Source of the DNA: Candidatus Marinacidobacterium sp.
GTDB lineage: Bacteria; Acidobacteriota; Vicinamibacteria; Marinacidobacterales; Marinacidobacteraceae
Direction of reading: 5' to 3'
Length of the DNA stretch: 64,000 nt
Assembly (NCBI GenBank): GCA_965220965.1
Contig: OZ244852.1
Coordinates: 1,408,001 to 1,472,000 of the forward strand
The notes under the pieces were generated by a model. The model was not told the DNA's origin, ran no database searches, and saw nothing but the letters and a program-made list of their open reading frames with translations. This document shows, piece by piece, positions 1 to 64,000 of this stretch; position 1 is the stretch's first letter, and the number at the start of each line of letters is the position of its first letter. The position numbers and the translations under genes are program-made.

Positions 1-6
1 CGGCTG

Positions 7-2718
7 GTGGCGATCCAGAACGGCGGCGCGATCCCGGAGACCGCCCAGTACCAGGTGGTCGCGGAACCCGACGACCGCGTCGTGGGCCAGCTCGACGAGG
101 ACTTCGCCATCGAGAGCCGCCGGGGCGACGTCTTCCTGCTCGGCACGACCTCCTGGCGGATCCGCCGGGTCGCCCAGGGTCAGGTGCGGGTCGAGGACGC
201 CGGAGGGGCCGCCCCGACGATCCCGTTCTGGCGCGGCGAGGCGCCGGGGCGCACTCCCGAGCTCAGCGCCCGGGTGGACGAGCTCCGGCGGTCGGTGGAC
301 GAGGCCCCGGCGGCGGAGGCGGCCGAAACCCTGAAGCGCTCGGGGCTCGACCCGCCGGGCGCCGATCAGATCGTCCGCTACCTCGCCGCCGGACGCGCCG
401 CGCTCGGCGCCATGCCGTCAGCGTCGACGGTCGTCGCCGAGCGCTTCTTCGACGAGTCGGGCGGCCAGCAGCTCGTCCTGCACGCCCCCTTCGGCAGCCG
501 CATCAACCGCGCCTGGGGCCTCGCGCTCCGCAAGCGCTTCTGCCGCTCGTTCAACGTCGAGCTCCAGGCGGCCGCGACGGACGACGGGATCGTGATCTCG
601 CTGACCGATCTCCACTCCTTCCCGCTCGAGTCGGTCTTCCGCTTCCTGAAGCCGCAGACGGTCGAATCGGTCCTTCGCCAGGCGGTCCTCGGGGTCCCGC
701 TGTTCGAGGTGCGCTGGCGCTGGACGGCGTCGCGCGCGCTCGCCGTCCCCCGCCGCCGCAGCGGCGAGAAAGTCCCCCCGCAGATCCAGCGGATGCTCGC
801 CGACGACCTGCTGGCCGCCGTCTTCCCGGACCAGGCGGCGTGCGCCGAGAACCTCGCCGGCGAGGTCCGCGTCCCGGACCACCCGCTGGTGAACGAGTCG
901 CTGCGCGACGCGCTGGACGACGCCCTCGATATCGCCGGCCTGAAGCGCGTTCTGGAGGGCATCGGAAGCGGGGCGATCCGCACGGTGGCGCGCGACACCC
1001 CCGAGCCGTCCCCGTTCGCCGCCGAGATCCTGAACTCCAATCCCTTCGCGTTCCTCGACCCGGCGCCGCTCGAGGAGCGCCGGTCGCGGGCGGTGCGCAT
1101 GCGGAGCGCGCTGCCGCCGTCGCTCGACGCCGAGGCGGTCCTCGATCCTGACGCCATCGCCCGCGCCAGCGAAGAGGCCGCGCCGCTGGTGCGCGACCCG
1201 GACGAACTGCACGACGCGCTCCTGTCGCTCGGCGCCGCGCCAGCGCGGCCCGGGTGGGAGGAGTGGTTCGCCGAACTCGAGGGCGCCGGGCGGGCGGCCC
1301 GCGGGGAGATCGGCGGGACCCGCCTGTGGGCCGCGGTGGAGCGCCTTCCCCTCGCCCGCCGGGTGTGGCCGGACGCCGGCTGGCCGGACGTTGCTTCCCC
1401 GGCGCCGGCGAAGCCGCTTCCCGAAGAGGACGCGTCCGCTGTCGCCGAAGTCGTCCGCGGCCTCCTCGACAGCTCCGGGCCGTGGACCGTCCCCGCCCTC
1501 GCCGGGCGGCTTCTCCTGCCCGAGGCCGACCTGGCGTCCGCGCTCGCCGCGCTGGAGGCGGAAGGGACGGTGGTCCAGGGGCGCTTCCGGGCCGGCGCGG
1601 AGACGCCCGAGTGGTGCCATCGCCGCGTCCTTGCCCGGATACACCGGCTGACGCTCGCCGGCCTGCGCCGCCAGTCGGCCCCGGTGAGCGTCGCGCGCTT
1701 CCTCGATTTCCTCGCCGGGTGGCAGCACGCCGCGCCGGGCGCCGCGCTCCACGGGCCGCGCGGGGTCCGCCAGGTCATCGCCCAGCTCCAGGGCATCGAG
1801 GCGCCGGCCGCCGCCTGGGAGGCGCGGATCCTCCCCCTGCGGGTCCGGGGTTACCGGCGGGACTGGCTGGACCAGAACTGTCTCGCCGGGGAGGTCGTCT
1901 GGGCCCGGGTCTCGACGCCGGCGCCCTCGGAGTCTCCCGGCGCGGCGCGGCTCACCCGGGGCGCCCCGATGAGCCTGCTGCTGCGGAGCGATCTGGATCT
2001 CTGGCTGACGCTTCGGCCCGCCGGCGACGCCAACCTGTCGGCGGCCGCCCGCACCGTCCTCGACCAGCTCGAAGCGCGTGGGGCGCAGTTCTTCGCCGAG
2101 CTCCAGCGGGCCTCCGGCCTGCTGCCTTCCGCGCTCGAGGACGCGCTGTGGGAACTCGCCGCGGCGGGCCAGGTGACGAGCGACGGTTTCGACAACCTGC
2201 GCGCGCTGATGGATCCGCGCCGCCGCTCGGCCGTCGGGCGCCACCGCCGCGCCCGGGCGCGCTACGGCGCGGGGCGCTGGGTGCGGCTGACCGCGCCGGA
2301 CCCTCCCGAACCGGAGGCGGCGGACGAGGCCCTCGCCCGGCAGCTCCTCGAGCGCTGGGGCGTGGTCTTCCGCGATCTCCTGAAGCGGGAGCGGCTGGAG
2401 CGCCGCTGGCGCCGCCTGCAGCTCGTCCTCCGCCGGCTGGAGATGCGGGGCGAAGTCCTCGGCGGACGGTTCGTCTCCGCCTTCGCCGGGGAGCAGTTCG
2501 CGCTGGCCGGGGCGATCGAGGCGCTCCGCCGGACGCGCCGCGCGGGCGAAGACAACGGCGCGGCGTCCGATCTGATCCTTGGTCCCGGGGACCCGCTGAA
2601 CCTCTCGGGGATCCTGACGCCCGGCCCGCGCACCCCGGTGACCGCGAGCGGCGGGCTGCGCCTCCACGCCGGCGTGTTCACCGCAACCGATTCCCGCGCC
2701 CCCGCCCGTGCCCGCTGA
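7..2718 (+). CDS. lhr: Lhr-like DEAD/DEAH-box helicase, C-terminal part (5' end lies outside the window)
   Basis: Lhr-typical motifs GGAIPE, LDEDFAIES, PTIPFWRGEAPGR, ERFFDESGG, HAPFGSRINRAWG, and LLERWGVVFR in the C-terminal HTH region. The ORF is open at the window edge. Confidence 0.9.
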   Translation: MAIQNGGAIPETAQYQVVAEPDDRVVGQLDEDFAIESRRGDVFLLGTTSWRIRRVAQGQVRVEDAGGAAPTIPFWRGEAPGRTPELSARVDELRRSVDEAPAAEAAETLKRSGLDPPGADQIVRYLAAGRAALGAMPSASTVVAERFFDESGGQQLVLHAPFGSRINRAWGLALRKRFCRSFNVELQAAATDDGIVISLTDLHSFPLESVFRFLKPQTVESVLRQAVLGVPLFEVRWRWTASRALAVPRRRSGEKVPPQIQRMLADDLLAAVFPDQAACAENLAGEVRVPDHPLVNESLRDALDDALDIAGLKRVLEGIGSGAIRTVARDTPEPSPFAAEILNSNPFAFLDPAPLEERRSRAVRMRSALPPSLDAEAVLDPDAIARASEEAAPLVRDPDELHDALLSLGAAPARPGWEEWFAELEGAGRAARGEIGGTRLWAAVERLPLARRVWPDAGWPDVASPAPAKPLPEEDASAVAEVVRGLLDSSGPWTVPALAGRLLLPEADLASALAALEAEGTVVQGRFRAGAETPEWCHRRVLARIHRLTLAGLRRQSAPVSVARFLDFLAGWQHAAPGAALHGPRGVRQVIAQLQGIEAPAAAWEARILPLRVRGYRRDWLDQNCLAGEVVWARVSTPAPSESPGAARLTRGAPMSLLLRSDLDLWLTLRPAGDANLSAAARTVLDQLEARGAQFFAELQRASGLLPSALEDALWELAAAGQVTSDGFDNLRALMDPRRRSAVGRHRRARARYGAGRWVRLTAPDPPEPEAADEALARQLLERWGVVFRDLLKRERLERRWRRLQLVLRRLEMRGEVLGGRFVSAFAGEQFALAGAIEALRRTRRAGEDNGAASDLILGPGDPLNLSGILTPGPRTPVTASGGLRLHAGVFTATDSRAPARAR

Positions 2719-3898
2719 GGCGCTCGCCGCCGCGGCCGGCGACGGCTTCCGCGCGCGGTTCGGGGAGGACCCGGCGGGCGTCGCCTTCGCGCCCGGGCGG
2801 GTGAACCTCATCGGGGAGCATGTGGACTACTGCGGGCTCCCGGTCCTGCCGGCGGCGCTGCCCCAGGGCCTCGCGCTCGCGTTCCGGCCAAGGACCGACG
2901 ACCGGGTGGTCTGCTGGTCCGACCTGGACCCCGCGGCGAGCGCCGACTTCCGCTTCGGCGAGGGCCGACCGGACGGATTCGGGCGCTATCTCTACGCCGC
3001 CGGCGCCGCCGTCCGGGAACTCGGCTCCGTCGCCGGCCCGGCGGGCTTCGACGGCCACCTCGCCTCCGATCTGCCCGCGGCCGCCGGGCTCTCCTCCTCT
3101 TCGGCGCTGGTGGTGGCGGCGGCCCTCGCGATCCTCGACGCGAACGATGCTCCCCGACCCGACCGGCGCCGGCTCGCCCTCGAGCTCGCGCGCGCCGAGC
3201 GGTCGGTCGCGATCCAGGGCGGCGCGATGGACCAGTCGGTGATCCTCGGCGCCGTCCCCGGCCACGCGCTCCACATCGCGTTCGAACCCTCGCGCTGGAG
3301 TCCGGTTCCGGTCGACGCCGAGCGGTTCGCCTTCCTCGCGGTCTTCACCGGGCGGCGCGCCGAAAAGGGCGGCGCCGCCGGTGAGGTCTTCGACGGGAGG
3401 GTCCGCGAAGCGAACGCCGCGCTCGCCGGCCTCCAGGAGCTCCTCTCCGACCCCGCCCCCTGGAGCGTTCTGCTGGCCAGACGCCGGTTCGCCGACCTGC
3501 TCGCCGCCGCCGGCGATCTCCCCTCCCCCCTCGACCGCCGCGCCCGCCACATCCTCACCGAGGCGCGGCGCACGAGCGAAGCGGTCGAGGCGCTCGGCGG
3601 CGGAGACGCCGGGCGTCTCGGCGCGCTGCTGGACGCCTCCCACGAGTCGCTCCGCCGCGACTACCAGGTGAGCGCGCCCGAGCTCGACGGTCTGGTCGCG
3701 GCGGCGCGCGAACACGGCGCGCTCGGCGCGCGGCTCACCGGGGCCGGGCTCGGCGGCTCGGCGGTCGTCCTGACGACGCCTGCGCAGGCCCCCGCCGTCG
3801 CCGGGGCGCTCCGCGAGCGCTACCCGGCGGTTCTGAAGGCGACGCCGTCAGCCCCCGCGCGGCTCATCGGATCGCCCTCGTCCCGTCCCGGCGCCTGA
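2708..3898 (+). CDS. galK: Galactokinase (GHMP kinase)
   Basis: APGRVNLIGEHVDY, PAAAGLSSSSA, GAMDQ and GARLTGAGLGG motifs; overlaps the lhr stop. Confidence 0.88.
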   Translation: MPAEALAAAAGDGFRARFGEDPAGVAFAPGRVNLIGEHVDYCGLPVLPAALPQGLALAFRPRTDDRVVCWSDLDPAASADFRFGEGRPDGFGRYLYAAGAAVRELGSVAGPAGFDGHLASDLPAAAGLSSSSALVVAAALAILDANDAPRPDRRRLALELARAERSVAIQGGAMDQSVILGAVPGHALHIAFEPSRWSPVPVDAERFAFLAVFTGRRAEKGGAAGEVFDGRVREANAALAGLQELLSDPAPWSVLLARRRFADLLAAAGDLPSPLDRRARHILTEARRTSEAVEALGGGDAGRLGALLDASHESLRRDYQVSAPELDGLVAAAREHGALGARLTGAGLGGSAVVLTTPAQAPAVAGALRERYPAVLKATPSAPARLIGSPSSRPGA

Positions 3899-3912
3899 GG
3901 GCCGGGACGGGA
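3881..3912. terminator. GC-rich hairpin between convergent genes
   Basis: 12-bp stem TCCCGTCCCGGC/GCCGGGACGGGA; no U-tract. Confidence 0.45.
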
Positions 3913-3925
3913 GAATCGGCGACCG

Positions 3926-5959
3926 CTACTGCTGCGGAAGCGCGAGCGCGGTGTAGGACTCGGGGAACTGGCCGCGGCGGCCGGTCTGGATCACGATGAA
4001 CTGCCGCCCGTCGTGGCGGTAGGTCATCATGCCGTACATCCCGATCGCCGGAAGGTCGATGCTTCCGACCTTCTCGCCGGTGCGCTTGTCGTGCGCGTTC
4101 AGGACGGCCGGCCCGCCCATGCCCTCGGTGGTGAGCAGGAGATCGCCGCTGACCATCAGGATGGCGCGGCCCTGCCCGCCGGTCATGGACAGATCCACTC
4201 CCTCGAGCGCCGGGTGGTTCTTGATCCGGTCGTTGGCCTCGCCGACCGGGACCCACCAGAGGTGCTCGCCGGTGTTCATGTCGATCGCGGTCACCCGGCT
4301 CCACGGCGGCCGGTAGATCGGCAGCCCGTCGGGACCGGGAACGCCCACGGTGCGGTAGTTCACCCAGTCGGCCACCGTCTCGCCGATCGTGGTGCACTTG
4401 CCGGTGGGCGAGGTGCAGTCGTGGACCGGCTGGTCGGCGTCGACGCCCGGCTGGACGATCCGGCCCGAGCAGTTCGGTCCGGAGGACTGGTAGAGGATCC
4501 CGCTCTCCGGGTCCATCGCCGCCGGATGGGTGATGTTCACCCCGGAGGTGCTGCCGCAGGCGATCCAGCCCTTGTCTTCGTCATGGCCCTTGGGGACCGG
4601 CGGCATGTAGGGGCCGCCGACGCGGTACTCGCTCACGATGGCCTTGGCCTTCTCGTGGATTTCCGGGGTCAGGTTGTTCAGGTGTTCGTCGCTCAGGTCG
4701 AGCGGCTCGGTCGGCAGCGGAACCGTCGGGAACGGCTGGGTCGGCGACAGCTTCTCGCCCGGGACGGTGGACTGCGGCACCGGCCGCTCCTCGATCGGCC
4801 AGACCGGCTCGCCGGTCTCGCGGTTGAACGCGAAGGTGAGGCCCTGCTTCGTCGTCTGGATGGCCATCGGCACCTGCTCGCCGTTCACCGTGACATCGGC
4901 GAGGATCGGGATGTTCGGCAGGTCGTAGTTCCAGATCGGGTGGTGGGTCGTCTGGAAGTGCCACACCCGCTCCCCGGTGTCGGCGTTCAGCGCGATGACG
5001 CTGGTCCCGAAGAGGTTGTCGCCGGGCCGGAATCCGCCGTAGAAGTCGATCGTCGGCGCGTTCGTCGGGATGTAGACGATCCCCCGGTCGAGGTCCGCGG
5101 AGAGCGGCGCCCACGAGGACACGTCGCCGGTCCACCGCCAGGCGTCGTTCTCCCAGGTGTCCATGCCGAACTCGTCTTCCGACTGCGGGATCACGTGGAA
5201 CTTCCACTTGTGCTCGCCGGTGCGGGCGTCATACGCGAGGATGTCGCCGGGGACGTTCTCGATCCGCGTCTGGTGGTAGCCCTGCGCGTGGGAGTTCCCC
5301 ACGACCACCGTCCCGTTCACCACGATCGGGGGTGAGGAGCTCGTGATGTAGCCGACCGTCGGAGGGAGGCCCTCGTAGGGGTCGTAGTTATGCCCCATGT
5401 CCGCCAGCAGGTCCACGACGCCGGTGTCCGGGAACCCGGGGATGTCCACCTTCTTGCCGAAGCCTTCGAGGTGGCGGCCGGTCTCGCCGTCGAGCGCGTG
5501 CAGGAAGAACCCCGGGCTGATGACGTAGATCACGAGCCGCCCGTCCACGTGCGCGTAGCCGACGCCCTTGCCGTAGCTCGACCGCATCGACTCCTCGAAC
5601 CGCCGGGTGTGCGGTTCGGCGTAGGTCCACAGCGTCTCCCCGGTCTTGGGGTCGATCGCGACGACCGTCCGGCGGTACCCCACGACGGTGAACAGCTTCC
5701 CGTCGATGTAGCTCGGAGTCGACTTCGACAGGTAGCTGGGCTTGGGGCCGTAGTTGTCGCCCCGCCAGATCCACGCGACCTCGAGGTCGTTGAAGTTCTC
5801 CGCGTTCACCTGGTCGAGCGGCGAGTAGCGGGTGCCCCAGGCGTCCCCGCTCTGGTAGCGCCATTCACCTTCGGGCTGGTCCCGGTTCTGGGCCAGCGCA
5901 CTGCCCGCGACCAGCATCGCGAGGATCAGGACAGCGTGTTTGCGGAACTTCATCTGCAT
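3926..5959 (-). CDS. Secreted PQQ-dependent dehydrogenase (quinoprotein glucose dehydrogenase-like beta-propeller)
   Basis: Signal peptide; TRYSPLDQVN, repeated DxxTGxxxW propeller motifs, and WHFQTTHHPIWNYD. Confidence 0.88.
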   Translation of the reverse strand: MQMKFRKHAVLILAMLVAGSALAQNRDQPEGEWRYQSGDAWGTRYSPLDQVNAENFNDLEVAWIWRGDNYGPKPSYLSKSTPSYIDGKLFTVVGYRRTVVAIDPKTGETLWTYAEPHTRRFEESMRSSYGKGVGYAHVDGRLVIYVISPGFFLHALDGETGRHLEGFGKKVDIPGFPDTGVVDLLADMGHNYDPYEGLPPTVGYITSSSPPIVVNGTVVVGNSHAQGYHQTRIENVPGDILAYDARTGEHKWKFHVIPQSEDEFGMDTWENDAWRWTGDVSSWAPLSADLDRGIVYIPTNAPTIDFYGGFRPGDNLFGTSVIALNADTGERVWHFQTTHHPIWNYDLPNIPILADVTVNGEQVPMAIQTTKQGLTFAFNRETGEPVWPIEERPVPQSTVPGEKLSPTQPFPTVPLPTEPLDLSDEHLNNLTPEIHEKAKAIVSEYRVGGPYMPPVPKGHDEDKGWIACGSTSGVNITHPAAMDPESGILYQSSGPNCSGRIVQPGVDADQPVHDCTSPTGKCTTIGETVADWVNYRTVGVPGPDGLPIYRPPWSRVTAIDMNTGEHLWWVPVGEANDRIKNHPALEGVDLSMTGGQGRAILMVSGDLLLTTEGMGGPAVLNAHDKRTGEKVGSIDLPAIGMYGMMTYRHDGRQFIVIQTGRRGQFPESYTALALPQQ

Positions 5960-6037
5960 CCCTCCCGGGGTTGAACGTGCAACCCGTGGATTTTACGGCG
6001 TCCGGCCACGGCCTCGTCCGCCCCCCGCCGGTTCCGC

Positions 6038-8113
6038 TCAGCGCAGGACCCGGAGCAGGTTCGAGTAGTCGTCGGTCCAGCGGTGGCCCGGCCCCGGTTC
6101 GACCGCGTCCCCCGACCACGGCTCGGCCCTCCCCAGCACCGCCGGATCGGTGATGAAGTCGCCGTTCCGGGTGAGCAGCACCCACGTCGCGGTGTACCGC
6201 AGGGCCTCGAGATCCGGCTCGCTCACGGTGAGCAGCGAGAGCAGGTCCAGCCGGAGCGCGTGCGCCCGCACCACCGGCGCGAGGTCCACGTGCCGGTTCG
6301 AGATGTGGACCGCCAGGACGCCGCCCGGCGCGAGGCGCTCCACGTAGAGGTCGAACGCCTCCGCGGTCAGGAGGTGCACCGGGATCGCGTCCCCGGAGAA
6401 GGCGTCCAGCACGAGCAGGTCCCAGCCCGGCTCGCCGCGCTCCGCCTCGCGGGCGAGGCTCAGGCGGCCGTCGCCGTGGACGACGTCCACCTCGGCCGGC
6501 GTGTCCTCGAGGTAGGTGAAGTAGTCGCGGGCGAACCCGGTCACCTGCGGGTCGATCTCGTAGAATCGGAAGTGGTCGCCGCGCTCGCCGTGCACCGCGA
6601 GCGACCCGGCGCCGAGCCCCACGACCCCGACGCGCAGCGGCAGACCGCCGACCCGGTTGGGATGGCGCGTCACCGCGGCGGCGATGCCGGTCCCGTCGTA
6701 GTAGTAGAGAGTGGGCTCCCGCCGCCGGTGGGGGGCGAGGTACTGCGAGCCGTGGCCGATGCCGCCGTGCCAGATGTCGCGGCGCCAGTCCGGCGTTCCC
6801 GGATACGCCTCCATGACCCGCACGACGCCGAAGAAGTTCCGCCCGGAGGCGAGCGGGCGGCGGTGCTCGAGCGCGGTCACCGCCAGCGCGAAGCCGAGCG
6901 TCCCGGCGAGCGCCGCCTTCATGACGTAGCCCGGCCGCCCCCGGGCGAAGAGCGCCGCCGCGGGCGCGAGGAACAGCGCCAGCGGGTACTCCCAGACGTT
7001 CGGGAACGCGAGCGGGCTCAGGAGCGAAGCCGTCAGGCCTCCCACCGCGCCGCCGGCGGTCACCGAGAGGTAGAAGCCGGTGAGGCGCGACGGATCCGGC
7101 TTCCTGGCGGCCACCTCGCCGTGAAGCGCCCAGCAGGCGGTGAACAGGAACGCGGTAGCCACCAGCGCGTGGGCCACCGGCGCGCGCTCCAGCCCGTAGG
7201 TGATGTCCTGGAACCAGACGCCCAGGCAGGCGAGCGCCGAGAGCACGGCGAGCGCGGGGACGACGCGCTGCGGATAGGGCGACCCGCCCCGGAAGGCGAG
7301 GATGAACGTGAGCAGGTAGACGGCGAGGGGAGCGGTCCACAGGAAGGGCGCGGCGGCCACGTCGCGGGTCAGGTGGGTCGTGACCGCAACCAGAACGAGC
7401 GACCCGACCGCGGCCAGCCCGGCGGGAACCGGGTGGAACCCGCCCGCCGCGCGGAGCGCGGGCTGGTCTCCCGCGGCCCTCCGCAGCGTGAGCGCCCCGG
7501 CGAAGACCGAGACCAGCGCGTACGCGAGGAAGGCGCCCCCCCACCAGCGGCCCTGCTGCGCCAGCCCGGTGAACGGCTCGAGCACCAGCGGGTAGAGCCC
7601 GAGGCCGAGCAGCGAGCCGGCGTTCGAGAGCGCGTAGAGCCGGTAGACGCCGGGGTCCGACCCGGCGGCCCCGGCGGCCCTCCCGCGGGCCGCGGCGACC
7701 CAGGCGGAGAGCAGCGGCGTGGTCGCGGCGACGACCACCACCGGGACGCCGCAGGAGACGAGCAGCGTCAGCAGGATCCGCCCGGCGGGGACTTCGCTTC
7801 CGGTCGGAGTCCACGCCGCTCCGGCGAGCGGCGGAAGCGATACGAGCGCCGCCACCAGGAACGCGGCGTGGACGAACCGCTGGCGCCGCGGTCGGAGGCG
7901 CGTCACCAGCAGGTGCGCCCCCAGGTAGCCGAGGAGGAGCGCGCTCTGGAAGAAGAACAGCGCCACCGCCCAGACCATCGGGGCGCCCCCGTACCAGGCG
8001 AGAAGCGGCTTCGCCGCCATCGGCTGCACCACGAACAGCAGCGCCGCCCCCAGGAACACCCCCGCGCCGGCGAGCGCCACTCCGGCGGAGGGCGACGCGG
8101 CGCTTCGGTCCAT
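6038..8113 (-). CDS. Fused membrane domain/spermidine synthase-like SAM-dependent methyltransferase
   Basis: Multi-TM N-terminus with LYALSNAGSLLGL; C-terminal VVGLGAGSL, YEIDP, GDGRLSL, LDAFSGD and WTDDYSNL. Confidence 0.85.
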   Translation of the reverse strand: MDRSAASPSAGVALAGAGVFLGAALLFVVQPMAAKPLLAWYGGAPMVWAVALFFFQSALLLGYLGAHLLVTRLRPRRQRFVHAAFLVAALVSLPPLAGAAWTPTGSEVPAGRILLTLLVSCGVPVVVVAATTPLLSAWVAAARGRAAGAAGSDPGVYRLYALSNAGSLLGLGLYPLVLEPFTGLAQQGRWWGGAFLAYALVSVFAGALTLRRAAGDQPALRAAGGFHPVPAGLAAVGSLVLVAVTTHLTRDVAAAPFLWTAPLAVYLLTFILAFRGGSPYPQRVVPALAVLSALACLGVWFQDITYGLERAPVAHALVATAFLFTACWALHGEVAARKPDPSRLTGFYLSVTAGGAVGGLTASLLSPLAFPNVWEYPLALFLAPAAALFARGRPGYVMKAALAGTLGFALAVTALEHRRPLASGRNFFGVVRVMEAYPGTPDWRRDIWHGGIGHGSQYLAPHRRREPTLYYYDGTGIAAAVTRHPNRVGGLPLRVGVVGLGAGSLAVHGERGDHFRFYEIDPQVTGFARDYFTYLEDTPAEVDVVHGDGRLSLAREAERGEPGWDLLVLDAFSGDAIPVHLLTAEAFDLYVERLAPGGVLAVHISNRHVDLAPVVRAHALRLDLLSLLTVSEPDLEALRYTATWVLLTRNGDFITDPAVLGRAEPWSGDAVEPGPGHRWTDDYSNLLRVLR

Positions 8114-8144
8114 GAGTGGGGACGGCTAGGATACGGAATTCGTC

Positions 8145-8729
8145 ATGTCGAAACGCCGTCCCTCCGTCTCTTCGAACAAGACCCGCCGGGCCGATCCCGC
8201 GACCCGGACCGACGCTGCGCCCGAGCCGACGCCGGATCGGGGCGGGCGCTCCGGCTGGCTGCCCTACCTCGCGGTGGGGGTGCTGGTGATCGGCGCGGTC
8301 GTGTTCCTCTTCGCGGTTCTCGAGGACACCACGGTCGAGAGTTCCGCTTCCGCCGCGGTCGCCGCCGCGCAGACGCAGCCGGCGTCGGCGAAGCCGTTCC
8401 CGTACTACGACACGGTCGAGGAGGCGCGCCCGTTCCCGGTGACTCTCCCGGCGAGCACCTACCAGAACGAGACGCTCCAGAAGGCGTATCAGATCGCGAA
8501 GGACATTCCGGAGATCCTCGTCCAGGTGCCCTGTCTCTGCGGCTGCCACGGGGTCCAGACGGACCACGGCAGCCTGCTCGACTGCTACGTGGACGACCAC
8601 GCCGCCACTTGAGCCACCTGCCTCCAGGAAGTCTTCCTGGCCCAGCAGATGACCGATGAAGGCGCAACCCCGGCCGAAATCCGCGAGGCCGTAGCGAACC
8701 ACGAGTTCGTCGATATCGAGCTCCGGTAA
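8145..8729 (+). CDS. PCYCGC/CYCXC-type membrane-anchored selenoprotein, 194 aa with Sec at UGA 8610-8612
   Basis: PCLCGC and HGSLLDCY motifs. The frame continues past TGA as DHAAT-U-ATCLQE...TPAEIREAV to TAA at 8727-8729. TGA sits where the first Cys of a CxxC is expected, and a SECIS-like hairpin follows. Confidence 0.85.
8624..8640 (+). promoter_or_regulatory. Bacterial SECIS element (upper stem-loop)
   Basis: 17-nt hairpin CCAGGAAGUCUUCCUGG with apical GU, separated from the UGA by exactly 11 nt. Confidence 0.8.
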
Positions 8730-8958
8730 CCGGCCCCGCCCGGCCGGTTCGACCTTGCGGTGAGCCGCGGGGGGAGCAGCCTCCTCGGTTGCGGCTGCTT
8801 TGTCCTGCTGTGTCTGCTCGTCGGATCCTGCGTGTTCCTGAGTTGCTGATCGCGGGAACCCGCCGGCCGCCAAGGCAACGCGGATCCCGAATCTCCTACA
8901 ATTCCGGGCCCACTCCCGGGCCCGTCAGGGCCCCACCCCGCCCGCAGGAGGACCCGCC

Positions 8959-9456
8959 ATGCGCCGGACCGTTTTCGCGACCCTCGCCCTTCTCGCCATC
9001 GCGGCGCTCGCCGCCGGCCACCCGCACTTCAACAAGACCGTCTCGACGACCGTCGGCGAGGTCGAAGTGTCGATCAGCTACAACTCGACCGACGCCAACA
9101 TGGAGCGCGTCGCCGCCGTCGAGGCGGGCGCCTTCGTGAGCCCGCGCGGACCCCGCCTGAACCTCTCCGGCGACATGATGGCCGGGGACATGTCGATCGC
9201 CGCCGGCGAATACGTCATCGGCGTGATCCGGGGCGACGACGGGATGTGGACCATGGCCCTCCACGAGGGCGCCATCCCGCGCGGCGAGGCGCCTGACATG
9301 AGCAAGGTCATGAAGCTGGACTCCCGCTACTCCGAGGACATGGGGACCGCCGACCACATGCTGATCGACATCACCGCGGGCTCCGGCGACTTCGCCGGCC
9401 GGCCGGTGCTGACGATCCACTTCGGCGGGATGCACCTGCAGGCCGCCATCGGCTAG
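8959..9456 (+). CDS. Secreted hypothetical protein, DUF2911-like
   Basis: AGGAGG SD, signal peptide, a VSISY segment and IAAGEYVI resembling DUF2911. Confidence 0.55.
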   Translation: MRRTVFATLALLAIAALAAGHPHFNKTVSTTVGEVEVSISYNSTDANMERVAAVEAGAFVSPRGPRLNLSGDMMAGDMSIAAGEYVIGVIRGDDGMWTMALHEGAIPRGEAPDMSKVMKLDSRYSEDMGTADHMLIDITAGSGDFAGRPVLTIHFGGMHLQAAIG

Positions 9457-9472
9457 CCCGGAAGCGAACGCC

Positions 9473-9494
9473 CCCGGCTTCCGCGGAAGCCGGG
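9473..9494. terminator. Perfect 22-bp palindrome between convergent genes
   Basis: CCCGGCTTCCGCGGAAGCCGGG. Confidence 0.45.
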
Positions 9495-9500
9495 AAGCGC

Positions 9501-10742
9501 CTACGCGGCGGCGAGCGGTGATCGCCGCGCCCACTCGCGCGCGGCTTCCAGCACCCGGTCCACGTCGGACCCGTCGTTGAAGAGGTGAAAGGAGAAGCGC
9601 AGGACTCCGCGGCGAACCGAGTGCGCGACCCCGTGGCGCCCGAGGTGTTCGTTCAGCGAGGCCATCGCCGGGTCGTCCACCGAGTCGTGGCCGCCGGCGC
9701 CGGCGGTTCCCACCGAGACGAGATGCGCCAGATGAGGCCCCGGCTCGCCCCCGACGACCGGTAGCCCGAGCTCGAGCAGTCCCTCGACGAGCCGCGCCGC
9801 GAGCGCGCGGTTGTGGCGGTCCAGCGCGGCCGCCCCGAATCGTCCGATCACCTCGAGCCCGGCCTCCGCCGCCGTCGCGCCCAGGTAGTTGTAGTTCCCC
9901 AGCTCGAACCGCCGGGCCCCCGACGCGTAGGCGAGCCCTCCGTCCGGCATGTCGGTCACCGGGATGTTGTCCTCGCCTCCCAGACCGCTGACTCCGAAGC
10001 GCCCGAGCGCGGCTGGTGTCAGCGACTCGGCGAGCTCCCGGCGCACGAAGAGGAAGCCGGTCCCGTAGGAGGCCAGCAGCCCCTTCTGCGTCCCCACCGA
10101 GAGCACGTCGCAGCCGATGGCGCGCACGTCGGTGACGAGCGTTCCGGCCATCTGGGCCGCGTCCACCACGAACAGCGCGTCGGACCTTCGGCAGGCCTCG
10201 CGCAGCGGCGCCAGATCCGCCTCGAATCCCGGCGAGAACGAGATCGTCGCCGCGGTGACGATCCGGGTGCGGGGCCCGACCGCTTCCGCCATCCGCCCGG
10301 TGGGCAGCCGCCCGTCGGTGGCCGGGACTTCCACGAGCCGCACTCCCTCGCGCGCGGCGAGGTTCCGCCACGGGAGCACGTTCGCCGGGTGCTCGAGGTC
10401 CGGGCAGAGGACGACCTCGTCCCCTTCCCTCCAGTCCAGCGAGGTGAGGAACAGGGTGAACCCCTCGGTCACGTTCTTGACCCAGGCGATCTCGTCGGGC
10501 TCGGCCCCGACGAGCCGGGCGAACCGCCGACGGCCCCTCTCCAGCGTGTCGAACAGCGCCTCCTTGTCGGGATGGCCCTGCTCCCAGCGCCCGAAAAAGC
10601 TCTCCATCGCCTCGCGGACCGGGGTTCCGAGGAGGCTCCGCACCGCGACGTTCAGATAGGGCCGGACGGCGGCGCCGGGGAACAGGTCGCGCGCGCGCCC
10701 GACCGGGGCCGCCGAAGCCGAAGCCACCGCCGTTTCAGGCAT
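9501..10742 (-). CDS. Aminotransferase class V PLP-dependent enzyme
   Basis: EHPANVLPW, VDAAQ and GTQKGLL (PLP Lys), RFELGN, LRFSFHLFN; no persulfide Cys loop seen. Confidence 0.85.
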   Translation of the reverse strand: MPETAVASASAAPVGRARDLFPGAAVRPYLNVAVRSLLGTPVREAMESFFGRWEQGHPDKEALFDTLERGRRRFARLVGAEPDEIAWVKNVTEGFTLFLTSLDWREGDEVVLCPDLEHPANVLPWRNLAAREGVRLVEVPATDGRLPTGRMAEAVGPRTRIVTAATISFSPGFEADLAPLREACRRSDALFVVDAAQMAGTLVTDVRAIGCDVLSVGTQKGLLASYGTGFLFVRRELAESLTPAALGRFGVSGLGGEDNIPVTDMPDGGLAYASGARRFELGNYNYLGATAAEAGLEVIGRFGAAALDRHNRALAARLVEGLLELGLPVVGGEPGPHLAHLVSVGTAGAGGHDSVDDPAMASLNEHLGRHGVAHSVRRGVLRFSFHLFNDGSDVDRVLEAAREWARRSPLAAA

Positions 10743-11964
10743 CGGTCGCCTCCGGCGTACGGCTTTCCCGCTTGCGGCGGGAAACGACGAGGGTTCCCAC
10801 CAGGTCCCCCAGGATGTTCAGGGTTGTCGTCGGCATGTCCACCAACCGATAGACACCGGCCACCAGCACCGCGAGTTCGAGCGGGAGGCCGAAGACAGTA
10901 AGGAGCAGCAACTGGTTCACCACGCCGCCGTTCGGAACCCCCGGCGCGGCCGCCGAGAGGAGGGCCCCGAACGCGACGACGGCGACCAGATCGGCGAATC
11001 CTAAGGGAGTTCCGGCCGCCTGCGCCGTGAAAATCACGACCCCGGCGAGGAGCACCGCGCTGCCGTCCTTGTGGAGCTGCGCGCCGAGCGGCAGCGTGAG
11101 CGCATAGACCGGCCGGGGGATCCCCATCCGCTCGGCGGTGTTCAGCGAGGCGCTCAGGCTGGCGAGGCTGCTGCAGGTCGAGATCGTGGTGGTCCACACC
11201 GTGGCGGTCTCCCGGACGAAGCGGACCGGAGGGGTGGACGAGAGGAACTTCAGGACGACGAGGTAGAGCCCGACGATCCCGATATCGGTCACCCAGACGC
11301 TGGCGATGTAGAGCCCGAGCGGACCGAAGACCGCCTGCCCGTGCTCCCCGACCGCGGCCGCCGCCAGCGCGGCGACCCCGATCGGCCCGAACCAGAGCAC
11401 GCCGCGCACGAGCTGGCGCAGCCACGCCGTCGCGGTGCGGAACGCCCGGACGACCGCCTCGCGGTCCCCGGACTCGAGCCGCCTCGCCGCAAACCCCAGC
11501 ATGATCCCGAGGATCACGATCCCGGTGACCCGGCCGTCCACGAAGACGCCGAACACGCTGTCCGGGATGAGGGCGTTCAGGAACTCCGCCCCCGAGGGCA
11601 GCGCGGCCGGCTCGCCTCCGGCGGCCTCGAGAGCCCCCGCCATGCCGTCGCCGGGCCGGAAGACCGCCAGCGCGAGGATCGCGAGCACCTGCGCCGCCAC
11701 CGCGGTGAGCGCGAAGAACACCGAGATCCTGATCAGCAGCCTGCCGGTTCCCCCCGCCGGGGAGGACCCGGCGAGCGCCACCACCAGGTTCGTGAACATG
11801 AGCGGCACGGCGGCCAGCACGAGGAGCCGGATGAACACGTCGCCGAGGAACGCCCCCGCGGTCGCCCGCTCTCCGATCAGTCCCCCGACGACCGCCCCCG
11901 CGGCCATCCCGAGGAGCATGAGCGTTCCGAGCGACGGGAGTCTCCCCCGGAGCCCGGACGCCAT
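10735..11964 (-). CDS. Dicarboxylate/amino acid:cation symporter (DAACS family)
   Basis: STCSSLAS serine motif, LPLGAQLHKDG, APGVPNGG and TTLNILGD. Confidence 0.88.
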   Translation of the reverse strand: MASGLRGRLPSLGTLMLLGMAAGAVVGGLIGERATAGAFLGDVFIRLLVLAAVPLMFTNLVVALAGSSPAGGTGRLLIRISVFFALTAVAAQVLAILALAVFRPGDGMAGALEAAGGEPAALPSGAEFLNALIPDSVFGVFVDGRVTGIVILGIMLGFAARRLESGDREAVVRAFRTATAWLRQLVRGVLWFGPIGVAALAAAAVGEHGQAVFGPLGLYIASVWVTDIGIVGLYLVVLKFLSSTPPVRFVRETATVWTTTISTCSSLASLSASLNTAERMGIPRPVYALTLPLGAQLHKDGSAVLLAGVVIFTAQAAGTPLGFADLVAVVAFGALLSAAAPGVPNGGVVNQLLLLTVFGLPLELAVLVAGVYRLVDMPTTTLNILGDLVGTLVVSRRKRESRTPEATDA

Positions 11965-12051
11965 CCCGCGAAGGTATCAGCGATGCCGGACGGCGCGCCG
12001 CCCCCGGTATCATCGGAAAACCGCCGCACATCGGCGCCCGAGGAGGTCCGC

Positions 12052-14469
12052 ATGCGCACCTGGCGCGCTCTCCGCTTTGTTCTCCCCGCCGTTCTGGCGG
12101 CCCCGCTCGCTGCGGCGCAGGACGAGACGCGCAGCGTCTCCGGCCTCAGCGGCCCGGTCGAGGTCCTCCAGGACCGCTGGGGCGTGGACCACATCTACGC
12201 CGACTCGGAGGAGGATCTCTTCTTCGCGCAGGGCTACCGGGCGGCGGAGAACCGGCTCTTCCAGTTCGAGATGTGGCGCCGCCAGGCGACCGGGACGGTC
12301 GCCGAGATCCTGGGGCCGGAAGAGCTCGATCGCGACATCGGAACCCGCCTCCACATGTTCCGCAAGGACATGGGCGAGGAGATGCGCCACTACCACCCCC
12401 GGGGCGACTCGATCATCCCGGCCTTCGTGCGCGGGATCAACGCCCGGATCGCCGAGGCCCGGATGGATCCGGACTCCCTGCCGCTCGAGTTCCGCCTCCT
12501 CGGCATCCTCCCCGAGCCCTGGACCGAGGAGGTCGTGATCTCACGCCACCAGGGCCTGCTCTCGAACGTCAACCAGGAGCTGAACCTCGGGATGGCGGTC
12601 GCCGCGGTCGGCGCCGACGTCCTCCGCGACACCGACTGGTACCGCCCCGGGGTCCCGACGCTCGACCTCGACCCGGCGATCGACGGCTCGCTGCTGAAGC
12701 CGGAGATCCTCGACATCTACCGCGCCTTCCGGGGCCCGGTCATCTTCCGGCCCGACAACATCGTCGCCGAACACCGGAACCGGGACGCCGAGCGGCTGGC
12801 GCTGCTCGAGGAGTTCCCGTCCGAGCTGCGGCTGGTGGACCAGGGCGAGCACATCGGCTCGAACAACTGGGTCATCGGCGGGGAGCGGACCTGGACCGGT
12901 CTCCCGCTCATCGTGAACGACCCGCACCGGACGATCGTCGCGCCCTCGCTGCGCTACTTCGCGCACCTCGAGGGCCCGGGCTGGACGGTGATCGGCGGAG
13001 GCGAGCCGGTGCTGCCCGGGATCTCGATCGGGCACAACGGCAGGGGCGGCTGGGGCCTCACCGTGTTCGGGCAGGACAACGAGGACCTCATGGTCTACGA
13101 CACGAACCCCGAAGACACCGACCAGTACCGCTATCTCGGCGGCTGGGAGTCGATGACCGTCCGCACCGAGACGATCGCCGTCAAGGGCCAGCCCGACCAC
13201 ACCGCCACCCTCAAGTACACCCGCCACGGCCCGGTGGTCTACGAGGACACGGCGAACCACAAGGCCTACGCGCTCCGCGCCGCCTGGCTCGAGATCGGCA
13301 ACTCGCCCTATCTCGCCAGCCTGCGGATGAACCAGGCGCAGACCTGGGAGGAGTTCGTGGAGGCCTGCAACTACAGCGGCATCCCCGCCGAGAACATGAT
13401 CTGGGGGGATGTGGACGGGAACATCGGCTACCAGGCGGTCGGCGTCTCCCCGATCCGGAACGCCAACTGGAGCGGGCTCGTCCCGGTCCCCGGCGACGGC
13501 CGCTACGAGTGGAGCGGCTACCTCCCGATCAAGGCGCTCCCCTCGGTCAAGAACCCCGAGAAGGGCTTCTGGGGCACCGCAAACAACCTGATGGCCCCGG
13601 CGGTCGCGTCCGACTACCCGCACCCCGAGGCGCTCCACTTCACCTGGGGCGACGAGATGCGGGGCCTGCGGGTGGACGAGATGATGCGGACCGGCGCCCG
13701 CTTCACCGTGCAGGACATGATGGCGCAGCAGCACGACGAGCTGAGCGTCGTCGCCCGGAACCTCGTGCCGATGCTGCTGCTGGCCGAGCCGCCGGACAGC
13801 GCCGCCCTCGCGCTCCTCGAGGACTGGGACTTCGTGATGGACCGCGAGTCCACCGCGGCCTCCGTCTACTGGCACTTCGAGCGCCGGGTCTCCGCCGCGA
13901 TGCGCGAGCTCCTGATCCCGGAGGCCGCCCGCGGGCTGATCCGGGGGGTCAACAAGAAGCGGATGTTCGACCACCTGCTCGCTCCCGACGGCCGCTTCGG
14001 CGAGGACCCGATCGCCGGCCGCGACGAGCTGCTGCTCGCCGCGTTCGAGGGGGGCGTCGCCGACCTGACCGAGCGCCTGGGCGCCGACCCGGCGAACTGG
14101 CGCTACGGCCAGGAGGCCATGAAGCACGTCCACATCACCCACACGATGGCGCAGGCGGTGGATGACGAGACCCGCGCCCTGCTCGAGGTGGGCCCCTGGC
14201 CGAGGGGCGGCTACGAGTCCACGGTGAACAACACCGGCGGCGGCCTGAACCAGACCTCGGGCGGGAGTTTCCGGGTGATCCTCGACCCCTCGAACTGGGA
14301 CAACTCTGTGGCGACCAGCGCCCCCGGCCAGTCCGGGGACCCGATGAACCCGCACTACCGGGACCTCTTCGAGCTCTGGGTCCGCCACCAGTACTTCCCG
14401 CTGGCCTACACCCGCCCGCGGGTCGAGTCGGTCACCGAACACCACCTGCTGCTCGAACCCGCGTCCTGA
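12052..14469 (+). CDS. Penicillin acylase family Ntn-hydrolase (peptidase S45)
   Basis: AGGAGG SD before ATG 12052 (the real start inside the longer listed ORF); signal peptide, DRWGVDHIYA, GSNNW nucleophile site, NDPH, PGQSGDP. Confidence 0.92.
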   Translation: MRTWRALRFVLPAVLAAPLAAAQDETRSVSGLSGPVEVLQDRWGVDHIYADSEEDLFFAQGYRAAENRLFQFEMWRRQATGTVAEILGPEELDRDIGTRLHMFRKDMGEEMRHYHPRGDSIIPAFVRGINARIAEARMDPDSLPLEFRLLGILPEPWTEEVVISRHQGLLSNVNQELNLGMAVAAVGADVLRDTDWYRPGVPTLDLDPAIDGSLLKPEILDIYRAFRGPVIFRPDNIVAEHRNRDAERLALLEEFPSELRLVDQGEHIGSNNWVIGGERTWTGLPLIVNDPHRTIVAPSLRYFAHLEGPGWTVIGGGEPVLPGISIGHNGRGGWGLTVFGQDNEDLMVYDTNPEDTDQYRYLGGWESMTVRTETIAVKGQPDHTATLKYTRHGPVVYEDTANHKAYALRAAWLEIGNSPYLASLRMNQAQTWEEFVEACNYSGIPAENMIWGDVDGNIGYQAVGVSPIRNANWSGLVPVPGDGRYEWSGYLPIKALPSVKNPEKGFWGTANNLMAPAVASDYPHPEALHFTWGDEMRGLRVDEMMRTGARFTVQDMMAQQHDELSVVARNLVPMLLLAEPPDSAALALLEDWDFVMDRESTAASVYWHFERRVSAAMRELLIPEAARGLIRGVNKKRMFDHLLAPDGRFGEDPIAGRDELLLAAFEGGVADLTERLGADPANWRYGQEAMKHVHITHTMAQAVDDETRALLEVGPWPRGGYESTVNNTGGGLNQTSGGSFRVILDPSNWDNSVATSAPGQSGDPMNPHYRDLFELWVRHQYFPLAYTRPRVESVTEHHLLLEPAS

Positions 14470-14488
14470 GGTCCGCCTCCGGAGCGCG

Positions 14489-15448
14489 ATGAGCCCTCCC
14501 GCACGGACCCGGCTGCGCTCGGTCGCGCGCTGGGTCCCGCCGGCGTTCCTGCTCGTCACCCTGCCGGCGGCGTGGATCCTGCATCTCTCCGGCGGCATGG
14601 GGGCGGTCATCGGCTGGGTCGCGCTCATCGGGATCGGCCAGCTTCTGGCTCCCCTGACGCTGCTCGTCCTCCTGATCCACCTGATCCGGAAACGACGCTT
14701 CAGCGCCCCGATGCTGCTCACCGCCGCGCTCACCGTCGTCGCGTTCTTCCCGGCGCTGTGGGGCTTCGGGCTGCTGGCGCGGCCGTTCCCCTACGACCTC
14801 GAGACCCAGCGTCCCGCCGCCACCGTGCGCCTGCCTTCGGATGAACGGCTGCGGGTGGCGTGGGGCGGGGACAGCCTGGAGACGAACTACCACGCCTTCA
14901 CCCCGGACCAGCGCTGGGCCTACGACCTGCTCGTCGAGCCGGCGGCCCACGGCTCGACCCGTCTCGAGGACTACGGCTGCTACGGAACGCCGGTGGTCGC
15001 GCCGGTCAGCGCGCGGGTCCACCACGCGACCGACGGGGCGCCCGACGAGGTCCCGGGCGTTCCTTCGGCCAATGTCGCAAACGCCACCGGCAACTCGGTC
15101 GTCCTCGAGCTCGACGCCGGGACCTACCTGGTGATCGCCCACCTGAAGCCCGGCAGCGTCCTGGTGGCGCCCGGCGACGAGGTGCGCGAGGGCCAGCCGA
15201 TCGGCGCCTGCGGCAACTCCGGGAACACCAGCGAACCGCACATCCACATCCACCACCAGCGGCAGGATCCCCTGGTCTTCCTGCTGAACTTCGCGGAGGG
15301 GCTGCCGCTCTTCTTCCGGGACCACGACGGCGCCCCGATGCCCACCGGCGGCATCGAGGTCTCGGGCGAGGAGATCACGCTCGTCGGCGATATCGTGGAG
15401 CACACCGGGTCCGGCCCAGAGCCGCCCGCGAAACGGAGTCCCTCATGA
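14489..15448 (+). CDS. M23 family metallopeptidase with N-terminal TM segments
   Basis: YGTPVVAP, GNSVVL, AHLKPGS and CGNSGNTSEPHIH. Confidence 0.88.
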   Translation: MSPPARTRLRSVARWVPPAFLLVTLPAAWILHLSGGMGAVIGWVALIGIGQLLAPLTLLVLLIHLIRKRRFSAPMLLTAALTVVAFFPALWGFGLLARPFPYDLETQRPAATVRLPSDERLRVAWGGDSLETNYHAFTPDQRWAYDLLVEPAAHGSTRLEDYGCYGTPVVAPVSARVHHATDGAPDEVPGVPSANVANATGNSVVLELDAGTYLVIAHLKPGSVLVAPGDEVREGQPIGACGNSGNTSEPHIHIHHQRQDPLVFLLNFAEGLPLFFRDHDGAPMPTGGIEVSGEEITLVGDIVEHTGSGPEPPAKRSPS

Positions 15449-16353
15449 AGCACCAGCCCAGAGCCCGACGCCTGCCGCTCCTGCTTGTCCTGACCGCGGT
15501 CGTCGGCGCGCCGACGGTCGCGTGGCCGCAGGAGGTCCGGCTCGCCTGGAAGTACGAGCCCGGAACCGACCTGACCTACCGCATGGTCGTGGAGACCGAG
15601 ACCGAGCTGGGGCCCCCCATGCCCTCGATCACGATGACCATGGACATCCTCATGGGCCTGCTCGTCGAGGACGTCACCGAGGAGGGCCATACGACGATCC
15701 GCCTGACCACCGAGCGCGTTCGGGCCGTGGTGGATGGGCCGATGGGGACGATGAGCGTCGACTCCGAGGACGAGGCGTCCACCGGCGGCCCTCTCGACTC
15801 CTTCGTGGCGATGGCCGGCCTCGGGTACACCGTCGTCACCGACGCGCAGGGCGACCTGATCGAGATCTCGGGCCTCGAGGAGATGCAGGAGGCGTTGCGC
15901 GCCCAGTCGACGGGAGCGCCGGGAATGATGGGTCCCGATCAGATCCTCGACGAAGCGGCGCTCCGCGGCCAATGGGAGCAGGGGTTCGGGAAGCTGCCGG
16001 AGGAGGCCGTCGGCGTGGGGTCCACCTGGGAGAGCAGTTTCAGTTTGCCCCTGCCCGGAGGCGACCCGGTCACGATCGGGACCACCCACGAAGTGGTCTC
16101 TGTCGAGGGAGGCATCGTCGAGTTCACCGAGTCGGGCGGCATGGCCGCATCCGAAGGACCCGCGGCGCCCGCCTCCCTTCCGGTGAGGATCGAGACGCTG
16201 GAGAGCACCGGCTCCACCCGCTTCGACGCGAGCCGGGGACTACTGCTCGGGACCGAGGGGACCGTGACCGTTGCGATGGTGGGCGAGATGGCGGGGCGCG
16301 AGACCAACATGGGGATGGTGATGCGCACGACGCTCGAGCTCATCGAGGAGTAG
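15445..16353 (+). CDS. Secreted hypothetical protein (DUF6263-like)
   Basis: ATGA overlap with the upstream stop; signal peptide; LAWKYEPG, LPEEAVGVGSTW and RFDASRG. Confidence 0.6.
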   Translation: MKHQPRARRLPLLLVLTAVVGAPTVAWPQEVRLAWKYEPGTDLTYRMVVETETELGPPMPSITMTMDILMGLLVEDVTEEGHTTIRLTTERVRAVVDGPMGTMSVDSEDEASTGGPLDSFVAMAGLGYTVVTDAQGDLIEISGLEEMQEALRAQSTGAPGMMGPDQILDEAALRGQWEQGFGKLPEEAVGVGSTWESSFSLPLPGGDPVTIGTTHEVVSVEGGIVEFTESGGMAASEGPAAPASLPVRIETLESTGSTRFDASRGLLLGTEGTVTVAMVGEMAGRETNMGMVMRTTLELIEE

Positions 16354-16415
16354 CCGGCGCGGCCGGGATGACTTGCTCGCGGCCGGGCGCGACTCTGGTG
16401 GAATACTCCGCCCGG

Positions 16416-17543
16416 ATGAGCACTCCCCGAACCCTCCCCGCTGTCTTCGCGGCGGCGATCCTGTTCCAGGCGGGCGCCGCCGCCGCGCAGCCCTTCCGGC
16501 TGGGCTCGTTCGAACACCGGGGCGAGGCCTTCCTCGGCATCGTCCTGCGGGACGCCTGGGCCATCGAGCTGGAACGCGCGAACGCCGCGCTCGAACGCCG
16601 GAACCGGCTCTGGGTGACGCTTCCCATGCCGGCGGACATGAACGAGCTCGCCGGCCGCTGGTCGCTCGGGATGCGCGACCGCGTCCACGGGATCGCGGAG
16701 CAGGCGGCGCCCCTCCTCGACCTCCCGGAGGCCGAGCGCCCGGTGTGGATCCACCCCCTCGAAGGGCTCAAGGTCTTCCCCCCGGTCCGCCCCGGCAAGA
16801 TCCTGGCGGCCGCGCTGAACTACCCGGCTCACGGCGTCGAGATGACGACCGGCGCTCCCGCCGCGATGTCGGACGCCTCGGCGCTCGACGACGAGCAGGT
16901 CTCGATGGATCACTTCTGGGAGCGGGACCCGGAGGACCCACGGCAGAACCCCTACCTGTTCATGAAGCCGGGGAGCATCGCCATCGGGCACGGCGACCCG
17001 ATCCTCATCAAGCCGGACCGCGAGATGGTGGACTGGGAGTGCGAGCTCGCGGTCGTGATCGGGACGCCGGCGAGCGACGCCTCCGGCGAGCACGCCGGCG
17101 CCCACATCTTCGGCTTCACGATGATGAACGACGTGGGCGACCGCGAGGGGCGAGGCGACGACCGCTACGGCTCCGACTGGCTCGTCTGGAAGAGCACCGA
17201 GACCTTCGCCCCGCTCGGCCCCTTCATCACGCCCGCCGAGTTCATCGCGGACCCCCATGACCTCGACATCCGCTTCACGCTCTCCGGCGAGATCATGCAG
17301 GACGCGAACACCAGCCTCATGGAGCACACGGTGTACGAGCTCATCCAGTTCGCCTCGCACAACCTCATCCTCGAGCCCGGCGACGTAATCGCCACCGGCA
17401 CCCCGGACGGGGTCGGCTACGCCCGCACCCCGCCGATCTTCATGCGGCCCGGCGACACCGCCGCCTGCTGGGCCGAGGGGGTCGGGATGCTCGAGAACCC
17501 GGTCCGCAACTGGTCCGACGAAACGACGCTGAGCCGCCCGTGA
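16416..17543 (+). CDS. Fumarylacetoacetate hydrolase family protein with signal peptide
   Basis: ALNYPAH, PYLFMK, DWECELAVVIG, NDVGDR, KSTETFAPLGP and GDVIATGTPDGVG. Confidence 0.88.
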   Translation: MSTPRTLPAVFAAAILFQAGAAAAQPFRLGSFEHRGEAFLGIVLRDAWAIELERANAALERRNRLWVTLPMPADMNELAGRWSLGMRDRVHGIAEQAAPLLDLPEAERPVWIHPLEGLKVFPPVRPGKILAAALNYPAHGVEMTTGAPAAMSDASALDDEQVSMDHFWERDPEDPRQNPYLFMKPGSIAIGHGDPILIKPDREMVDWECELAVVIGTPASDASGEHAGAHIFGFTMMNDVGDREGRGDDRYGSDWLVWKSTETFAPLGPFITPAEFIADPHDLDIRFTLSGEIMQDANTSLMEHTVYELIQFASHNLILEPGDVIATGTPDGVGYARTPPIFMRPGDTAACWAEGVGMLENPVRNWSDETTLSRP

Positions 17544-18682
17544 TCACCGACCCTTTCGCCGTATTCCTGACCCTCGCCGCGGTCGTTTTCACCGCCGTCT
17601 GGCTGGAGTCGCGCTACCGATTCTTCCGGACCGCGAGCGCCGGGCTGATGTGCCTCACGTTCGGGATGCTGCTGTCGAACTCGGGCATCCTGCCGGGCGA
17701 CGCCGAGGCCTACAGCCAGCTCGGCACGATCTGGGTGAACGCCGCGATCGTGCTGATCCTGCTCGCGGTGGACCTCAAGACAATCCGCCAGGCGGGGACG
17801 AAGATGCTGGGCGCCTTCGGGGTCGGGGCGATCGGCACGATGACCGGGGTGGCGACGGCGACGCTCCTGTGGTCGGGCGCGGTGGGGCCCGAGAGCTGGA
17901 AGCTCTCCGGGCAGTTCACCGGCACCTACATCGGCGGCGGCGCGAACTTCTACGCGCTCGGCAACGCGTTCTCGACCGACCCCTCGGTCATGTCCGGCGC
18001 GGTCGCCGCCGACGTGATCGTGACCGTCGCCTGGCTCGCCGCCTGCCTGACGCTCCCGGCGATCCTCTCCCGCAAGGCGAACCAGGCGCTCGAGACCGCC
18101 CCGGTCTCCCCCGACCAGCCGATGACGCTCGAGCAGCGGCTCAAGGAGAGCGGCGAGAGCCTGCGGGTGATCGACTTCTTCGGCCTCGCCGCGATCACTC
18201 TCGGGGTCATGGTGGTGGCGCAGACGCTGGGCGCGGCGATCCCCGCGGTCCCCGCCGTCCTCTGGCTGACCACGATCGCGCTGATCCTCGGCCACACCCC
18301 CTGGGTCCGCCGCCTGCGCGGCGCCCCGGTGCTCGGGAACGCGCTCATCATGCTGTTCCTCGCCGGGAACGGCGCCCAGTCGCTCGTCTCCGAGATGCTC
18401 GCCGCCGGCCCGGCGCTCTTCCTGTTCGCGCTCACGACGGTCGGGATCCACGGCCTCGTCATCTTTGGCGTCGGCCGGCTGCTGCGCTTCGACTTCGGGA
18501 CGCTCGCGGTGGCCTCGCAGGCGAACATCGGCGGCGCCGCCTCGGCGGTGGCGATCGCCTCGGCGCGCGGCTACGGGGACAAGCTCCTCCCCGGCATCGC
18601 GGTGGCGCTCGCCGGCTACGCCGTCGGGAACTACCTCGGGTTCGGGGTCGGCACGCTCGCCCGCGCGCTCCTCGGCGGCTGA
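17540..18682 (+). CDS. DUF819 family membrane protein
   Basis: Multi-TM; GTYIGGGANF, ASQANIGG and GYAVGNYLG. Confidence 0.85.
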   Translation: MITDPFAVFLTLAAVVFTAVWLESRYRFFRTASAGLMCLTFGMLLSNSGILPGDAEAYSQLGTIWVNAAIVLILLAVDLKTIRQAGTKMLGAFGVGAIGTMTGVATATLLWSGAVGPESWKLSGQFTGTYIGGGANFYALGNAFSTDPSVMSGAVAADVIVTVAWLAACLTLPAILSRKANQALETAPVSPDQPMTLEQRLKESGESLRVIDFFGLAAITLGVMVVAQTLGAAIPAVPAVLWLTTIALILGHTPWVRRLRGAPVLGNALIMLFLAGNGAQSLVSEMLAAGPALFLFALTTVGIHGLVIFGVGRLLRFDFGTLAVASQANIGGAASAVAIASARGYGDKLLPGIAVALAGYAVGNYLGFGVGTLARALLGG

Positions 18683-18715
18683 CGGGCGACGGACCGGGGC
18701 CGGCCCCGGACTCCG

Positions 18716-22537
<3,822 letters not shown>

Positions 22538-22624
22538 TCACCCGGACCGGCCTGCTCCCTGGCTGATAGGGTCGCCCGCGGAACGGGAGTCCTGCCTGGG
22601 ACCGCCCGATAGACGCGTTCCACG

Positions 22625-24415
22625 ATGCGCCGGCCCGGCTCGTACTGCCCTCTCCCGCAGATCGGATCGTCCGGGATCCTGATCGCCGCAGCGGCGCTTT
22701 CCCTGTCTTGTGGAGAAGGGGGTTCTCCCACTGCTACGCCCACGTCGCCCGCCGCGCCGGCGACCCCGCCGGTCCTGACGCTCGAGATCCCGCCTCTCGA
22801 GCGGACGGAGTACCTCGTCGGCATGGTGGACCGGTTGCCGGACGCGGGAGCCGTGACCTGGACCTCCTCGAACGCGGATGTGCTCGAAGTTCTGCCAAAC
22901 GGCCGCTTCCTGGCGCGGGGCCCGGGCGAGGCGGAGCTGATCGCCTCCCGGGAGGGGCAGGAGGCGCGCGTCACGCTCTCCGTCACGTCGCCCTACGAGC
23001 GGACCGGAGCACCACGGTTGACCGGCCTGGACATCCTTGGCATTCCCTTCGTCCACGACGGGATCGACACCTTCGAGGGCGTCCTGATCCCCTACGGGAT
23101 GTACGACTACGAGTCCTTCCGGGAGGTTCCTGCTTCCCTGTCATCTGCCGATCCCGACGTCCTGACGGTGGATGACGACGGCGTGATTCGCGTGACCGGC
23201 GTCGGAGAGACCACGATCACAGCGACTTACCAGGGGCACTCGGCGACAACGCCGGTAGCGGTATTGCCGTGGGACGTCATCCGGGATGCGATCAGTCCCG
23301 GGCCAGGGCAGGACGGGTGCGACACGATTTGGGTCACGCCGGGAGTCGCCTTCCCTCCATATCTGGTGGAAGGCACGACGGTCCCCGCGCCGACGTTTGA
23401 GACGTGTTCGGACGGCGCGATCCGAAGAGTTCACGGCGTCCAGCTCGCCTCGTCGGATCCGGCCGTCATCCAGGTCGAACCTGACGGCTTCCTGACGGCA
23501 AGGAGTCCTGGCCGCGCCCGCATCCTCATGTCTTCGGAGCAGGGCCAGGAACAGGGGGGAGAGGCCGAGACGCCACCGATCACCGTTCTTCCCGCCTACG
23601 ACATCACAACACAGGCGCTGACCGAGCGGGCGCACCAGGATCGGCCGGACGACTTCGAGGGGCCCCAGATCCACGTTGTCTACGCGGTCCCCGAAGATGC
23701 GCCGGACCGGGGGCTCGACCTCTCGGGCGCGCTCGAGGAGTCGGTCGCGGCGATCCAGGACTGGATCCGTCAGGACATCGGTTACGAGCTGAACCTGGAC
23801 ACCCACGGCGGACGGCCGGACGTCACGTTCGTGCGACTTCTGACGCCCTACAGCGATTCCTTCTTCGACATCGCTGAAGGCCTGGATCTCGCTCTGGACC
23901 TCCAGCCAGACAAGAAGTACCTCGTGTTTGTCGCCGCGTGGGGAGCTGCGGGCATAGCGGACGACTCGGTCGCCGCCGTTTACCTGGACCGGTACAGCGG
24001 CCTAGGCCTTGTGGAGACCTTTCCGATCGAGTCGGTGTTCAGGATCACGCACCGGGAAACTGTGGCGCTCCATGAAATCCTGCACACCTTCGGAGCGGTG
24101 GCGGAGTGCGCGCCCCACGCGGACGCCAGCTTCCACGTGAACGACACGCCGGCTGACCTCATGTGGCCTTACCTCTCCGAGGATGGGTTTCGTATCGATG
24201 TTGGCCGGGACGACTACTTCGACCACCACGGGGACGACTGCCTCGACACGGCCGACAGCCCCTACTGGCGTCAGGTCACCACCGTGACAACGGACAGTTC
24301 GGCCACCCCCCGCTCTGAAGGGCCTCCAACCCGGACGGCCGCGGTCACGATGGAGGAGCGGATCCGCTCCGTGCTTCACCCCGACCCCACTTTGCGCTGC
24401 GGCCTCCCCCACTGA
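22625..24415 (+). CDS. Ig-like (Big_2) repeat lipoprotein with C-terminal zinc-metalloprotease domain, paralog 1
   Basis: Lipobox LSLSC; WTSSN..V/SSDP Big_2 motifs; HEILH-x16-H, DLM; ends LRCGLPH. Confidence 0.75.
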   Translation: MRRPGSYCPLPQIGSSGILIAAAALSLSCGEGGSPTATPTSPAAPATPPVLTLEIPPLERTEYLVGMVDRLPDAGAVTWTSSNADVLEVLPNGRFLARGPGEAELIASREGQEARVTLSVTSPYERTGAPRLTGLDILGIPFVHDGIDTFEGVLIPYGMYDYESFREVPASLSSADPDVLTVDDDGVIRVTGVGETTITATYQGHSATTPVAVLPWDVIRDAISPGPGQDGCDTIWVTPGVAFPPYLVEGTTVPAPTFETCSDGAIRRVHGVQLASSDPAVIQVEPDGFLTARSPGRARILMSSEQGQEQGGEAETPPITVLPAYDITTQALTERAHQDRPDDFEGPQIHVVYAVPEDAPDRGLDLSGALEESVAAIQDWIRQDIGYELNLDTHGGRPDVTFVRLLTPYSDSFFDIAEGLDLALDLQPDKKYLVFVAAWGAAGIADDSVAAVYLDRYSGLGLVETFPIESVFRITHRETVALHEILHTFGAVAECAPHADASFHVNDTPADLMWPYLSEDGFRIDVGRDDYFDHHGDDCLDTADSPYWRQVTTVTTDSSATPRSEGPPTRTAAVTMEERIRSVLHPDPTLRCGLPH

Positions 24416-24476
24416 GACCGGCGGACGAACGCAAGGCAACAGGGCCAGACCCCGCCGCCAACTCGCCGAGGCGGGT

Positions 24477-24650
24477 GCGGCGGCTCACGGTTTGCTTGCA
24501 CCGAGGCGCGGTCTCGAGAGTGGACGGCGCGCTCCGCGCGCGCTTCGAAGGAGCTCACCGGATGTCCCAACCAGGCTCTCCCAGTCCCCTCGCTCGACGC
24601 GCTTCCCGGCTCGGGGCGCTGGCCGTCACGGCGATCCTCTCCCTGTCCTG
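24477..24650 (+). repeat. Direct repeat copy 1 of the upstream region plus signal peptide (copy 2 at about 26486-26660)
   Basis: Near-identical GCGGCGGCTCACGGTTTGCTTGCACCGAGGCGCGGTCTCGAGAG...GAAGGAGCTCACCGGATGTCCCAACCAGG; boundaries approximate. Confidence 0.85.
24481..24496 (+). promoter_or_regulatory. Possible sigma54 (-24/-12) promoter; second copy at 26490-26505
   Basis: CGGCTCACGGTTTGCT has the exact GG-N10-GC spacing of TGGCACG-N4-TTGCW and lies about 65 nt upstream of the ATG in both copies. Confidence 0.4.
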
Positions 24651-26421
24651 CGGGGATGGCGGCGGTCCGGCGCCGACCCCCGCCGCGCCGGCGACCCCGC
24701 CGGTCCTGGGCCTCGAAATCCCGCGTCCCGAGCGCACCGGGTATGTGGTCGGCATGGTGGACCGGTTGCCGGACGCGCTGGCTCGTTCGGGTGAATCGCT
24801 CCTCGGAACTCCCGGGAATGTGACCTGGACCTCCTCGAACCCGGACATCCTGGAGGTCCTGCCGAACGGCCGCTTCCTCGCGAGAGGCGCAGGCGAAGCG
24901 GAGCTGATCGCCTCCCGGGAAGGGCAGGAGGCGCGCGTCACGCTCTCCGTCACGTCGCCCTACGAGCGGACCGGGGAACCGAAGCTGAACGGCCTGGAGG
25001 TCGCGGGGTACTTCGCGCTGCATGAAGGGATCGGCGTCGTCGAGGAGGCGATCGTCGCCTACGGCGTCTACGACCATGACGTCTTTCGCGAGGTGGCGGC
25101 TTCCTTCTCCTCCCAGGATCCCGACATCGTGACCGTGGACGACAACGGCTCGATCCGCGTCAACGGCCCGGGACGGACCACCCTGACCGCGTCGTACGAG
25201 GGGTTTTCTGCGACAACTCCGGTCCGCGTTCTGACGCGGGAGGAGTTCAGGGACGGCTTTCGTTTCCCGCCCGGGGAGGAAACCCTCTGCGGCCTGTATC
25301 GGACCACTCCGACGGCCTACTTCACGACCTTCCTGGTCGAGGGCATGTCCACGCCGCTGCTCACGTACGAGCTGTGCTCGGACGGCGGCATCCGGAGGGT
25401 CCACGATGTCCGCTGGGACTCGACGGATCGGGAGGTCATCAGGGCGGAGCCCAACGGGTTCCTCACCGGCGTGAGCGCCGGCGAGGCCCACATCGCGCCG
25501 AGGCCGGCCACCTCGCCACCGCCGACTTCCGCCCCGGTCGCGGATGACACCGGCCGTCCACCGATGAGGGTCTATCCCGCCCCCGAACTCACGCCGCAGG
25601 CGCTGACCCGCCGGTCCTACCAGGATCGTCCCGACGACCTCGAGGGGCCTCAGATCCATGTGGTCTACGCCGTCCCGGAAGACGCGCCCGACCGGGCGCT
25701 CGATCTGTCGGGCGCGCTCGAAGACTCGGTCGCCGCCATTCAGGACTGGATCCGGCAGGCCATCGGCTACGAGCTGAACCTGGACACTCACGGCGGACGC
25801 CTCGATGTCACATTCGTGCGCCTGCTCACGGGATACGGCGGGGCCGACGCCTCGTGGCCCGATCTGCTCGACGGGCTGGAGCGGGCGCTTGAACTCCAGG
25901 ACGACAAGACCTACCTGGTGTTCGCGCCCGCTGGCAATGACCTCGCCGGCAAGGCGCAGGGTCCAGTGGGCGCGGTCTTTCTGGAGAGGTACTCCAGCCA
26001 GGGCTGGGGAGCCTTTCTGGACGAACTCCTCCCGCTCGAGACGCCCTTCGGGCTCGCGCGCACCGAGATCACCACCCTCCATGAAATCCTCCACACGTTC
26101 GGGGCCGTTCCGGACTGCGGTGCGAACTGGATGGACGGCAACCACGTAAGCGACTCCTCGACCGACGTGATGTGGGCCGCCGGAACGAGGGCGGGCCGCG
26201 TCCACATCGATGTCGACCGGGACGACTACTTCGGCCACGGCCGGGACGACTGCCTCGACACGGCGGACAGCCCCTACTGGCGTCAGGTCGCCACCGTGAC
26301 GACCGACGCAACGAACGTCTCCCGCACACAGGGTCCGAAACCACCCCCGGTCACGATGGAGGAGCGGATCCGGTCCCTGCTGCACCCCGACCCCACCCTC
26401 CGCTGCGGCCTCCCCCACTGA
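24562..26421 (+). CDS. Ig-like repeat/zinc-metalloprotease lipoprotein, paralog 2
   Basis: AAGGAG SD, ATG 24562, lipobox LSLSC, HEILH-x16-H, DVM; ends LRCGLPH. Confidence 0.75.
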   Translation: MSQPGSPSPLARRASRLGALAVTAILSLSCGDGGGPAPTPAAPATPPVLGLEIPRPERTGYVVGMVDRLPDALARSGESLLGTPGNVTWTSSNPDILEVLPNGRFLARGAGEAELIASREGQEARVTLSVTSPYERTGEPKLNGLEVAGYFALHEGIGVVEEAIVAYGVYDHDVFREVAASFSSQDPDIVTVDDNGSIRVNGPGRTTLTASYEGFSATTPVRVLTREEFRDGFRFPPGEETLCGLYRTTPTAYFTTFLVEGMSTPLLTYELCSDGGIRRVHDVRWDSTDREVIRAEPNGFLTGVSAGEAHIAPRPATSPPPTSAPVADDTGRPPMRVYPAPELTPQALTRRSYQDRPDDLEGPQIHVVYAVPEDAPDRALDLSGALEDSVAAIQDWIRQAIGYELNLDTHGGRLDVTFVRLLTGYGGADASWPDLLDGLERALELQDDKTYLVFAPAGNDLAGKAQGPVGAVFLERYSSQGWGAFLDELLPLETPFGLARTEITTLHEILHTFGAVPDCGANWMDGNHVSDSSTDVMWAAGTRAGRVHIDVDRDDYFGHGRDDCLDTADSPYWRQVATVTTDATNVSRTQGPKPPPVTMEERIRSLLHPDPTLRCGLPH

Positions 26422-26571
26422 AGCCGGCGCGCGATTTGGCCGTTCCGGAGCCAGGACCCCCGCCAGGGGCGCGCCCGCCAGCGCCGCGGCGGCTCACGGT
26501 TTGCTTGCACCGAGGCGCGGTCTCGAGAGCGGACGGCGCGCTCCGCGCGCGCTGTCGAAGGAGCTCACCGG

Positions 26572-28377
26572 ATGTCCCAACCAGGCTCTCCCAGTCCCCT
26601 CGCTCGACGCGCTTCCTGGCTCGGAGCGCTGGCCGTCACCGCGATCCTCACCCTTGCGTGCGAGGACTCGGCGGGACCGCTGCCGACCCCCGCTGCGCCG
26701 ACGTCCCCACCGGCCTCCAGCTTCTACAACCCGCGCCCCGAACGAACCGACTACGTGGTCGGCATGGTCGACCGCCTGCCTGACGCCGGAGGCGTGACAT
26801 GGACCTCTTCCAACCCGGATGTCCTGGCGGTCCTGCCGGGCGGCCGCTTTCTCGCGAGAGGCGCCGGCCAGGCGGATCTGATCGGTTCCGGGGCGAGTCA
26901 GGAGACGCGCGTCACTCTGAGCGTCACCTCACCCTACGACCGGACCGGCGAGCCCCGGCTGACCGGCCTGGAGATCGCGGGCCTTGTCGACTTCCTCCTC
27001 CTGCACGAGCGAGTCGGCGTCGTCGAGGGAGCGGTGGTCGCCTACGGCGTTTACGACCAGGAGGTCTTCCGGGAAGTCGCCGCCACCCTCGAGTCACTGG
27101 ATCCGGATGTCCTGACGGTCGAAAAGGACGGAACGATCCGCGTCAATGCCGCCGGGGAGGTGACGATCACCGCGTCCTTCGGGGAGCTCCTGGTGGCCCA
27201 ACAGATCCGCGTGCAGACCTGGGAAGAGTTAAGCGCGAGCTTCTCGGGAGGCGGGGATGAAGTGGGCGCTCCCGAATGCGGCCTCCTCGCGTTCACTCCG
27301 CTGGGGTCCTCTCCAGCTCTGCTGGTCGAGGGCATGACCGCTCCGCTGCTCGCGTACGAGCTGTGTCGGACGAACGGGGCGATGCGACGGGTCCACCACT
27401 CCGACTTCGTCTCCAGCGATCCCGAGGTCGTCAGGTTCGAACCCGAGGGCCTCGTAGTCGCCGGGCGCCCCGGCGTCGCCTCCTACAGGTCCCATACCTG
27501 GGGCCCGGACGGTCCGGGATTCCCCCTCAAGGTTCTCCCCGCTTTCGAATTCACGGCGGAAGCGCTGAGCCTCCGGTCCTACCAGGACCGTCCGGACGAT
27601 TACGAAGGTCCCCAGATCCATGTCGTCTACGCCGTCCCGGAGAATGTGGCGGACCGGGGGCTGGACCTGTCCGGCAAGCTCGAAAACTCGGTCGCCGCGC
27701 TCCAGGACTGGATCCGGCAAGCCATCGGTTACGAGCTGAACCTGGACACCCACGGCGGACGCCTCGACATCACGTTCGTGCGCCTGCTGACCCCCCTGGG
27801 CGGAGAGGCGACCACCGTGTCCGGCCTGCGCGACGGGCTCGAACGGGCCCTGGGAATCCAGGAAGACAAGAAATACCTGGTGTTCGCGCCAACGCGCCTG
27901 GGCTGGCCCGGCGCGGCGCGGGACCCGATGGGCGCGGTCTTTCTCGACCCGTACCTCGGCGCTTCCCGTGGAGAGATCTTCGATCAGTTCGCTCCGCTCG
28001 AGTCGGAGTTCGGGATCACCCGAACCGAAACATCAGCGCTCCGCCAACTCCTCCACACCTTCGGGGCCGTCCCGGAATGCGCTCCGAACCGGGGGAGAGG
28101 CAACTCTGTGAACGACTCGGCCGACGATCTGATGGCGTCAGGCTCCGGGTCTCGCATCGATGTCGGCCGGGACGACTACTTCGGCCACGGCCGGGAGGAC
28201 TGCCTCGACACCGCGAACAGCCCCTACTGGCGCCAGGTCGCCAACGTCACGACGGACAGCTCGGCCGCTTCACGCGCTGAAGAAGGCCACGGCGGGACGG
28301 TCCCGATCACGTTGGAGCAGCAGATCCGCTCCCTGATGGCCAGTGACCGTTACCTACGCCACGCCCTCACTCGCTGA
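26572..28377 (+). CDS. Ig-like repeat/metalloprotease lipoprotein, paralog 3 (predicted catalytically dead)
   Basis: Lipobox LTLAC; HExxH changed to RQLLH, third His changed to Ser; ends LRHALTR. Confidence 0.75.
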   Translation: MSQPGSPSPLARRASWLGALAVTAILTLACEDSAGPLPTPAAPTSPPASSFYNPRPERTDYVVGMVDRLPDAGGVTWTSSNPDVLAVLPGGRFLARGAGQADLIGSGASQETRVTLSVTSPYDRTGEPRLTGLEIAGLVDFLLLHERVGVVEGAVVAYGVYDQEVFREVAATLESLDPDVLTVEKDGTIRVNAAGEVTITASFGELLVAQQIRVQTWEELSASFSGGGDEVGAPECGLLAFTPLGSSPALLVEGMTAPLLAYELCRTNGAMRRVHHSDFVSSDPEVVRFEPEGLVVAGRPGVASYRSHTWGPDGPGFPLKVLPAFEFTAEALSLRSYQDRPDDYEGPQIHVVYAVPENVADRGLDLSGKLENSVAALQDWIRQAIGYELNLDTHGGRLDITFVRLLTPLGGEATTVSGLRDGLERALGIQEDKKYLVFAPTRLGWPGAARDPMGAVFLDPYLGASRGEIFDQFAPLESEFGITRTETSALRQLLHTFGAVPECAPNRGRGNSVNDSADDLMASGSGSRIDVGRDDYFGHGREDCLDTANSPYWRQVANVTTDSSAASRAEEGHGGTVPITLEQQIRSLMASDRYLRHALTR

Positions 28378-28383
28378 GCCGCC

Positions 28384-30204
28384 GTGAACCTCCACAGCAC
28401 AGGATCCGCGACGCTCTGCCGGATCCGGCTCGCCTCCTCATTCGGCGTCCTGATGGCGGCCGCCCTCTCCCTCTCCTGCGAAGGCTCGGGGGGGACGGGC
28501 CAGCTCGTCGCCACGCCGACCTCTCCGGCGCCATCCACCCTCGAGATCGTGGCCGAGCGCACGGAGTACCTCGTCGGGATGGTGGACCGGCTGCCCGACG
28601 CGGAAGGCGCTACATGGACCTCTTCGAACCCGGACATCGTGGAAGTCCTGCCGGGCGAGCGCTTCCTCGCGAGAGGCGCGGGCGCGGCGGATCTGATCGC
28701 CTCCCGGGAAGGTCAGGAAGCGCGCGTCACGCTCTCGGTCACGTCGCCCTATGACCGAACCGGCGAACCGAGGTTGACCGGCCTGGAAGTCCTGGGCCTG
28801 CCCGTCCTCCACGACGAAATCGTCGCCTTGGAGGACGCCGTGAAGGTCTACGGCATCTACAACCATCAGACCCTTCAGGAGGTCCCCGCCGCACTGTCGT
28901 CCGCGGATCCGGATGTCCTGACGGTGGACGACGATGGAACGATCCACGTCATGGGGGTTGGCGCAACCACGGTCACGGCGTCGTACGAAGGACACGCGAC
29001 CTCAAGACGGTTCGGCGTCACAACCCGGGAGAAGTCGCGGGCGGCGCTTGTCGACAATCTCGGGGAGGGCTTCGACTGCGGCTTGGTTGCACACTTGGCT
29101 CCGTCATGGGCGGCTCGCCACATGATGCAGGGAATGACCGTGCCCTTTGTCCTTACGGAAATGTGCGTGGACGGGACGATCCGGAGGACTCGCGACGTCC
29201 GCCTTGCGTCCACGAATCCCGAGGTCATCGAAGTCGGTCCGGGCGGCTTCCTCACCGCCAAACACCCCGGCCAGGCCACCGTTGAACCACTCCAGGCGGG
29301 CATCGGGATCCTCGACCAACCGACCGGCCAGTCCGGCTTCGGAGTCTTCACGGTCCTCCCCGAGTTCGAGTTCACGCCCGAGGCGCTCAGCCAGCGGTCC
29401 TACCAGGACCGCCCCGACGACTACGAGGGTCCGCAGATCCATGTCGTCTATGCCGTGCCCGAAGACGTGGCGGACCGCGGGCTGGATCTCTCCGGCCAAC
29501 TCGAGGCCTCGTTCGCGTCGGTCCAGAACTGGATCTGGCAGGCGATCGGCTACCAGCTCAACCTGGACACCTACGGCGGGCGGCCGGACATCACCTTCGT
29601 CCGCATGCTGACTCCCCATGGAAGTGTTGAGGATTCCTTCCAGGACCTGCTCGACGGGCTGGACCGGGCGATGGGGCTCCAGAGGGACAAGAAGTACCTC
29701 GTCTTTGCTCCCGTGTGGTCCTATCTTCTCGGCAAGGCGAGCGTGCAGGAAGGCGTGGGCGCGGTCTATCTGGACAGACACATGAGTATGGCCTGGGGCG
29801 CCCACCTGGACAATTTCTTCCCAGTCGAATCGGAGTTCGACATCACTGGCGGTGAAAGGACGGCGCTCCACGAACTCCTCCACACGTTCGGCGCCGTCGC
29901 CGGGTGCGCACCCAACTTCGACGGCTCCTCCCACGTAGACGACGCGCCGGACGACGTGATGTGGGCAGGTTCGGGTTTCCGCATCGACGTCGGTCGGGAT
30001 GACTACTTCGGCCATGGGCGGGACGACTGCCTCGACACCGCCGACAGCCCTTTCTGGCGTCAGGTCGCCACCCTCACGACCCACGCCTCGGCCACACGTC
30101 GCATCAACAGCCCGGAAGACAAAAGGGCCATAGCCAATATGGAGGCGCAAATCCTCTCCCTGTTCGGGCCCGACCCTTATCTGCGCTGCGCTCTCCCCCA
30201 CTGA
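28384..30204 (+). CDS. Ig-like repeat/zinc-metalloprotease lipoprotein, paralog 4
   Basis: Lipobox LSLSC; HELLH-x16-H, DVM; ends LRCALPH. Confidence 0.75.
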   Translation: MNLHSTGSATLCRIRLASSFGVLMAAALSLSCEGSGGTGQLVATPTSPAPSTLEIVAERTEYLVGMVDRLPDAEGATWTSSNPDIVEVLPGERFLARGAGAADLIASREGQEARVTLSVTSPYDRTGEPRLTGLEVLGLPVLHDEIVALEDAVKVYGIYNHQTLQEVPAALSSADPDVLTVDDDGTIHVMGVGATTVTASYEGHATSRRFGVTTREKSRAALVDNLGEGFDCGLVAHLAPSWAARHMMQGMTVPFVLTEMCVDGTIRRTRDVRLASTNPEVIEVGPGGFLTAKHPGQATVEPLQAGIGILDQPTGQSGFGVFTVLPEFEFTPEALSQRSYQDRPDDYEGPQIHVVYAVPEDVADRGLDLSGQLEASFASVQNWIWQAIGYQLNLDTYGGRPDITFVRMLTPHGSVEDSFQDLLDGLDRAMGLQRDKKYLVFAPVWSYLLGKASVQEGVGAVYLDRHMSMAWGAHLDNFFPVESEFDITGGERTALHELLHTFGAVAGCAPNFDGSSHVDDAPDDVMWAGSGFRIDVGRDDYFGHGRDDCLDTADSPFWRQVATLTTHASATRRINSPEDKRAIANMEAQILSLFGPDPYLRCALPH

Positions 30205-30210
30205 GCCGCC

Positions 30211-32034
30211 GTGAACCCCCAGAGCTCAGGGTCTGTGATGCTCCGCCGGACCCGGCTGGCCTCCTCACTCGGCGTCCTGATGGCGGCCGCCCTCTCCCTC
30301 TCCTGCGAAGGCTCGGGGGGAACGGGCCAGCTCGTCGCCACCCCGACATCTCCGGCGCCATCCACCCTCGAGATCGTGGCCGAGCGCACGGAGTACCTCG
30401 TCGGGATGGTCGACCGCCTGCCCCAGGTCATCGACCGATCCTCGGAGTACCCGACCAATACGTGGCCGGAGTGGGGATCGATGAACCCCGACATCGTGGA
30501 GATCCTGCCGAACGGCCGGTTCCTGGCGAGGGGTCCCGGCTCGGTGGACTTGATCGCCACCTCCCCTTACCCAGACCAGCAGGCCCGCATCACGCTGGAG
30601 GTCACGTCACCCTACGAACGAACCGGGGAACCAAGGCTGACCGCCGTGGAAATCCTGGGCCCACCCGTCATTCACGACAGGCTCGGCGCCTTCGAGGACG
30701 CCGTGGTCGCCTACGGCATTCGCCACGATCAGACGCTCCGGGAGGTCGCCGCCACGCTCTCGTCGGCGGATCCCGACATCCTGACGGTGGACAACGATGG
30801 AACGATCCACGTCACCGGCGCCGGCGAGACCACTATCAGCGCGTCCTACGAAGGCCACTCGATGACAACGCCGATCGTGGTGTTGACCTGGGAGCAATTC
30901 AACGAACCCTTCCCGCGCATCTACGGGGAACGACAGGACATCGCCTGCAGCCCGGTCCTCTGGACGCCGAATGGATCGACTCCAACTCTTCTGCTCGAAG
31001 GCGTGACCGTCCCGTTGCTCGTGTTCGAGGTATGCCCGGACGGCGCGATGCGCCGGATCCACGATGCCCGTCTCGTCTCCTCGGACCCGGAGATCGTCGA
31101 GGTCGGGCCGGGCGGACTCGTCACCGCCAGGAGGTCAGGACGCGCCGCGCTCAGATACGAGCCGCCCGCGGCGTCGGCCCCGGGCGGCGCCGCAGCGATC
31201 ACGGTCCTTCCCGCGTTCAACGTGACGGCCGAGACGCTCGGTCGCCGGTCGTACCAGGATCGTCCCGACGACTACGAGGGACCCCAGATTCATCTGGTCT
31301 ACGCGGTCCCCGAGGACGTACCGGACCGGGGCCTGGATCTTTCCGGAGAGATCGAGGACTCGGTCGCGGTCGTGCAGCACTGGATCCGGCAGGCCATCGG
31401 CTACCAGCTCAACCTGGACACCTACGGCGGACGGCCGGATGTCAGCTTCGTCCGCCTTCTGACTCCCCTCTCCGGAACTCAGGATTCGTTTGCCGACCTG
31501 CTGGATGGGCTGGACCTGGCTCTGGACCTCCAGCAGAACAAGAAATACCTCGTGTTCACACCGGGGCTGAACTACGCCGGCCGGGCCTCGCGGCTGGTGA
31601 GCGCGGTTTTCCTCGACCGGTACGTGGGCGCCACCTGGGGGGACTTCGTGGACCATCGCCTCCCACGCGACCTGAAGTTCGGCGTCACCAGCACCGAGAT
31701 CGTGGCGCTCCATGAGCTTTTTCACACGTTCGGCGCCGCCGCCGAGTGCGCCCCCAACTTCGAGGCCTATCACGTCAACGACACCCTCGACGATGTGATG
31801 ACGCGGGGACAACAGATCGATTTTGGGAGGGACGACTACTTCGGCCACGGGCGAGCTGACTGCACGGACACCGCGAACAGCCCCTACTGGCGGCGCGTCA
31901 CCAGCGTCGCGACAGACGCCGCGGCAACCCCCCGCTCCGAACGCCCCGACCAGACGGCCCCGGTCACGATGGAGGAGCAGCTCCGCTCCCTGTTTGTCCC
32001 GGACCCCACCCTGCGCTGCGGCGTCCCCCACTGA
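30211..32034 (+). CDS. Ig-like repeat/zinc-metalloprotease lipoprotein, paralog 5
   Basis: N-terminus nearly identical to paralog 4; HELFH-x15-H, DVM; ends LRCGVPH. Confidence 0.75.
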   Translation: MNPQSSGSVMLRRTRLASSLGVLMAAALSLSCEGSGGTGQLVATPTSPAPSTLEIVAERTEYLVGMVDRLPQVIDRSSEYPTNTWPEWGSMNPDIVEILPNGRFLARGPGSVDLIATSPYPDQQARITLEVTSPYERTGEPRLTAVEILGPPVIHDRLGAFEDAVVAYGIRHDQTLREVAATLSSADPDILTVDNDGTIHVTGAGETTISASYEGHSMTTPIVVLTWEQFNEPFPRIYGERQDIACSPVLWTPNGSTPTLLLEGVTVPLLVFEVCPDGAMRRIHDARLVSSDPEIVEVGPGGLVTARRSGRAALRYEPPAASAPGGAAAITVLPAFNVTAETLGRRSYQDRPDDYEGPQIHLVYAVPEDVPDRGLDLSGEIEDSVAVVQHWIRQAIGYQLNLDTYGGRPDVSFVRLLTPLSGTQDSFADLLDGLDLALDLQQNKKYLVFTPGLNYAGRASRLVSAVFLDRYVGATWGDFVDHRLPRDLKFGVTSTEIVALHELFHTFGAAAECAPNFEAYHVNDTLDDVMTRGQQIDFGRDDYFGHGRADCTDTANSPYWRRVTSVATDAAATPRSERPDQTAPVTMEEQLRSLFVPDPTLRCGVPH

Positions 32035-32047
32035 CCCCGGCGGACGA

Positions 32048-32070
32048 GGGCGCCCCGACCCGGGGCGCCC
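32048..32070. terminator. Hairpin ending the paralog array, between convergent genes
   Basis: 10-bp stem GGGCGCCCCG/CGGGGCGCCC. Confidence 0.45.
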
Positions 32071-32076
32071 GCGCCG

Positions 32077-32730
32077 TCAGAAGGCCGCGAGGCCCAGCGA
32101 AGTCCGGAGCGCCGGAGAGTTCACGATGAGCTCTCCCAGCTCGGTCATCGCGTTCCCGATGGCGGTCTCGACCGCCTGCGCCACGACCTGCGCGCCCTCG
32201 GAGCACCTGCTCCCCCCGCCCGTCTGCACAGAGCTTCCCTGCACGAAATCGCGGATCTGGAGGCCGTCGGCGGTGAATGCCGACACCTGCATCGCGACAT
32301 CGGCGCCCGCCTCGAATCCCCGGAAGAAGCCGGTGCTCACCCCCACTCCGAAGCTGTCGACCCGCACCACGATGACCGCGCCCAGACGACGCGCCTCCAT
32401 CTCCTCGCGGTTCAGCGGCGCCGGAGTGTGCTCCAGTTTCCGGACGAGGCGCTCGAGCGTGCCGACGACCGACGCCTCGAACGACTCCCGCGCGTCCACC
32501 GGGTAGCTGTTGTTCGCGCAGGTGAAGTCCGCAAAGTCGGGGATGCGCGCCTCGAACAGCATCTGGTCGGCGTCCACGAAGACCGCCGCGTCCACCGGCA
32601 GCCCGGCCTCGAAGGCCAGGACCTCGTAGGACGGCGTCGGCTGGACCAGCACGGCGTGGGAACACGAAGCGGCGCCCAGCGCCAGAACAGCGCCGAGAGC
32701 GAACGGAAGCTGACTGCGCTTACGGGTCAC
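32077..32730 (-). CDS. Hypothetical lipoprotein
   Basis: GGAGG SD before GTG 32730; signal peptide ending in the lipobox-like AASC. Confidence 0.65.
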   Translation of the reverse strand: MTRKRSQLPFALGAVLALGAASCSHAVLVQPTPSYEVLAFEAGLPVDAAVFVDADQMLFEARIPDFADFTCANNSYPVDARESFEASVVGTLERLVRKLEHTPAPLNREEMEARRLGAVIVVRVDSFGVGVSTGFFRGFEAGADVAMQVSAFTADGLQIRDFVQGSSVQTGGGSRCSEGAQVVAQAVETAIGNAMTELGELIVNSPALRTSLGLAAF

Positions 32731-32823
32731 GGTGCTTCTCCTCCCTTCGCGGGATCGGTGGGGCGACGGGTCATCTTCGCCGCATGAGTCCAACGCAAGC
32801 AAACCAGGGACCGGACCGCCAGG

Positions 32824-34488
32824 CTACGGCCGCAGGTCCAGAACCGGGTCCTTCTTCCCGGTCATCTCCCAGCGCACCAGCGTGACCGGGATGACGCCGG
32901 ATGCGTAGAACCGGTCGAAGAAGTCCTTCACGCTGAAGTCGTCCCCGTCCTGGATCGCGACTTCGGCCATGAGCTCCTCGATCTGGATCTTGCCGGCGAT
33001 GTAGCTCGTGCCGTAACCCGGCTGGCGCAGGTAGAGGCTCTGCTCGCCGCGGACGAGCGCCCCCTCGGTCAGCCACCCCCTCGGGGTCCACTCCATCGCG
33101 AACCCCACCGCCTCCTCCATGTCGAACTCGCCGCCGTGGAGGTTCAGGCCGCTGATCGCCCGGGCCGCCCGCTGCGCCAGCATGATCCACGTCAGCTCGC
33201 GCGACCTCGGCGACCCCTCGAGCAGCCCGAGGTGCATGAACATTTCCTCGACGCCGGTGGCGAGGCCCTCGGAGCGCGCCTGGAAGATGTTGAAGAGCGA
33301 GGGGACCGCGCGGATCGGGCTCGGGTGCGGGGCCTCGCGCATCGCCGCCAGCTCGATCCAGTGGTGCATGTGCGGCCGGAACGCATCCGGGTCGCGGTAG
33401 TTCACCTCGTGGAAGAAGTTCCGCAGGTCGTCCGGGTTCTCGACCGGCAGGAAGGACCCGTTCACCGCGCGGAGCGCCGGATCCATCCACGGCTCGGTCG
33501 TCTGGACCTCCTCGCGTTCGAGGAACTCCATGTAGCGGTCCACCGACTCGTTGAGCCGCCCGTCGAACTCTTCCGCGGAGGCGATCCGCTCCAGCTCCGG
33601 CAGCGCCCGGTTGCGGTTCTCCTCGAGCAGCATCGACGAGTGGGAGCGCGCCAGTTCGCGGCGCATGAAGGCCAACTGCTCCTCCCACGAGTAGGGCAGC
33701 AGGTGAACGTGCCGCATGACCCAGGTGTATTCGTCGGCGCCGATGCCGGAGGGCCCGGTCCTGGTGTCCGATTCCGCGTCGAGGAACTCCCGGAACCCGT
33801 CGCTCGCCGCGATCCCCGCGGCCACCGCGGCGTCGAGATCGGCGCTCGTCCCCGCGACCCGCTCGCCGAAGGCGGCCAGGTCCGCCGCCTGGTTCCGGAA
33901 CGCGCGCAGCCCGCCGAGCCACAGATCGCGGGCGTTCGAGTCGGCGAGGTTCTCCCTCGCCTGCTCGAGGATCGCCGGGATCGCCCCGATCCGGGCGGCA
34001 AGCTCGGCCGCATCAGCCTCGGACAGCGGGTAGTCGTAGGTCCACAGGTCGATCCAGCCGTGGATCACCGGCCCCTCGTGCGCCGGGACATCGCTCTCCG
34101 CCGAGAAGACGGTGACGTAGAAGGCGGGATCGCGGGCCCACGGACGCCGCACCCGGTGGTCGAAGTCGAGCCCGTTCATCTCACCCCGCACGATGTGCCA
34201 GTCGATCTGTTCGGAGACGCTCCACTCCTCCGGCTGGAGCGCATCGAGCCGCGCCCGCCACGCCGGAAGCTCGGCCGCCTGCCGCGCCATCGCCGCCGCG
34301 GTGTAGTCGGGAACGTGGTCGGTGAACGCGGGACGCTCGAACTCGCGCCACTCGTGGAACAGCTCGACGAGGTCGGCGTGGGTCCCGGGAGCGCCCATCG
34401 GCGCCTCGGGCGCGTCGCCGCCCTCCGGGGCGCAGCCGCCGAGCGCGAGCAGGAGCGGGAGAAGGGCCAAGCGATGCATGCGGGTCAT
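32824..34488 (-). CDS. DUF885 family lipoprotein
   Basis: Lipobox LGGC; SEGLATGVE, QRAARA, PGYGTSYIAGKIQI and FSVKDFFD. Confidence 0.8.
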   Translation of the reverse strand: MTRMHRLALLPLLLALGGCAPEGGDAPEAPMGAPGTHADLVELFHEWREFERPAFTDHVPDYTAAAMARQAAELPAWRARLDALQPEEWSVSEQIDWHIVRGEMNGLDFDHRVRRPWARDPAFYVTVFSAESDVPAHEGPVIHGWIDLWTYDYPLSEADAAELAARIGAIPAILEQARENLADSNARDLWLGGLRAFRNQAADLAAFGERVAGTSADLDAAVAAGIAASDGFREFLDAESDTRTGPSGIGADEYTWVMRHVHLLPYSWEEQLAFMRRELARSHSSMLLEENRNRALPELERIASAEEFDGRLNESVDRYMEFLEREEVQTTEPWMDPALRAVNGSFLPVENPDDLRNFFHEVNYRDPDAFRPHMHHWIELAAMREAPHPSPIRAVPSLFNIFQARSEGLATGVEEMFMHLGLLEGSPRSRELTWIMLAQRAARAISGLNLHGGEFDMEEAVGFAMEWTPRGWLTEGALVRGEQSLYLRQPGYGTSYIAGKIQIEELMAEVAIQDGDDFSVKDFFDRFYASGVIPVTLVRWEMTGKKDPVLDLRP

Positions 34489-34564
34489 GGGCGGACGCCT
34501 CCGGGCGCCGGCCATCGTACGGCCTCGAACCGCTTCCGGCTCCGCGAGCCGGCCGGGAGGCGCC

Positions 34565-35770
34565 TCAGCGCGGGGCCGAGGACCGGAGCGCGGATTCGAG
34601 GGCGTCGCCGAACCGCCGGATGTCCTCGGCGTCGTGGTAGTGCGCGAGCGACGCCCGCACCGCGCCCGCCTCGGGGTCGGCGCCGAGCGCCGAGAGGACA
34701 TCGGCCGCTCCCAGCGTACCGGCCCCGACGCGGGACCCGCCCGCCGCCAGCGCCTCGCCCAGATCCCACCCGGCGACCCGCTCCGCCACGAACGTGAACG
34801 TCGGAACCCGCACCGCCGCGCGGTTCGACTCGCGCTCCCCCAGGACCCGCACTCCCGGCGCGCGACGCAGGAGTTCGAGCATCCGCCGCGACAGGACGCG
34901 CTCCTCCTGGCGGATCGCCTGCATCCCCCGGCGCATCGCCTCCCGCCGGCCGAACCGCTCGGAGGGCGGCGCGACCGGCGCCTCCCGCTCCTCCCCGAGG
35001 CGCTCCACGTAGGCGAGCGACCGGCTCAGCGAAGCAATCGTCGCCGGAGCGGCGGCGCCGTTCAGGCTTCCCCCGGGCGGATCCCGCATCCACAGCGCCG
35101 CCCCCGAGGCGCCGAACAGCTCGTCGAGCGAAGCGATCAGGCCGTCGCACCGCAGATTGCGGAGGTCGAGCGACCCGTGGGCGAGGAAGTGGCTCGCCTC
35201 GCAGACCACACGAACGCCGCTTCCCGCGAGCCGCTGCGCCAGCGGGATGACCTCGTTGAGCGACCCCGAGACCGGGCACGCCTTCGTCTGGACGACGAGC
35301 CGGGTCCGCCCCTCGAGCAGCGGCTCGAGATCCTCGAGCGCCAGCCGGCCGGTCGGGCGCGGCGCCCAGCGGACGAGCCGGACTCCTTCCGGCAGCGCCC
35401 GGCGCCACGCCGACCGCCGAACGTCGGGCTCGGAACCCGAGAGGACGACCGCGTCGCCGGAAGACACCCCGCAGCCGCGCGCGAGGACGTGAACGAGATC
35501 CGCGTAGCGGTCGCTGACCGCAACCTGCTCCTGCGCCCAGTCGGCATTCGTGTTCCAGAACCAGGCGAGCGACTCGCGGAGGTCGGCGAGCGCCTCGGCG
35601 TCGGCGGCCGCCGGCCGGGTCCGGAGCGTCCGGGGAGCGCCGACCGCATCGAAATCGAGCCGGGACGCATCGTCAGGGCCCGAGGGAGCGAAGGCCTCGC
35701 GCACGACCGGAAGGGGCAGGAACATGCTGGGGGCTGGCGCGACCGGTCGACCCGGAACGGTCAGTAGCAT
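34565..35770 (-). CDS. Cysteine desulfurase-like class V fold protein with degenerate active site
   Basis: RTRLVV, PTFTF and GAVRASLAHYHD; the Lys-bearing motif reads SLDELFG. Confidence 0.65.
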   Translation of the reverse strand: MLLTVPGRPVAPAPSMFLPLPVVREAFAPSGPDDASRLDFDAVGAPRTLRTRPAAADAEALADLRESLAWFWNTNADWAQEQVAVSDRYADLVHVLARGCGVSSGDAVVLSGSEPDVRRSAWRRALPEGVRLVRWAPRPTGRLALEDLEPLLEGRTRLVVQTKACPVSGSLNEVIPLAQRLAGSGVRVVCEASHFLAHGSLDLRNLRCDGLIASLDELFGASGAALWMRDPPGGSLNGAAAPATIASLSRSLAYVERLGEEREAPVAPPSERFGRREAMRRGMQAIRQEERVLSRRMLELLRRAPGVRVLGERESNRAAVRVPTFTFVAERVAGWDLGEALAAGGSRVGAGTLGAADVLSALGADPEAGAVRASLAHYHDAEDIRRFGDALESALRSSAPR

Positions 35771-35778
35771 AGAACGCC

Positions 35779-36792
35779 GTGAAGCCCCCCGAAGTTGCCG
35801 CGTTCGACCAGCGCACGGTTTCGAATGTCTGGTCCATGGACGATGGCGATCGCGCCATTCGGGTCACCGGACGCGACCGCGCCGACTTCCTGCGGCGCAT
35901 CCTCGCAGGCGAGGTCCCGGCCCCGGGCGGCCTGGCGAGGACCGCGCTCCTCACCCCCAAGGGCGCGCTGATCGCGGCGGCGACGGCTTCGACAACGACC
36001 GCCGAGGTCGTGCTGGAGACCGAGCCGTCGCGCCGCCAGCCGCTCCTCGCCAAGCTCGATCTCTACCGGATCAGCGACGATGTGAAGTTGACCCCGCTCG
36101 ACGGCGAGGACAACCGGAGCCTGCTCGTCCAGGGTCAGAGCGCCGGCGAGACCGTCGCCGAAGCGCTCGCCGCACTCGGCTGGTCGCTCCCGGAAGGCCT
36201 CGACCCGGGCGGGGCGCCGCCGGGGGCGGGCGTTGACATCCCGGGGGAAGCCGGGGGCGTGTGTCTCGTCCGCCGCCTGTTCCGGCCGTGGCCGGCGTGG
36301 CGGGTGCGCTTTCTGGATGCGCCGGACGCGGCGACGCGGGTCGGGGAGTTCCTCGCCGCCCGACGCGCCGCCGCGGGACCGGAGGAAGACGACTACCTGC
36401 GGGTCGCCGCCGGGGAACCGGCATGGGGGAGCGAGCTGGACGAGGCCTCGCGGGTCGCCGAGTGCGGCCTCGCCGCCCACGCCCGGCTCGGCAGGGGTTG
36501 CTACATCGGGCAGGAGTTCGTCGCCCGCCAGGCCCACCGCGGCCGCATCCCCCGTCTGCTGCGGCGACTCGCCTTCGACCCCGGCCACCCTCTCCCCGCC
36601 CCGCAGTCCGATCTCGGGCTCGACGGCGAGAAAGCGGGACGCCTCACCTCCGCCGCCCGGCCGCCAGAAGGCGGCGCTGGCGCGCTCCCCGGCCTCGGAC
36701 TCGCCATCCTGAACGCCGCGGTCCCACCGGGCGCCGTCGTGACCAGCGAGGCGGATCCGGGCGAATTCCGGGCGCGCGTCCTCCCCGACTGA
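35779..36792 (+). CDS. ygfZ: YgfZ/GcvT-like folate-binding protein
   Basis: IRVTGRDRADFL, LLTPKG and the GCYIGQE signature. Confidence 0.85.
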   Translation: MKPPEVAAFDQRTVSNVWSMDDGDRAIRVTGRDRADFLRRILAGEVPAPGGLARTALLTPKGALIAAATASTTTAEVVLETEPSRRQPLLAKLDLYRISDDVKLTPLDGEDNRSLLVQGQSAGETVAEALAALGWSLPEGLDPGGAPPGAGVDIPGEAGGVCLVRRLFRPWPAWRVRFLDAPDAATRVGEFLAARRAAAGPEEDDYLRVAAGEPAWGSELDEASRVAECGLAAHARLGRGCYIGQEFVARQAHRGRIPRLLRRLAFDPGHPLPAPQSDLGLDGEKAGRLTSAARPPEGGAGALPGLGLAILNAAVPPGAVVTSEADPGEFRARVLPD

Positions 36793-36795
36793 ATC

Positions 36796-38448
36796 ATGCG
36801 AATGACCCTCCGCGCCGCCCTCGCCGCAGCCGTCCTCGCCGGCGCCTGCGCGCCGCCGCCGGCTGACCTCATCCTTCACGGCGGCCGGGTCCACACGCTC
36901 GACCCGGAGCTCGGAACGGTCGAGGCGCTCGCCATCGCCGGCGGATCGGTCGTCGCCGCCGGCCCCGACGGGGAGATCCTTCGCCACCGGGGACCGGACA
37001 CCGAGGTCTTCCCGCTCGAAGGCCAGACGGTTCTCCCCGGCCTCACCGACAACCACTTCCACGCGCTCGGTGGCGGTCCGGGCGTCGATCTCTCGGGCGT
37101 CCGCACGCTCGACGAGCTGGGGCAGGCGATCGCCGCCCGCGCCGCCGACACCCCGCAAGGCGAGCTGGTGGTCACGAACAGCAACTGGCACGAGGGCCAG
37201 CTCCGGGAGCAGCGCCTCCCGCTGCGCGACGACCTGGATGAAGCCGCTCCCGATCATCCGGTGGTGGTCGTCCGGGGCGGGCACGAGTACATCCTGAACT
37301 CCGCCGCCATCGAGCGGTTCGGGATCGCGGAGAACGCCGAGTCGCCTCCCGGCGGCCGCATCGGCCGCTACCCCGACGGCCGGCTGAACGGCGAGCTGGT
37401 GGACCGCGCCAAGGATCCGGTCCAGTTTCCCCGGCCCGAACCGGAAGGCGACCCCATCGACCGGCTCCGCGAGGATCTGCTGACGATGGCCGGCTACGGG
37501 ATCACCGCGCTGCGGATCCCGGGCGGCTCAGCCGAACAGTTCGGGCTCTTCCGCCGTCTCGCGGAGGAGAACCGCCTCCCGATCCGGATCGAGTTCCTGT
37601 TCCGGCTCCGGGGCGACCCGGAGGAGGTTGAAGCGACGGTCGCTTCGTGGGGCGTCGGTCCGGAGTTCGCAACCGGTCTGCTCCGCGTGACCGGGGTCAA
37701 GCTGGGGGTGGACGGTGGTTTCGAAGGCGGCTGGATGCGGGAGCCCTACGAAGAACCGTGGGGCCGCGGCGGAACCTACTTCGGCCTCCAGACGATGCCG
37801 ACCGAGGCCTTCCACGAGACCGTGCGGATCCTGAACCGCTTCGGCTGGCGGGTCGGAACGCACGCAGTGGGCGACGCCGCCATCGACCTCGTGCTCGACG
37901 CCTACGAAGCCGCCCACGACGAAACGCCGATCAGCGACCGCCGCTGGACCATCGAGCACGGGTTCATCCCGGCGCAAGACCAGTTCCAGCGCATGCGCAA
38001 CCTCGGGCTCACCGTCACCGCGCAGCACCATCTCTACGTGGCCGCGCCCAGCCTGGTCGCCTACTGGGGAGCGGAGCGCGCCGCGCTTACGACCCCGGTG
38101 GGACTCTTCGCCGAAGAGGGCATCCCGGTCTCGCTCGGAACCGACTCGCCGGTCATCCCGCACAACCCGCTCGAGGTCCTCTTCCACTTCACAACGCGCG
38201 ACACGCTCTCCGCCGGGATCCAGGGCGAGGAATACGCCGTCTCCCGCGAGGACGCGCTCCGCCACATGACGCGCGGCTACGCGTGGCAGACAGTTACCGA
38301 GACGACAAGGGGCGCGCTCGCCCCCGGCATGGCCGCTGATCTGGCGATCTTCGAGGACGACTACTTCGAGGTCCCGGCGGAGGAGATCCCGGGTCTTCTG
38401 CCCACCCGGACGATCGTGGCGGGCCGCACGGTCCACGTGGCCGAATGA
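36796..38448 (+). CDS. Amidohydrolase 3 (YtcJ-like) lipoprotein
   Basis: PGLTDNHFH, KLGVDG, HAVGDAA, IEHG, GTDSP and GMAADLAI. Confidence 0.9.
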   Translation: MRMTLRAALAAAVLAGACAPPPADLILHGGRVHTLDPELGTVEALAIAGGSVVAAGPDGEILRHRGPDTEVFPLEGQTVLPGLTDNHFHALGGGPGVDLSGVRTLDELGQAIAARAADTPQGELVVTNSNWHEGQLREQRLPLRDDLDEAAPDHPVVVVRGGHEYILNSAAIERFGIAENAESPPGGRIGRYPDGRLNGELVDRAKDPVQFPRPEPEGDPIDRLREDLLTMAGYGITALRIPGGSAEQFGLFRRLAEENRLPIRIEFLFRLRGDPEEVEATVASWGVGPEFATGLLRVTGVKLGVDGGFEGGWMREPYEEPWGRGGTYFGLQTMPTEAFHETVRILNRFGWRVGTHAVGDAAIDLVLDAYEAAHDETPISDRRWTIEHGFIPAQDQFQRMRNLGLTVTAQHHLYVAAPSLVAYWGAERAALTTPVGLFAEEGIPVSLGTDSPVIPHNPLEVLFHFTTRDTLSAGIQGEEYAVSREDALRHMTRGYAWQTVTETTRGALAPGMAADLAIFEDDYFEVPAEEIPGLLPTRTIVAGRTVHVAE

Positions 38449-38511
38449 GCGCACTTCCACCACCCCGCGAGGGCGAGATGGTCTCGCGCGACACCTACGT
38501 TCGCTGCTAGA

Positions 38512-38811
38512 GTGGCCAACCACCGTGACGGCGGTCGCAAGCGCCGCCCAGTCAAGAGCGGAAGGCGGAGGCTGGAAGTGAAGACAGACAACGGCTCCAG
38601 AGAATCCCCAACTCCGGAGACCCGGACACGCCCGAGCGACATCGAAGTCCTTCAGATGCTTCGCGACGCCGCGCGACAGTACGAGGAGAGCATGCGTGTG
38701 GCGGACCTGGCCGATCTTTCTGGGAGCCAGGAGAGCAACTTTCCCAGGTACGAGTGGGATAACCCCATGGGGCTTGTCGTGACAGCACCAAGGTATGGCA
38801 AGCTGGTCTGA
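38512..38811 (+). CDS. Small hypothetical protein overlapping the protease gene
   Basis: 99-aa ORF (start uncertain) whose end overlaps the next start by 17 nt. Confidence 0.5.
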   Translation: MANHRDGGRKRRPVKSGRRRLEVKTDNGSRESPTPETRTRPSDIEVLQMLRDAARQYEESMRVADLADLSGSQESNFPRYEWDNPMGLVVTAPRYGKLV

Positions 38812-39734
38812 TCTTCAGAGCGATCTGGCCGGCATTAAGCCAGAGCAACGGGGTGACGCAGTATCGGAGAGGCTGCGGGAGTCAACTGCTCGTATCGCTG
38901 ACCGCTGTGATCTGAACGTTCTCTACTACGCTTCGAGCTTCCTGCAAAAGCCCCATGTGCCGGGGCTCTTCACCTCGATCAACATGGAGGACATCAATGG
39001 ATTCATGGCCGGGGTTCATGGCCATGACTTCAGCAAGGGACTCCTTTTGATCCTGCACACGCCGGGAGGCCTCGCGGAGGCCGCGCACACCATCGTCGAC
39101 TATCTCCGCAGTAAGTTCTCCGCAATTGACGTCGTGATACCCACCTACGCGATTGTCCGCTGGCACCATGATCGCACTCGGGTGCAACAATATTGTCATG
39201 GGAAGGCAGAGCCAACTGGGGCCAACAGACCCGCAGCTGATTGTCGGGAATCGACCGTTCTCGGCACACTCGATTGTCGAGCAGTTCGATGAAGCCAAGA
39301 CGGACATAGCAGAGGATCCTGTTCTGGCTCACGCCTGGGCTCCCGTGTTGCGTTCCTTCGGGCCTGCGTTGCTTCAAGAAGCCCGCAAGTCGATCTCCTA
39401 TGGTCAGACGCTGGTCGAGCATTGGTTGCGGGAGTACATGTTCTCCGAGCGACCGAACCCGGATGTTCAGGCACGAGCGGTCGCGGAGCACTTCGGTGGC
39501 AGCCGGCACGGGAGTCATGGCAGGCGGATCGGACGCGACGAGGCGCGACGGCAGGGCCTCGAGGTCGTCGATCTCGAGAGTGATCAAGACCTGCAGAATA
39601 AGGTGCTTACTCTCTACCATCTTTCCACAATCGCGTTTGAGAACGGTCCGGCTGCGAAGTTGGTCGCAAGCAGCAACAACCGAATGTGGGTGAAGCACGT
39701 ATCGGACGCTGCCGGTCCCGGCCGGCGCACGTAG
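38795..39734 (+). pseudogene. SDH-family (ClpP/S49-class) serine protease split by a +1 frameshift
   Basis: LILHTPGG...IPTYA in one frame and MSAGTMIALG...SQLGPTDPQ...SHGRRI in the next; removing one T at 39153-39154 restores YAMSAGT. Confidence 0.85.
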
Positions 39735-40095
39735 TCCATGTGAACGGACCCCCAGCGTCGCCTCCCATCGGAGACCGGATCCGCATCCACGCCGGCAACA
39801 AGCAGCTCCGCCTGGAGATCGTGGCGGAGGGACTGGCCGAGGACGACCGCGTGCGAGACCGCCGATTCCAGAATTTCTCGCCGAGGATCCTGGACCTGAG
39901 GGACCAGCAGGTCGTCAACGCTCGCCGGGGCGAGGAGGGGCCGCTCCGCGAGCGTCGTCCGGCCCTGGACCCGCGGGGACCGGGACGGCTGCACCGAGGC
40001 CGCCGGGTGGATGAAGGCCCGGAACGAGCGGCTGCGGGCCATCGCCGCACAGGAGGGATCCACGACGACGCCCCGCGCCCCGCTACACTGACGCC

Positions 40096-41943
40096 ATGTC
40101 GATAACCGGCTACCAGCCTCCGAAGTTCGCGTCAAGACGCCGGTTCCTCACGACAGCGGCCGCCGCCCCCTGGCTTGCCCTGCCCCGCCCGGCGCTGTCG
40201 CTTCCTCCGGCGTACCGCGGGAACCCGCTCGCGCTGTCCGGGACCGACTTCCAGCTCGACGTCGGCGAGCACCAGATCCGGGCCACCAGCCGTTCGCGGC
40301 CGGCGACGCTCGTTCAGGGTTCGCTTCCGGGACCCACGCTGCGCTGGCGCGAAGGGGACGACGTCACGATCCGGGTCCGCAACCGGCTCGACGAATCCAC
40401 CTCGATCCACTGGCACGGCCTGCTCGTCCCCCCGGGGATGGACGGCGTGCCTGGCGTCAGCTTCCCGGGCATCGCTCCCGGCGAGACCTTCACCTACCGG
40501 TTCCGGGTCCGCCAGAACGGCACCTACTGGTACCACTCGCACAGCGGGTTCCAGGAGCAGACCGGCGTCTACGGCGCGCTGATCATCGACCCGGCGGGAC
40601 CGGAGCGGTTCCCGGTGGACCGCGACCACGTCATGGTGCTCTCGGACTGGACCGACGACGACCCCCACCGCGTCTACAACCGGCTGAAGCGGGACTCGGA
40701 GTTCTATCTCTCGAACCGCCGCACGCTGGGGGACCTGGTTCGGGAGGTCCGCGAGCGGGGGCTGGGCGCCACCCGTTCGGACCGGGCGATGTGGGGCCAG
40801 ATGCGGATGAGCGACCGGGACATCTCGGATGTGACCGGCGCCGAATACACGTTCCTGATGAACGGGGCCTCCCCGGATCCGGGCGCCTCCTTCCTCGCCA
40901 ACCCCGGCGAACGGGTGCGGCTCCGCGTCATCAACGCCGCGGCGATGACCTACTTCGACCTGCGGATCCCGGGGCTCAGCCTGCGGGTGATCGCGGTTGA
41001 CGGACAGCCGGTCGAGCCGGTCACGGTGGACGAGCTCCGGATCGGCGTGGCCGAGACCTACGACATCCTCGTCGAGCCGAAGGACGCCGGCCCCTACCCG
41101 GTCTTCGCCCAGGCGATCGACCGGTCCGGGTTCGCATTCGGCTCGCTGGGAGCGGATCCGGCGGCGCGCGCCGAGCCGCCCGCCATGGACCCGCCGACGT
41201 TCCTGACGCACGCCGACATGGGCATGGCCCCGACGGAGGACCACGCCGCTCACGGCGCGCCGGCCGAGCCCGCCGCCCCCATGATGGATCACGGCGAACA
41301 CGCCGGGCACGCCATGCCGATGCAGGGCGGGGAACACGCCGGGCACGCGATGCCGGCGCAGCACGGCGCCCACGGTGGGAACGGAAATTCCGGAGCGCAC
41401 ACCGCGAGCGCGCCGGCCCCGGTCCGGAACCCGGTGGCACTCGGTCCGGGCGTCGACATGCGGGTGGACTTCCCGAAGGACCGCCTCGATGACCCCGGCG
41501 CCGGCCTCCGCAACAACGGTCGCCGCGTCCTGACCTACGCCGACCTGACGAGCACGGAAGTGAGGCCGGCCGACCCGGACCGGGAGATCGAACTCCACCT
41601 GACGGGTTCGATGTGGCGGTATCTGTGGTCGTTCGACGGCATCCCCCGTCGTGATGCGCCGCCGATGCGATTTCGGGAGGGGGAGCGGGTCCGGATGGTG
41701 CTGATCAACGACACCGGCATGAACCACCCGATCCATCTCCATGGCATGTGGAGCGACGTCGAGACCGGCGGCCCCGCCGGAGGCCCCGACGGCGTCGTCC
41801 GGAAGCACACCGTCTCGGTGCAGCCCGCCAGCCGGGTCCGCGCGCTGGTGCACGCCGACGCGCCCGGGCCGTGGGCCTTCCACTGCCATCTGCTCTACCA
41901 CATGCCCGGCATGTTCCGGGAGGTCCATGTCGGTGAGGTCTGA
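40096..41943 (+). CDS. copA: Copper resistance multicopper oxidase CopA/PcoA
   Basis: Tat signal SRRRFL; IHWHG, WYHSH, HPIHLHG and HCHLLYHM; His/Met-rich insert. Confidence 0.93.
   Translation: MSITGYQPPKFASRRRFLTTAAAAPWLALPRPALSLPPAYRGNPLALSGTDFQLDVGEHQIRATSRSRPATLVQGSLPGPTLRWREGDDVTIRVRNRLDESTSIHWHGLLVPPGMDGVPGVSFPGIAPGETFTYRFRVRQNGTYWYHSHSGFQEQTGVYGALIIDPAGPERFPVDRDHVMVLSDWTDDDPHRVYNRLKRDSEFYLSNRRTLGDLVREVRERGLGATRSDRAMWGQMRMSDRDISDVTGAEYTFLMNGASPDPGASFLANPGERVRLRVINAAAMTYFDLRIPGLSLRVIAVDGQPVEPVTVDELRIGVAETYDILVEPKDAGPYPVFAQAIDRSGFAFGSLGADPAARAEPPAMDPPTFLTHADMGMAPTEDHAAHGAPAEPAAPMMDHGEHAGHAMPMQGGEHAGHAMPAQHGAHGGNGNSGAHTASAPAPVRNPVALGPGVDMRVDFPKDRLDDPGAGLRNNGRRVLTYADLTSTEVRPADPDREIELHLTGSMWRYLWSFDGIPRRDAPPMRFREGERVRMVLINDTGMNHPIHLHGMWSDVETGGPAGGPDGVVRKHTVSVQPASRVRALVHADAPGPWAFHCHLLYHMPGMFREVHVGEV
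41290..41370 (+). repeat. GEHAGHAMP tandem repeat in the CopA His/Met-rich linker
   Basis: Two copies of GAACACGCCGGGCACGCsATGCCG. Confidence 0.7.
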
Positions 41944-42634
41944 GCGGGACGACCGCCGCAAACCGGCCGCGCGACGCGCCAGGGCGGCCCTCTTCCTCGC
42001 GGCGCTGCTGTCGATCCCCGTGGCGGGAGCGGCCGACGAGGTGGACGAGGACCCGGTTCTCGTCTGGCTGGGCGCGAACGAAATCTCATGGTTGGCCGGC
42101 GATCACTTCAAAGCCGAGTGGGACGCCGAGGCGTGGATCGGCCGCAGCCGCACGCGGTTCTACGTGCGCAAGGAAGGGCTCGCCGACGAAGACGGCGCCT
42201 CGCTCGGCGATCTGGAGTTCCGGGCGTCCCGCGCCATCGGCCCCTTCTGGAATCTGGTCGGCGGTCTCCGCTCGACCGGCGGCGCCGAGCGTCACCAGAT
42301 GGCGATGTTCGGAGTCCAGGGGCTCGGGATCTACCACATCGAGACGAAGCTGACGGGATTTGCGTCCCCGACGGGACGCGTCGGCGCACGGCTCGAGCTC
42401 CATCAGGAGTGGTACCTCAGCCAGAGCCTGATGCTCAGCCCGGGCGTGGATGTCGACTGGGCCACTGGCGACGGACCGCGCCGTCTCCGCACCGAGGCGG
42501 AGATGCGCCTGCTCTACACGGCGAGACGCGACCTCACCCCGTTCGTCGGTGTCCGGTGGGAATACAAGGACCTCCACGGAACCGGACCCGACCGCGCAGT
42601 CCAGTTCGTCGTCGGGATCGCCGGCTGGCGCTGA
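41927..42634 (+). CDS. copB: Copper resistance protein B (outer membrane)
   Basis: Overlaps copA; WDAEAWIG, SRAIGPFWN, GVQGL and PFVGVRW. Confidence 0.85.
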   Translation: MSVRSERDDRRKPAARRARAALFLAALLSIPVAGAADEVDEDPVLVWLGANEISWLAGDHFKAEWDAEAWIGRSRTRFYVRKEGLADEDGASLGDLEFRASRAIGPFWNLVGGLRSTGGAERHQMAMFGVQGLGIYHIETKLTGFASPTGRVGARLELHQEWYLSQSLMLSPGVDVDWATGDGPRRLRTEAEMRLLYTARRDLTPFVGVRWEYKDLHGTGPDRAVQFVVGIAGWR

Positions 42635-42903
42635 GCTGACGCGGCGCGGGCGCGCGCCAGAGCACGGGCCGCCTTAGCCTGCCGATTGCCCGAGTTAATT
42701 CGGCTCCTCGCAGGGTGTGTCGTCTCTTGTCCGGTCGGGAGGAGATCATCCCTTCCGTGCGCTCAAACAGCAGCCGTTCTGGCCGGGTGCGCCCGATGTG
42801 TCTCGTTTTGTCCCACGTGGGCCATAGAGTTGGTTCTTCCGTCAGGGATTTGTAGGACACACTCCAACCGCACAATCGCGCTCTACACAGGAGGAACGAC
42901 GAC

Positions 42904-44109
42904 ATGGCCAAACCCATCACCCTGGATGCCCTTCTTGGGGCCTGCGCTGACGACGGGTTCGACGACGGGATCCGCATCGACACCGAGCTGGAACCGATCG
43001 GGGGACCCGGTGGGTCGGTGAAGCCCGCCGTCTACGAGGGCGGCAAGTACCAACGGGATCAGCGGTGGGCGTCCCCGGACGATCAGGAACCGACGCCCGT
43101 CATCGTGATCGATAACGTCGCCTCCCAGGCCAACCGGCTCGAGGATGCCCTGCGTCGCTACCGCGACGCGGTGGGGATCCCGGAACTCCTGCTCGACCTT
43201 TCGGCCCTGGAATCGCTCCCCGTTCACCTGCCGAGGCGGATTTCGAGTCTTCAGTTTCCGCACCGCAATGCGGACGCCTACCTCCGGGATGCCCGCCTGG
43301 ATGACGAGGACTTCATCCGGACGCCGCTGGGCAAGGCCATCTTCGGTGCGACGGCCCAGACCTGCGGTCCGCTGATGGCCTGGTTCCCTCAGGCGCTGAT
43401 CTATGGCTTCTGGCAGTCCCACCTCGGGAAGAAGAGGCAGAACACGAAGCACCCGCGCGCGTGGGTTTCGGAGATCGTGGGATGGCATCCCGCCTCCAGG
43501 GACACCCGGACCCTCGGACTCAAAGGAGATCCGCTGAATCTCACGAGCGATGCCCAGATCACCGTAAACACACATGACCAGTTGGCGTGGGAGATGGAAC
43601 CGGCGAAGTCGGGAGACGGTGGTGACAGGCTCTCGGAAATCGGACACGGTCAGATTCTCTTCATGCGGGACGATCCAAGAAAGCCGCTGCCGGCCGCGGC
43701 CGTCTCCTTCGCACGCGTATCGCAACGGGCCACGATTTCCTTCGCGCAGCTCCGGCGAGTGAGCCTCGGCCAAGAACACCTGAGGGACGGTGACGCCGCC
43801 GCCCGGGCTCTTCTCGTGGCTCTGGGACTCCACGCTCACGTTCTCGCCTTCGGTCAGGGGTTCGCGCTCAGGTCGGGCGCGGAACTCCGTCCCGTGGAGG
43901 CCCGCGTGAAGTGGCTGGGCGGCACCTCGGATGAGGACTGCACGCTTGGTGATGTCGTAACGAGCCGCAACTTGCTATCGGCCGCACGTGAGTACGCTGG
44001 TACGAACGGCGTCCCACTCGATGGTTGGGGAGCGCCTCCGACGATGCTTAGTCCTTCGAAAAAACTGTCGGCCGCGATCCGCAACACCTGGCCAATCCTG
44101 GAGGACTGA
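42904..44109 (+). CDS. cas7: Type I-G Cas7 (Csb1)
   Basis: AGGAGG SD; VKPAVY, IDNVASQANRLE, PHRNADA, ALIYGFWQS, SEIGHG and LRSGAEL. Confidence 0.92.
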   Translation: MAKPITLDALLGACADDGFDDGIRIDTELEPIGGPGGSVKPAVYEGGKYQRDQRWASPDDQEPTPVIVIDNVASQANRLEDALRRYRDAVGIPELLLDLSALESLPVHLPRRISSLQFPHRNADAYLRDARLDDEDFIRTPLGKAIFGATAQTCGPLMAWFPQALIYGFWQSHLGKKRQNTKHPRAWVSEIVGWHPASRDTRTLGLKGDPLNLTSDAQITVNTHDQLAWEMEPAKSGDGGDRLSEIGHGQILFMRDDPRKPLPAAAVSFARVSQRATISFAQLRRVSLGQEHLRDGDAAARALLVALGLHAHVLAFGQGFALRSGAELRPVEARVKWLGGTSDEDCTLGDVVTSRNLLSAAREYAGTNGVPLDGWGAPPTMLSPSKKLSAAIRNTWPILED

Positions 44110-45563
44110 TGCTCGCTGTCTCGGTCGAATTCCTTCATGGGACGTTTCGCGGTGACCCGGACGGGACCGCCAACACGGGTGGCCTGACCCGAGGTGAGTG
44201 GCCTCCTGCTCCTGCTCGGCTGTTCTCTGCGTTCGTCGCAGCCGATGGCACCAGGGACGCCTGCCGGGTCACGGACGGCAGCGAACTCAACTGGCTCGAA
44301 GCCTTGCCCGCACCGGAGATCTACGCTGAGGAAGCGCCGACCACACGGTCGCTGGAACCACGTTTCGTGGTGCGACACACCGGCAAGTTCGCAGTCAACG
44401 CCACTACCCGACAGCTCGATGTCCACCAGGAGTACGTCGGGCGAAAGGGCGCCGAAGTGCGACCCGGAGTCCGCATCTCGTTGCGGGATCCGCGAGTGGT
44501 CTACAAGTGGGAGGACGCTTCCGCCCCGGATCGTGTCCTGAAGTCCCTACGACTCCGCGCCGCCCGAATCGGCTACCTCGGCGCGGCGGACTCTCCCGTG
44601 CGGGTGCGCGTGTGGGAGAAACCCCCTGTTGACAGCACTCCGCGCGACCGGTTTTTTCCGGATGACGAGGGCGACCACGTCATCTGCGTTCCCCGATCGG
44701 GAGATCTCGAACTACTGGACGGCTGGTTCGATCAGTGGACTGAACGCGGAGCAAGCGTTGGACGCGGGCAGTTTCCCGCGCTTCGCCATGAAGTCCGGTA
44801 CCGCGCTCCCTCGTCCCAAGTATCCGACCAGGGCGGGCGCGTGGTCGCCTGGCTGAGCATTCGACCCGCGGTCTCGGGTCGCCGCGTACGGGAACTCACG
44901 GCGCGCTTCAAGGACAGCGTGTTGAGTCGCTACGAGGCCCTCTACGGTGAGCCGCCTGCTGTCCTCACCGGTCATGGATTCGAGAGCCCGGGATACGAGA
45001 TCGCCCGATACCTCGCGCTGCCGGATGTCGGATTCCCTCGGTCGGGCGGACAGATCCACGGCCTAGCTCTCTGGACGCCGCCTGGGTGGGACCCTCGCCT
45101 CGCCCGCAGGGCTGGCGATGCGGCGCGCGCCATATGGCGAATCCAGGGCGCGACGGTGGACGTCAGGGTGCAGCCGTACGATCGTCTTGATCCGCGCGTG
45201 GCCTCGTCGCCTCGTCGCTGGCTGCAAAGGGCCAACGGCTGGGCAACGGCCTTTCCCGCGATCCACGAGCGACGGAAGACGCTCGATCTCGACGAACTAC
45301 GCCGCTGGTGCGCGCATGCTGGACTCCCGGCGCCCTCGCACTTCCGAACCCACCGCAAACCACTGATTCGAGGCGCCGTCGATCTGGCTCCGGTAGAAGT
45401 GAACCGGCCCGGGCGTCCGGGCCTTCCGTACTCGCACCTGGAGATCTGGTTTCCGGAGCCGGTGAGAGGCCCCGTCGTTGTTGGATCCGGACGACAGCGC
45501 GGGTTTGGGCTGTGCGTCCCGATCCTTGACTCATCCACACCTTCGGCGGGTTCGAAGCCGTGA
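44109..45563 (+). CDS. csb2: Type I-G Cas5/Cas6 fusion Csb2
   Basis: EWPPAPARLFSAFVA, YLGAADS, LALPDVG and GPVVVGSGRQRGFGLC. Confidence 0.92.
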   Translation: MLAVSVEFLHGTFRGDPDGTANTGGLTRGEWPPAPARLFSAFVAADGTRDACRVTDGSELNWLEALPAPEIYAEEAPTTRSLEPRFVVRHTGKFAVNATTRQLDVHQEYVGRKGAEVRPGVRISLRDPRVVYKWEDASAPDRVLKSLRLRAARIGYLGAADSPVRVRVWEKPPVDSTPRDRFFPDDEGDHVICVPRSGDLELLDGWFDQWTERGASVGRGQFPALRHEVRYRAPSSQVSDQGGRVVAWLSIRPAVSGRRVRELTARFKDSVLSRYEALYGEPPAVLTGHGFESPGYEIARYLALPDVGFPRSGGQIHGLALWTPPGWDPRLARRAGDAARAIWRIQGATVDVRVQPYDRLDPRVASSPRRWLQRANGWATAFPAIHERRKTLDLDELRRWCAHAGLPAPSHFRTHRKPLIRGAVDLAPVEVNRPGRPGLPYSHLEIWFPEPVRGPVVVGSGRQRGFGLCVPILDSSTPSAGSKP

Positions 45564-48355
45564 CCCCTCTGGAGGCAGAAATGCGACCAGTGCCGGCGTT
45601 CGCGGACTTCTACCGCGCGATCAACGATCGCGACCCCTTCCCGTGGCAGGACCGCCTCGCCCGACAGGTAGAGGCGCAAGAGGCTTGGCCTCGCGAAGTT
45701 GGGGTTCCGACCGGACTCGGCAAGACGGCCTGCCTTGAGGTCGCGATCTGGTGGCTCGCGTCCCAGGCGCATCGCCCGCCTGCGGACCGAACTGCGCCGA
45801 CGCGCATCTGGTGGGTGGTCAACCGCCGCCTTCTGGTGGATTCGACAGCCGAACACGCGACCAGGCTGGCCGACGAGCTGCTATCCGCTGAACGGTCCCC
45901 AGAGAAGACCAGTCGGGAGCAGGTTCTCGCAACCGTGGCCAGCCGGCTTCGATCTCTCGCCGCGGATCCGGACGCCGACCCACTGCAGGTCATACGCCTT
46001 CGTGGTGGGGTCTCTTCGGATATCCCCATCGATCCGTCCCAGCCCTGTGTACTGCTCTCGACGGTCCCAATGTACGGGTCCAGGCTGCTCTTTCGCGGAT
46101 ATGGGTCCACTCGCAGCCGCAGGCCGATGGACGCAGCGTTGGCGGGAACAGACAGTCTCGTGCTGCTCGACGAGGCTCATCTGGCTTTCCACCTGCGCAA
46201 GCTGATGCCTGCCCTTCGCGAGTGCGCGCCAGAGCAGACTGGAGTACTCCGCCTCCCCCGCGACAGGCCGAGGCTCGTCTCTCTCACCGCGACCGGTGAG
46301 GCCACCAAGTCGGACCGATTCGACCTTGACGCCGAGGACGAGGCTCATCCGGTCGTTCGGCAGCGAGTGCACGCCGCCAAGCCAATGACAGTACGCCAGG
46401 CGAACGGGAAGGCGCACACGAACCTCGTTGAGGCCGCCCTTTCGCTGCTTCCTCCCGACGAATCGCCCGCATCCTGTCTCGTCTTTGCGAATACGCCAGC
46501 AACAGCTCGCGCCGTCTTCGACCTGCTTCAACGGAAGGCCCATCGCTTCGCGGACATCCTCCTGCTCACGGGACGCGCGAGGGAACGAGAGGCGGAGGCC
46601 ATACGGAAACGCATTCTGCATCCCGTCTCGGGCATGCCGTCGGACCGCATCGCATCTGAGAGCCGCAAGCGACACCTCATCGTCGTAGCCACCCAGACAC
46701 TCGAGGTCGGTGCTGATCTCGATGCGGAGTACATGGTGACTGAGGCCTGCGGCGTTCGGGCGCTCACCCAGCGACTCGGCAGGCTGAACCGCTTGGGACG
46801 CCATTCTCGGGCGAGGGCGATCTACATTCACACGGCGCCCAGGAAGGCGCGGCGGGGCGCGCCTGAGTTCGGTTGGCCGGTCTACGGAAAGGAACCGCAA
46901 ACGGTTCTGGAGCGACTCGAGTCTGCCCCAACGCTTGAGGACGGTTCGCTGGACATGTCACCCGGCAACATTACGACCATCCTCGGCGAGCCTCTGGACA
47001 CTCCCGGACGGGCGCCGGAATTGCTCCCTGGTCTGCTGTGGGAGTGGATCAAGACCACGAACCGCCCCTCGGGCGAGGCGGCGGTCGAGCCGTACTTCTC
47101 CGGGATCGCACGACCGAGACGATCCGTGCGGCTGATCTGGCGGGCGCACATTCCCACCGACGAGCAAGAAACACTCTGGCCGCGGCCCCGTGACTCCGAA
47201 GTCGTCGAGGTCTTGATCGGTGAAGCCAGAGAGGCATTGGGCAACGACGAGATGATGGTGGTGGATCCCGACGACATGTCGGTTAGCCCCCAGAGGCTCC
47301 GCCCGGGACATCTGTTCGTGCTGCCCTCGAATCGTGGGCTGATGGACGCGTTTGGATGGAACCCGGCGGCTACGGAACCCGTCGTGGATGTGTCGCTCGA
47401 GGAACACGGATTGCCGCTGAGCACCAGGGCGCTCGATCGGATCTACAGCGGTGCCGCTCCTCCCGAAGCGATCTCGTGTGTGGGGTCGCTTCTGAGGACC
47501 GATGATCAAGGGGAACCGGAAGTTTCCGACCCACGCGAACGCACGGAGACGACAGGCAGGCTTCTCGAGGCGCTCAGGGCCACCGCCCCACCCGGATGGC
47601 TTCCGGATCGTTGGGCGGCCTTCCTCCACTCGCTGAAACCAGAGGTCGTTTCGCCCCGTCGCGAGGCGCCGCGCCTTCACGCTCGCTCCGGTCGAGTTGA
47701 ACCACGCAGCGACGCCGCCGATGAGGCCTCGATGGCTCCCCAGGCCGTCGATTTGGACGCTCACGGCCACGCCGTCGGTGAGCGCGCGCGGGCGGTCGCG
47801 GAACGCCTCGGCCTTGATGGCGCAATCACCGGAGTACTGGACCGCGCCGGGCGGCTTCATGACATCGGCAAGTCAGAGATTCGGTTCCAGCGATGGCTGA
47901 ATCCGGACGGCGAAGAGAACGGTCTCGTCGCGAAATCAACGACGCCCCGTCACCGGTGGGAGGCGACGCGCGCGGCGTCCGGGTGGCCTCGCGGCGGTCG
48001 ACACGAGGACCTCTCGGCCCGGCTGGCACGAAGGTGGCTCGACACGCAGCCCGAACCGACGGATCCAGTCTTCAAGGACCTGTTGATCCACCTGATCATC
48101 AGTCATCACGGCCACGGACGCCCCCTGGTGCGCCCGGTGAGGGACGGTTCGGACGCATCGGTAGAGGCCGTCATCGAAGGCCGGACCGTCGAGGCTTCCA
48201 CCAACCTCGAGATCGTTGACTGGGGTCAGCCCGGCCGCTTTCGTCGGTTGAATGACCGCTTCGGGCCGTGGGGGCTCGCCCTCCTCGAGACGATCATCCG
48301 TCGAGCCGACCACTCGGTTTCCGGCGCCCGAGCCGAACATGGAGAGATCCAGTGA
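45560..48355 (+). CDS. cas3: Type I-G Cas3 helicase with C-terminal HD nuclease
   Basis: PFPWQ, PTGLGKT, VVNRRLLVD, LLDEAH, ATQTLEVGAD, QRLGRLNR; C-terminal LHDIGK, RHE and SHHGHGRP. Confidence 0.95.
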   Translation: MTPLEAEMRPVPAFADFYRAINDRDPFPWQDRLARQVEAQEAWPREVGVPTGLGKTACLEVAIWWLASQAHRPPADRTAPTRIWWVVNRRLLVDSTAEHATRLADELLSAERSPEKTSREQVLATVASRLRSLAADPDADPLQVIRLRGGVSSDIPIDPSQPCVLLSTVPMYGSRLLFRGYGSTRSRRPMDAALAGTDSLVLLDEAHLAFHLRKLMPALRECAPEQTGVLRLPRDRPRLVSLTATGEATKSDRFDLDAEDEAHPVVRQRVHAAKPMTVRQANGKAHTNLVEAALSLLPPDESPASCLVFANTPATARAVFDLLQRKAHRFADILLLTGRAREREAEAIRKRILHPVSGMPSDRIASESRKRHLIVVATQTLEVGADLDAEYMVTEACGVRALTQRLGRLNRLGRHSRARAIYIHTAPRKARRGAPEFGWPVYGKEPQTVLERLESAPTLEDGSLDMSPGNITTILGEPLDTPGRAPELLPGLLWEWIKTTNRPSGEAAVEPYFSGIARPRRSVRLIWRAHIPTDEQETLWPRPRDSEVVEVLIGEAREALGNDEMMVVDPDDMSVSPQRLRPGHLFVLPSNRGLMDAFGWNPAATEPVVDVSLEEHGLPLSTRALDRIYSGAAPPEAISCVGSLLRTDDQGEPEVSDPRERTETTGRLLEALRATAPPGWLPDRWAAFLHSLKPEVVSPRREAPRLHARSGRVEPRSDAADEASMAPQAVDLDAHGHAVGERARAVAERLGLDGAITGVLDRAGRLHDIGKSEIRFQRWLNPDGEENGLVAKSTTPRHRWEATRAASGWPRGGRHEDLSARLARRWLDTQPEPTDPVFKDLLIHLIISHHGHGRPLVRPVRDGSDASVEAVIEGRTVEASTNLEIVDWGQPGRFRRLNDRFGPWGLALLETIIRRADHSVSGARAEHGEIQ

Positions 48356-49257
48356 CAGCGAACCTCGAGTGTCCCGGTCTGCCGGCATACTGGATCAATG
48401 GCTGGCTGGCAGCGGTCGGCGCAACGGTTCTCTGTCCGCAGCTTCGCCTTCGGTGGACGCGAGCGGGCACTCCCCGCGCCGTGCTCTCGATGCGGGACGA
48501 TGCGGTCGACGAAGCCATCGCGGCTTCTTGGCCCACGGCGGCCTACCTTGAGGAACTTCCCATCGCAAAGCAGTGGTCTGGAACTCCGGAGGTCAAGATG
48601 CACCGTGAAGTGTTAATCGACACCTTCGTCCAGCGTGTCCAAGCCGCACGCAGCCATCCGGACTCCTGGACGCTTAGCTCCACGATGACGGACCTCGCCG
48701 TCACGTTAGAGGGACAGGTCGTCCACGCTCCTTTCGACGCGCCCGCGCCACAGGGACTCACCCTGCACGAGCGCCTTCTCAAGACTCACGGCGCGATCGC
48801 CCTACCTCCCACAGCTGAGAGAGTTCGGCAATCTCTCCAAGGACTGGTGGCACGGGTGAGAGGCAACGGACTGGGGTTCGACCAGTCGCGGCTGGCTTCC
48901 TTCGCTGACACTGGCACGAAATTCGTCGATCCAGTAGTCGAAGTCTTGGCGTTCTTCGGTCTGCGACTCCTGCCCGTGCGCGGCCCGGGACGCGAAGCTA
49001 CCCGCCAGAACCCGCCGAGAGCAACCCCACGCAACTGGTCCCTGCCGTCGTCCGGTCCCCGGACACTTCGCTTCCAGTGGCCAGCATGGACGCAGCCCTT
49101 GGACTGGCACGCCATTGATGCCCTGTTGGATGTCTGGAATCCCTCGTGTCCCAAATCCTGGCCGCGGTACGGCGTGCACGCCGCCTGGCAGACCGTTCGC
49201 TACGAGGCGAAGAACCGCCGCAATCCAACGCGTGCGTATGGATCGGAACGGATGTGA
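48352..49257 (+). CDS. csb3: Type I-G large subunit, Csb3/Cas8g2-like
   Basis: GTGA overlap with cas3; NGWLAAVG, LGFD, VEVLAFFGL and FQWPAWTQPL; last gene of the csb1-csb2-cas3 operon. Confidence 0.75.
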   Translation: MTANLECPGLPAYWINGWLAAVGATVLCPQLRLRWTRAGTPRAVLSMRDDAVDEAIAASWPTAAYLEELPIAKQWSGTPEVKMHREVLIDTFVQRVQAARSHPDSWTLSSTMTDLAVTLEGQVVHAPFDAPAPQGLTLHERLLKTHGAIALPPTAERVRQSLQGLVARVRGNGLGFDQSRLASFADTGTKFVDPVVEVLAFFGLRLLPVRGPGREATRQNPPRATPRNWSLPSSGPRTLRFQWPAWTQPLDWHAIDALLDVWNPSCPKSWPRYGVHAAWQTVRYEAKNRRNPTRAYGSERM

Positions 49258-49266
49258 TGGAACGCG

Positions 49267-49540
49267 TGGCGTTGTCCCGATTCCGTGGACAGCTAGACCT
49301 AGAGTTGGCTAATCGCCAAGTGAAGTCCACGTGGGCACAGGAAAGGAAGAGATGTATTCGACGGAAACCCGGGAACGGCTCGTCGCCCTGGTTCGACAGA
49401 GCCGCGAGCCGAAGGCGCTGGTTCGGGAGTTCGTTCGAGGTGATCGCTGAGACTATCAGGAAGTGGAGGGCCGAGCAGGATCGTGAGCGGGGGCCTCCTC
49501 GCAGAACGCGTCCCAAGGTCCGGGCACTTCCTCCGTCGGG
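49267..49540 (+). mobile_element. Decayed IS3-family left end with frameshifted orfA
   Basis: IRL-like TGGCGTTGTCCCGATTCCGTGGACA. The ORF from 49331, GTGKEEMYSTETRERLVALVRQSREPKALVREF, continues EVIAETIRKWRAEQDRE once a GTTC duplication at 49429-49436 is removed; it is homologous to 57025-57327. Confidence 0.75.
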
Positions 49541-49547
49541 ATTAGCA

Positions 49548-51121
49548 GTGTCGCCGGGTTTACAGGCCCCTGCCTTCGTTGGACGAAGTGGCGGGGCTGT
49601 GCGAACGAGATCTTCTTCTTCGAGTGTCGCCGAGGCTCACGCCCGGGCCTTCGTTGAGCGATCCGCAAGGGCATCGACCTTGAGCGCGGACTGGTCAAGT
49701 GTCGCCGGAGTTCACGCCCCGGCCTTGGTTGAGCGTCCTCGAAAGTCAGCGAGACTTCGGCGAAGTGGACTGGTGTCGCCGGGGTTCATGCCCCGGCCTT
49801 CGTTGAGCGAAGATCCGCATGCGCGTCGGCATGGCTGTCACCACCCGTGTCGCCGGGGTTCACGCCCCGGCCTTCGTTGAGCGGTCCAGAGATCCTTCTT
49901 GAACTGATCGTTGACCCACGTGTCGCCGAGCTTCACGCCCCAGCCTTCGTTGAGCGCGCCAGCTTTGCGACTGGCGGTGGCTTTCCCGGCTTGTGTCGCC
50001 GGGGTTCACGCCCCGGCCTTCGTTGAGCGGAGTATGGAGTCGGGGCTCGCAACGGCCCGAACGAGGTGTCGCCGGGGTTCACGCCCCGGCCTTCGTTGAG
50101 CGCTGCCGCCTCCCTCAGACTCGGCATCGGCTTCGAGTGTCGCCGGGGTTCACGCCCCGGCCTTCGTTGAGCGTGCCAGACCCTTCGCCCGTTGATGTCC
50201 ATGGCGAGGCGGGTGTCGCCGGGGTTCACGCCCCGGCCTTCGTTGAGCGCAGAACCCGGAAGCCGTCGGGCGCGTCAGGATGACCGGTGTCGCCGGGGTT
50301 CACGCCCCGGCCTTCGTTGAGCGCGGGCCGGAACGTGCTCGCGCATTCTCCGGCTACATACAAGTGTCGCCGGGGTTCACGCCCCGGCCTTCGTTGAGCG
50401 CTGCCGCCTCCCTCAGACTCGGCATCGGCTTCGAGTGTCGCCGGGGTTCACGCCCCGGCCTTCGTTGAGCGTGCCAGACCCTTCGCCCGTTGATGTCCAT
50501 GGCGAGGCGGGTGTCGCCGGGGTTCACGCCCCGGCCTTCGTTGAGCGCAGAACCCGGAAGCCGTCGGGCGCGTCAGGATGACCGGTGTCGCCGGGGTTCA
50601 CGCCCCGGCCTTCGTTGAGCGCGGGCCGGAACGTGCTCGCGCATTCTCCGGCTACATACAAGTGTCGCCGGGGTTCACGCCCCGGCCTTCGTTGAGCGGG
50701 TGTCGAGTGTCTCATCCCGGAACACGGCGTCCGGCTGTGTCGCCGGGGTTCACGCCCCGGCCTTCGTTGAGCGACATTCCACGATCACACGTGGCACAAC
50801 ATCACCGACTGGTGTCGCCGGGGTTCACGCCGCGGCCTTCGTTGAGCGAATACCCCTATGACACAGCACGGATCGGCCGCCGCCGACCGGGTGTCGCCGG
50901 GGTTCACGCCCCGGCCTTCGTTGAGCGTCGACATCGTGGACGGTCGCGGCGACCAGTGAACCGGGTGTCGCCGGGGTTCACGCCCCGGCCTTCGTTGAGC
51001 GCGCAGCGCGTCGCACAGGTGGTCGTCCCTCTTCAGCGGGTGTCGCCGGGGTTCACGCCCCGGCCTTCGTTGAGCGCGGACGGGCATCGTCCGGGGCCGC
51101 GCCCAGCGCTTCCTGTGTCGC
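49548..51121 (+). CRISPR. Type I-G CRISPR array segment 1: 21 repeats plus a 7-nt truncated repeat
   Basis: 37-bp repeat GTGTCGCCGGGGTTCACGCCCCGGCCTTCGTTGAGCG with a GCCGGGG/CCCCGGC hairpin; spacers 34-42 nt. Confidence 0.97.
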
Positions 51122-51280
51122 TGTTGGCGGGCACGCAAAAGTGCACACATCTGGGCATCCAAAATGGCGCAGTTCGGGGCTTGGCGCGCGGATCGCTGGG
51201 GGCTGTCTGCGGGAGTAGCGTCTCCCAGGGGGAACGGGGATCGGGGCAAGCTGTCGTCTCTACTGACGGAGGGAGGCGTC

Positions 51281-52327
51281 ATGTTCGAGAGGACGAAGAG
51301 GGTTCTGGCGAGGCACTACCTGGACGAGGGGATGAGCAAGGCGGCGGTTGCTCGCCGCGTCGGGGTCGGCAGGAGGACGCTGTACAACTGGATCCGGGGT
51401 GGACTGCTCGAGGGTCGGCTGGGAGACCAGAAGGGCGGATACGGTCCCCGGGGTTCAGGGAGGTCAAAGCTCGAGCCGTTCGAGGAGATCATCCGGGCGC
51501 GGCTGAGCGTCCACCCGCACCTGAGCGCCGTTCGGCTTTTCGAAGAGGTGAGGGCGGCGGGCTACACCGGCGGGTATGACCAGGTGAAGCGGCACGTCCG
51601 GGAGGTCCGGCCTCGGGAGCGGGTGGAGCCGCCAGTCAGGTTCGAGACGCCCCCAGGCCATCAGGGTCAGGTGGACTTCGCGGAGTTCGGGCTGCCGTGG
51701 GGGAGACGCCACGCGCTGATGGTGGTGCTGGGCTATTCGCGTCGACTCTGGCTGCGGTTCTACGAGGGCCAGACGATGATGGTGTTGATCCGCGGCCTTG
51801 AGGAAGCGTTCTCGTATCTGGGGGGCGTGCCGACGGAGTTGTTGTTCGACCAGATGAAGGCGGTGGTGATCGCCGACGGGCGGGGTTCGGGCGGCCGGTT
51901 GGTCAAGAACGCGGAGTTCCGGGGCTTCAGCGATCACTGGGGCTTCCGGATCCGGGCCTGCCGGCCGCATCAGGCGCAGACGAAGGGGAAGGTCGAGCGT
52001 CCGATCCGATACGTGCGGGATAACTTCTTCTACGGGCGCGAGTTCGTGTCTGACGACGACCTGAACGCGCGGGCGCGGCAGTGGCTCGACGATGTGGCCA
52101 ACGTGCGGGTTCACGGGAGCCTGGGGGAGCGCATTGACGAGCGCTTCGCCCGAGAGGCCCCTCTGCTGGGTCCGCTGGCGGAGCGGCCCTACGCCCCGGT
52201 CGTGCCGCGGATCGAAGCGGCGACGAAGCCGGGGCAAGATGTCCGGGGGCCGGGCGTACCGCGCATCGCCGTCGAACGGCGGTCGCTGGAGGACTACGCG
52301 TCAGTCGGCGCAGGGGGAGCGTTGTGA
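51281..52327 (+). CDS. istA: IS21 transposase IstA
   Basis: GGAGG SD; N-terminal HTH, RFETPPG, QVDF, LFDQMK and KGKVER. Confidence 0.93.
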   Translation: MFERTKRVLARHYLDEGMSKAAVARRVGVGRRTLYNWIRGGLLEGRLGDQKGGYGPRGSGRSKLEPFEEIIRARLSVHPHLSAVRLFEEVRAAGYTGGYDQVKRHVREVRPRERVEPPVRFETPPGHQGQVDFAEFGLPWGRRHALMVVLGYSRRLWLRFYEGQTMMVLIRGLEEAFSYLGGVPTELLFDQMKAVVIADGRGSGGRLVKNAEFRGFSDHWGFRIRACRPHQAQTKGKVERPIRYVRDNFFYGREFVSDDDLNARARQWLDDVANVRVHGSLGERIDERFAREAPLLGPLAERPYAPVVPRIEAATKPGQDVRGPGVPRIAVERRSLEDYASVGAGGAL

Positions 52328-53142
52328 AGCCCCGGTCTCGCCGGCAGCACATCGCCGAGCAACTGGCCGACCTGAAGATGCCGGGAGCTCTCGAGGCCCT
52401 GGACGAGGTCCTCGCCGGAGTGGACGGCGGCGGCTACACCGCGTCCGAGGCGATCGATCGGCTGCTGGCTGCGCAGATCGCGCTCCGCAACAGCCGCCGG
52501 CTGGCCACGGCGATGCGCTCCAGCCGTCTTCCGGGGCTGAAGACGCTGCGGGACTTCGACTTCACCTTTCAGCCGTCCCTTCGGCGGGAGCAGATCGACT
52601 CGCTACACGAGCTCGGCTTCCTGGAGCGCAAGGAGAACGTCGTGTTCCTGGGCCCACCGGGTGTGGGGAAGACCCATCTGGCGATCAGCCTGGCGGTCGC
52701 GGCCGCCGAGAACGGGCGCAGGATCTACTTCGGGACGCTGAGCGATCTGATCGAGTCACTCGAAGAGGCCCACGCATCAGGCCGGCTCAAGCAGCGGCTT
52801 CGGACGCTCACGCATCCTGCGCTGCTGGTCGTGGACGAGATCGGGTATCTCTCCGTGACGCCGAACGGAGCCCGGTTGTTCTTCCAGCTCGTGAACGCCC
52901 GCTACCGGCGGGGTTCGACCGTGCTGACCTCGAACAAGGGCTTCGAGCACTGGGGCGAGATCCTGCACGACGAGGTCATGGCGGCAGCCCTCCTGGACCG
53001 CCTGCTGCACCGCTGCCACATCGTCAACATCCGTGGGAACAGCTATCGGATGCGACGTCAGATGGAGCTGTCACGCGCCATTCACCCCACCGCATCCCGG
53101 GCGGCGGAGGCCGAGATCAACCAGCAAGGACGGGAGTCGTGA
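52324..53142 (+). CDS. istB: IS21 helper ATPase IstB
   Basis: GPPGVGKT, LLVVDEIGY, LTSNK, LDRLLH and GNSYR. Confidence 0.95.
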   Translation: MKPRSRRQHIAEQLADLKMPGALEALDEVLAGVDGGGYTASEAIDRLLAAQIALRNSRRLATAMRSSRLPGLKTLRDFDFTFQPSLRREQIDSLHELGFLERKENVVFLGPPGVGKTHLAISLAVAAAENGRRIYFGTLSDLIESLEEAHASGRLKQRLRTLTHPALLVVDEIGYLSVTPNGARLFFQLVNARYRRGSTVLTSNKGFEHWGEILHDEVMAAALLDRLLHRCHIVNIRGNSYRMRRQMELSRAIHPTASRAAEAEINQQGRES

Positions 53143-53283
53143 AGCCTCGCCGCACCGCCGGTCCGGCCCCCACTCCGGTCGCTCCGCTCCCTCCGCGGCG
53201 GCCAGACCGAACTGTGCCATTTTCGGCGCCCAAATGTGTGCCATTTTCGATGCCCATTGACACTCGGATCCTTGCTGACTGGG

Positions 53284-53776
53284 GTGTCGCCGGGGTTCAC
53301 GCCCCGGCCTTCGTTGAGCGACGAAGGCATCGAACTCGGTCAGCTCGTCTGTCTCCCGTGTCGCCGGGGTTCACGCCCCGGCCTTCGTTGAGCGGGCGTG
53401 GAATGCTTGATTCCGGAGCATGGCGTCCGGGTCGTGTCGCCGGGGTTCACGCCCCGGCCTTCGTTGAGCGCCGAGGTCGGTTGATTCCGTCGTCGTGATG
53501 TAGTCGACGGGTGTCGCCGGGGTTCACGCCCCGGCCTTCGTTGAGCGCGGCCGCAACTCGCACAGGTCGAATCCCACTCCTCCCAAGGTGTCGCCGGGGT
53601 TCACGCCCCGGCCTTCGTTGAGCGCGGCCGCAACTCGCACAGGTCGAATCCCACTCCTCCCAAGGTGTCGCCGGGGTTCACGCCCCGGCCTTCGTTGAGC
53701 GCACGACAACCCGATGGCGGACCGCCTGACGGTCTGGGCGTGTCGCCGGGGTTCACACCCCAGCCTTCATTGAGCG
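53284..53776 (+). CRISPR. CRISPR array segment 2: 7 repeats flanked by partial spacers
   Basis: Same 37-bp repeat; the last copy is degenerate. Confidence 0.97.
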
Positions 53777-54034
53777 ACCGAATCCGCACGCTGTTGGCTG
53801 CACGGCAAGACTTCCCAGAAGTTGCAGACGAGAACTGCCCAGAAGTTGAACACGAGAACTGCCCAGCCGGGGAGGTCGGATTCGGTTGAGGCAAGGGGGG
53901 AGCGGAGGACCGCGCAATGGGGGCAGACTTGGGGGCGGGCCGGGGAGCAGCGGAGAGCGTGGGGCTTGCGGCCCGGTGAGGGAGACGTTGGCAGGTCGGG
54001 GACTGGACTCCTTGCCGCGGCCCGCGGAGAGACG

Positions 54035-55078
54035 ATGCATGGGCCAGAGAAGAGGGCGCGGTTCCAGGAGCTTCGGAAGACGGGGCTGAGCCGGAGGGCG
54101 ATCGCGCGGGAGCTCGGGGTGAGCAGAAGGACGCTGTATGTCTGGGAGCGGGAGGGGGCGTCGTGGTCGGGCCGGTCCCGGCCACGCCCGCCGGTGGCGA
54201 GCATCTTGGACCCGTTCAAGGAGCTGATCAGGGAGCGGCTGGCGCTGGCTCCGAGGCTGTCGGCGGAGCGGGTGTTCCAGGAGATCCGGGAGTACGGGTA
54301 CGTCGGGGGATACCGGCTGGTGAGCCGGTATGTGTCGGAGGTGCGTCCCCGGCGGAAGGAGGACCCGGTGGTCCGCTTCGAGACGAAGCCCGGGGTTCAA
54401 GGGCAAGTGGACTTCGCGACCTTCCGGTTCGCCTGGGGAGTCACGCATGCGGTGGTTGTGCTGCTGGGCTACTCGCGGATGCTGTGGTTCCGGTTCGTGG
54501 AGAGCCAGAAGCAGGAGGTTCTGATCCGGGGGCTGGAGGACGCGTTCGTGTTCTTCGGGGGTGTCCCTCAGGAGCTGCTGTTCGATCAGACGAAGGCGGT
54601 GGTGGTTCGGGACGAGCGCTCGCGGGGCGGGGAGCTGTTGAAGAACCGGGACTTCGAGCTGTTCGCGGAGCACTGGGGCTTCGCGATCCGGGCCTGCCGT
54701 CCGTATCGTGCGCGGACGAAGGGGAAGGTGGAGCGGGCGATCCGTTATCTGCGCGACGGCTTCGCGTATGCGCGGGAGTTCGCTTCGCTGGAGGATGCCA
54801 ACCAGCAGGCGCTGCGCTGGCTGGAGCAGGTCGGGAACCGGCGGGAGCTGAAGGCGCTGACCCGGGCGACGGGACGGAAGCAGACGCCGCTGGGGAGGCT
54901 CGAGGATGGGAGGCCGCATCTGATGCCGCTGATGTCGCGCCGGTGGCCGGGGTTGAGGCCGATGGTGTCCGAGGCGCGGCGGGAGGCTTCGGTGGGGACA
55001 GTGGGTTCCGGTGTTCCCCGTCGGGTGGTGGTGGAGCGTCGGCCTCTGTCGGAGTATGCCGAGCTGGCCGGGAGCTGA
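54035..55078 (+). CDS. istA: IS21 transposase IstA
   Basis: HTH SRRAIARELGVSRRT, RFETKPG, QVDF, LFDQTK and KGKVER. Confidence 0.92.
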   Translation: MHGPEKRARFQELRKTGLSRRAIARELGVSRRTLYVWEREGASWSGRSRPRPPVASILDPFKELIRERLALAPRLSAERVFQEIREYGYVGGYRLVSRYVSEVRPRRKEDPVVRFETKPGVQGQVDFATFRFAWGVTHAVVVLLGYSRMLWFRFVESQKQEVLIRGLEDAFVFFGGVPQELLFDQTKAVVVRDERSRGGELLKNRDFELFAEHWGFAIRACRPYRARTKGKVERAIRYLRDGFAYAREFASLEDANQQALRWLEQVGNRRELKALTRATGRKQTPLGRLEDGRPHLMPLMSRRWPGLRPMVSEARREASVGTVGSGVPRRVVVERRPLSEYAELAGS

Positions 55079-55081
55079 GCG

Positions 55082-55909
55082 ATGGCGCTGAAGACGATGA
55101 AGCCGGCGACGAGGCGGGAGCGGATCGCGGCGCAGCTGGTGGACCTGAAGCTTCCGGGAGCGCTGGAGGTTCTGGACCAGGTCCTGTCAGGACTTGACGG
55201 GGCGACGCTGAGCGGCGGGGAGGCGATCGAGGAGCTGCTGGGGGCACACATCGAGCTCCGGAACCGGCGGCGGCTGAAGGCGGCGGTGCGTTCGAGCCGG
55301 CTGCCGGCGATCAAGCGGCGGGAGGACTTCGTGATGAGCTTCCAGCCGTCGCTGAAGCCGGAGCAGATCGACTCGCTGTTCGAGCTGGACTTCCTGGACC
55401 GGCAGGAGAACGTGGTGTTCCTGGGCCCTCCGGGGGTTGGGAAGACGCACCTTGCGATCGCGCTGGCCGTGAAGGCTGCGGAGCAGGGCCGCCGGGTGTA
55501 CTTCGGATCGCTGAAGGATCTGGTGGAGTCGCTGGAGGAGGCTCGGGCGGCGGGACACTTGCGGCGGCGACTGAAGGTCCTGACCTATCCGCCGCTGCTG
55601 GTGGTGGACGAGGTGGGGTATCTGTCGCTGACGCGTGACGGAGCGGCGCTGTTCTTCCAGTTGATCAACGCGCGCTACGAGCGGGGCTCGACGGTGCTGA
55701 CGTCGAACAAGGGGTTCGAGGAGTGGGGGCAACTGCTGGGGGACGAGGTGATGACGGCGGCGCTGCTGGACCGCCTGGTGCACAAGTGCCACATCGTGAC
55801 CATCAGTGGGAACAGCTACCGGATGCAGGAGCACCGCGAGCTGGCGAAACGGCTGTGGCCAGGGCGGCTGGCGAACGCCGAGGGCGTGTCAACGGGAGGA
55901 GAGCGGTGA
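55082..55909 (+). CDS. istB: IS21 helper ATPase IstB
   Basis: GPPGVGKT, LLVVDEVGY, LTSNK and GNSYR. Confidence 0.95.
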   Translation: MALKTMKPATRRERIAAQLVDLKLPGALEVLDQVLSGLDGATLSGGEAIEELLGAHIELRNRRRLKAAVRSSRLPAIKRREDFVMSFQPSLKPEQIDSLFELDFLDRQENVVFLGPPGVGKTHLAIALAVKAAEQGRRVYFGSLKDLVESLEEARAAGHLRRRLKVLTYPPLLVVDEVGYLSLTRDGAALFFQLINARYERGSTVLTSNKGFEEWGQLLGDEVMTAALLDRLVHKCHIVTISGNSYRMQEHRELAKRLWPGRLANAEGVSTGGER

Positions 55910-56053
55910 GGCGCGGCGGCGGTTGGGAGGGCGGTGGCGTAGCGAGGGGCGGGGTCGAAACGCCGCCCTTCTACTCGCCGCGAGTAGCCCATACCCGACT
56001 CGTCTCAACCACCCCCAAGCAGCCGTCCCTCCTTTGACGACGTCCCGATCTCA

Positions 56054-56130
56054 TGTCAATGGGCACCGAAAATGGCACACATTTGGGCACCGAAAATGGC
56101 GCACTTCCGGGCGCCGAGGATGTCGCATGT
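56054..56130 (-). mobile_element. Orphan IS21 terminal repeat, an inverted near-copy of the element 1 right end
   Basis: TGTCAATGGGCACCGAAAATGGCACACATTTGGGCACCGAAAATGGCGCAC matches the reverse complement of about 53209-53262 with few mismatches. Confidence 0.88.
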
Positions 56131-56186
56131 CGGTCCAACCGAGGCGCAGGGCGGATCCATGGCGCGCTACCGCGGCGTGTGCGGTC

Positions 56187-56949
56187 CTGTCGCAGGGGTT
56201 CACACCCCGGCCTTCGTTGAGCGCAGTTGGCCCGGAGTCTCACGTATCGCGCGATCCGTGTCGCCGGAGTTCACACCCCGGCCCTCGTTGAGCATGCTAC
56301 GACGCGCACTCCCCCGGCAACCTGCCCGCGGTGTCGCCGGGGTTCACTGCCCCGGCCTTCGTTGAGCGCCGAACCACCACGTGACAGTCGTCGTGGCGAG
56401 GAAGGTGTCGCCGGGGTTCACGCCCCGGCCTTCGTTGAGCGGACGACAAGACGGAGGCGCTGGTCGACATGGCCGGTGGTGTCGCCGGGGTTCACTGCCC
56501 CGGCCTTCGTTGAGCGGGGTTGCTACCGATGGCGGCGAGGCCGCTGAGGAGAGTGTCGCCGGGGTTCACACCCCGGCCTTCGTTGAGCGTCCGCCACACT
56601 GGCCGGGACCCCGGCGCTCCGCGCCGTGTGTCGCCGGGGTTCACGCCCCGGCCTTCGTTGAGCGATGAAGTAGATTCCTTCCAACTGCCCCAACCCTCAG
56701 CATGTGTCGCCGGGGTTCACGCCCCGGCCTTCGTTGAGCGCGGCTGCGGCTGAGCGACATTCGGCCCATCGAGGATCTGGGTGTCGCCGGGGTTCACGCC
56801 CCGGCCTTCGTTGAGCGACCATCCACCGCCGCCTCCCCGACGGAGACGTGCGCCTGTGTCGCCGGGGTTGACCCCACGGCCTTCGTTGAGCGTGTCCGAC
56901 TCTGGCCAGGTGGGACGGGTGGCGCGTAAGAGGTGTCGCCGGGGTTCAC
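56187..56949 (+). CRISPR. CRISPR array segment 3: 10 repeats plus a 17-nt truncated repeat
   Basis: Same repeat; several variant copies, two with a T insertion. Confidence 0.96.
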
Positions 56950-56996
56950 TGTGGCGCGTCAATCAGGGTGAGACGCGCGCGTCAATCAGAATGAGC
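56950..56996 (+). mobile_element. Probable orphan IS terminus truncating the array
   Basis: Starts TGT exactly where the repeat breaks off and contains two copies of GCGCGTCAATCAG. Confidence 0.55.
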
Positions 56997-57024
56997 TCCT
57001 GACCAGGCCGGGGCCATCGCCAAC

Positions 57025-57327
57025 TCAGGACTCCGAACGCTCGCGCTCCCGGGAGAACCAGTCGTCCGCCTTCTTCAGGATCTCCACCTCCATCTTGAGC
57101 CGACGATGCTCCCTCCGCAGCCGCTGGATCTCCTTCCGGCCGGCACGCGTGTACCCGTCGCTTCGACGCTCCTCCTCACGATCCGCCTGGGCCACCCACC
57201 TGCGGATGGTCTCCGCGCTCGGCTCGAACTCGCGGGCCAGGTCCGCCGGGCTCCTTCCCCGCCGCGCCAGCTTGACGAGACGCTCCCGGTATTCCGCCGC
57301 GTACCGCTTCCCTGCGCCCGCGCCCAT
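57025..57327 (-). CDS. IS3 OrfA-like HTH protein (no OrfB)
   Basis: RYAAEYRERLV, LAREFEPSAETIRRWV and the coiled coil LRREHRRLKMEVEILKKA. Confidence 0.82.
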   Translation of the reverse strand: MGAGAGKRYAAEYRERLVKLARRGRSPADLAREFEPSAETIRRWVAQADREEERRSDGYTRAGRKEIQRLRREHRRLKMEVEILKKADDWFSRERERSES

Positions 57328-57339
57328 GTCGCCCTTCCT

Positions 57340-57678
57340 CTACCGCGCAGGCCCTGATGCGGAGACCCAGGGCATCGGCGCCACCGTGAACGTCCGCACG
57401 TCACGGACGCCGACACCAGCCCGGGCCGCGAGGCCCCGGACGGCGAGGCCCATCCGCACGGTCCAGGGCGAGCGGCGCGTCAGGAGGTACTGCCGGTCCG
57501 GCCCATCGGCGGTGGCCGCCTCCTCCAGATAGAGCTCCACCGCGGCCTGGAGGGACTCCCTGGCCTCGGGGTACGAGGCGCCACCCACGGCGAGGTCGAG
57601 ATCGGTGCAGAGGGCTTCCCAGCCGCCGGCCCGGTTCACGGCGGCGCAGCGGAAGCCCTGGGTCGGATGGGAGGCCAT
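57340..57678 (-). CDS. HicB-like antitoxin domain protein
   Basis: WEALCTDLDLAVGGASYPEARESLQAAVELYLE matches the HicB N-terminal pattern. Confidence 0.65.
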   Translation of the reverse strand: MASHPTQGFRCAAVNRAGGWEALCTDLDLAVGGASYPEARESLQAAVELYLEEAATADGPDRQYLLTRRSPWTVRMGLAVRGLAARAGVGVRDVRTFTVAPMPWVSASGPAR

Positions 57679-57768
57679 GGGAACGTCTGCGGTTGGCCGA
57701 TGCGGTGGCACGCTCAACCTCCGCTGAGCCTACGCTCCCATGTCCTCCCGGGGCGCGCGCCCTCCTCC

Positions 57769-59019
57769 TCAGTCGTCCGCCGCGACGAACTCCGGCCGCT
57801 GCCGGACGCTCGCCTCGGTGAACTCCTCTCCCCGGAACAGCCTCGGGTAGTAGTAGTTCCTGAGGGCGGCGTGGAAGTCGCGCACCCGCTGTTCATAGGC
57901 CAGCGCGGCCTCCATGTTCGTCCCCGCAAGGGCCTGGAGCGCGCGCTGTCCGAGCGCGGGCGGCGAGAGCCAGGCGAGCGCTGCGGCCAGCCGGTCGCGC
58001 CGGAGGCGTCCCTCGCGGTAGGCCTGCGAGAGGTCCTCGGCGGTCTGGTCGCCGACCTGCTGGAAGGCGTAGTACCAATGCCATTCGAACGGCTGGCTGA
58101 CCTCGGTGTAATCCGCCCACTCGGGATGGCGCTCGATGAAGGGATCCATCGTCGCGTCCTTCGGGAGGTCCCAGGCGTCGTTCACCGCCTCCCGCTGGGT
58201 CAGCATGATCTCGCCGCCGTCGGGGATCGGCGCGGCGGCCTCCACCGCGGGCCCGATGGCTGCGGGGACCACCACGGCGAACGCAAGCCAGACGCCGATG
58301 AGCGCGGTCAGGTTGACCGGGCTGCTCCAGCGGAACCGGTCCACGATCCTGCAGACGCCCCACCAGAACGCCATGTGCGCCGCCACCACGAGGCTGGCGA
58401 GCGCCAGCTTCCCGGCTTGTGTTCCGGCGAGCAGCCCACCGACCCAGAGGGGAACGATCAGGCAGATCGCCAGTCCGCCGACCCTCAGGGCCGCCCGCGC
58501 GAACCAGGGGCTGCCCCGGCTGGCCGCCGTGGCGCTCAGCAGCTCGTAGCGCCCCGCGGCGGTCTCCCGCGAACGCAGGTCATGCAGCAGGAGGACCAGC
58601 AGCAGCGGAGCCAGCAGGTTGGCGGCGAACGCGAAGTCGAAGCGCCCGATCAGCGCGAAGTCGGGATTGTTGGCGTCGGTCTCGTAGATCTGTCCTTCGA
58701 GCGCGAGCGCCCGGACCCGGTGCTTCCAGGGCGCCGTGTCGCGTTGGCCCAGCGCGGCGAAGGCCAGATCGGACGGCGGGTCCCAGGTCAGGTGGAAGGT
58801 GTAGTAGGCCGCCTCGCCCCAGTCCGGATGCCGTTCGATCTCGGCTTCCCGGTGGACGCGGTCCATTTCCATGAGATCGCTCAGGACGGCGCGCTGGGCG
58901 GCGACTTCGCGGAGTCCGAGAACCACGGAAAGCGCCCCCACAAGCAGCGCGATCCCGAGCCAAAGCAGCGCCGACCGGTCCTTCAGGAGGAACCGGAGCT
59001 CCCGCATCAGCCCGTTCAT
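57769..59019 (-). CDS. ABC transporter permease, DUF3526
   Basis: GEAAYYTFH, LAFAALGQRD, GRFDFAF and WYYAFQQVGD; ATGA coupling with the upstream gene. Confidence 0.85.
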   Translation of the reverse strand: MNGLMRELRFLLKDRSALLWLGIALLVGALSVVLGLREVAAQRAVLSDLMEMDRVHREAEIERHPDWGEAAYYTFHLTWDPPSDLAFAALGQRDTAPWKHRVRALALEGQIYETDANNPDFALIGRFDFAFAANLLAPLLLVLLLHDLRSRETAAGRYELLSATAASRGSPWFARAALRVGGLAICLIVPLWVGGLLAGTQAGKLALASLVVAAHMAFWWGVCRIVDRFRWSSPVNLTALIGVWLAFAVVVPAAIGPAVEAAAPIPDGGEIMLTQREAVNDAWDLPKDATMDPFIERHPEWADYTEVSQPFEWHWYYAFQQVGDQTAEDLSQAYREGRLRRDRLAAALAWLSPPALGQRALQALAGTNMEAALAYEQRVRDFHAALRNYYYPRLFRGEEFTEASVRQRPEFVAADD

Positions 59020-60455
59020 GGCTGGATCCTCCGCGCGGCGAGCATGCCGCCCAGGACCATCACCAGCATCCACGCGCTGAGCATCGCCGCGGGTGGCGCG
59101 GCGCGGGCCAGGCGCACGTCGGTCGCGGCGGGCTGAAAGTCGAACTCGTCGAGCACGCTCCAGTTCTCCGCCGGCATGCGGGTGCGCCGTTCCGATGCGT
59201 CGTCCACGCTGCGATTCATGTCATCGCTGTAGGTGAGCTGCTCGGCATGCACCCGATTCAGGCCCTGCACGAAATCGAACCGAACCGCCTCGGCTTCGCG
59301 CAGGAACCGGTGGTGGGTGGCGAGGTCGGTCCCCGACAGCGCGCGGGAGCCCGCCGATACCGCGACAACCGGTGACGCCCAGCCGAAGGTTCCGGCGAAG
59401 TCCGCCTGCTCGGCTTCGCGGGCCATGCGCCGTTCGGCGTGCCGGTTCATGACCTCCGTCAGATCCGCCTCGGCGATCTCGGACACGACCCCCCGGAAAT
59501 TGACCGGGAGGTCCTCCACCTGGTCGACGCCGTATTGCGCCAGCAGGTTGGCCTGAAGCTGCCGGAACTGCGGCGCGCCGGCGTAATGGCCATCACCGAC
59601 TTCGCGGAGTTCGTCCTGCATGCGCAGTTCGGTCTCGAGCGTCCCCGGCGCCGGGATGGCCGCGCTGGCGGACTCCACCGCGATGCGCGGGACGACCAGC
59701 GCGGCGCCCAGCCAGACCAGCGCCAGCACGCCGAGGGCGAGGCTGCGTGAACGGACCCGGGTCGACACCAGCAGGACGAGCGCGCCCCAGACGAGCAGGT
59801 AGAGCGCGTAGAGCCCGAAGAGGCCGGCGGTCGCGAGCGGCTCGGCGCCGCGCCCGGCGGCGACCGCGCCCATCACCGCAAGCGGCAGCAGCAGCACCAG
59901 CGCCAGACCGGCGAGGGCGATCCCCTTCCCCGCGTAGAGCTGAACGCCGGTCACGCCCTGCGCCAGCAGCGGCGTCAGCGTGTTCTCCTCGCGCTCGCGC
60001 AGGATCACGCCGTGACCGATGGCGATCAGCAGCAGCGGCACGAACAACTGGTAGACGAGCGCGCCGGTCAGCTCCTCGAACCCGCCGAGTTCGGCGCTCG
60101 CCCGCGCGTCGGCGAACATGGCGGTGTTCTGCCGGTGGCCTTCGAGGAACATCGACTGCCCGGTCACCGAGTCCACGCCGGGGTCGATCATGGCGAGGGG
60201 CGGCGGGACGCGGAACACGTAGTGCCCGTAATGCACCATCCGGTGCGGGTGGCGATCGGGCTGGGCCAGAAAGGTCTCTTCGGCGAGGGTCTGCTGCTGG
60301 GTGCGGGTCTCGTGCTGCTCGCTCATCCGGAGCGCGGTGAGAACGCTCGTCGAGGTCAGGAGCAGCGCAAAGACCACCAACCCGCCGAGCGCGAGCCGCG
60401 ACCGCAGCCACAGCCGCCATTCCGCCTGTGCGATTCCGAGGAGTGTGCTCATCAT
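59016..60455 (-). CDS. ABC transporter permease, DUF3526
   Basis: QPDRHPHRMVHYGHY, DPGVD, FLEGHRQN and LPVNFRG. Confidence 0.87.
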   Translation of the reverse strand: MMSTLLGIAQAEWRLWLRSRLALGGLVVFALLLTSTSVLTALRMSEQHETRTQQQTLAEETFLAQPDRHPHRMVHYGHYVFRVPPPLAMIDPGVDSVTGQSMFLEGHRQNTAMFADARASAELGGFEELTGALVYQLFVPLLLIAIGHGVILREREENTLTPLLAQGVTGVQLYAGKGIALAGLALVLLLPLAVMGAVAAGRGAEPLATAGLFGLYALYLLVWGALVLLVSTRVRSRSLALGVLALVWLGAALVVPRIAVESASAAIPAPGTLETELRMQDELREVGDGHYAGAPQFRQLQANLLAQYGVDQVEDLPVNFRGVVSEIAEADLTEVMNRHAERRMAREAEQADFAGTFGWASPVVAVSAGSRALSGTDLATHHRFLREAEAVRFDFVQGLNRVHAEQLTYSDDMNRSVDDASERRTRMPAENWSVLDEFDFQPAATDVRLARAAPPAAMLSAWMLVMVLGGMLAARRIQP

Positions 60456-61171
60456 GCCGCTGCGTGGGTGGCGAAGGCGGAGTGAACCGCTTCGGTGTCG
60501 ATCCGGTCGCTGCCCGATGGCCGGTCGAAGCTGCCGACGAGCTCGCCCTTCTGGAGAAGGTGGATCCGGTCGGCCACGTGACAGGCCCCGTAGACATCGT
60601 GGGTCACGAGCAGGATGGTCCGGCCGCTTTCGGCGAGGTCGCGGACCAGTCCGTTGAAGTCGTCGATCGCCGCCGGATCGAGGCCGGCGGTGGGCTCGTC
60701 GAGGAGCAGGATCGGCGCTTCCCGCAGGATGGCCAGCGCGATCGCCGCTTTCTGGCGCATGCCCTTCGAGTAGGTGGCCATGGGCTTGGCGCGGGCCTCG
60801 GGCTGGAGCGCCACCCGGTCGAGGGCCTCGTCGAGCGCTCGCCGGTCCGCCTCCTTCCCGGCCAGCGACAGGAAGTAGTCGAGATTCTCGTAGGCGTTCA
60901 GGTGGCCATACAGCGAGGTCGCTTCGGGCAGGTAAGCGACCACCCGCCGGACGGCGCTGACGTCGTCCCTCACGTCCCGGTCCTGAACGCTTGCGCTTCC
61001 GGACGACGGCTCGAGGAAGCCGAGGAAGGTCAGCAGGGTGGTGGACTTGCCGGCGCCGTTGCCGCCCAGCAGGGCGTGCACCTCGCCTTCGTCGATCGTG
61101 AAGGAAACGCCCTTCAGCACGGTCTGGCCCGAGCGCTTCACGTTGAGCGCCCGGGCGGCAAGGATGGGCAT
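60452..61171 (-). CDS. ABC transporter ATP-binding protein
   Basis: GGNGAGKST, YSKGMRQK, LLLDEPT and VTHD. Confidence 0.93.
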   Translation of the reverse strand: MPILAARALNVKRSGQTVLKGVSFTIDEGEVHALLGGNGAGKSTTLLTFLGFLEPSSGSASVQDRDVRDDVSAVRRVVAYLPEATSLYGHLNAYENLDYFLSLAGKEADRRALDEALDRVALQPEARAKPMATYSKGMRQKAAIALAILREAPILLLDEPTAGLDPAAIDDFNGLVRDLAESGRTILLVTHDVYGACHVADRIHLLQKGELVGSFDRPSGSDRIDTEAVHSAFATHAAA

Positions 61172-61206
61172 GATGCAGGACTCCGGATAAGTTCGAAACG
61201 GGGCGT

Positions 61207-62367
61207 TCAGAAGTAACTGAGCCAGGGTTTGTTGTGTTTCTCGCGGTGCTTGTAGGACGCGAACGCGGTCGCGATCGGATAGTGGATCAGCACCAGAACG
61301 ACGGCGCCGATCCAGATCCAGCCCACGCTGGCCAGACCAAAGCGCTCACCGTGGGTCGCGCCGAACAGCAGGAACAGCACCCAGTAGGCCGCGAGCAGGA
61401 CATAGAGGTGCACGACATACAGGAACATGGGCGCCAGGCCGAACGCCCGGATCGCGCCCAGCAGCCGGTTGCGGGCGTCGATCGACTCGACCCACGCCAG
61501 CAGCAGAAGACCGATGCCCAGCGTGACCATCAGATAGTTGGGCGACGGCGGATACTTGGTGAAGTTGAGGAACGACATCACCGTGGCGAGGAACGTCTCT
61601 CCCGCGGACCACAGCAACGTCTCGCCATAGAGGTTGAGACCCCGGAGAACGAGCAGGACGCCCAGACACGCGGAACCCGCCGCGATCAGCGCCTTGCGCC
61701 GCTTCCCGGGCGAAGACGACCGCGCATACAGCGGACCGGCCCAATAGCCCAGGAGAATGACGCCGAACCACGGGAGCGCCGGATACGAGAGGTTGATGGT
61801 CAGCCCGCCGATCTGCGCCAGGTCGCCCGGGTCGTGGAGGATGGTCCAGAGCACGTAGCCGATCCCGCCCGGTTCGAAGCTGATGGGCTCCAGAACGCTG
61901 TGGCCGAACGCCAGGAAGAGGCCCAGAGCGCCGATCGCCCAGGAACTCAACCGGCAGGCCAGCGAGAGCCCGATCAGGCACAGACCGATGACGAAGAGCA
62001 CCTGCAGGAACAGGAACGAGGGATAACTGTCGGCCCAGACCAGGTAGTAGAAGACCACCTCGATCCCGATGATGACGAGGCCGCGCTTCAGCAGGAAGGC
62101 GGAGGGCGACCGGTACGGACGGTCGGCGGGGTGGGCGTAGAGCCACGCCGAGAGGCCGGCCAGGAAGATGAAGATCGGCGCGGCGAAGTGGGTCAGGTAG
62201 CGGGTGAAGTAGAGGTCCGGTTCGATGAAGTCGAACATCGGATCGCCCGTTCGCGTGTGCATGTAGAAGCGCTCGCGAACGTGATCCAGCATCATCACGA
62301 GGATCGCGACGCCGCGCAGGACGTCGATCGACACGATCCGGCCCGCCGCCGGGATTGCGGCGCTCAC
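61207..62367 (-). CDS. DUF1624 membrane protein
   Basis: RIVSIDVLRG, MLDHVRE, THFAAP and FLNFTKYPPS; start uncertain (GTG 62367 or TTG 62451). Confidence 0.85.
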   Translation of the reverse strand: MSAAIPAAGRIVSIDVLRGVAILVMMLDHVRERFYMHTRTGDPMFDFIEPDLYFTRYLTHFAAPIFIFLAGLSAWLYAHPADRPYRSPSAFLLKRGLVIIGIEVVFYYLVWADSYPSFLFLQVLFVIGLCLIGLSLACRLSSWAIGALGLFLAFGHSVLEPISFEPGGIGYVLWTILHDPGDLAQIGGLTINLSYPALPWFGVILLGYWAGPLYARSSSPGKRRKALIAAGSACLGVLLVLRGLNLYGETLLWSAGETFLATVMSFLNFTKYPPSPNYLMVTLGIGLLLLAWVESIDARNRLLGAIRAFGLAPMFLYVVHLYVLLAAYWVLFLLFGATHGERFGLASVGWIWIGAVVLVLIHYPIATAFASYKHREKHNKPWLSYF

Positions 62368-62521
62368 GCCGGGAGGCTCAAGGAACGGAGGGCGCTGGTG
62401 TGTTCCGGATGGGGCGCGGGTGAGACACGGCGACCGGGTCTCGAGGGCCAACCTGCTGGGGCCAGCCGCCGTAGCCGGAAGCTATCACGGCGGATCTGCG
62501 CTCGATCCCGGTCCGGATCCA

Positions 62522-63355
62522 TCACTCTGAACTCTCTCCCAGGTAGGTCGCCATGTCTTCCTGGAGGCCTTCGTGGAGCTGCGCGAGGATGTGCAGCCGG
62601 CCGAAGAGCCGCTGGACGCCGGACACGATGTCGTCGAGATCGTTGGCGACCGCGCTCCCCGAGAGCTGGCTGAGGTCCTGCATGGCCTGGTCCTGGAGAC
62701 CCAGGTAGCGCTCGAGCCGGTCGTATTCCCGGGCCCGGTCGAGCACCCAGTCGTAGTCGAAGTAGGGGGCGGCCTGGCTCGCCTGCGCCACGCTCCAGGC
62801 GGCGGTGGAGAGGACCGGCAGGTCCCACTCGAAGGAGAGCGCGACCTCGGCCGCCGGTTCGCCGCGCTGGCGCTTCAGCAGCTCCTGGAGCGCGGTCCCG
62901 AACTCGCTCCGCTTCTCGTTCAGCGTCGGCCCGGCCCGACGGAACTCGGCGAGGTTCTGCCCGATCTCCAGATCCACCGCCGCCCGCGCCTGCTCCGCGA
63001 ACGTGATGAGCCGCCGCTCCTCGCGCCACTCCTCCACGCCGAGCGCGACCATGACCGCGAAGACGACCATGAGCGCCTCGATGGCGATCTCGCCGAACCG
63101 CCGGCGTCGGGGGGTCCCGCCGGGCACTGCGGGGCGCGCCTGCGCGTTCCGGCCGCCTCCCGAGCCCCGCCCGCGCCGTCGCGGACGACCCCGGTCGGGC
63201 GGAGGGGGCGCTGCTCCCCGCCCGCCGCTCTCCCGGCGCTGGTCGGAACCGGTCCGCGGCCGCTGAGCGTTCGTTCGGCGGTCGTTGCCGGGGCGGCCAG
63301 GCGCGACCCGGGTCCGGGTTCCGGCGTCCGGGTCGGCAGAGGGTGTCCTAGGCAC
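62522..63355 (-). CDS. Hypothetical single-pass membrane protein
   Basis: EALMVVFAVMVALGVEEWRE followed by a helical domain with LSTAAW; start uncertain. Confidence 0.6.
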   Translation of the reverse strand: MPRTPSADPDAGTRTRVAPGRPGNDRRTNAQRPRTGSDQRRESGGRGAAPPPPDRGRPRRRGRGSGGGRNAQARPAVPGGTPRRRRFGEIAIEALMVVFAVMVALGVEEWREERRLITFAEQARAAVDLEIGQNLAEFRRAGPTLNEKRSEFGTALQELLKRQRGEPAAEVALSFEWDLPVLSTAAWSVAQASQAAPYFDYDWVLDRAREYDRLERYLGLQDQAMQDLSQLSGSAVANDLDDIVSGVQRLFGRLHILAQLHEGLQEDMATYLGESSE

Positions 63356-63446
63356 GCGGGGAATTGTCCACAAGTCCACGGCGGCGTCGCGCCACAACGC
63401 GGGCGGACGCGCCTGCAATCGCGACGGCTGGCTGCCGGAAGCGCGC

Positions 63447-63683
63447 CTACCGGTCCCGATCCTCTCGAATGAGGATGGCGCTGTCGGTCTGAGGGGTTCC
63501 AGCCGTCCGCGCGCGCAATCGCCGGGCTCTCTCACGGAACGCGGCCAGACGGGAGGCGCGGTCCACCAGCTCGGTCAGCAGGAATCGGATCTCTCCCTCC
63601 AGCGAACGGTGATTGGCCTTGGCCCGGACCTTGAGATGCTCGATCACGCGATCGTCCAGATTCCGGATGGTCAGGGCGCCCAT
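63447..63683 (-). CDS. FitA/StbC-like ribbon-helix-helix antitoxin
   Basis: GGAGG SD; LTIRNLDD...LKVRAKANHRSLEGEIR and a C-terminal DSAILIREDRDR. Confidence 0.82.
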   Translation of the reverse strand: MGALTIRNLDDRVIEHLKVRAKANHRSLEGEIRFLLTELVDRASRLAAFRERARRLRARTAGTPQTDSAILIREDRDR

Positions 63684-63846
63684 GACTGTCCTCCGCACAG
63701 TCAGGCTAGCAACTGCTCACAGTTGCCTCGCCCGGCGCCGACAAGGACAGACAGCAGCCCCGCCGCAGGTACCCTCTTCTGCTGAAGCCGTTGGCTGAGG
63801 GCGCCCTTCCGGGCCCCGGCCGCGCGTCAGGCTCGAGGGAGGCCCG

Positions 63847-64000
63847 GTGGAAGCGATTTCGGAACTGCTCTCCAGGCTGTCGGAGGCGCTCGCCGGGGTT
63901 CCGGGGCTGCGCTACTGGACCGCGCTCCTCATCGTGACGGTCGTGATCGCGGCGGCGCGGCTGGCGGACCGGGGGGTGAGCTGGGCGTTCTCGCGCTTCG
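63847..64000 (+). CDS. Membrane protein N-terminus, truncated by the window end
   Basis: GAGGGAGG SD, GTG start, open frame with the TM segment WTALLIVTVVIAAA. Confidence 0.5.
   Translation, partial: MEAISELLSRLSEALAGVPGLRYWTALLIVTVVIAAARLADRGVSWAFSRF

Follow-up and report, generated by a model that had tools for sequence, protein, structure and literature searches.

A tandem array of five genes in Candidatus Marinacidobacterium sp., at positions 22625-32034 of the window (the 64,000-nucleotide stretch of contig OZ244852.1 that was analysed, to which all coordinates refer), encodes proteins that combine a lipoprotein-like N-terminus with a domain predicted to adopt the metzincin fold and, in four of the five, a conserved Cys close to the chain end. 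On balance, the explanation that is somewhat favored is that these are lipid-anchored metzincin-fold proteins in which the C-terminal Cys tail latches the zinc. A flexible linker follows the domain, and the tail would fold back into the active-site cleft, where the thiolate of the lone tail Cys would bind the catalytic zinc as its fourth ligand. The enzyme would be held closed by this Cys-zinc contact, delivered from the C-terminus, and may be released by cutting of the variable linker or by modification or oxidation of the thiol.

Gene array and protein architecture

The ORF listing contains five same-strand ORFs in tandem on the + strand: paralogue 1 (22625..24415, 596 residues), paralogue 2 (24562..26421, 619 residues from the ATG at 24562, a start supported by homology within an ORF that is open from a GTG at 24475), paralogue 3 (26572..28377, 601 residues), paralogue 4 (28384..30204, 606 residues) and paralogue 5 (30211..32034, 607 residues). 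Paralogues 2-5 share 54-62% identity with paralogue 1 and DNA repeats recur across the array with a period of ~1.8-2.0 kb; a recent, lineage-specific tandem expansion probably gave rise to the five genes. The genome encodes a sixth paralogue in addition to those of the array. No activator gene was seen in the array neighborhood that was inspected.

The ORF of paralogue 1 comprises a lipoprotein-type signal peptide read from the sequence (22625..22711, + strand, ending in LSLSC at Cys29), an Ig-like region, the metzincin-fold domain, a linker and the Cys tail. A hydrophobic N-terminal stretch followed by LSLSC or LTLAC is present in all five paralogues, and a lipobox-like pattern, typically L-S/A-C-G-G-G, was recognized by a regular expression of our own in 91 of 109 clade homologues. 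Judged from these sequences, the five proteins are lipoprotein-like, with a lipobox and its invariant Cys in each. Pfam matches to the Ig-like Big_2 domain occur in each of the array proteins (residues 173-204 in paralogue 1) and, together with the lipobox and the HExxH motif described below, they bear out the architecture proposed in an earlier note on this DNA, of a lipoprotein-like protein that joins Ig-like domains to a C-terminal zinc-site domain of the HExxH type.

Cys residues are found at positions 8, 29, 232, 261, 495, 539 and 592 of paralogue 1, 30, 243, 272, 519, 564 and 615 of paralogue 2, 30, 236, 265, 503 and 544 of paralogue 3, 12, 32, 232, 261, 508, 549 and 602 of paralogue 4, and 32, 246, 275, 513, 551 and 603 of paralogue 5. 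The pattern is one of Cys in the signal peptide or lipobox, then two conserved pairs, and finally an odd tail Cys, the last being the sole unpaired Cys in four of the five mature proteins, as the same note had claimed. Conservation (C176 in 131 and C220 in 129 of the 144 family sequences of alignment A2) suggests that the pairs are disulfides. The presence of a conserved, unpaired Cys outside the catalytic domain is a feature shared with cysteine-switch zymogens.

Fold of the catalytic-type domain and its zinc site

The catalytic-type domain of paralogue 1 (RPDD ... SPYWR, residues 340-549; 23642..24271, + strand) is a block conserved throughout a wider family of 1430 clusters at 50% identity. 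Searches with the five proteins gave no match to this domain among Pfam (E<=1), NCBIfam or PDB sequences, and the large family to which it belongs is not covered by any model in the searched copies of Pfam and NCBIfam. An AF2 model of residues 320-596 of paralogue 1 has a pLDDT of 85.6, with values above 90 for the domain itself, and the modeled domain matches ADAMTS4, snake-venom metalloproteinases, archaemetzincin and fragilysin with Foldseek probabilities of 0.99-1.0. Structure comparison with VIA returned 23 chains with Z>=8, of which ranks 1-20 and 22-23 are metzincins by entry title, rank 21 being an entry titled only as a chaperone-substrate complex. The predicted structure thus identifies the domain as a metzincin fold. 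Its closest structures, at Z 10.9-13.4, are Amuc_1438, OgpA, archaemetzincin, ADAM17 and adamalysin; the best four of these (Amuc_1438, 8df2, Z 13.4; OgpA, 6z2o, 12.7; archaemetzincin, 2x7m, 11.7; ADAM17, 8snm, 11.5) align over 154-179 residues with 13-18% identity. The likeness to these four is one of catalytic fold without family membership at the sequence level, and to our knowledge none of them carries a C-terminal Cys tail.

Membership of the matrixins (M10A) was rejected, and the label ‘matrixin-like', under which the array had first been described, is apt only in a loose sense and not as the name of a family: Peptidase_M10 matches none of the five proteins at E<=1 and none of 114 family members at E<=0.01, HExxHxxGxxH and an N-terminal PRCGxPD are both absent, and MMP-2, -9, -12 and -20 score only Z 5.5-6.3 against the modeled domain, compared with 10.9-13.4 for its closest structures. 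Where matrixins have the PRCGxPD propeptide, the array proteins have a signal peptide and Ig-like domains, and the RCG sequence is at the C-terminus. Sequence membership of the adamalysins/reprolysins (M12B; Pfam Reprolysin_1-5) was also rejected, as no Reprolysin model matches the five proteins at E<=1; a marginal match to Reprolysin_5 (E 0.0098) was found in one of the 114 family members, Reprolysin_3/4/5 are the named ESM Atlas clusters that come nearest, with a score of only 0.90-0.91, and a weak local resemblance to ADAM17 (HELxHxFGA...ECAPN) in a profile alignment is not significant (E ~0.85). Despite the top fold ranks of the Akkermansia O-glycopeptidases OgpA and Amuc_1438, no sequence match to these or other PDB chains was obtained.

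The zinc-binding and catalytic motif, recognized by its conservation in alignment A2, is HEILH in paralogue 1 (24071..24085) and paralogue 2 (26080-26094), HELLH in paralogue 4 (29869-29883) and HELFH in paralogue 5 (31711-31725), all on the + strand. Among the 144 sequences of this alignment, H164 is kept in 142, E165 in 138 and H168 in 144, and each of H164, E165, H168, G171 and M194 in 136-144. With respect to the metzincin Met-turn, the conserved HExxHxxG is followed by a downstream His and Met, with the third ligand away from its canonical place. The canonical third His of HExxHxxGxxH is absent, the sequence being HEILHTFGAVAE, and each of the five paralogues has Ala, Val or Pro at the +6 position. 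When the profile is aligned to ADAM17, EHDPDG, the stretch bearing the canonical His, is jumped over. The candidate third ligand is His504 of paralogue 1 (24134..24136, + strand), equivalent to H185, which is conserved in 142 of the 144 sequences. Most likely, the zinc ligands would be both His residues of HExxH and this downstream His.

The C-terminal tail and its proposed relation to the zinc site

The final ten residues, all encoded on the + strand, are DPTLRCGLPH in paralogue 1 (24383..24412, with Cys592 at 24398-24400) and paralogue 2 (26389-26418), DPYLRCALPH in paralogue 4 (30172-30201) and DPTLRCGVPH in paralogue 5 (32002-32031), exactly the DPxLRC(G/A)(L/V)PH-stop first described for four of the five proteins, whereas paralogue 3 has the degenerate DRYLRHALTR (28345-28374). 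In paralogue 1 the tail is preceded by a variable T/S/P-rich linker and the helix-like MEERIRSVL (24272..24382, + strand; alignment A1 and AF2 model); the helix noted earlier before the tail is indeed helical in the model (model residues 257-265), but with a pLDDT of ~55.

The paralogue 1 tail aligns with the consensus of a clade of relatives, D-W-P-x-R-C-G-x(-x)-H, of which D-P-x-L-R-C-G/A-L/V-P-H is the array version. Of 120 clade members, 117 retain the D-W-P-x-R-C-G tail, as do 30 of 31 homologous ORFs drawn from 24 genomes of the bacterial family to which the array genome belongs; the two sets overlap in part. The tailed clade is present in every searched genome of that bacterial family, and most of the wider protein family of 1430 clusters is without such a tail. 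Within the clade, Ser replaces the tail Cys of P0291 and P0294, in which HExxH is intact, and the tail of P0011 (L014) is truncated. Weighted frequencies in the relatives are 0.97 for the tail C, 0.92 for the preceding R and 0.88 for both P and D, with a variable linker upstream, and the distance from a DDYF motif to the tail Cys is 38-46 residues in the 112 sequences measured. Such conservation is far beyond chance, and its pattern in the alignment indicates that the tail Cys is under strong purifying selection. Exported proteins that end in a conserved Cys motif also recall the sorting or processing signals of the MYXO-CTERM or JDVT-CTERM kind, but that the tail should be one of these is highly improbable: in 76 of the 112 sequences the chain stops 3-6 residues after the Cys (longer extensions are acidic or Pro-rich), with no hydrophobic helix or basic cluster after it, no NCBIfam CTERM model matches at E<=1, and an N-terminal lipid-anchor signal is already present.

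Paralogue 3 (a likely pseudo-enzyme) is the only sequence seen in which zinc His residues are lost. RQLLH occupies the HExxH position (28042-28056, + strand; H to R and E to Q), Ser replaces the third His where paralogue 1 has His504 (28105-28107, + strand), and alongside these changes the tail Cys is replaced by His. Having lost the catalytic Glu and the tail Cys as well as two zinc ligands, paralogue 3 is probably a non-catalytic derivative. Its sequence further indicates that its tail is decaying: of the eight tail columns in which the remaining four paralogues are identical, it deviates at five, against 34 of 228 (0.149) such columns overall (hand binomial ~0.003), although the co-loss of zinc His and tail Cys is a single case.

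This co-loss also bears on the purpose of the near-terminal His, which lies 3-5 residues after the Cys in the four intact array tails and in the commonest clade tails (weighted frequency 0.40 at the last aligned tail position) and which could, with the Cys, bind a second metal ion or other cofactor independently of the catalytic site. Such a role is very unlikely, since two ligands alone would make a weak site, the fact that paralogue 3 lost catalytic His residues and the tail Cys together argues against independence, and the near-terminal His is not conserved, many clade tails ending instead in E, R or long acidic or Pro-rich extensions.

The predicted structures place the tail with differing confidence. 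In the AF2 model of paralogue 1 it has a pLDDT of 45-57 and is undocked, while the last 30 residues of the sixth paralogue have a pLDDT of 66-71 and Cys357 to Ala359 form a strand or bridge. The latter model also shows beta-bridge residues that the former lacks, at 249, 252-253 (the loop that precedes the active-site helix) and 293 (adjoining the conserved Met). Read from DSSP strings, an indirect indication rather than a measured contact, this suggests that the tail of the sixth paralogue may dock near the active site. An odd, exposed Cys on an exported protein, the tail of which is placed with low confidence in the array model, could alternatively lie off the zinc and form an intermolecular disulfide in the oxidizing cell envelope, either within a dimer or to some other protein (a partner or a component of the envelope). 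This is quite unlikely, as it leaves unexplained both the conserved D-W-P-x-R flank with its fixed spacing and the decay of the tail exactly in the paralogue that lacks the zinc His residues, and no conserved partner gene was seen in the array neighborhood inspected.

Further evidence comes from nine clade members in which the catalytic Glu is replaced (HQ in six, HG in two and HV in one) and which all keep the three His residues and the Cys. Loss of the Glu alone, with the His triad and Cys retained, fits ligation of the zinc by the Cys. With the co-loss in paralogue 3, these members lend the earlier note's reading partial support. The two Cys-to-Ser members, P0291 and P0294, and the truncated P0011 count against it, as do the tail-less majority of the wider family and the lack of a conserved cleavage site, or of an activator gene, in the sequences inspected. 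A tail serving latency only would, moreover, be dispensable in Glu-less proteins, and its retention suggests that the zinc-thiolate link has some other function, structural or otherwise. These nine variants would also suit a closed His3-Cys site in which the tail Cys remains bound for good as the fourth ligand and staples the C-terminus to the domain. The products would then be stable modules that are not zymogens, and they may serve in binding or as switches sensitive to redox state. The same reading would be suited by the position of the Cys so near the chain end and a linker for which the clade alignment shows no conserved cleavage or processing site. This is unlikely, because the catalytic Glu is present in 111 of 120 clade members and 138 of 144 family members, which argues that most are active enzymes requiring an open fourth site.

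Comparison with described latency systems

A C-terminal latch of the kind favored here may be compared with the MMP cysteine switch, in which the Cys of the PRCGXPD propeptide blocks the catalytic zinc (PMC6949598). The two would have in common a zinc block by a single Cys that sits within an R-C-G sequence and lies outside a metzincin-fold catalytic domain, but the array motif is at the extreme C-terminus rather than in a 70-90-residue N-terminal prodomain. Promirolysin has a short pro-segment that places Arg21 in S1' and, in a Cys23-Gly24 motif, the Cys on the zinc (PMC6949598). The array tail resembles the pro-segments of promirolysin and ulilysin (unicellular pappalysins) as a short, mostly extended Cys-Gly segment with a nearby Arg, and mirolysin is likewise a bacterial lipoprotein-type metzincin; in promirolysin, however, the segment is N-terminal and the Arg is at Cys-2, whereas the array Arg directly precedes the Cys. 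The fold matches mirolysin (Z 8.7) and ulilysin (Z 9.4) with no detectable sequence similarity.

Two precedents for regulation from downstream qualify the earlier view that no family of this layout had been described. For Wss1 of yeast, control by a cysteine switch through C226, C-terminal to the protease domain, has been put forward, self-cleavage being activated by thiram and APMA; there, too, the Cys-zinc contact was inferred, because attempts to obtain C226S protein failed (PMC4559962). Unlike the array proteins, Wss1 (WLM/minigluzincin-like) is intracellular and eukaryotic, has a different zincin fold and does not carry the Cys at the chain end. CLCA1, like the array proteins, has a metzincin-type domain that no N-terminal prodomain precedes, and it is reported to be blocked by a downstream C-terminal inhibitory loop (preprint 10.1101/2025.10.18.683246), but in the preprint's account this loop belongs to a folded inhibitory domain holding the autocleavage site, with no terminal Cys tail.

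More tentatively, and with the balance slightly against it, the data may describe a large, previously undescribed metzincin-fold family with a non-canonical third ligand, one clade of which has a true C-terminal cysteine switch with an R-C-G core convergent with that of the MMPs and pappalysins. Metzincin latency is described in PMC6949598 as the work of N-terminal pro-segments, CLCA1 being a recent exception (10.1101/2025.10.18.683246). In the array proteins the N-terminus is occupied by the lipid anchor, and a short C-terminal Cys latch would show that the zinc-thiolate solution, R-C-G core included, evolved a separate time at the opposite terminus. The analysis marks out a large metzincin-fold family with an unusual third ligand, and it supplies natural controls in a paralogue within the array that is dead in both zinc site and tail, in Glu-less variants that keep the tail, and in Cys-to-Ser variants. 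If the proposal is true, no metzincin zymogen with a latch at the C-terminus would have been described before these, and the Glu-less members may be re-used zinc-thiolate binding modules gated by redox state or by cleavage.

The five-gene array

The tandem arrangement and the terminal motif described in the earlier note are confirmed, as five open reading frames lie on the plus strand at 22625-24415 (paralogue 1, P1), 24475-26421 (P2, with a homology-supported start at ATG 24562), 26572-28377 (P3), 28384-30204 (P4) and 30211-32034 (P5), and four of the five carry the motif. Paralogues 2-5 align with paralogue 1 at 54-62% protein identity; all five proteins open with a hydrophobic stretch whose last residues are LSLSC or LTLAC, and all have Big_2-type Ig-like matches in Pfam. 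Their C-termini, in order from P1 to P5, read DPTLRCGLPH, DPTLRCGLPH, DRYLRHALTR, DPYLRCALPH and DPTLRCGVPH. The cysteine inventory of the note also holds, comprising a lipobox Cys, two conserved pairs and, in four of the five proteins, an odd Cys in the tail (Cys592 in P1), with an extra Cys within the signal peptides of P1 and P4. From the conservation of the two pairs, we infer that they form disulfides.

At the DNA level, the array consists of repeat families with a period of ~1.8-2.0 kb. It is a recent local expansion, since it is seen in no other searched genome and genomes of the same genus contain only one or two matches (38-48% identity). The segments covering the 5' end and upstream junction are 87% alike in pair 4/5 (28313-28596 versus 30140-30423) and 83% alike in pair 2/3 (24545-24776 versus 26555-26786), whereas the gene bodies are ~65-81% alike, a pattern that suggests pairwise duplication or gene conversion.

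An unnamed metzincin-fold family

The C-terminal ~270 residues have no Pfam or NCBIfam match at E≤1, and no PDB sequence was matched significantly, whether the query was a single protein or a 144-sequence profile (best matches with the profile ADAM17 and acutolysin, E ~0.8). The catalytic-type domain is a very large family: among 1.84 billion cluster representatives scanned, 1430 clusters match at E≤0.001, of which 747 reach E≤1e-10, and the matches cover query residues ~14-230. When 114 diverse members were compared with Pfam, none was modeled over the domain, bar one marginal Reprolysin_5 match (E 0.0098), and the accessory domains were adhesin-like (Ig-like, fn3 and InlB B-repeat). In the ESM Atlas, each of the 30 closest clusters bears the name 'hypothetical protein', and no Pfam family is common to them; the nearest named clusters are Reprolysin_3/4/5 (score 0.90-0.91). 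A precomputed label, PF26918.1, is attached to the profile-search homologues P0001, P0003, P0010, P0035, P0255 and P0264. PF26918 is unlikely to be the catalytic domain, because just four of 89 matches that all share the domain bear this label.

The AlphaFold2 (AF2) model of P1 has pLDDT >90 across the domain. Foldseek related it to ADAMTS4, snake-venom metalloproteinases, archaemetzincin, fragilysin and OgpA (E ~2e-4 to 4e-3), and a structural search against representatives ranked Amuc_1438 first (Z 13.4), ahead of OgpA (12.7), archaemetzincin (11.7), ADAM17 (11.5) and adamalysin II (10.9), with ulilysin (9.4) and mirolysin (8.7) lower. The predicted fold is that of a metzincin. The label 'matrixin-like', under which these proteins had been described from sequence, fails the family tests, as Pfam offers no match, MMPs reach a Z of only 5.5-6.3 and the HExxHxxGxxH motif lacks its canonical third His, the sequence being HEILHTFGAVAE; the proteins belong to an unnamed metzincin-fold family, not to the matrixins. 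The non-significant profile alignment with ADAM17 omits exactly the stretch that bears the canonical third His. A conserved His, H185 in the numbering of the 277-residue C-terminal P1 construct (residues 320-596) and His504 in P1, stands 17 residues further on and is likely the third zinc ligand. The near-invariant residues of the 144-sequence alignment include H164, E165, H168, G171, C176, H185, D192 and M194, as well as D206, D210-D211-Y212, C220 and D222.

The gene adjoining the array on its upstream side (minus strand, 18716-22471) encodes a large GH2 beta-galactosidase bearing an F5/8 type C domain at its C-terminus. The immediate downstream neighbor, also on the minus strand (32077-32802), is a small ORF of 241 aa whose product has a lipoprotein-like N-terminus (…LGAASC) and lacks Pfam matches. 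Other flanking genes include those for a DUF885 protein, an aminotransferase and an amidohydrolase, and no dedicated activator, inhibitor or sorting enzyme is recognizable among the genes flanking the array. Because the best fold matches of the catalytic domain are O-glycopeptidases, this neighborhood, with its GH2 enzyme, may hint at glycoprotein degradation.

Distribution of the tail and its probable coupling to the zinc site

Genome searches with this query (E≤1e-5) found the domain in every other genome examined from the same bacterial family (24 of 24), in none of 16 genomes from two sister families of the order and, in an even sample across the rest of the phylum, in one genome out of 300. 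Elsewhere in the same genome, a sixth, shorter paralogue (L006, G000:C1:801829-805560, ORF 1033-2265; 410 aa, one Ig-like domain) has the C-terminus ...SIVIPPADRPFLCDAH, and its tail, ...IPPADRPFLCDAH, is of the ancestral type; this paralogue is the form that recurs in every genome searched within the bacterial family. The tail ...V-R-[IL]-P-x-x-[DE]-[WR]-P-x-R-C-[GAE]... ends 30 of the 31 homologous ORFs from the loci of these genomes, the sole exception (L014) being an ORF that stops early and shows no tail motif on read-through downstream of its stop. In the five window proteins the tail is a derived version, D-P-x-L-R-C; their linker is longer by ~15 residues, and a helix-like MEERIRS segment is inserted.

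Starting from tail-bearing proteins, a profile search listed 120 members of their clade, with the tail Cys in 117, Ser in its place in an otherwise intact motif in P0291 and P0294, and a truncated form in P0011; the 31 ORFs and 120 clade members overlap and are related, so that these counts are not independent. Weighted frequencies in the tail are high for C (0.97), R (0.92), P (0.88) and D (0.88) and lower for W (0.64), and the upstream linker is highly variable. In the 112 measured sequences the Cys comes 38-46 residues after the DDYF motif, and in 76 of these no more than 3-6 residues remain beyond it. A few clade members bear the source label of Acidobacteriota metagenome-assembled genomes. 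Outside the clade, the tail is mostly absent and many members have other domains C-terminal to the catalytic domain. A separate subgroup (e.g. P0028, P0136, P0139, P0145, P0175, P0185, P0186, P0195 and P0231) ends in a conserved ...P-P-G-W, shortly after the domain and often at the very C-terminus; this ending could be a second type of plug at the terminus or simply belong to the fold.

The earlier note had proposed examining whether HExxH and the tail Cys co-vary. In paralogue 3, the only clade sequence seen with replaced zinc histidines, RQLLH stands in place of HExxH (H to R and E to Q), Ser replaces the third His (H to S) and the degenerate tail has C to H. Its ORF is intact and its evolution just slightly faster than that of its siblings, with private substitutions in 34 of 228 columns (0.149 versus 0.089-0.134), yet it differs at five of the eight tail columns where the other four paralogues agree (a binomial worked out by hand on these counts comes to about 0.003). 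Paralogue 3 has the appearance of a pseudo-enzyme, and tail differences of this extent, at an overall rate not far above that of its siblings, mean that the constraint on the tail lapsed together with the zinc site; the decisive co-loss of zinc His and tail Cys is one single event. Only the catalytic Glu is replaced (by Q, G or V) in nine clade members (P0103, P0262, P0270, P0282, P0284, P0288, P0290, P0293 and P0298), and all nine retain the His triad as well as the tail Cys; L028 and L032 are Glu-less loci, and in many Glu-less proteins the Cys leads into an extension that is acidic or Pro-rich (CGLLPRPAE...). Both the co-loss and this retention are what a Cys-to-zinc bond would predict. Latency pure and simple fails to explain the Glu-less retention, which suggests that a Cys-zinc link is worth keeping without catalysis. 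The tail can nevertheless be dispensed with, as is seen from the variants that preserve HExxH but have Ser for the Cys or no tail at all.

When tail columns of alignment A4 (effective number of sequences ~51) were paired with domain columns, the pairs highest in mutual information involved variable linker positions, a pattern that resembles phylogenetic noise. In a comparison of 111 tail-bearing with 200 other sequences, 8 of the top 25 clade-specific residues fall in 143-170, around the active-site helix, but they are not counted as evidence because the tail-bearing set is a single clade.

Predicted position of the tail and known latency mechanisms

In the P1 model the tail has pLDDT 45-57, and complex prediction for the P1 catalytic domain (1-232 of the 277-residue construct) with the tail (233-277) and zinc scored 0.02 in both runs, short of the 0.32 mark; with the fold of the partner itself uncertain, this score speaks neither for nor against binding. 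A second AF2 model, of the mature sixth paralogue and based on a 131-sequence alignment rich in tails, has pLDDT 89.9 overall and 66-71 across the last 30 residues, with values <50 in the linker 336-341 only. Here DSSP assigns strand or bridge at Cys357-Ala359 and 345-346, and further bridge residues, unmatched in the P1 model, occur at 249 and 252-253, in the loop that precedes the active-site helix, as well as at 293, beside the conserved Met. Read indirectly, these secondary-structure strings hint that the zinc-free AF2 model has the tail running along the cleft.

Among known mechanisms, PMC6949598 describes MMP latency through the PRCGXPD switch, the promirolysin pro-segment, which inserts Arg21 into S1' and blocks the zinc with Cys23 of a conserved Cys-Gly motif, and the short N-terminal pro-segments of other metzincin zymogens (astacins, myroilysin and karilysin). 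The present layout has partial precedents in yeast Wss1, for which PMC4559962 proposes a cysteine switch via C226, in a C-terminal part freed by self-cleavage, with activation by thiram and APMA and without structural proof of the switch, and in CLCA1, a prodomain-less metzincin that, according to a preprint (10.1101/2025.10.18.683246), is occluded by a C-terminal inhibitory loop. The phrase 'C-terminal cysteine switch' itself occurs in no paper of the openly accessible literature covered by a full-text search, and no title or abstract opening among the papers retrieved from that literature describes such a switch in a metzincin.

A C-terminal cysteine latch, while unproven, is the best-supported reading of the tail, and we lean slightly towards it. 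The R-C-G core resembles the zinc-blocking motifs of the MMPs and promirolysin. It appears to be a third case in which this solution arose independently, here at the C-terminus.

What the first reader, a model, noticed from the sequence alone, without database searches (positions are those of the whole stretch)
50699..53433. Two spacers encode the same peptide with only synonymous differences
Seen: spacer 50699-50736 (GGT GTC GAG TGT CTC ATC CCG GAA CAC GGC GTC CGG) and spacer 53395-53433 (GGC GTG GAA TGC TTG ATT CCG GAG CAT GGC GTC CGG) both translate to GVECLIPEHGVR. They start at the same base and differ at 9 of 36 positions, all silent. Inference: independent acquisitions at the same PAM-adjacent site of a conserved gene in two related invaders, or an invader recoded under CRISPR pressure. 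Mutation within the array would not preserve codons.
Basis: partly seen in the sequence, partly recalled or inferred. Interest (0 to 1): 0.7.

Follow-up and report, generated by a model that had tools for sequence, protein, structure and literature searches.

The report
Two CRISPR spacers, one conserved peptide
Two spacers in one bacterial CRISPR array are diverged copies of the same short protein-coding stretch, most likely captured separately from two distant relatives of one invader; this is a neat but expected outcome of known CRISPR biology, and the invader itself could not be found.

Summary
Spacer A (50699-50736, 38 nt) and spacer B (53395-53433, 39 nt) align without offset and differ at 9 of the first 36 positions. 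All 9 differences are silent in + frame 1 (GVECLIPEHGVR). A tenth difference lies at position 37.

This is not chance. Of 33 unique spacers they are the only related pair: score 18, next best 9, shuffled maximum 9 of 3168. Nine random substitutions were all silent in any frame in 7-24 of 200000 trials.

The array is a type I-G array. Two IS21-like elements cut it, and it carries exact internal duplications.

Best reading: two separate, PAM-anchored captures of the homologous site of a strongly conserved gene. The two sources are anciently diverged, with synonymous sites saturated (pS 0.87). That argues against recent CRISPR-driven recoding and against drift inside the array.

No protospacer was found in viral, metagenome or genome collections, phages, plasmids, the organism's own genome or 400 other genomes of its class. 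Target gene, PAM and frame therefore remain unconfirmed.

Virus-side synonymous variation at spacer targets is already in print (PMC2612747). Interest is modest.

The parts
50699..50736 (+). Spacer A, 38 nt; + frame 1 reads GVECLIPEHGVR, followed by CT
53395..53433 (+). Spacer B, 39 nt; + frame 1 reads GVECLIPEHGVRV; 10 differences from A over the 38 aligned nt
49548..56949 (+). CRISPR array with a 37-nt repeat (GTGTCGCC...GTTGAGCG) and spacers of 34-42 nt. Repeats are degenerate at both ends, and the last repeat is cut to 17 nt. It is the only array with this repeat in the genome.
50662..50698 (+). Reference repeat copy. On the + strand it folds as 5 nt, an 8-bp hairpin and a 12-nt tail. The tail fits the published type I-G processing pattern of 4 nt plus an 8-nt 5' handle.
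   Evidence: passages of PMC9638904 read
42904..44109 (+). Cas7g (Csb1)
   Evidence: TIGR02570, 53.5 bits, cut-off 38; PF09617
44109..45563 (+). Csb2 (Cas5-Cas6 fusion, the enzyme that processes crRNA in type I-G)
   Evidence: TIGR02165, 179.4 bits, cut-off 45
45560..48355 (+). Cas3g helicase-nuclease
   Evidence: TIGR02621, 615.8 bits, cut-off 400
48268..49257 (+). Type I-G 'Cas3-extension' protein, possibly a small Cas8g-like subunit
   Evidence: NF049934, 63.7 bits, just under the cut-off of 65; PADLOC Cas8g model, E 1.1e-7, C-terminal 58 residues only
51120..53262 (+). IS21-family element 1 (istA 51164-52327, istB 52324-53142) inside the array. Its left flank is 7 nt of a repeat and its right flank is a 21-nt spacer remnant, so there is no target-site duplication.
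53792..56053 (+). IS21-like element 2 (istA-like 53822-55078, istB 55082-55909). Its own right end was not seen.
56054..56186 (+). Solo terminal fragment of an element like IS 1; 56054-56107 is 93% complementary to the right end of IS 1 (53209-53262)
50066..50661 (+). Exact tandem duplication of four repeat-spacer units (2 x 298 nt, 100% identical)
53548..53664 (+). Two identical 40-nt spacers in neighbouring units (53548-53587 and 53625-53664)

Best explanation
Spacers A and B are two separate captures of the same PAM-adjacent site in a strongly conserved protein-coding gene. The captures came from two anciently diverged homologues, most simply two distantly related members of one family of phage, plasmid or other mobile element. 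A type I-G adaptation machinery made them.

Shown here: the two spacers are homologous, in register, and differ only in ways that are silent in + frame 1.

Inferred:
- The PAM end is cut precisely, which gives the identical 5' start. The far end is trimmed loosely, which gives 38 against 39 nt.
- Each crRNA would pair with the other variant with a mismatch at seed position 3 and five more at paired positions (9, 13, 15, 27, 37). The differences at positions 6, 12, 18 and 24 fall on the every-sixth base that type I-G Cascade does not pair.
- One spacer would therefore probably not give interference against the other variant, so keeping both widens immunity.
- The older spacer may have primed capture of the newer one.

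The array itself now looks old and decaying. It has IS21 insertions, internal duplications and degenerate ends, and no Cas1, Cas2 or Cas4 gene lies beside it.
For: 1. Homology and register: 28 of 38 identical at offset 0. This is the only related pair among 33 unique spacers (score 18; next best 9; shuffled maximum 9 of 3168).
2. Coding signature: 8 of 9 differences are at codon position 3. The ninth (position 13) is paired with position 15, so Leu stays Leu. All-silent outcomes arose in 7 and 24 of 200000 random trials.
3. Choice of frame: I enumerated all 59049 base choices at the 10 differing sites. The forward frame is fully silent in 108. If only the reverse frame were constrained to conservative changes, the forward frame would be fully silent in 72 of 4374. 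If the forward frame is silent, the reverse frame looks conservative in 72 of 108. The reverse-frame conservation is therefore largely a by-product of forward-frame coding.
4. Ancient divergence: pS 0.87.
5. Not drift in place: all four flanking repeats are perfect, and the known duplications in this array are 100% identical.
6. Not an assembly collapse: the two spacers have different neighbouring spacers.
7. System and polarity: Cas7g, Csb2 and Cas3g lie upstream on the same strand. The repeat folds as a hairpin plus 4 nt plus an 8-nt handle on the + strand, as reported for type I-G (PMC9638904, passages). In type I-G adaptation the Cas4 domain cuts the PAM end sequence-specifically, while the other end is processed without sequence specificity (PMC10504553, passages).
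8. The 5+1 pairing periodicity of type I-G Cas7 is reported in PMC9638904 (passage).
Against: No protospacer was found, so nothing outside the two spacers confirms that they come from a gene, from this frame or from two different elements.
- The back-translated 12-residue pattern gave 0 matches in viral contigs, genome contigs and metagenome contigs.
- The same pattern with up to 3 mismatches matched only the two spacers themselves in the 61 genomes (own genome plus 60 relatives), the 55 genomes of the order and the 401 genomes sampled from the class. These three sets overlap.
- Shorter and relaxed patterns gave either nothing or hits that do not extend beyond the enforced residues.
- The best such hit, L015/L023 (FVECLIPEHGNR, 10 of 12 residues), lies antisense to a 232-aa ORF on the other strand.

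The eight differing codons all fall in the first nine codons (P 0.018, a post hoc test). I cannot explain this; it could be chance or codon preference.

Array polarity, and so which spacer is older, is not settled, because repeats are degenerate at both ends. No Cas1, Cas2 or Cas4 lies next to this array. The only copies are on contig C2 beside a different array, so the machinery that made the captures is not identified.
Confidence: 0.78

Rival explanations
1. Same mechanism, but the two protospacers are paralogous copies of one gene or domain within a single invader genome. They may have been captured in one episode, for example by primed adaptation.
For: Nothing in the spacers separates two genomes from two paralogues. 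Type I systems can take several spacers from one element during priming (abstracts seen in the listing).
Against: Paralogues with saturated synonymous divergence (pS 0.87), an identical 12-residue peptide and a conserved PAM position within one small mobile genome are a less common situation than homologues in two related elements. This is inference only, with no direct test.
Confidence: 0.08
2. The gene is read on the opposite strand (reverse frame 1: SRTPCSGMRHST against TRTPCSGIKHST), and the perfect forward-frame peptide is a coincidence of shared wobble positions.
For: Forward frame 1 and reverse frame 1 share their third-codon positions. The reverse frame shows only three changes, all conservative (S/T, M/I, R/K), with pN 0.11 and pS 0.74.
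Against: If only the reverse frame were constrained, the forward frame would be fully silent in 72 of 4374 enumerated cases (1.6%). Forward-frame silence makes the reverse frame look conservative in 72 of 108 cases. The coordinated CTC-to-TTG change keeps Leu in the forward frame. A reverse-frame pattern found 0 matches in viral contigs, but so did the forward patterns, so this does not discriminate between the frames.
Confidence: 0.06
3. One invader lineage was recoded at this site under CRISPR pressure from the first spacer, and the host then captured the escaped version.
For: Viral populations do carry silent and conservative variants at spacer targets, down to about 70% nucleotide identity (PMC2612747, abstract and passages read). 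All differing codons lie in the PAM-proximal 27 nt (P 0.018, post hoc).
Against: Eight of 12 codons differ and pS is 0.87. Escape needs one PAM or seed mutation, so nine silent changes in 27 nt look like long-term divergence of the whole gene rather than local selection. Without flanking sequence this cannot be tested directly.
Confidence: 0.05
4. One spacer was duplicated inside the array and the copies then drifted apart, or the similarity is chance.
For: This array does duplicate units: a 298-nt tandem duplication and a one-unit duplication. Duplicated spacers within arrays are known (PMC4524480, passages read).
Against: The existing duplicates are 100% identical. A 26% divergence confined to silent sites is expected in 7-24 of 200000 random trials. 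The four flanking repeats carry no change. Chance similarity is excluded.
Confidence: 0.01

Closest known systems
Silent and conservative variants of a spacer target in a natural virome (Heidelberg et al. 2009, PMC2612747; abstract and passages read)
   Same: A conserved phage gene (lysozyme-like) is a CRISPR target. Its variants differ from the spacer by silent or conservative changes, down to about 70% nucleotide identity with the peptide conserved. Here the identity is 74% (28 of 38).
   Different: There the variation was seen on the virus side, against one spacer. Here both variants are stored as spacers in one host array, and the virus side is unknown.
Repeated independent capture of the same protospacer, and duplicated spacers within arrays (Kupczok et al. 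2015, PMC4524480, passages; Legionella type I-C priming, PMC5071653, figure-legend passage)
   Same: The same PAM-adjacent site can be captured more than once, and arrays can hold more than one copy of a spacer.
   Different: Those cases concern identical sequences. Here the two copies are homologous but anciently diverged, so they record two different source genomes or paralogues.
Type I-G (formerly I-U) CRISPR-Cas (PMC9638904, PMC10504553; passages read)
   Same: Cas7g, Csb2 and Cas3g are present. The repeat is 37 nt with a hairpin, 4 nt and an 8-nt handle. Capture is PAM-end-defined.
   Different: No csx17-type Cas8g was detected, only a 329-aa 'Cas3-extension' protein with a weak Cas8g match. 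There is no Cas4/1 or Cas2 in cis. Gene order is cas7-csb2-cas3-extension.
Primed adaptation in type I systems (listing and abstracts only)
   Same: A mismatched spacer can still trigger capture of new spacers from the escaped invader. That would give a route from the older to the newer of the two spacers.
   Different: Priming was not tested here. I found no statement on priming in type I-G in what I read. Whether 6 paired mismatches allow priming in this system is unknown.

Membership tests
Type I-G CRISPR-Cas system | Cas7g (Csb1/GSU0053 family) | tested here: met
   TIGR02570, 53.5 bits against a cut-off of 38. PF09617, 116 bits..
Type I-G CRISPR-Cas system | Csb2 (Cas5-Cas6 fusion) | tested here: met
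   TIGR02165, 179.4 bits against a cut-off of 45, full length..
Type I-G CRISPR-Cas system | Cas3g | tested here: met
   TIGR02621, 615.8 bits against a cut-off of 400.
Type I-G CRISPR-Cas system | Large subunit Cas8g (Csx17) | tested here: inconclusive
   TIGR04113 found nothing in the genome, but its control rang in 0 of 14 genomes. ORF 48268-49257 matches a PADLOC Cas8g model only over its last 58 residues (E 1.1e-7). It scores 63.7 bits against the NCBIfam Cas3-extension model, just under the cut-off of 65.
Type I-G CRISPR-Cas system | Cas4/1 fusion and Cas2 next to the array | tested here: not met
   The only Cas4, Cas1 and Cas2 matches in the genome are on contig C2 at 324010-325657. They appear as separate matches beside an array with a different repeat.
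Type I-G CRISPR-Cas system | Repeat of 36-37 nt with a hairpin, processed 4 nt after the stem to leave an 8-nt 5' handle | tested here: inconclusive
   The predicted fold on the + strand has an 8-bp stem and a 12-nt tail, which fits the pattern reported in PMC9638904. Processing itself was not tested, and the minus strand also folds (-16.3 against -17.1 kcal/mol).
Spacer pair captured from homologous coding protospacers | The two spacers align in register and differ mainly at synonymous sites | tested here: met
Spacer pair captured from homologous coding protospacers | Protospacers lie in homologous genes, in that frame, next to the same PAM | not testable with these tools
   No protospacer was found in any collection searched.
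IS21 family insertion sequence | IstA transposase followed by the IstB helper ATPase | tested here: met
   Element 1: NF033546, 270.3 bits, and NF038214, 272.8 bits. Element 2: rve domain plus PF01695, 255.7 bits.
IS21 family insertion sequence | Intact termini with a target-site duplication | tested here: not met
   The flanks of element 1 are 7 nt of a repeat on the left and a 21-nt spacer remnant on the right. The right end of element 2 was not seen, and a solo end fragment follows it.

The most novel reading that the evidence does not exclude
The pair is a natural record of 'spacer updating' in a type I-G system. An older spacer had lost interference against a diverged relative of its original target, because of a seed mismatch at position 3. 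It still bound well enough to prime a new capture at the very same PAM site. Four of the ten differences fall on the unpaired every-sixth positions, because the spacer starts on a codon's first base. On this reading, spacers that start in frame are inherently more tolerant of synonymous drift in their targets, since half of all wobble positions coincide with the bases Cascade does not read.
Probability: 0.15. Interest if true: 0.55.

Novelty: new member of a known kind. Interest (0 to 1): 0.3.

Why it matters
The pair shows, from the host side alone, that a CRISPR array can hold two 'alleles' of immunity against one highly conserved peptide-coding site. It also shows that codon-phase analysis of related spacers can reveal the reading frame and conservation of a target gene when the invader is absent from every database.

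The method could be applied at scale to 'dark-matter' spacers: search arrays for in-register spacer pairs with period-3 differences. The biological principle is already established. Hosts sample conserved invader genes, and invaders vary silently at the targeted sites. With the target unknown, this single case adds an example rather than a new mechanism.

Tried and rejected
Searches for the protospacer, all without a credible hit:
- blastn-short of all spacers against the organism's own genome. Outside the array the longest matches were 23 nt or less. The best for A was 19 nt with 1 mismatch, and for B 18 nt with 1 mismatch or 16 nt exact.
- A six-frame BLOSUM62 scan of the own genome with the forward and reverse peptides. 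The best non-self score for the forward peptide was 35, against 35-39 for five shuffles of that peptide. The reverse peptides scored 40 and 38, with no shuffled control of their own.
- The back-translated 12-residue pattern: 0 matches in viral contigs, genome contigs and metagenome contigs.
- The same pattern with up to 3 mismatches in the 61 genomes (own plus 60 relatives), 55 genomes of the order and 401 of the class. These sets overlap. Only the two spacers themselves matched.
- ECLIPEHGV and ECLIPEHG in viral contigs: 0 and 0.
- GVECLIPE in viral contigs: 5 loci. LIPEHGVR in viral contigs: 2 loci. None matches beyond the enforced residues.
- ECLIPEHG in metagenome contigs (15 loci) and genome contigs (16 loci). 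None of the 31 has both GV before and VR after, and many are interrupted by stops. L015/L023 (10 of 12 residues) is antisense to a 232-aa ORF that spans the site. From a recalled motif that ORF looks like a phosphoglycerate mutase; I did not test this.
- A relaxed forward pattern allowing conservative replacements, and a reverse-frame pattern, in viral contigs: 0 and 0.
- Array segments 49600-51110 and 53284-53776 against phages and plasmids by blastn with 11-nt words at E up to 0.1: no match. The third array segment (56187-56949) was not searched this way.
- The look-up of sequencing runs on 60 nt centred on spacer A: none was listed.

Lead not taken further: three related viral contigs (L004, L006, L007) carry GVECFIPD. 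In L004 it lies inside an ORF that Pfam calls Amidase_3 (74.4 bits); the ORFs of L006 and L007 were not scanned. My recollection, not tested, is that this is near the Glu zinc-ligand motif of that endolysin family. Only the residues enforced by the pattern match, so this is no evidence about the spacers' target.

Comparative dating failed. The repeat, allowing up to 3 mismatches, was absent from both same-genus genomes and from 27 of the 28 other relatives searched. Only G039, in another family of the same order, has 3 similar repeats.

Literature: searches found no paper describing two synonymous-variant spacers within one array. That is a limited search of the held library, not proof of absence. 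Supplementary files were not consulted.

Structure prediction, complex prediction, the search of protein representatives, the protein-atlas search and the search for homologous proteins gave nothing or were not applicable, because the only 'protein' here is 12-13 residues long.

Full report
WHAT IS THERE

The window is C1:1408001-1472000 of a 3.25-Mb genome in two contigs, with 71-73% G+C. Positions 49548 to 56949 hold one CRISPR array on the + strand. Its repeat is 37 nt (GTGTCGCC...GTTGAGCG) and its spacers are 34-42 nt. It is the only array with this repeat in the genome.

Type I-G genes lie directly upstream on the same strand:
- Cas7g/Csb1, 42904-44109
- Csb2, 44109-45563
- Cas3g, 45560-48355
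- a 329-aa 'Cas3-extension' protein, 48268-49257, with a weak match to a Cas8g model

copA and copB precede these genes.

On the + strand the repeat folds into an 8-bp hairpin followed by 12 nt. This fits the type I-G rule reported for Thioalkalivibrio, in which Csb2 cuts 4 nt after the stem and leaves an 8-nt 5' handle (PMC9638904, passages read). I therefore read the array on the + strand. The minus strand also forms a hairpin, so this polarity rests on analogy.

THE OBSERVATION

Spacer A (50699-50736, 38 nt) and spacer B (53395-53433, 39 nt) align at offset 0 with 28 of 38 identical bases. The differences are at positions 3, 6, 9, 12, 13, 15, 18, 24, 27 and 37. In + frame 1 both read GVECLIPEHGVR. 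Eight of the nine differences in the first 36 nt are at third codon positions. The ninth (position 13) combines with position 15 to change CTC to TTG, Leu to Leu.

IS IT MORE THAN CHANCE?

- In an all-against-all ungapped comparison of 33 unique spacers on both strands, this pair scores 18. The next best pair scores 9, and the best of 3168 comparisons of shuffled spacers is also 9.
- Nine random substitutions placed in the first 36 nt of A were all synonymous in at least one of six frames in 7 of 200000 trials with uniform substitutions, and in 24 of 200000 with a transition bias.
- The chance that at least 8 of 9 differences share one given codon phase is 1.3e-4.

WHICH FRAME?

Forward frame 1 and reverse frame 1 share their wobble positions. 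The reverse frame therefore also looks conserved: SRTPCSGMRHST against TRTPCSGIKHST, three conservative changes, pN 0.11 and pS 0.74.

To separate the two frames I enumerated all 59049 base choices at the ten differing sites:
- The forward frame is fully silent in 108 cases.
- Among the 4374 cases in which the reverse frame shows only silent or conservative changes, the forward frame is fully silent in 72 (1.6%).
- Among the 108 forward-silent cases, the reverse frame looks conservative in 72 (67%).

The reverse-frame conservation is thus mostly a by-product of forward-frame coding, and not the other way round. I put the forward frame at roughly nine to one.

WHAT THE DIVERGENCE SAYS

In the forward frame Sd is 8.0 over 9.17 synonymous sites, giving pS 0.87. 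The single 'non-synonymous' step in that count is an artefact of averaging the two paths for CTC to TTG. Synonymous sites are saturated while 12 residues are unchanged. The two sources are therefore anciently diverged homologues of a very strongly constrained stretch. They are not recent variants of one invader.

Escape needs only one PAM or seed change (abstract of PMC12871591 in the listing, and general knowledge).

Drift after duplication inside the array is also excluded in practice. The array's real duplications are 100% identical: a 2 x 298-nt tandem of four units, and a one-unit duplicate. All four repeats flanking A and B are perfect.

The two spacers have different neighbouring spacers, so an assembly collapse is not the cause.

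MECHANISM (INFERRED)

[quoted passage not shown] The other end is processed without sequence specificity (PMC10504553, passages). That explains an identical 5' start with a 3' end that differs by one base.

Type I-G Cas7 holds the crRNA in a 5+1 pattern, with every sixth base unpaired (PMC9638904, passage). Because these spacers start on a codon's first base, the differences at positions 6, 12, 18 and 24 fall on unpaired positions. Six effective mismatches remain (positions 3, 9, 13, 15, 27, 37), one of them in the PAM-proximal seed. By the rules known for type I-E, which I have not tested for type I-G, this would block interference but might still allow priming. Keeping both spacers would then cover both variants, and the older spacer may have primed capture of the newer.

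Which spacer is older is not settled, because repeats are degenerate at both ends of the array.

THE TARGET WAS NOT FOUND

- The own genome has no match at DNA level. At peptide level the forward peptide scores no better than its shuffles; the reverse peptides were not given a shuffled control.
- The back-translated 12-residue pattern has 0 matches in viral contigs, genome contigs and metagenome contigs.
- With up to 3 mismatches it matches only the two spacers themselves in the 61 genomes (own plus 60 relatives), 55 genomes of the order and 401 of the class (overlapping sets).
- Shorter patterns gave 0 or small sets of hits: 5 and 2 viral loci, 15 metagenome loci and 16 genome loci. None of these matches beyond the enforced residues.
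- The closest, L015/L023 (10 of 12 residues), is antisense to a 232-aa ORF.
- A relaxed forward pattern and a reverse-frame pattern each gave 0 in viral contigs.
- Two of the three array segments gave no blastn match in phages or plasmids.
- No sequencing run was listed.

One lead only: GVECFIPD occurs in three related viral contigs, and in one of them (L004) it lies inside an ORF that Pfam calls Amidase_3, an endolysin family. Only the pattern-enforced residues match.

STATE OF THE LOCUS

- Two IS21-family elements interrupt the array. Element 1 (51120-53262) has 7 nt of a repeat on its left and a 21-nt spacer remnant on its right. There is no target-site duplication, so array material was lost or rearranged there.
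- Element 2 begins at 53792. A solo end fragment follows at 56054-56186; its first 54 nt (56054-56107) are 93% complementary to the right end of element 1.
- The last repeat is cut to 17 nt.
- The only Cas4, Cas1 and Cas2 matches in the genome lie on contig C2, beside an array with a different repeat.
- The two same-genus genomes searched lack this repeat.

The array therefore looks like an old record that is no longer growing. The two spacers are historical.

COMPARISON WITH WHAT IS KNOWN

The virus-side counterpart is in print. In a hot-spring virome, variants of a lysozyme-like gene differed from a host spacer by silent or conservative changes, down to about 70% nucleotide identity (PMC2612747; abstract and passages read). 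Repeated capture of one protospacer and duplicated spacers within arrays are also known (PMC5071653; PMC4524480). My three literature searches for synonymous-variant spacer pairs within one array found no description of that exact situation.

I class the finding as a new example of a known kind of event.

VERDICT

The 'recoding' alternative is unlikely. Interest is modest (0.3). The transferable idea is that codon-phase analysis of related spacers can expose the frame and constraint of an unknown target.

Noticed in passing
window 51077-53283: IS21-family element 1 sits between 7 nt of a CRISPR repeat (left) and a 21-nt spacer remnant (right). There is no target-site duplication, which implies deletion or IS-mediated rearrangement of array units.
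   Followed up: partly
window 53777-56186: A second, about 75% similar IS21-like element starts at 53792, after a 15-nt spacer remnant. Its own right end was not seen. At 56054-56186 a solo terminal fragment follows; 56054-56107 is 93% complementary to the right end of element 1.
   Followed up: partly
window 50066-50661: Exact tandem duplication of four repeat-spacer units (2 x 298 nt, 100% identical). It could be a real recent duplication or an assembly effect.
   Followed up: no
window 53548-53664: Two identical 40-nt spacers in adjacent units.
   Followed up: no
window 42634-49257 and genome contig C2:324010-325657: The chromosomal type I-G locus has cas7g, csb2, cas3g and a 329-aa Cas3-extension/Cas8g-like gene, but no csx17-type Cas8g, Cas4/1 or Cas2. 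The only Cas4, Cas1 and Cas2 matches in the genome are on C2.
   Followed up: partly
genome contig C2:326016-327274 and C2:332258-333321: Two further CRISPR arrays with different repeats: about 30 nt (GTTCCCAATCCCC...) next to Cas2 with an A+T-rich upstream stretch, and about 29 nt (GTTGGCCCCGCC...). None of the chromosomal spacers compared matched them.
   Followed up: no
window 56933-56949: The last repeat of the array is truncated after 17 nt. It is followed by two copies of GCGCGTCAATCAG within about 40 nt.
   Followed up: no
window 40096-42634: The copper-resistance genes copA (multicopper oxidase, 739.9 bits) and copB lie directly upstream of cas7g, leaving about 270 bp with no room for a large Cas8 gene.
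   Followed up: no
genome contig C1:171084-171517: A run of imperfect tandem repeats. It appears to lie in coding sequence, which I did not test. My simple array finder flagged it; it lacks the repeat-and-unique-spacer layout of a CRISPR array.
   Followed up: no
G039:C1:351969-352005, 387999-388035, 903874-903910: A 9.2-Mb genome of another family in the same order carries repeats 3 mismatches away from this array's repeat at three separate places. The two same-genus genomes carry none.
   Followed up: no
L004:1336-1905 (-), L006, L007: Three related viral contigs carry GVECFIPD. In L004 it lies inside an ORF that Pfam calls Amidase_3, an endolysin family; the ORFs of L006 and L007 were not scanned. 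This is a possible but untested lead to the kind of gene the spacers target.
   Followed up: partly
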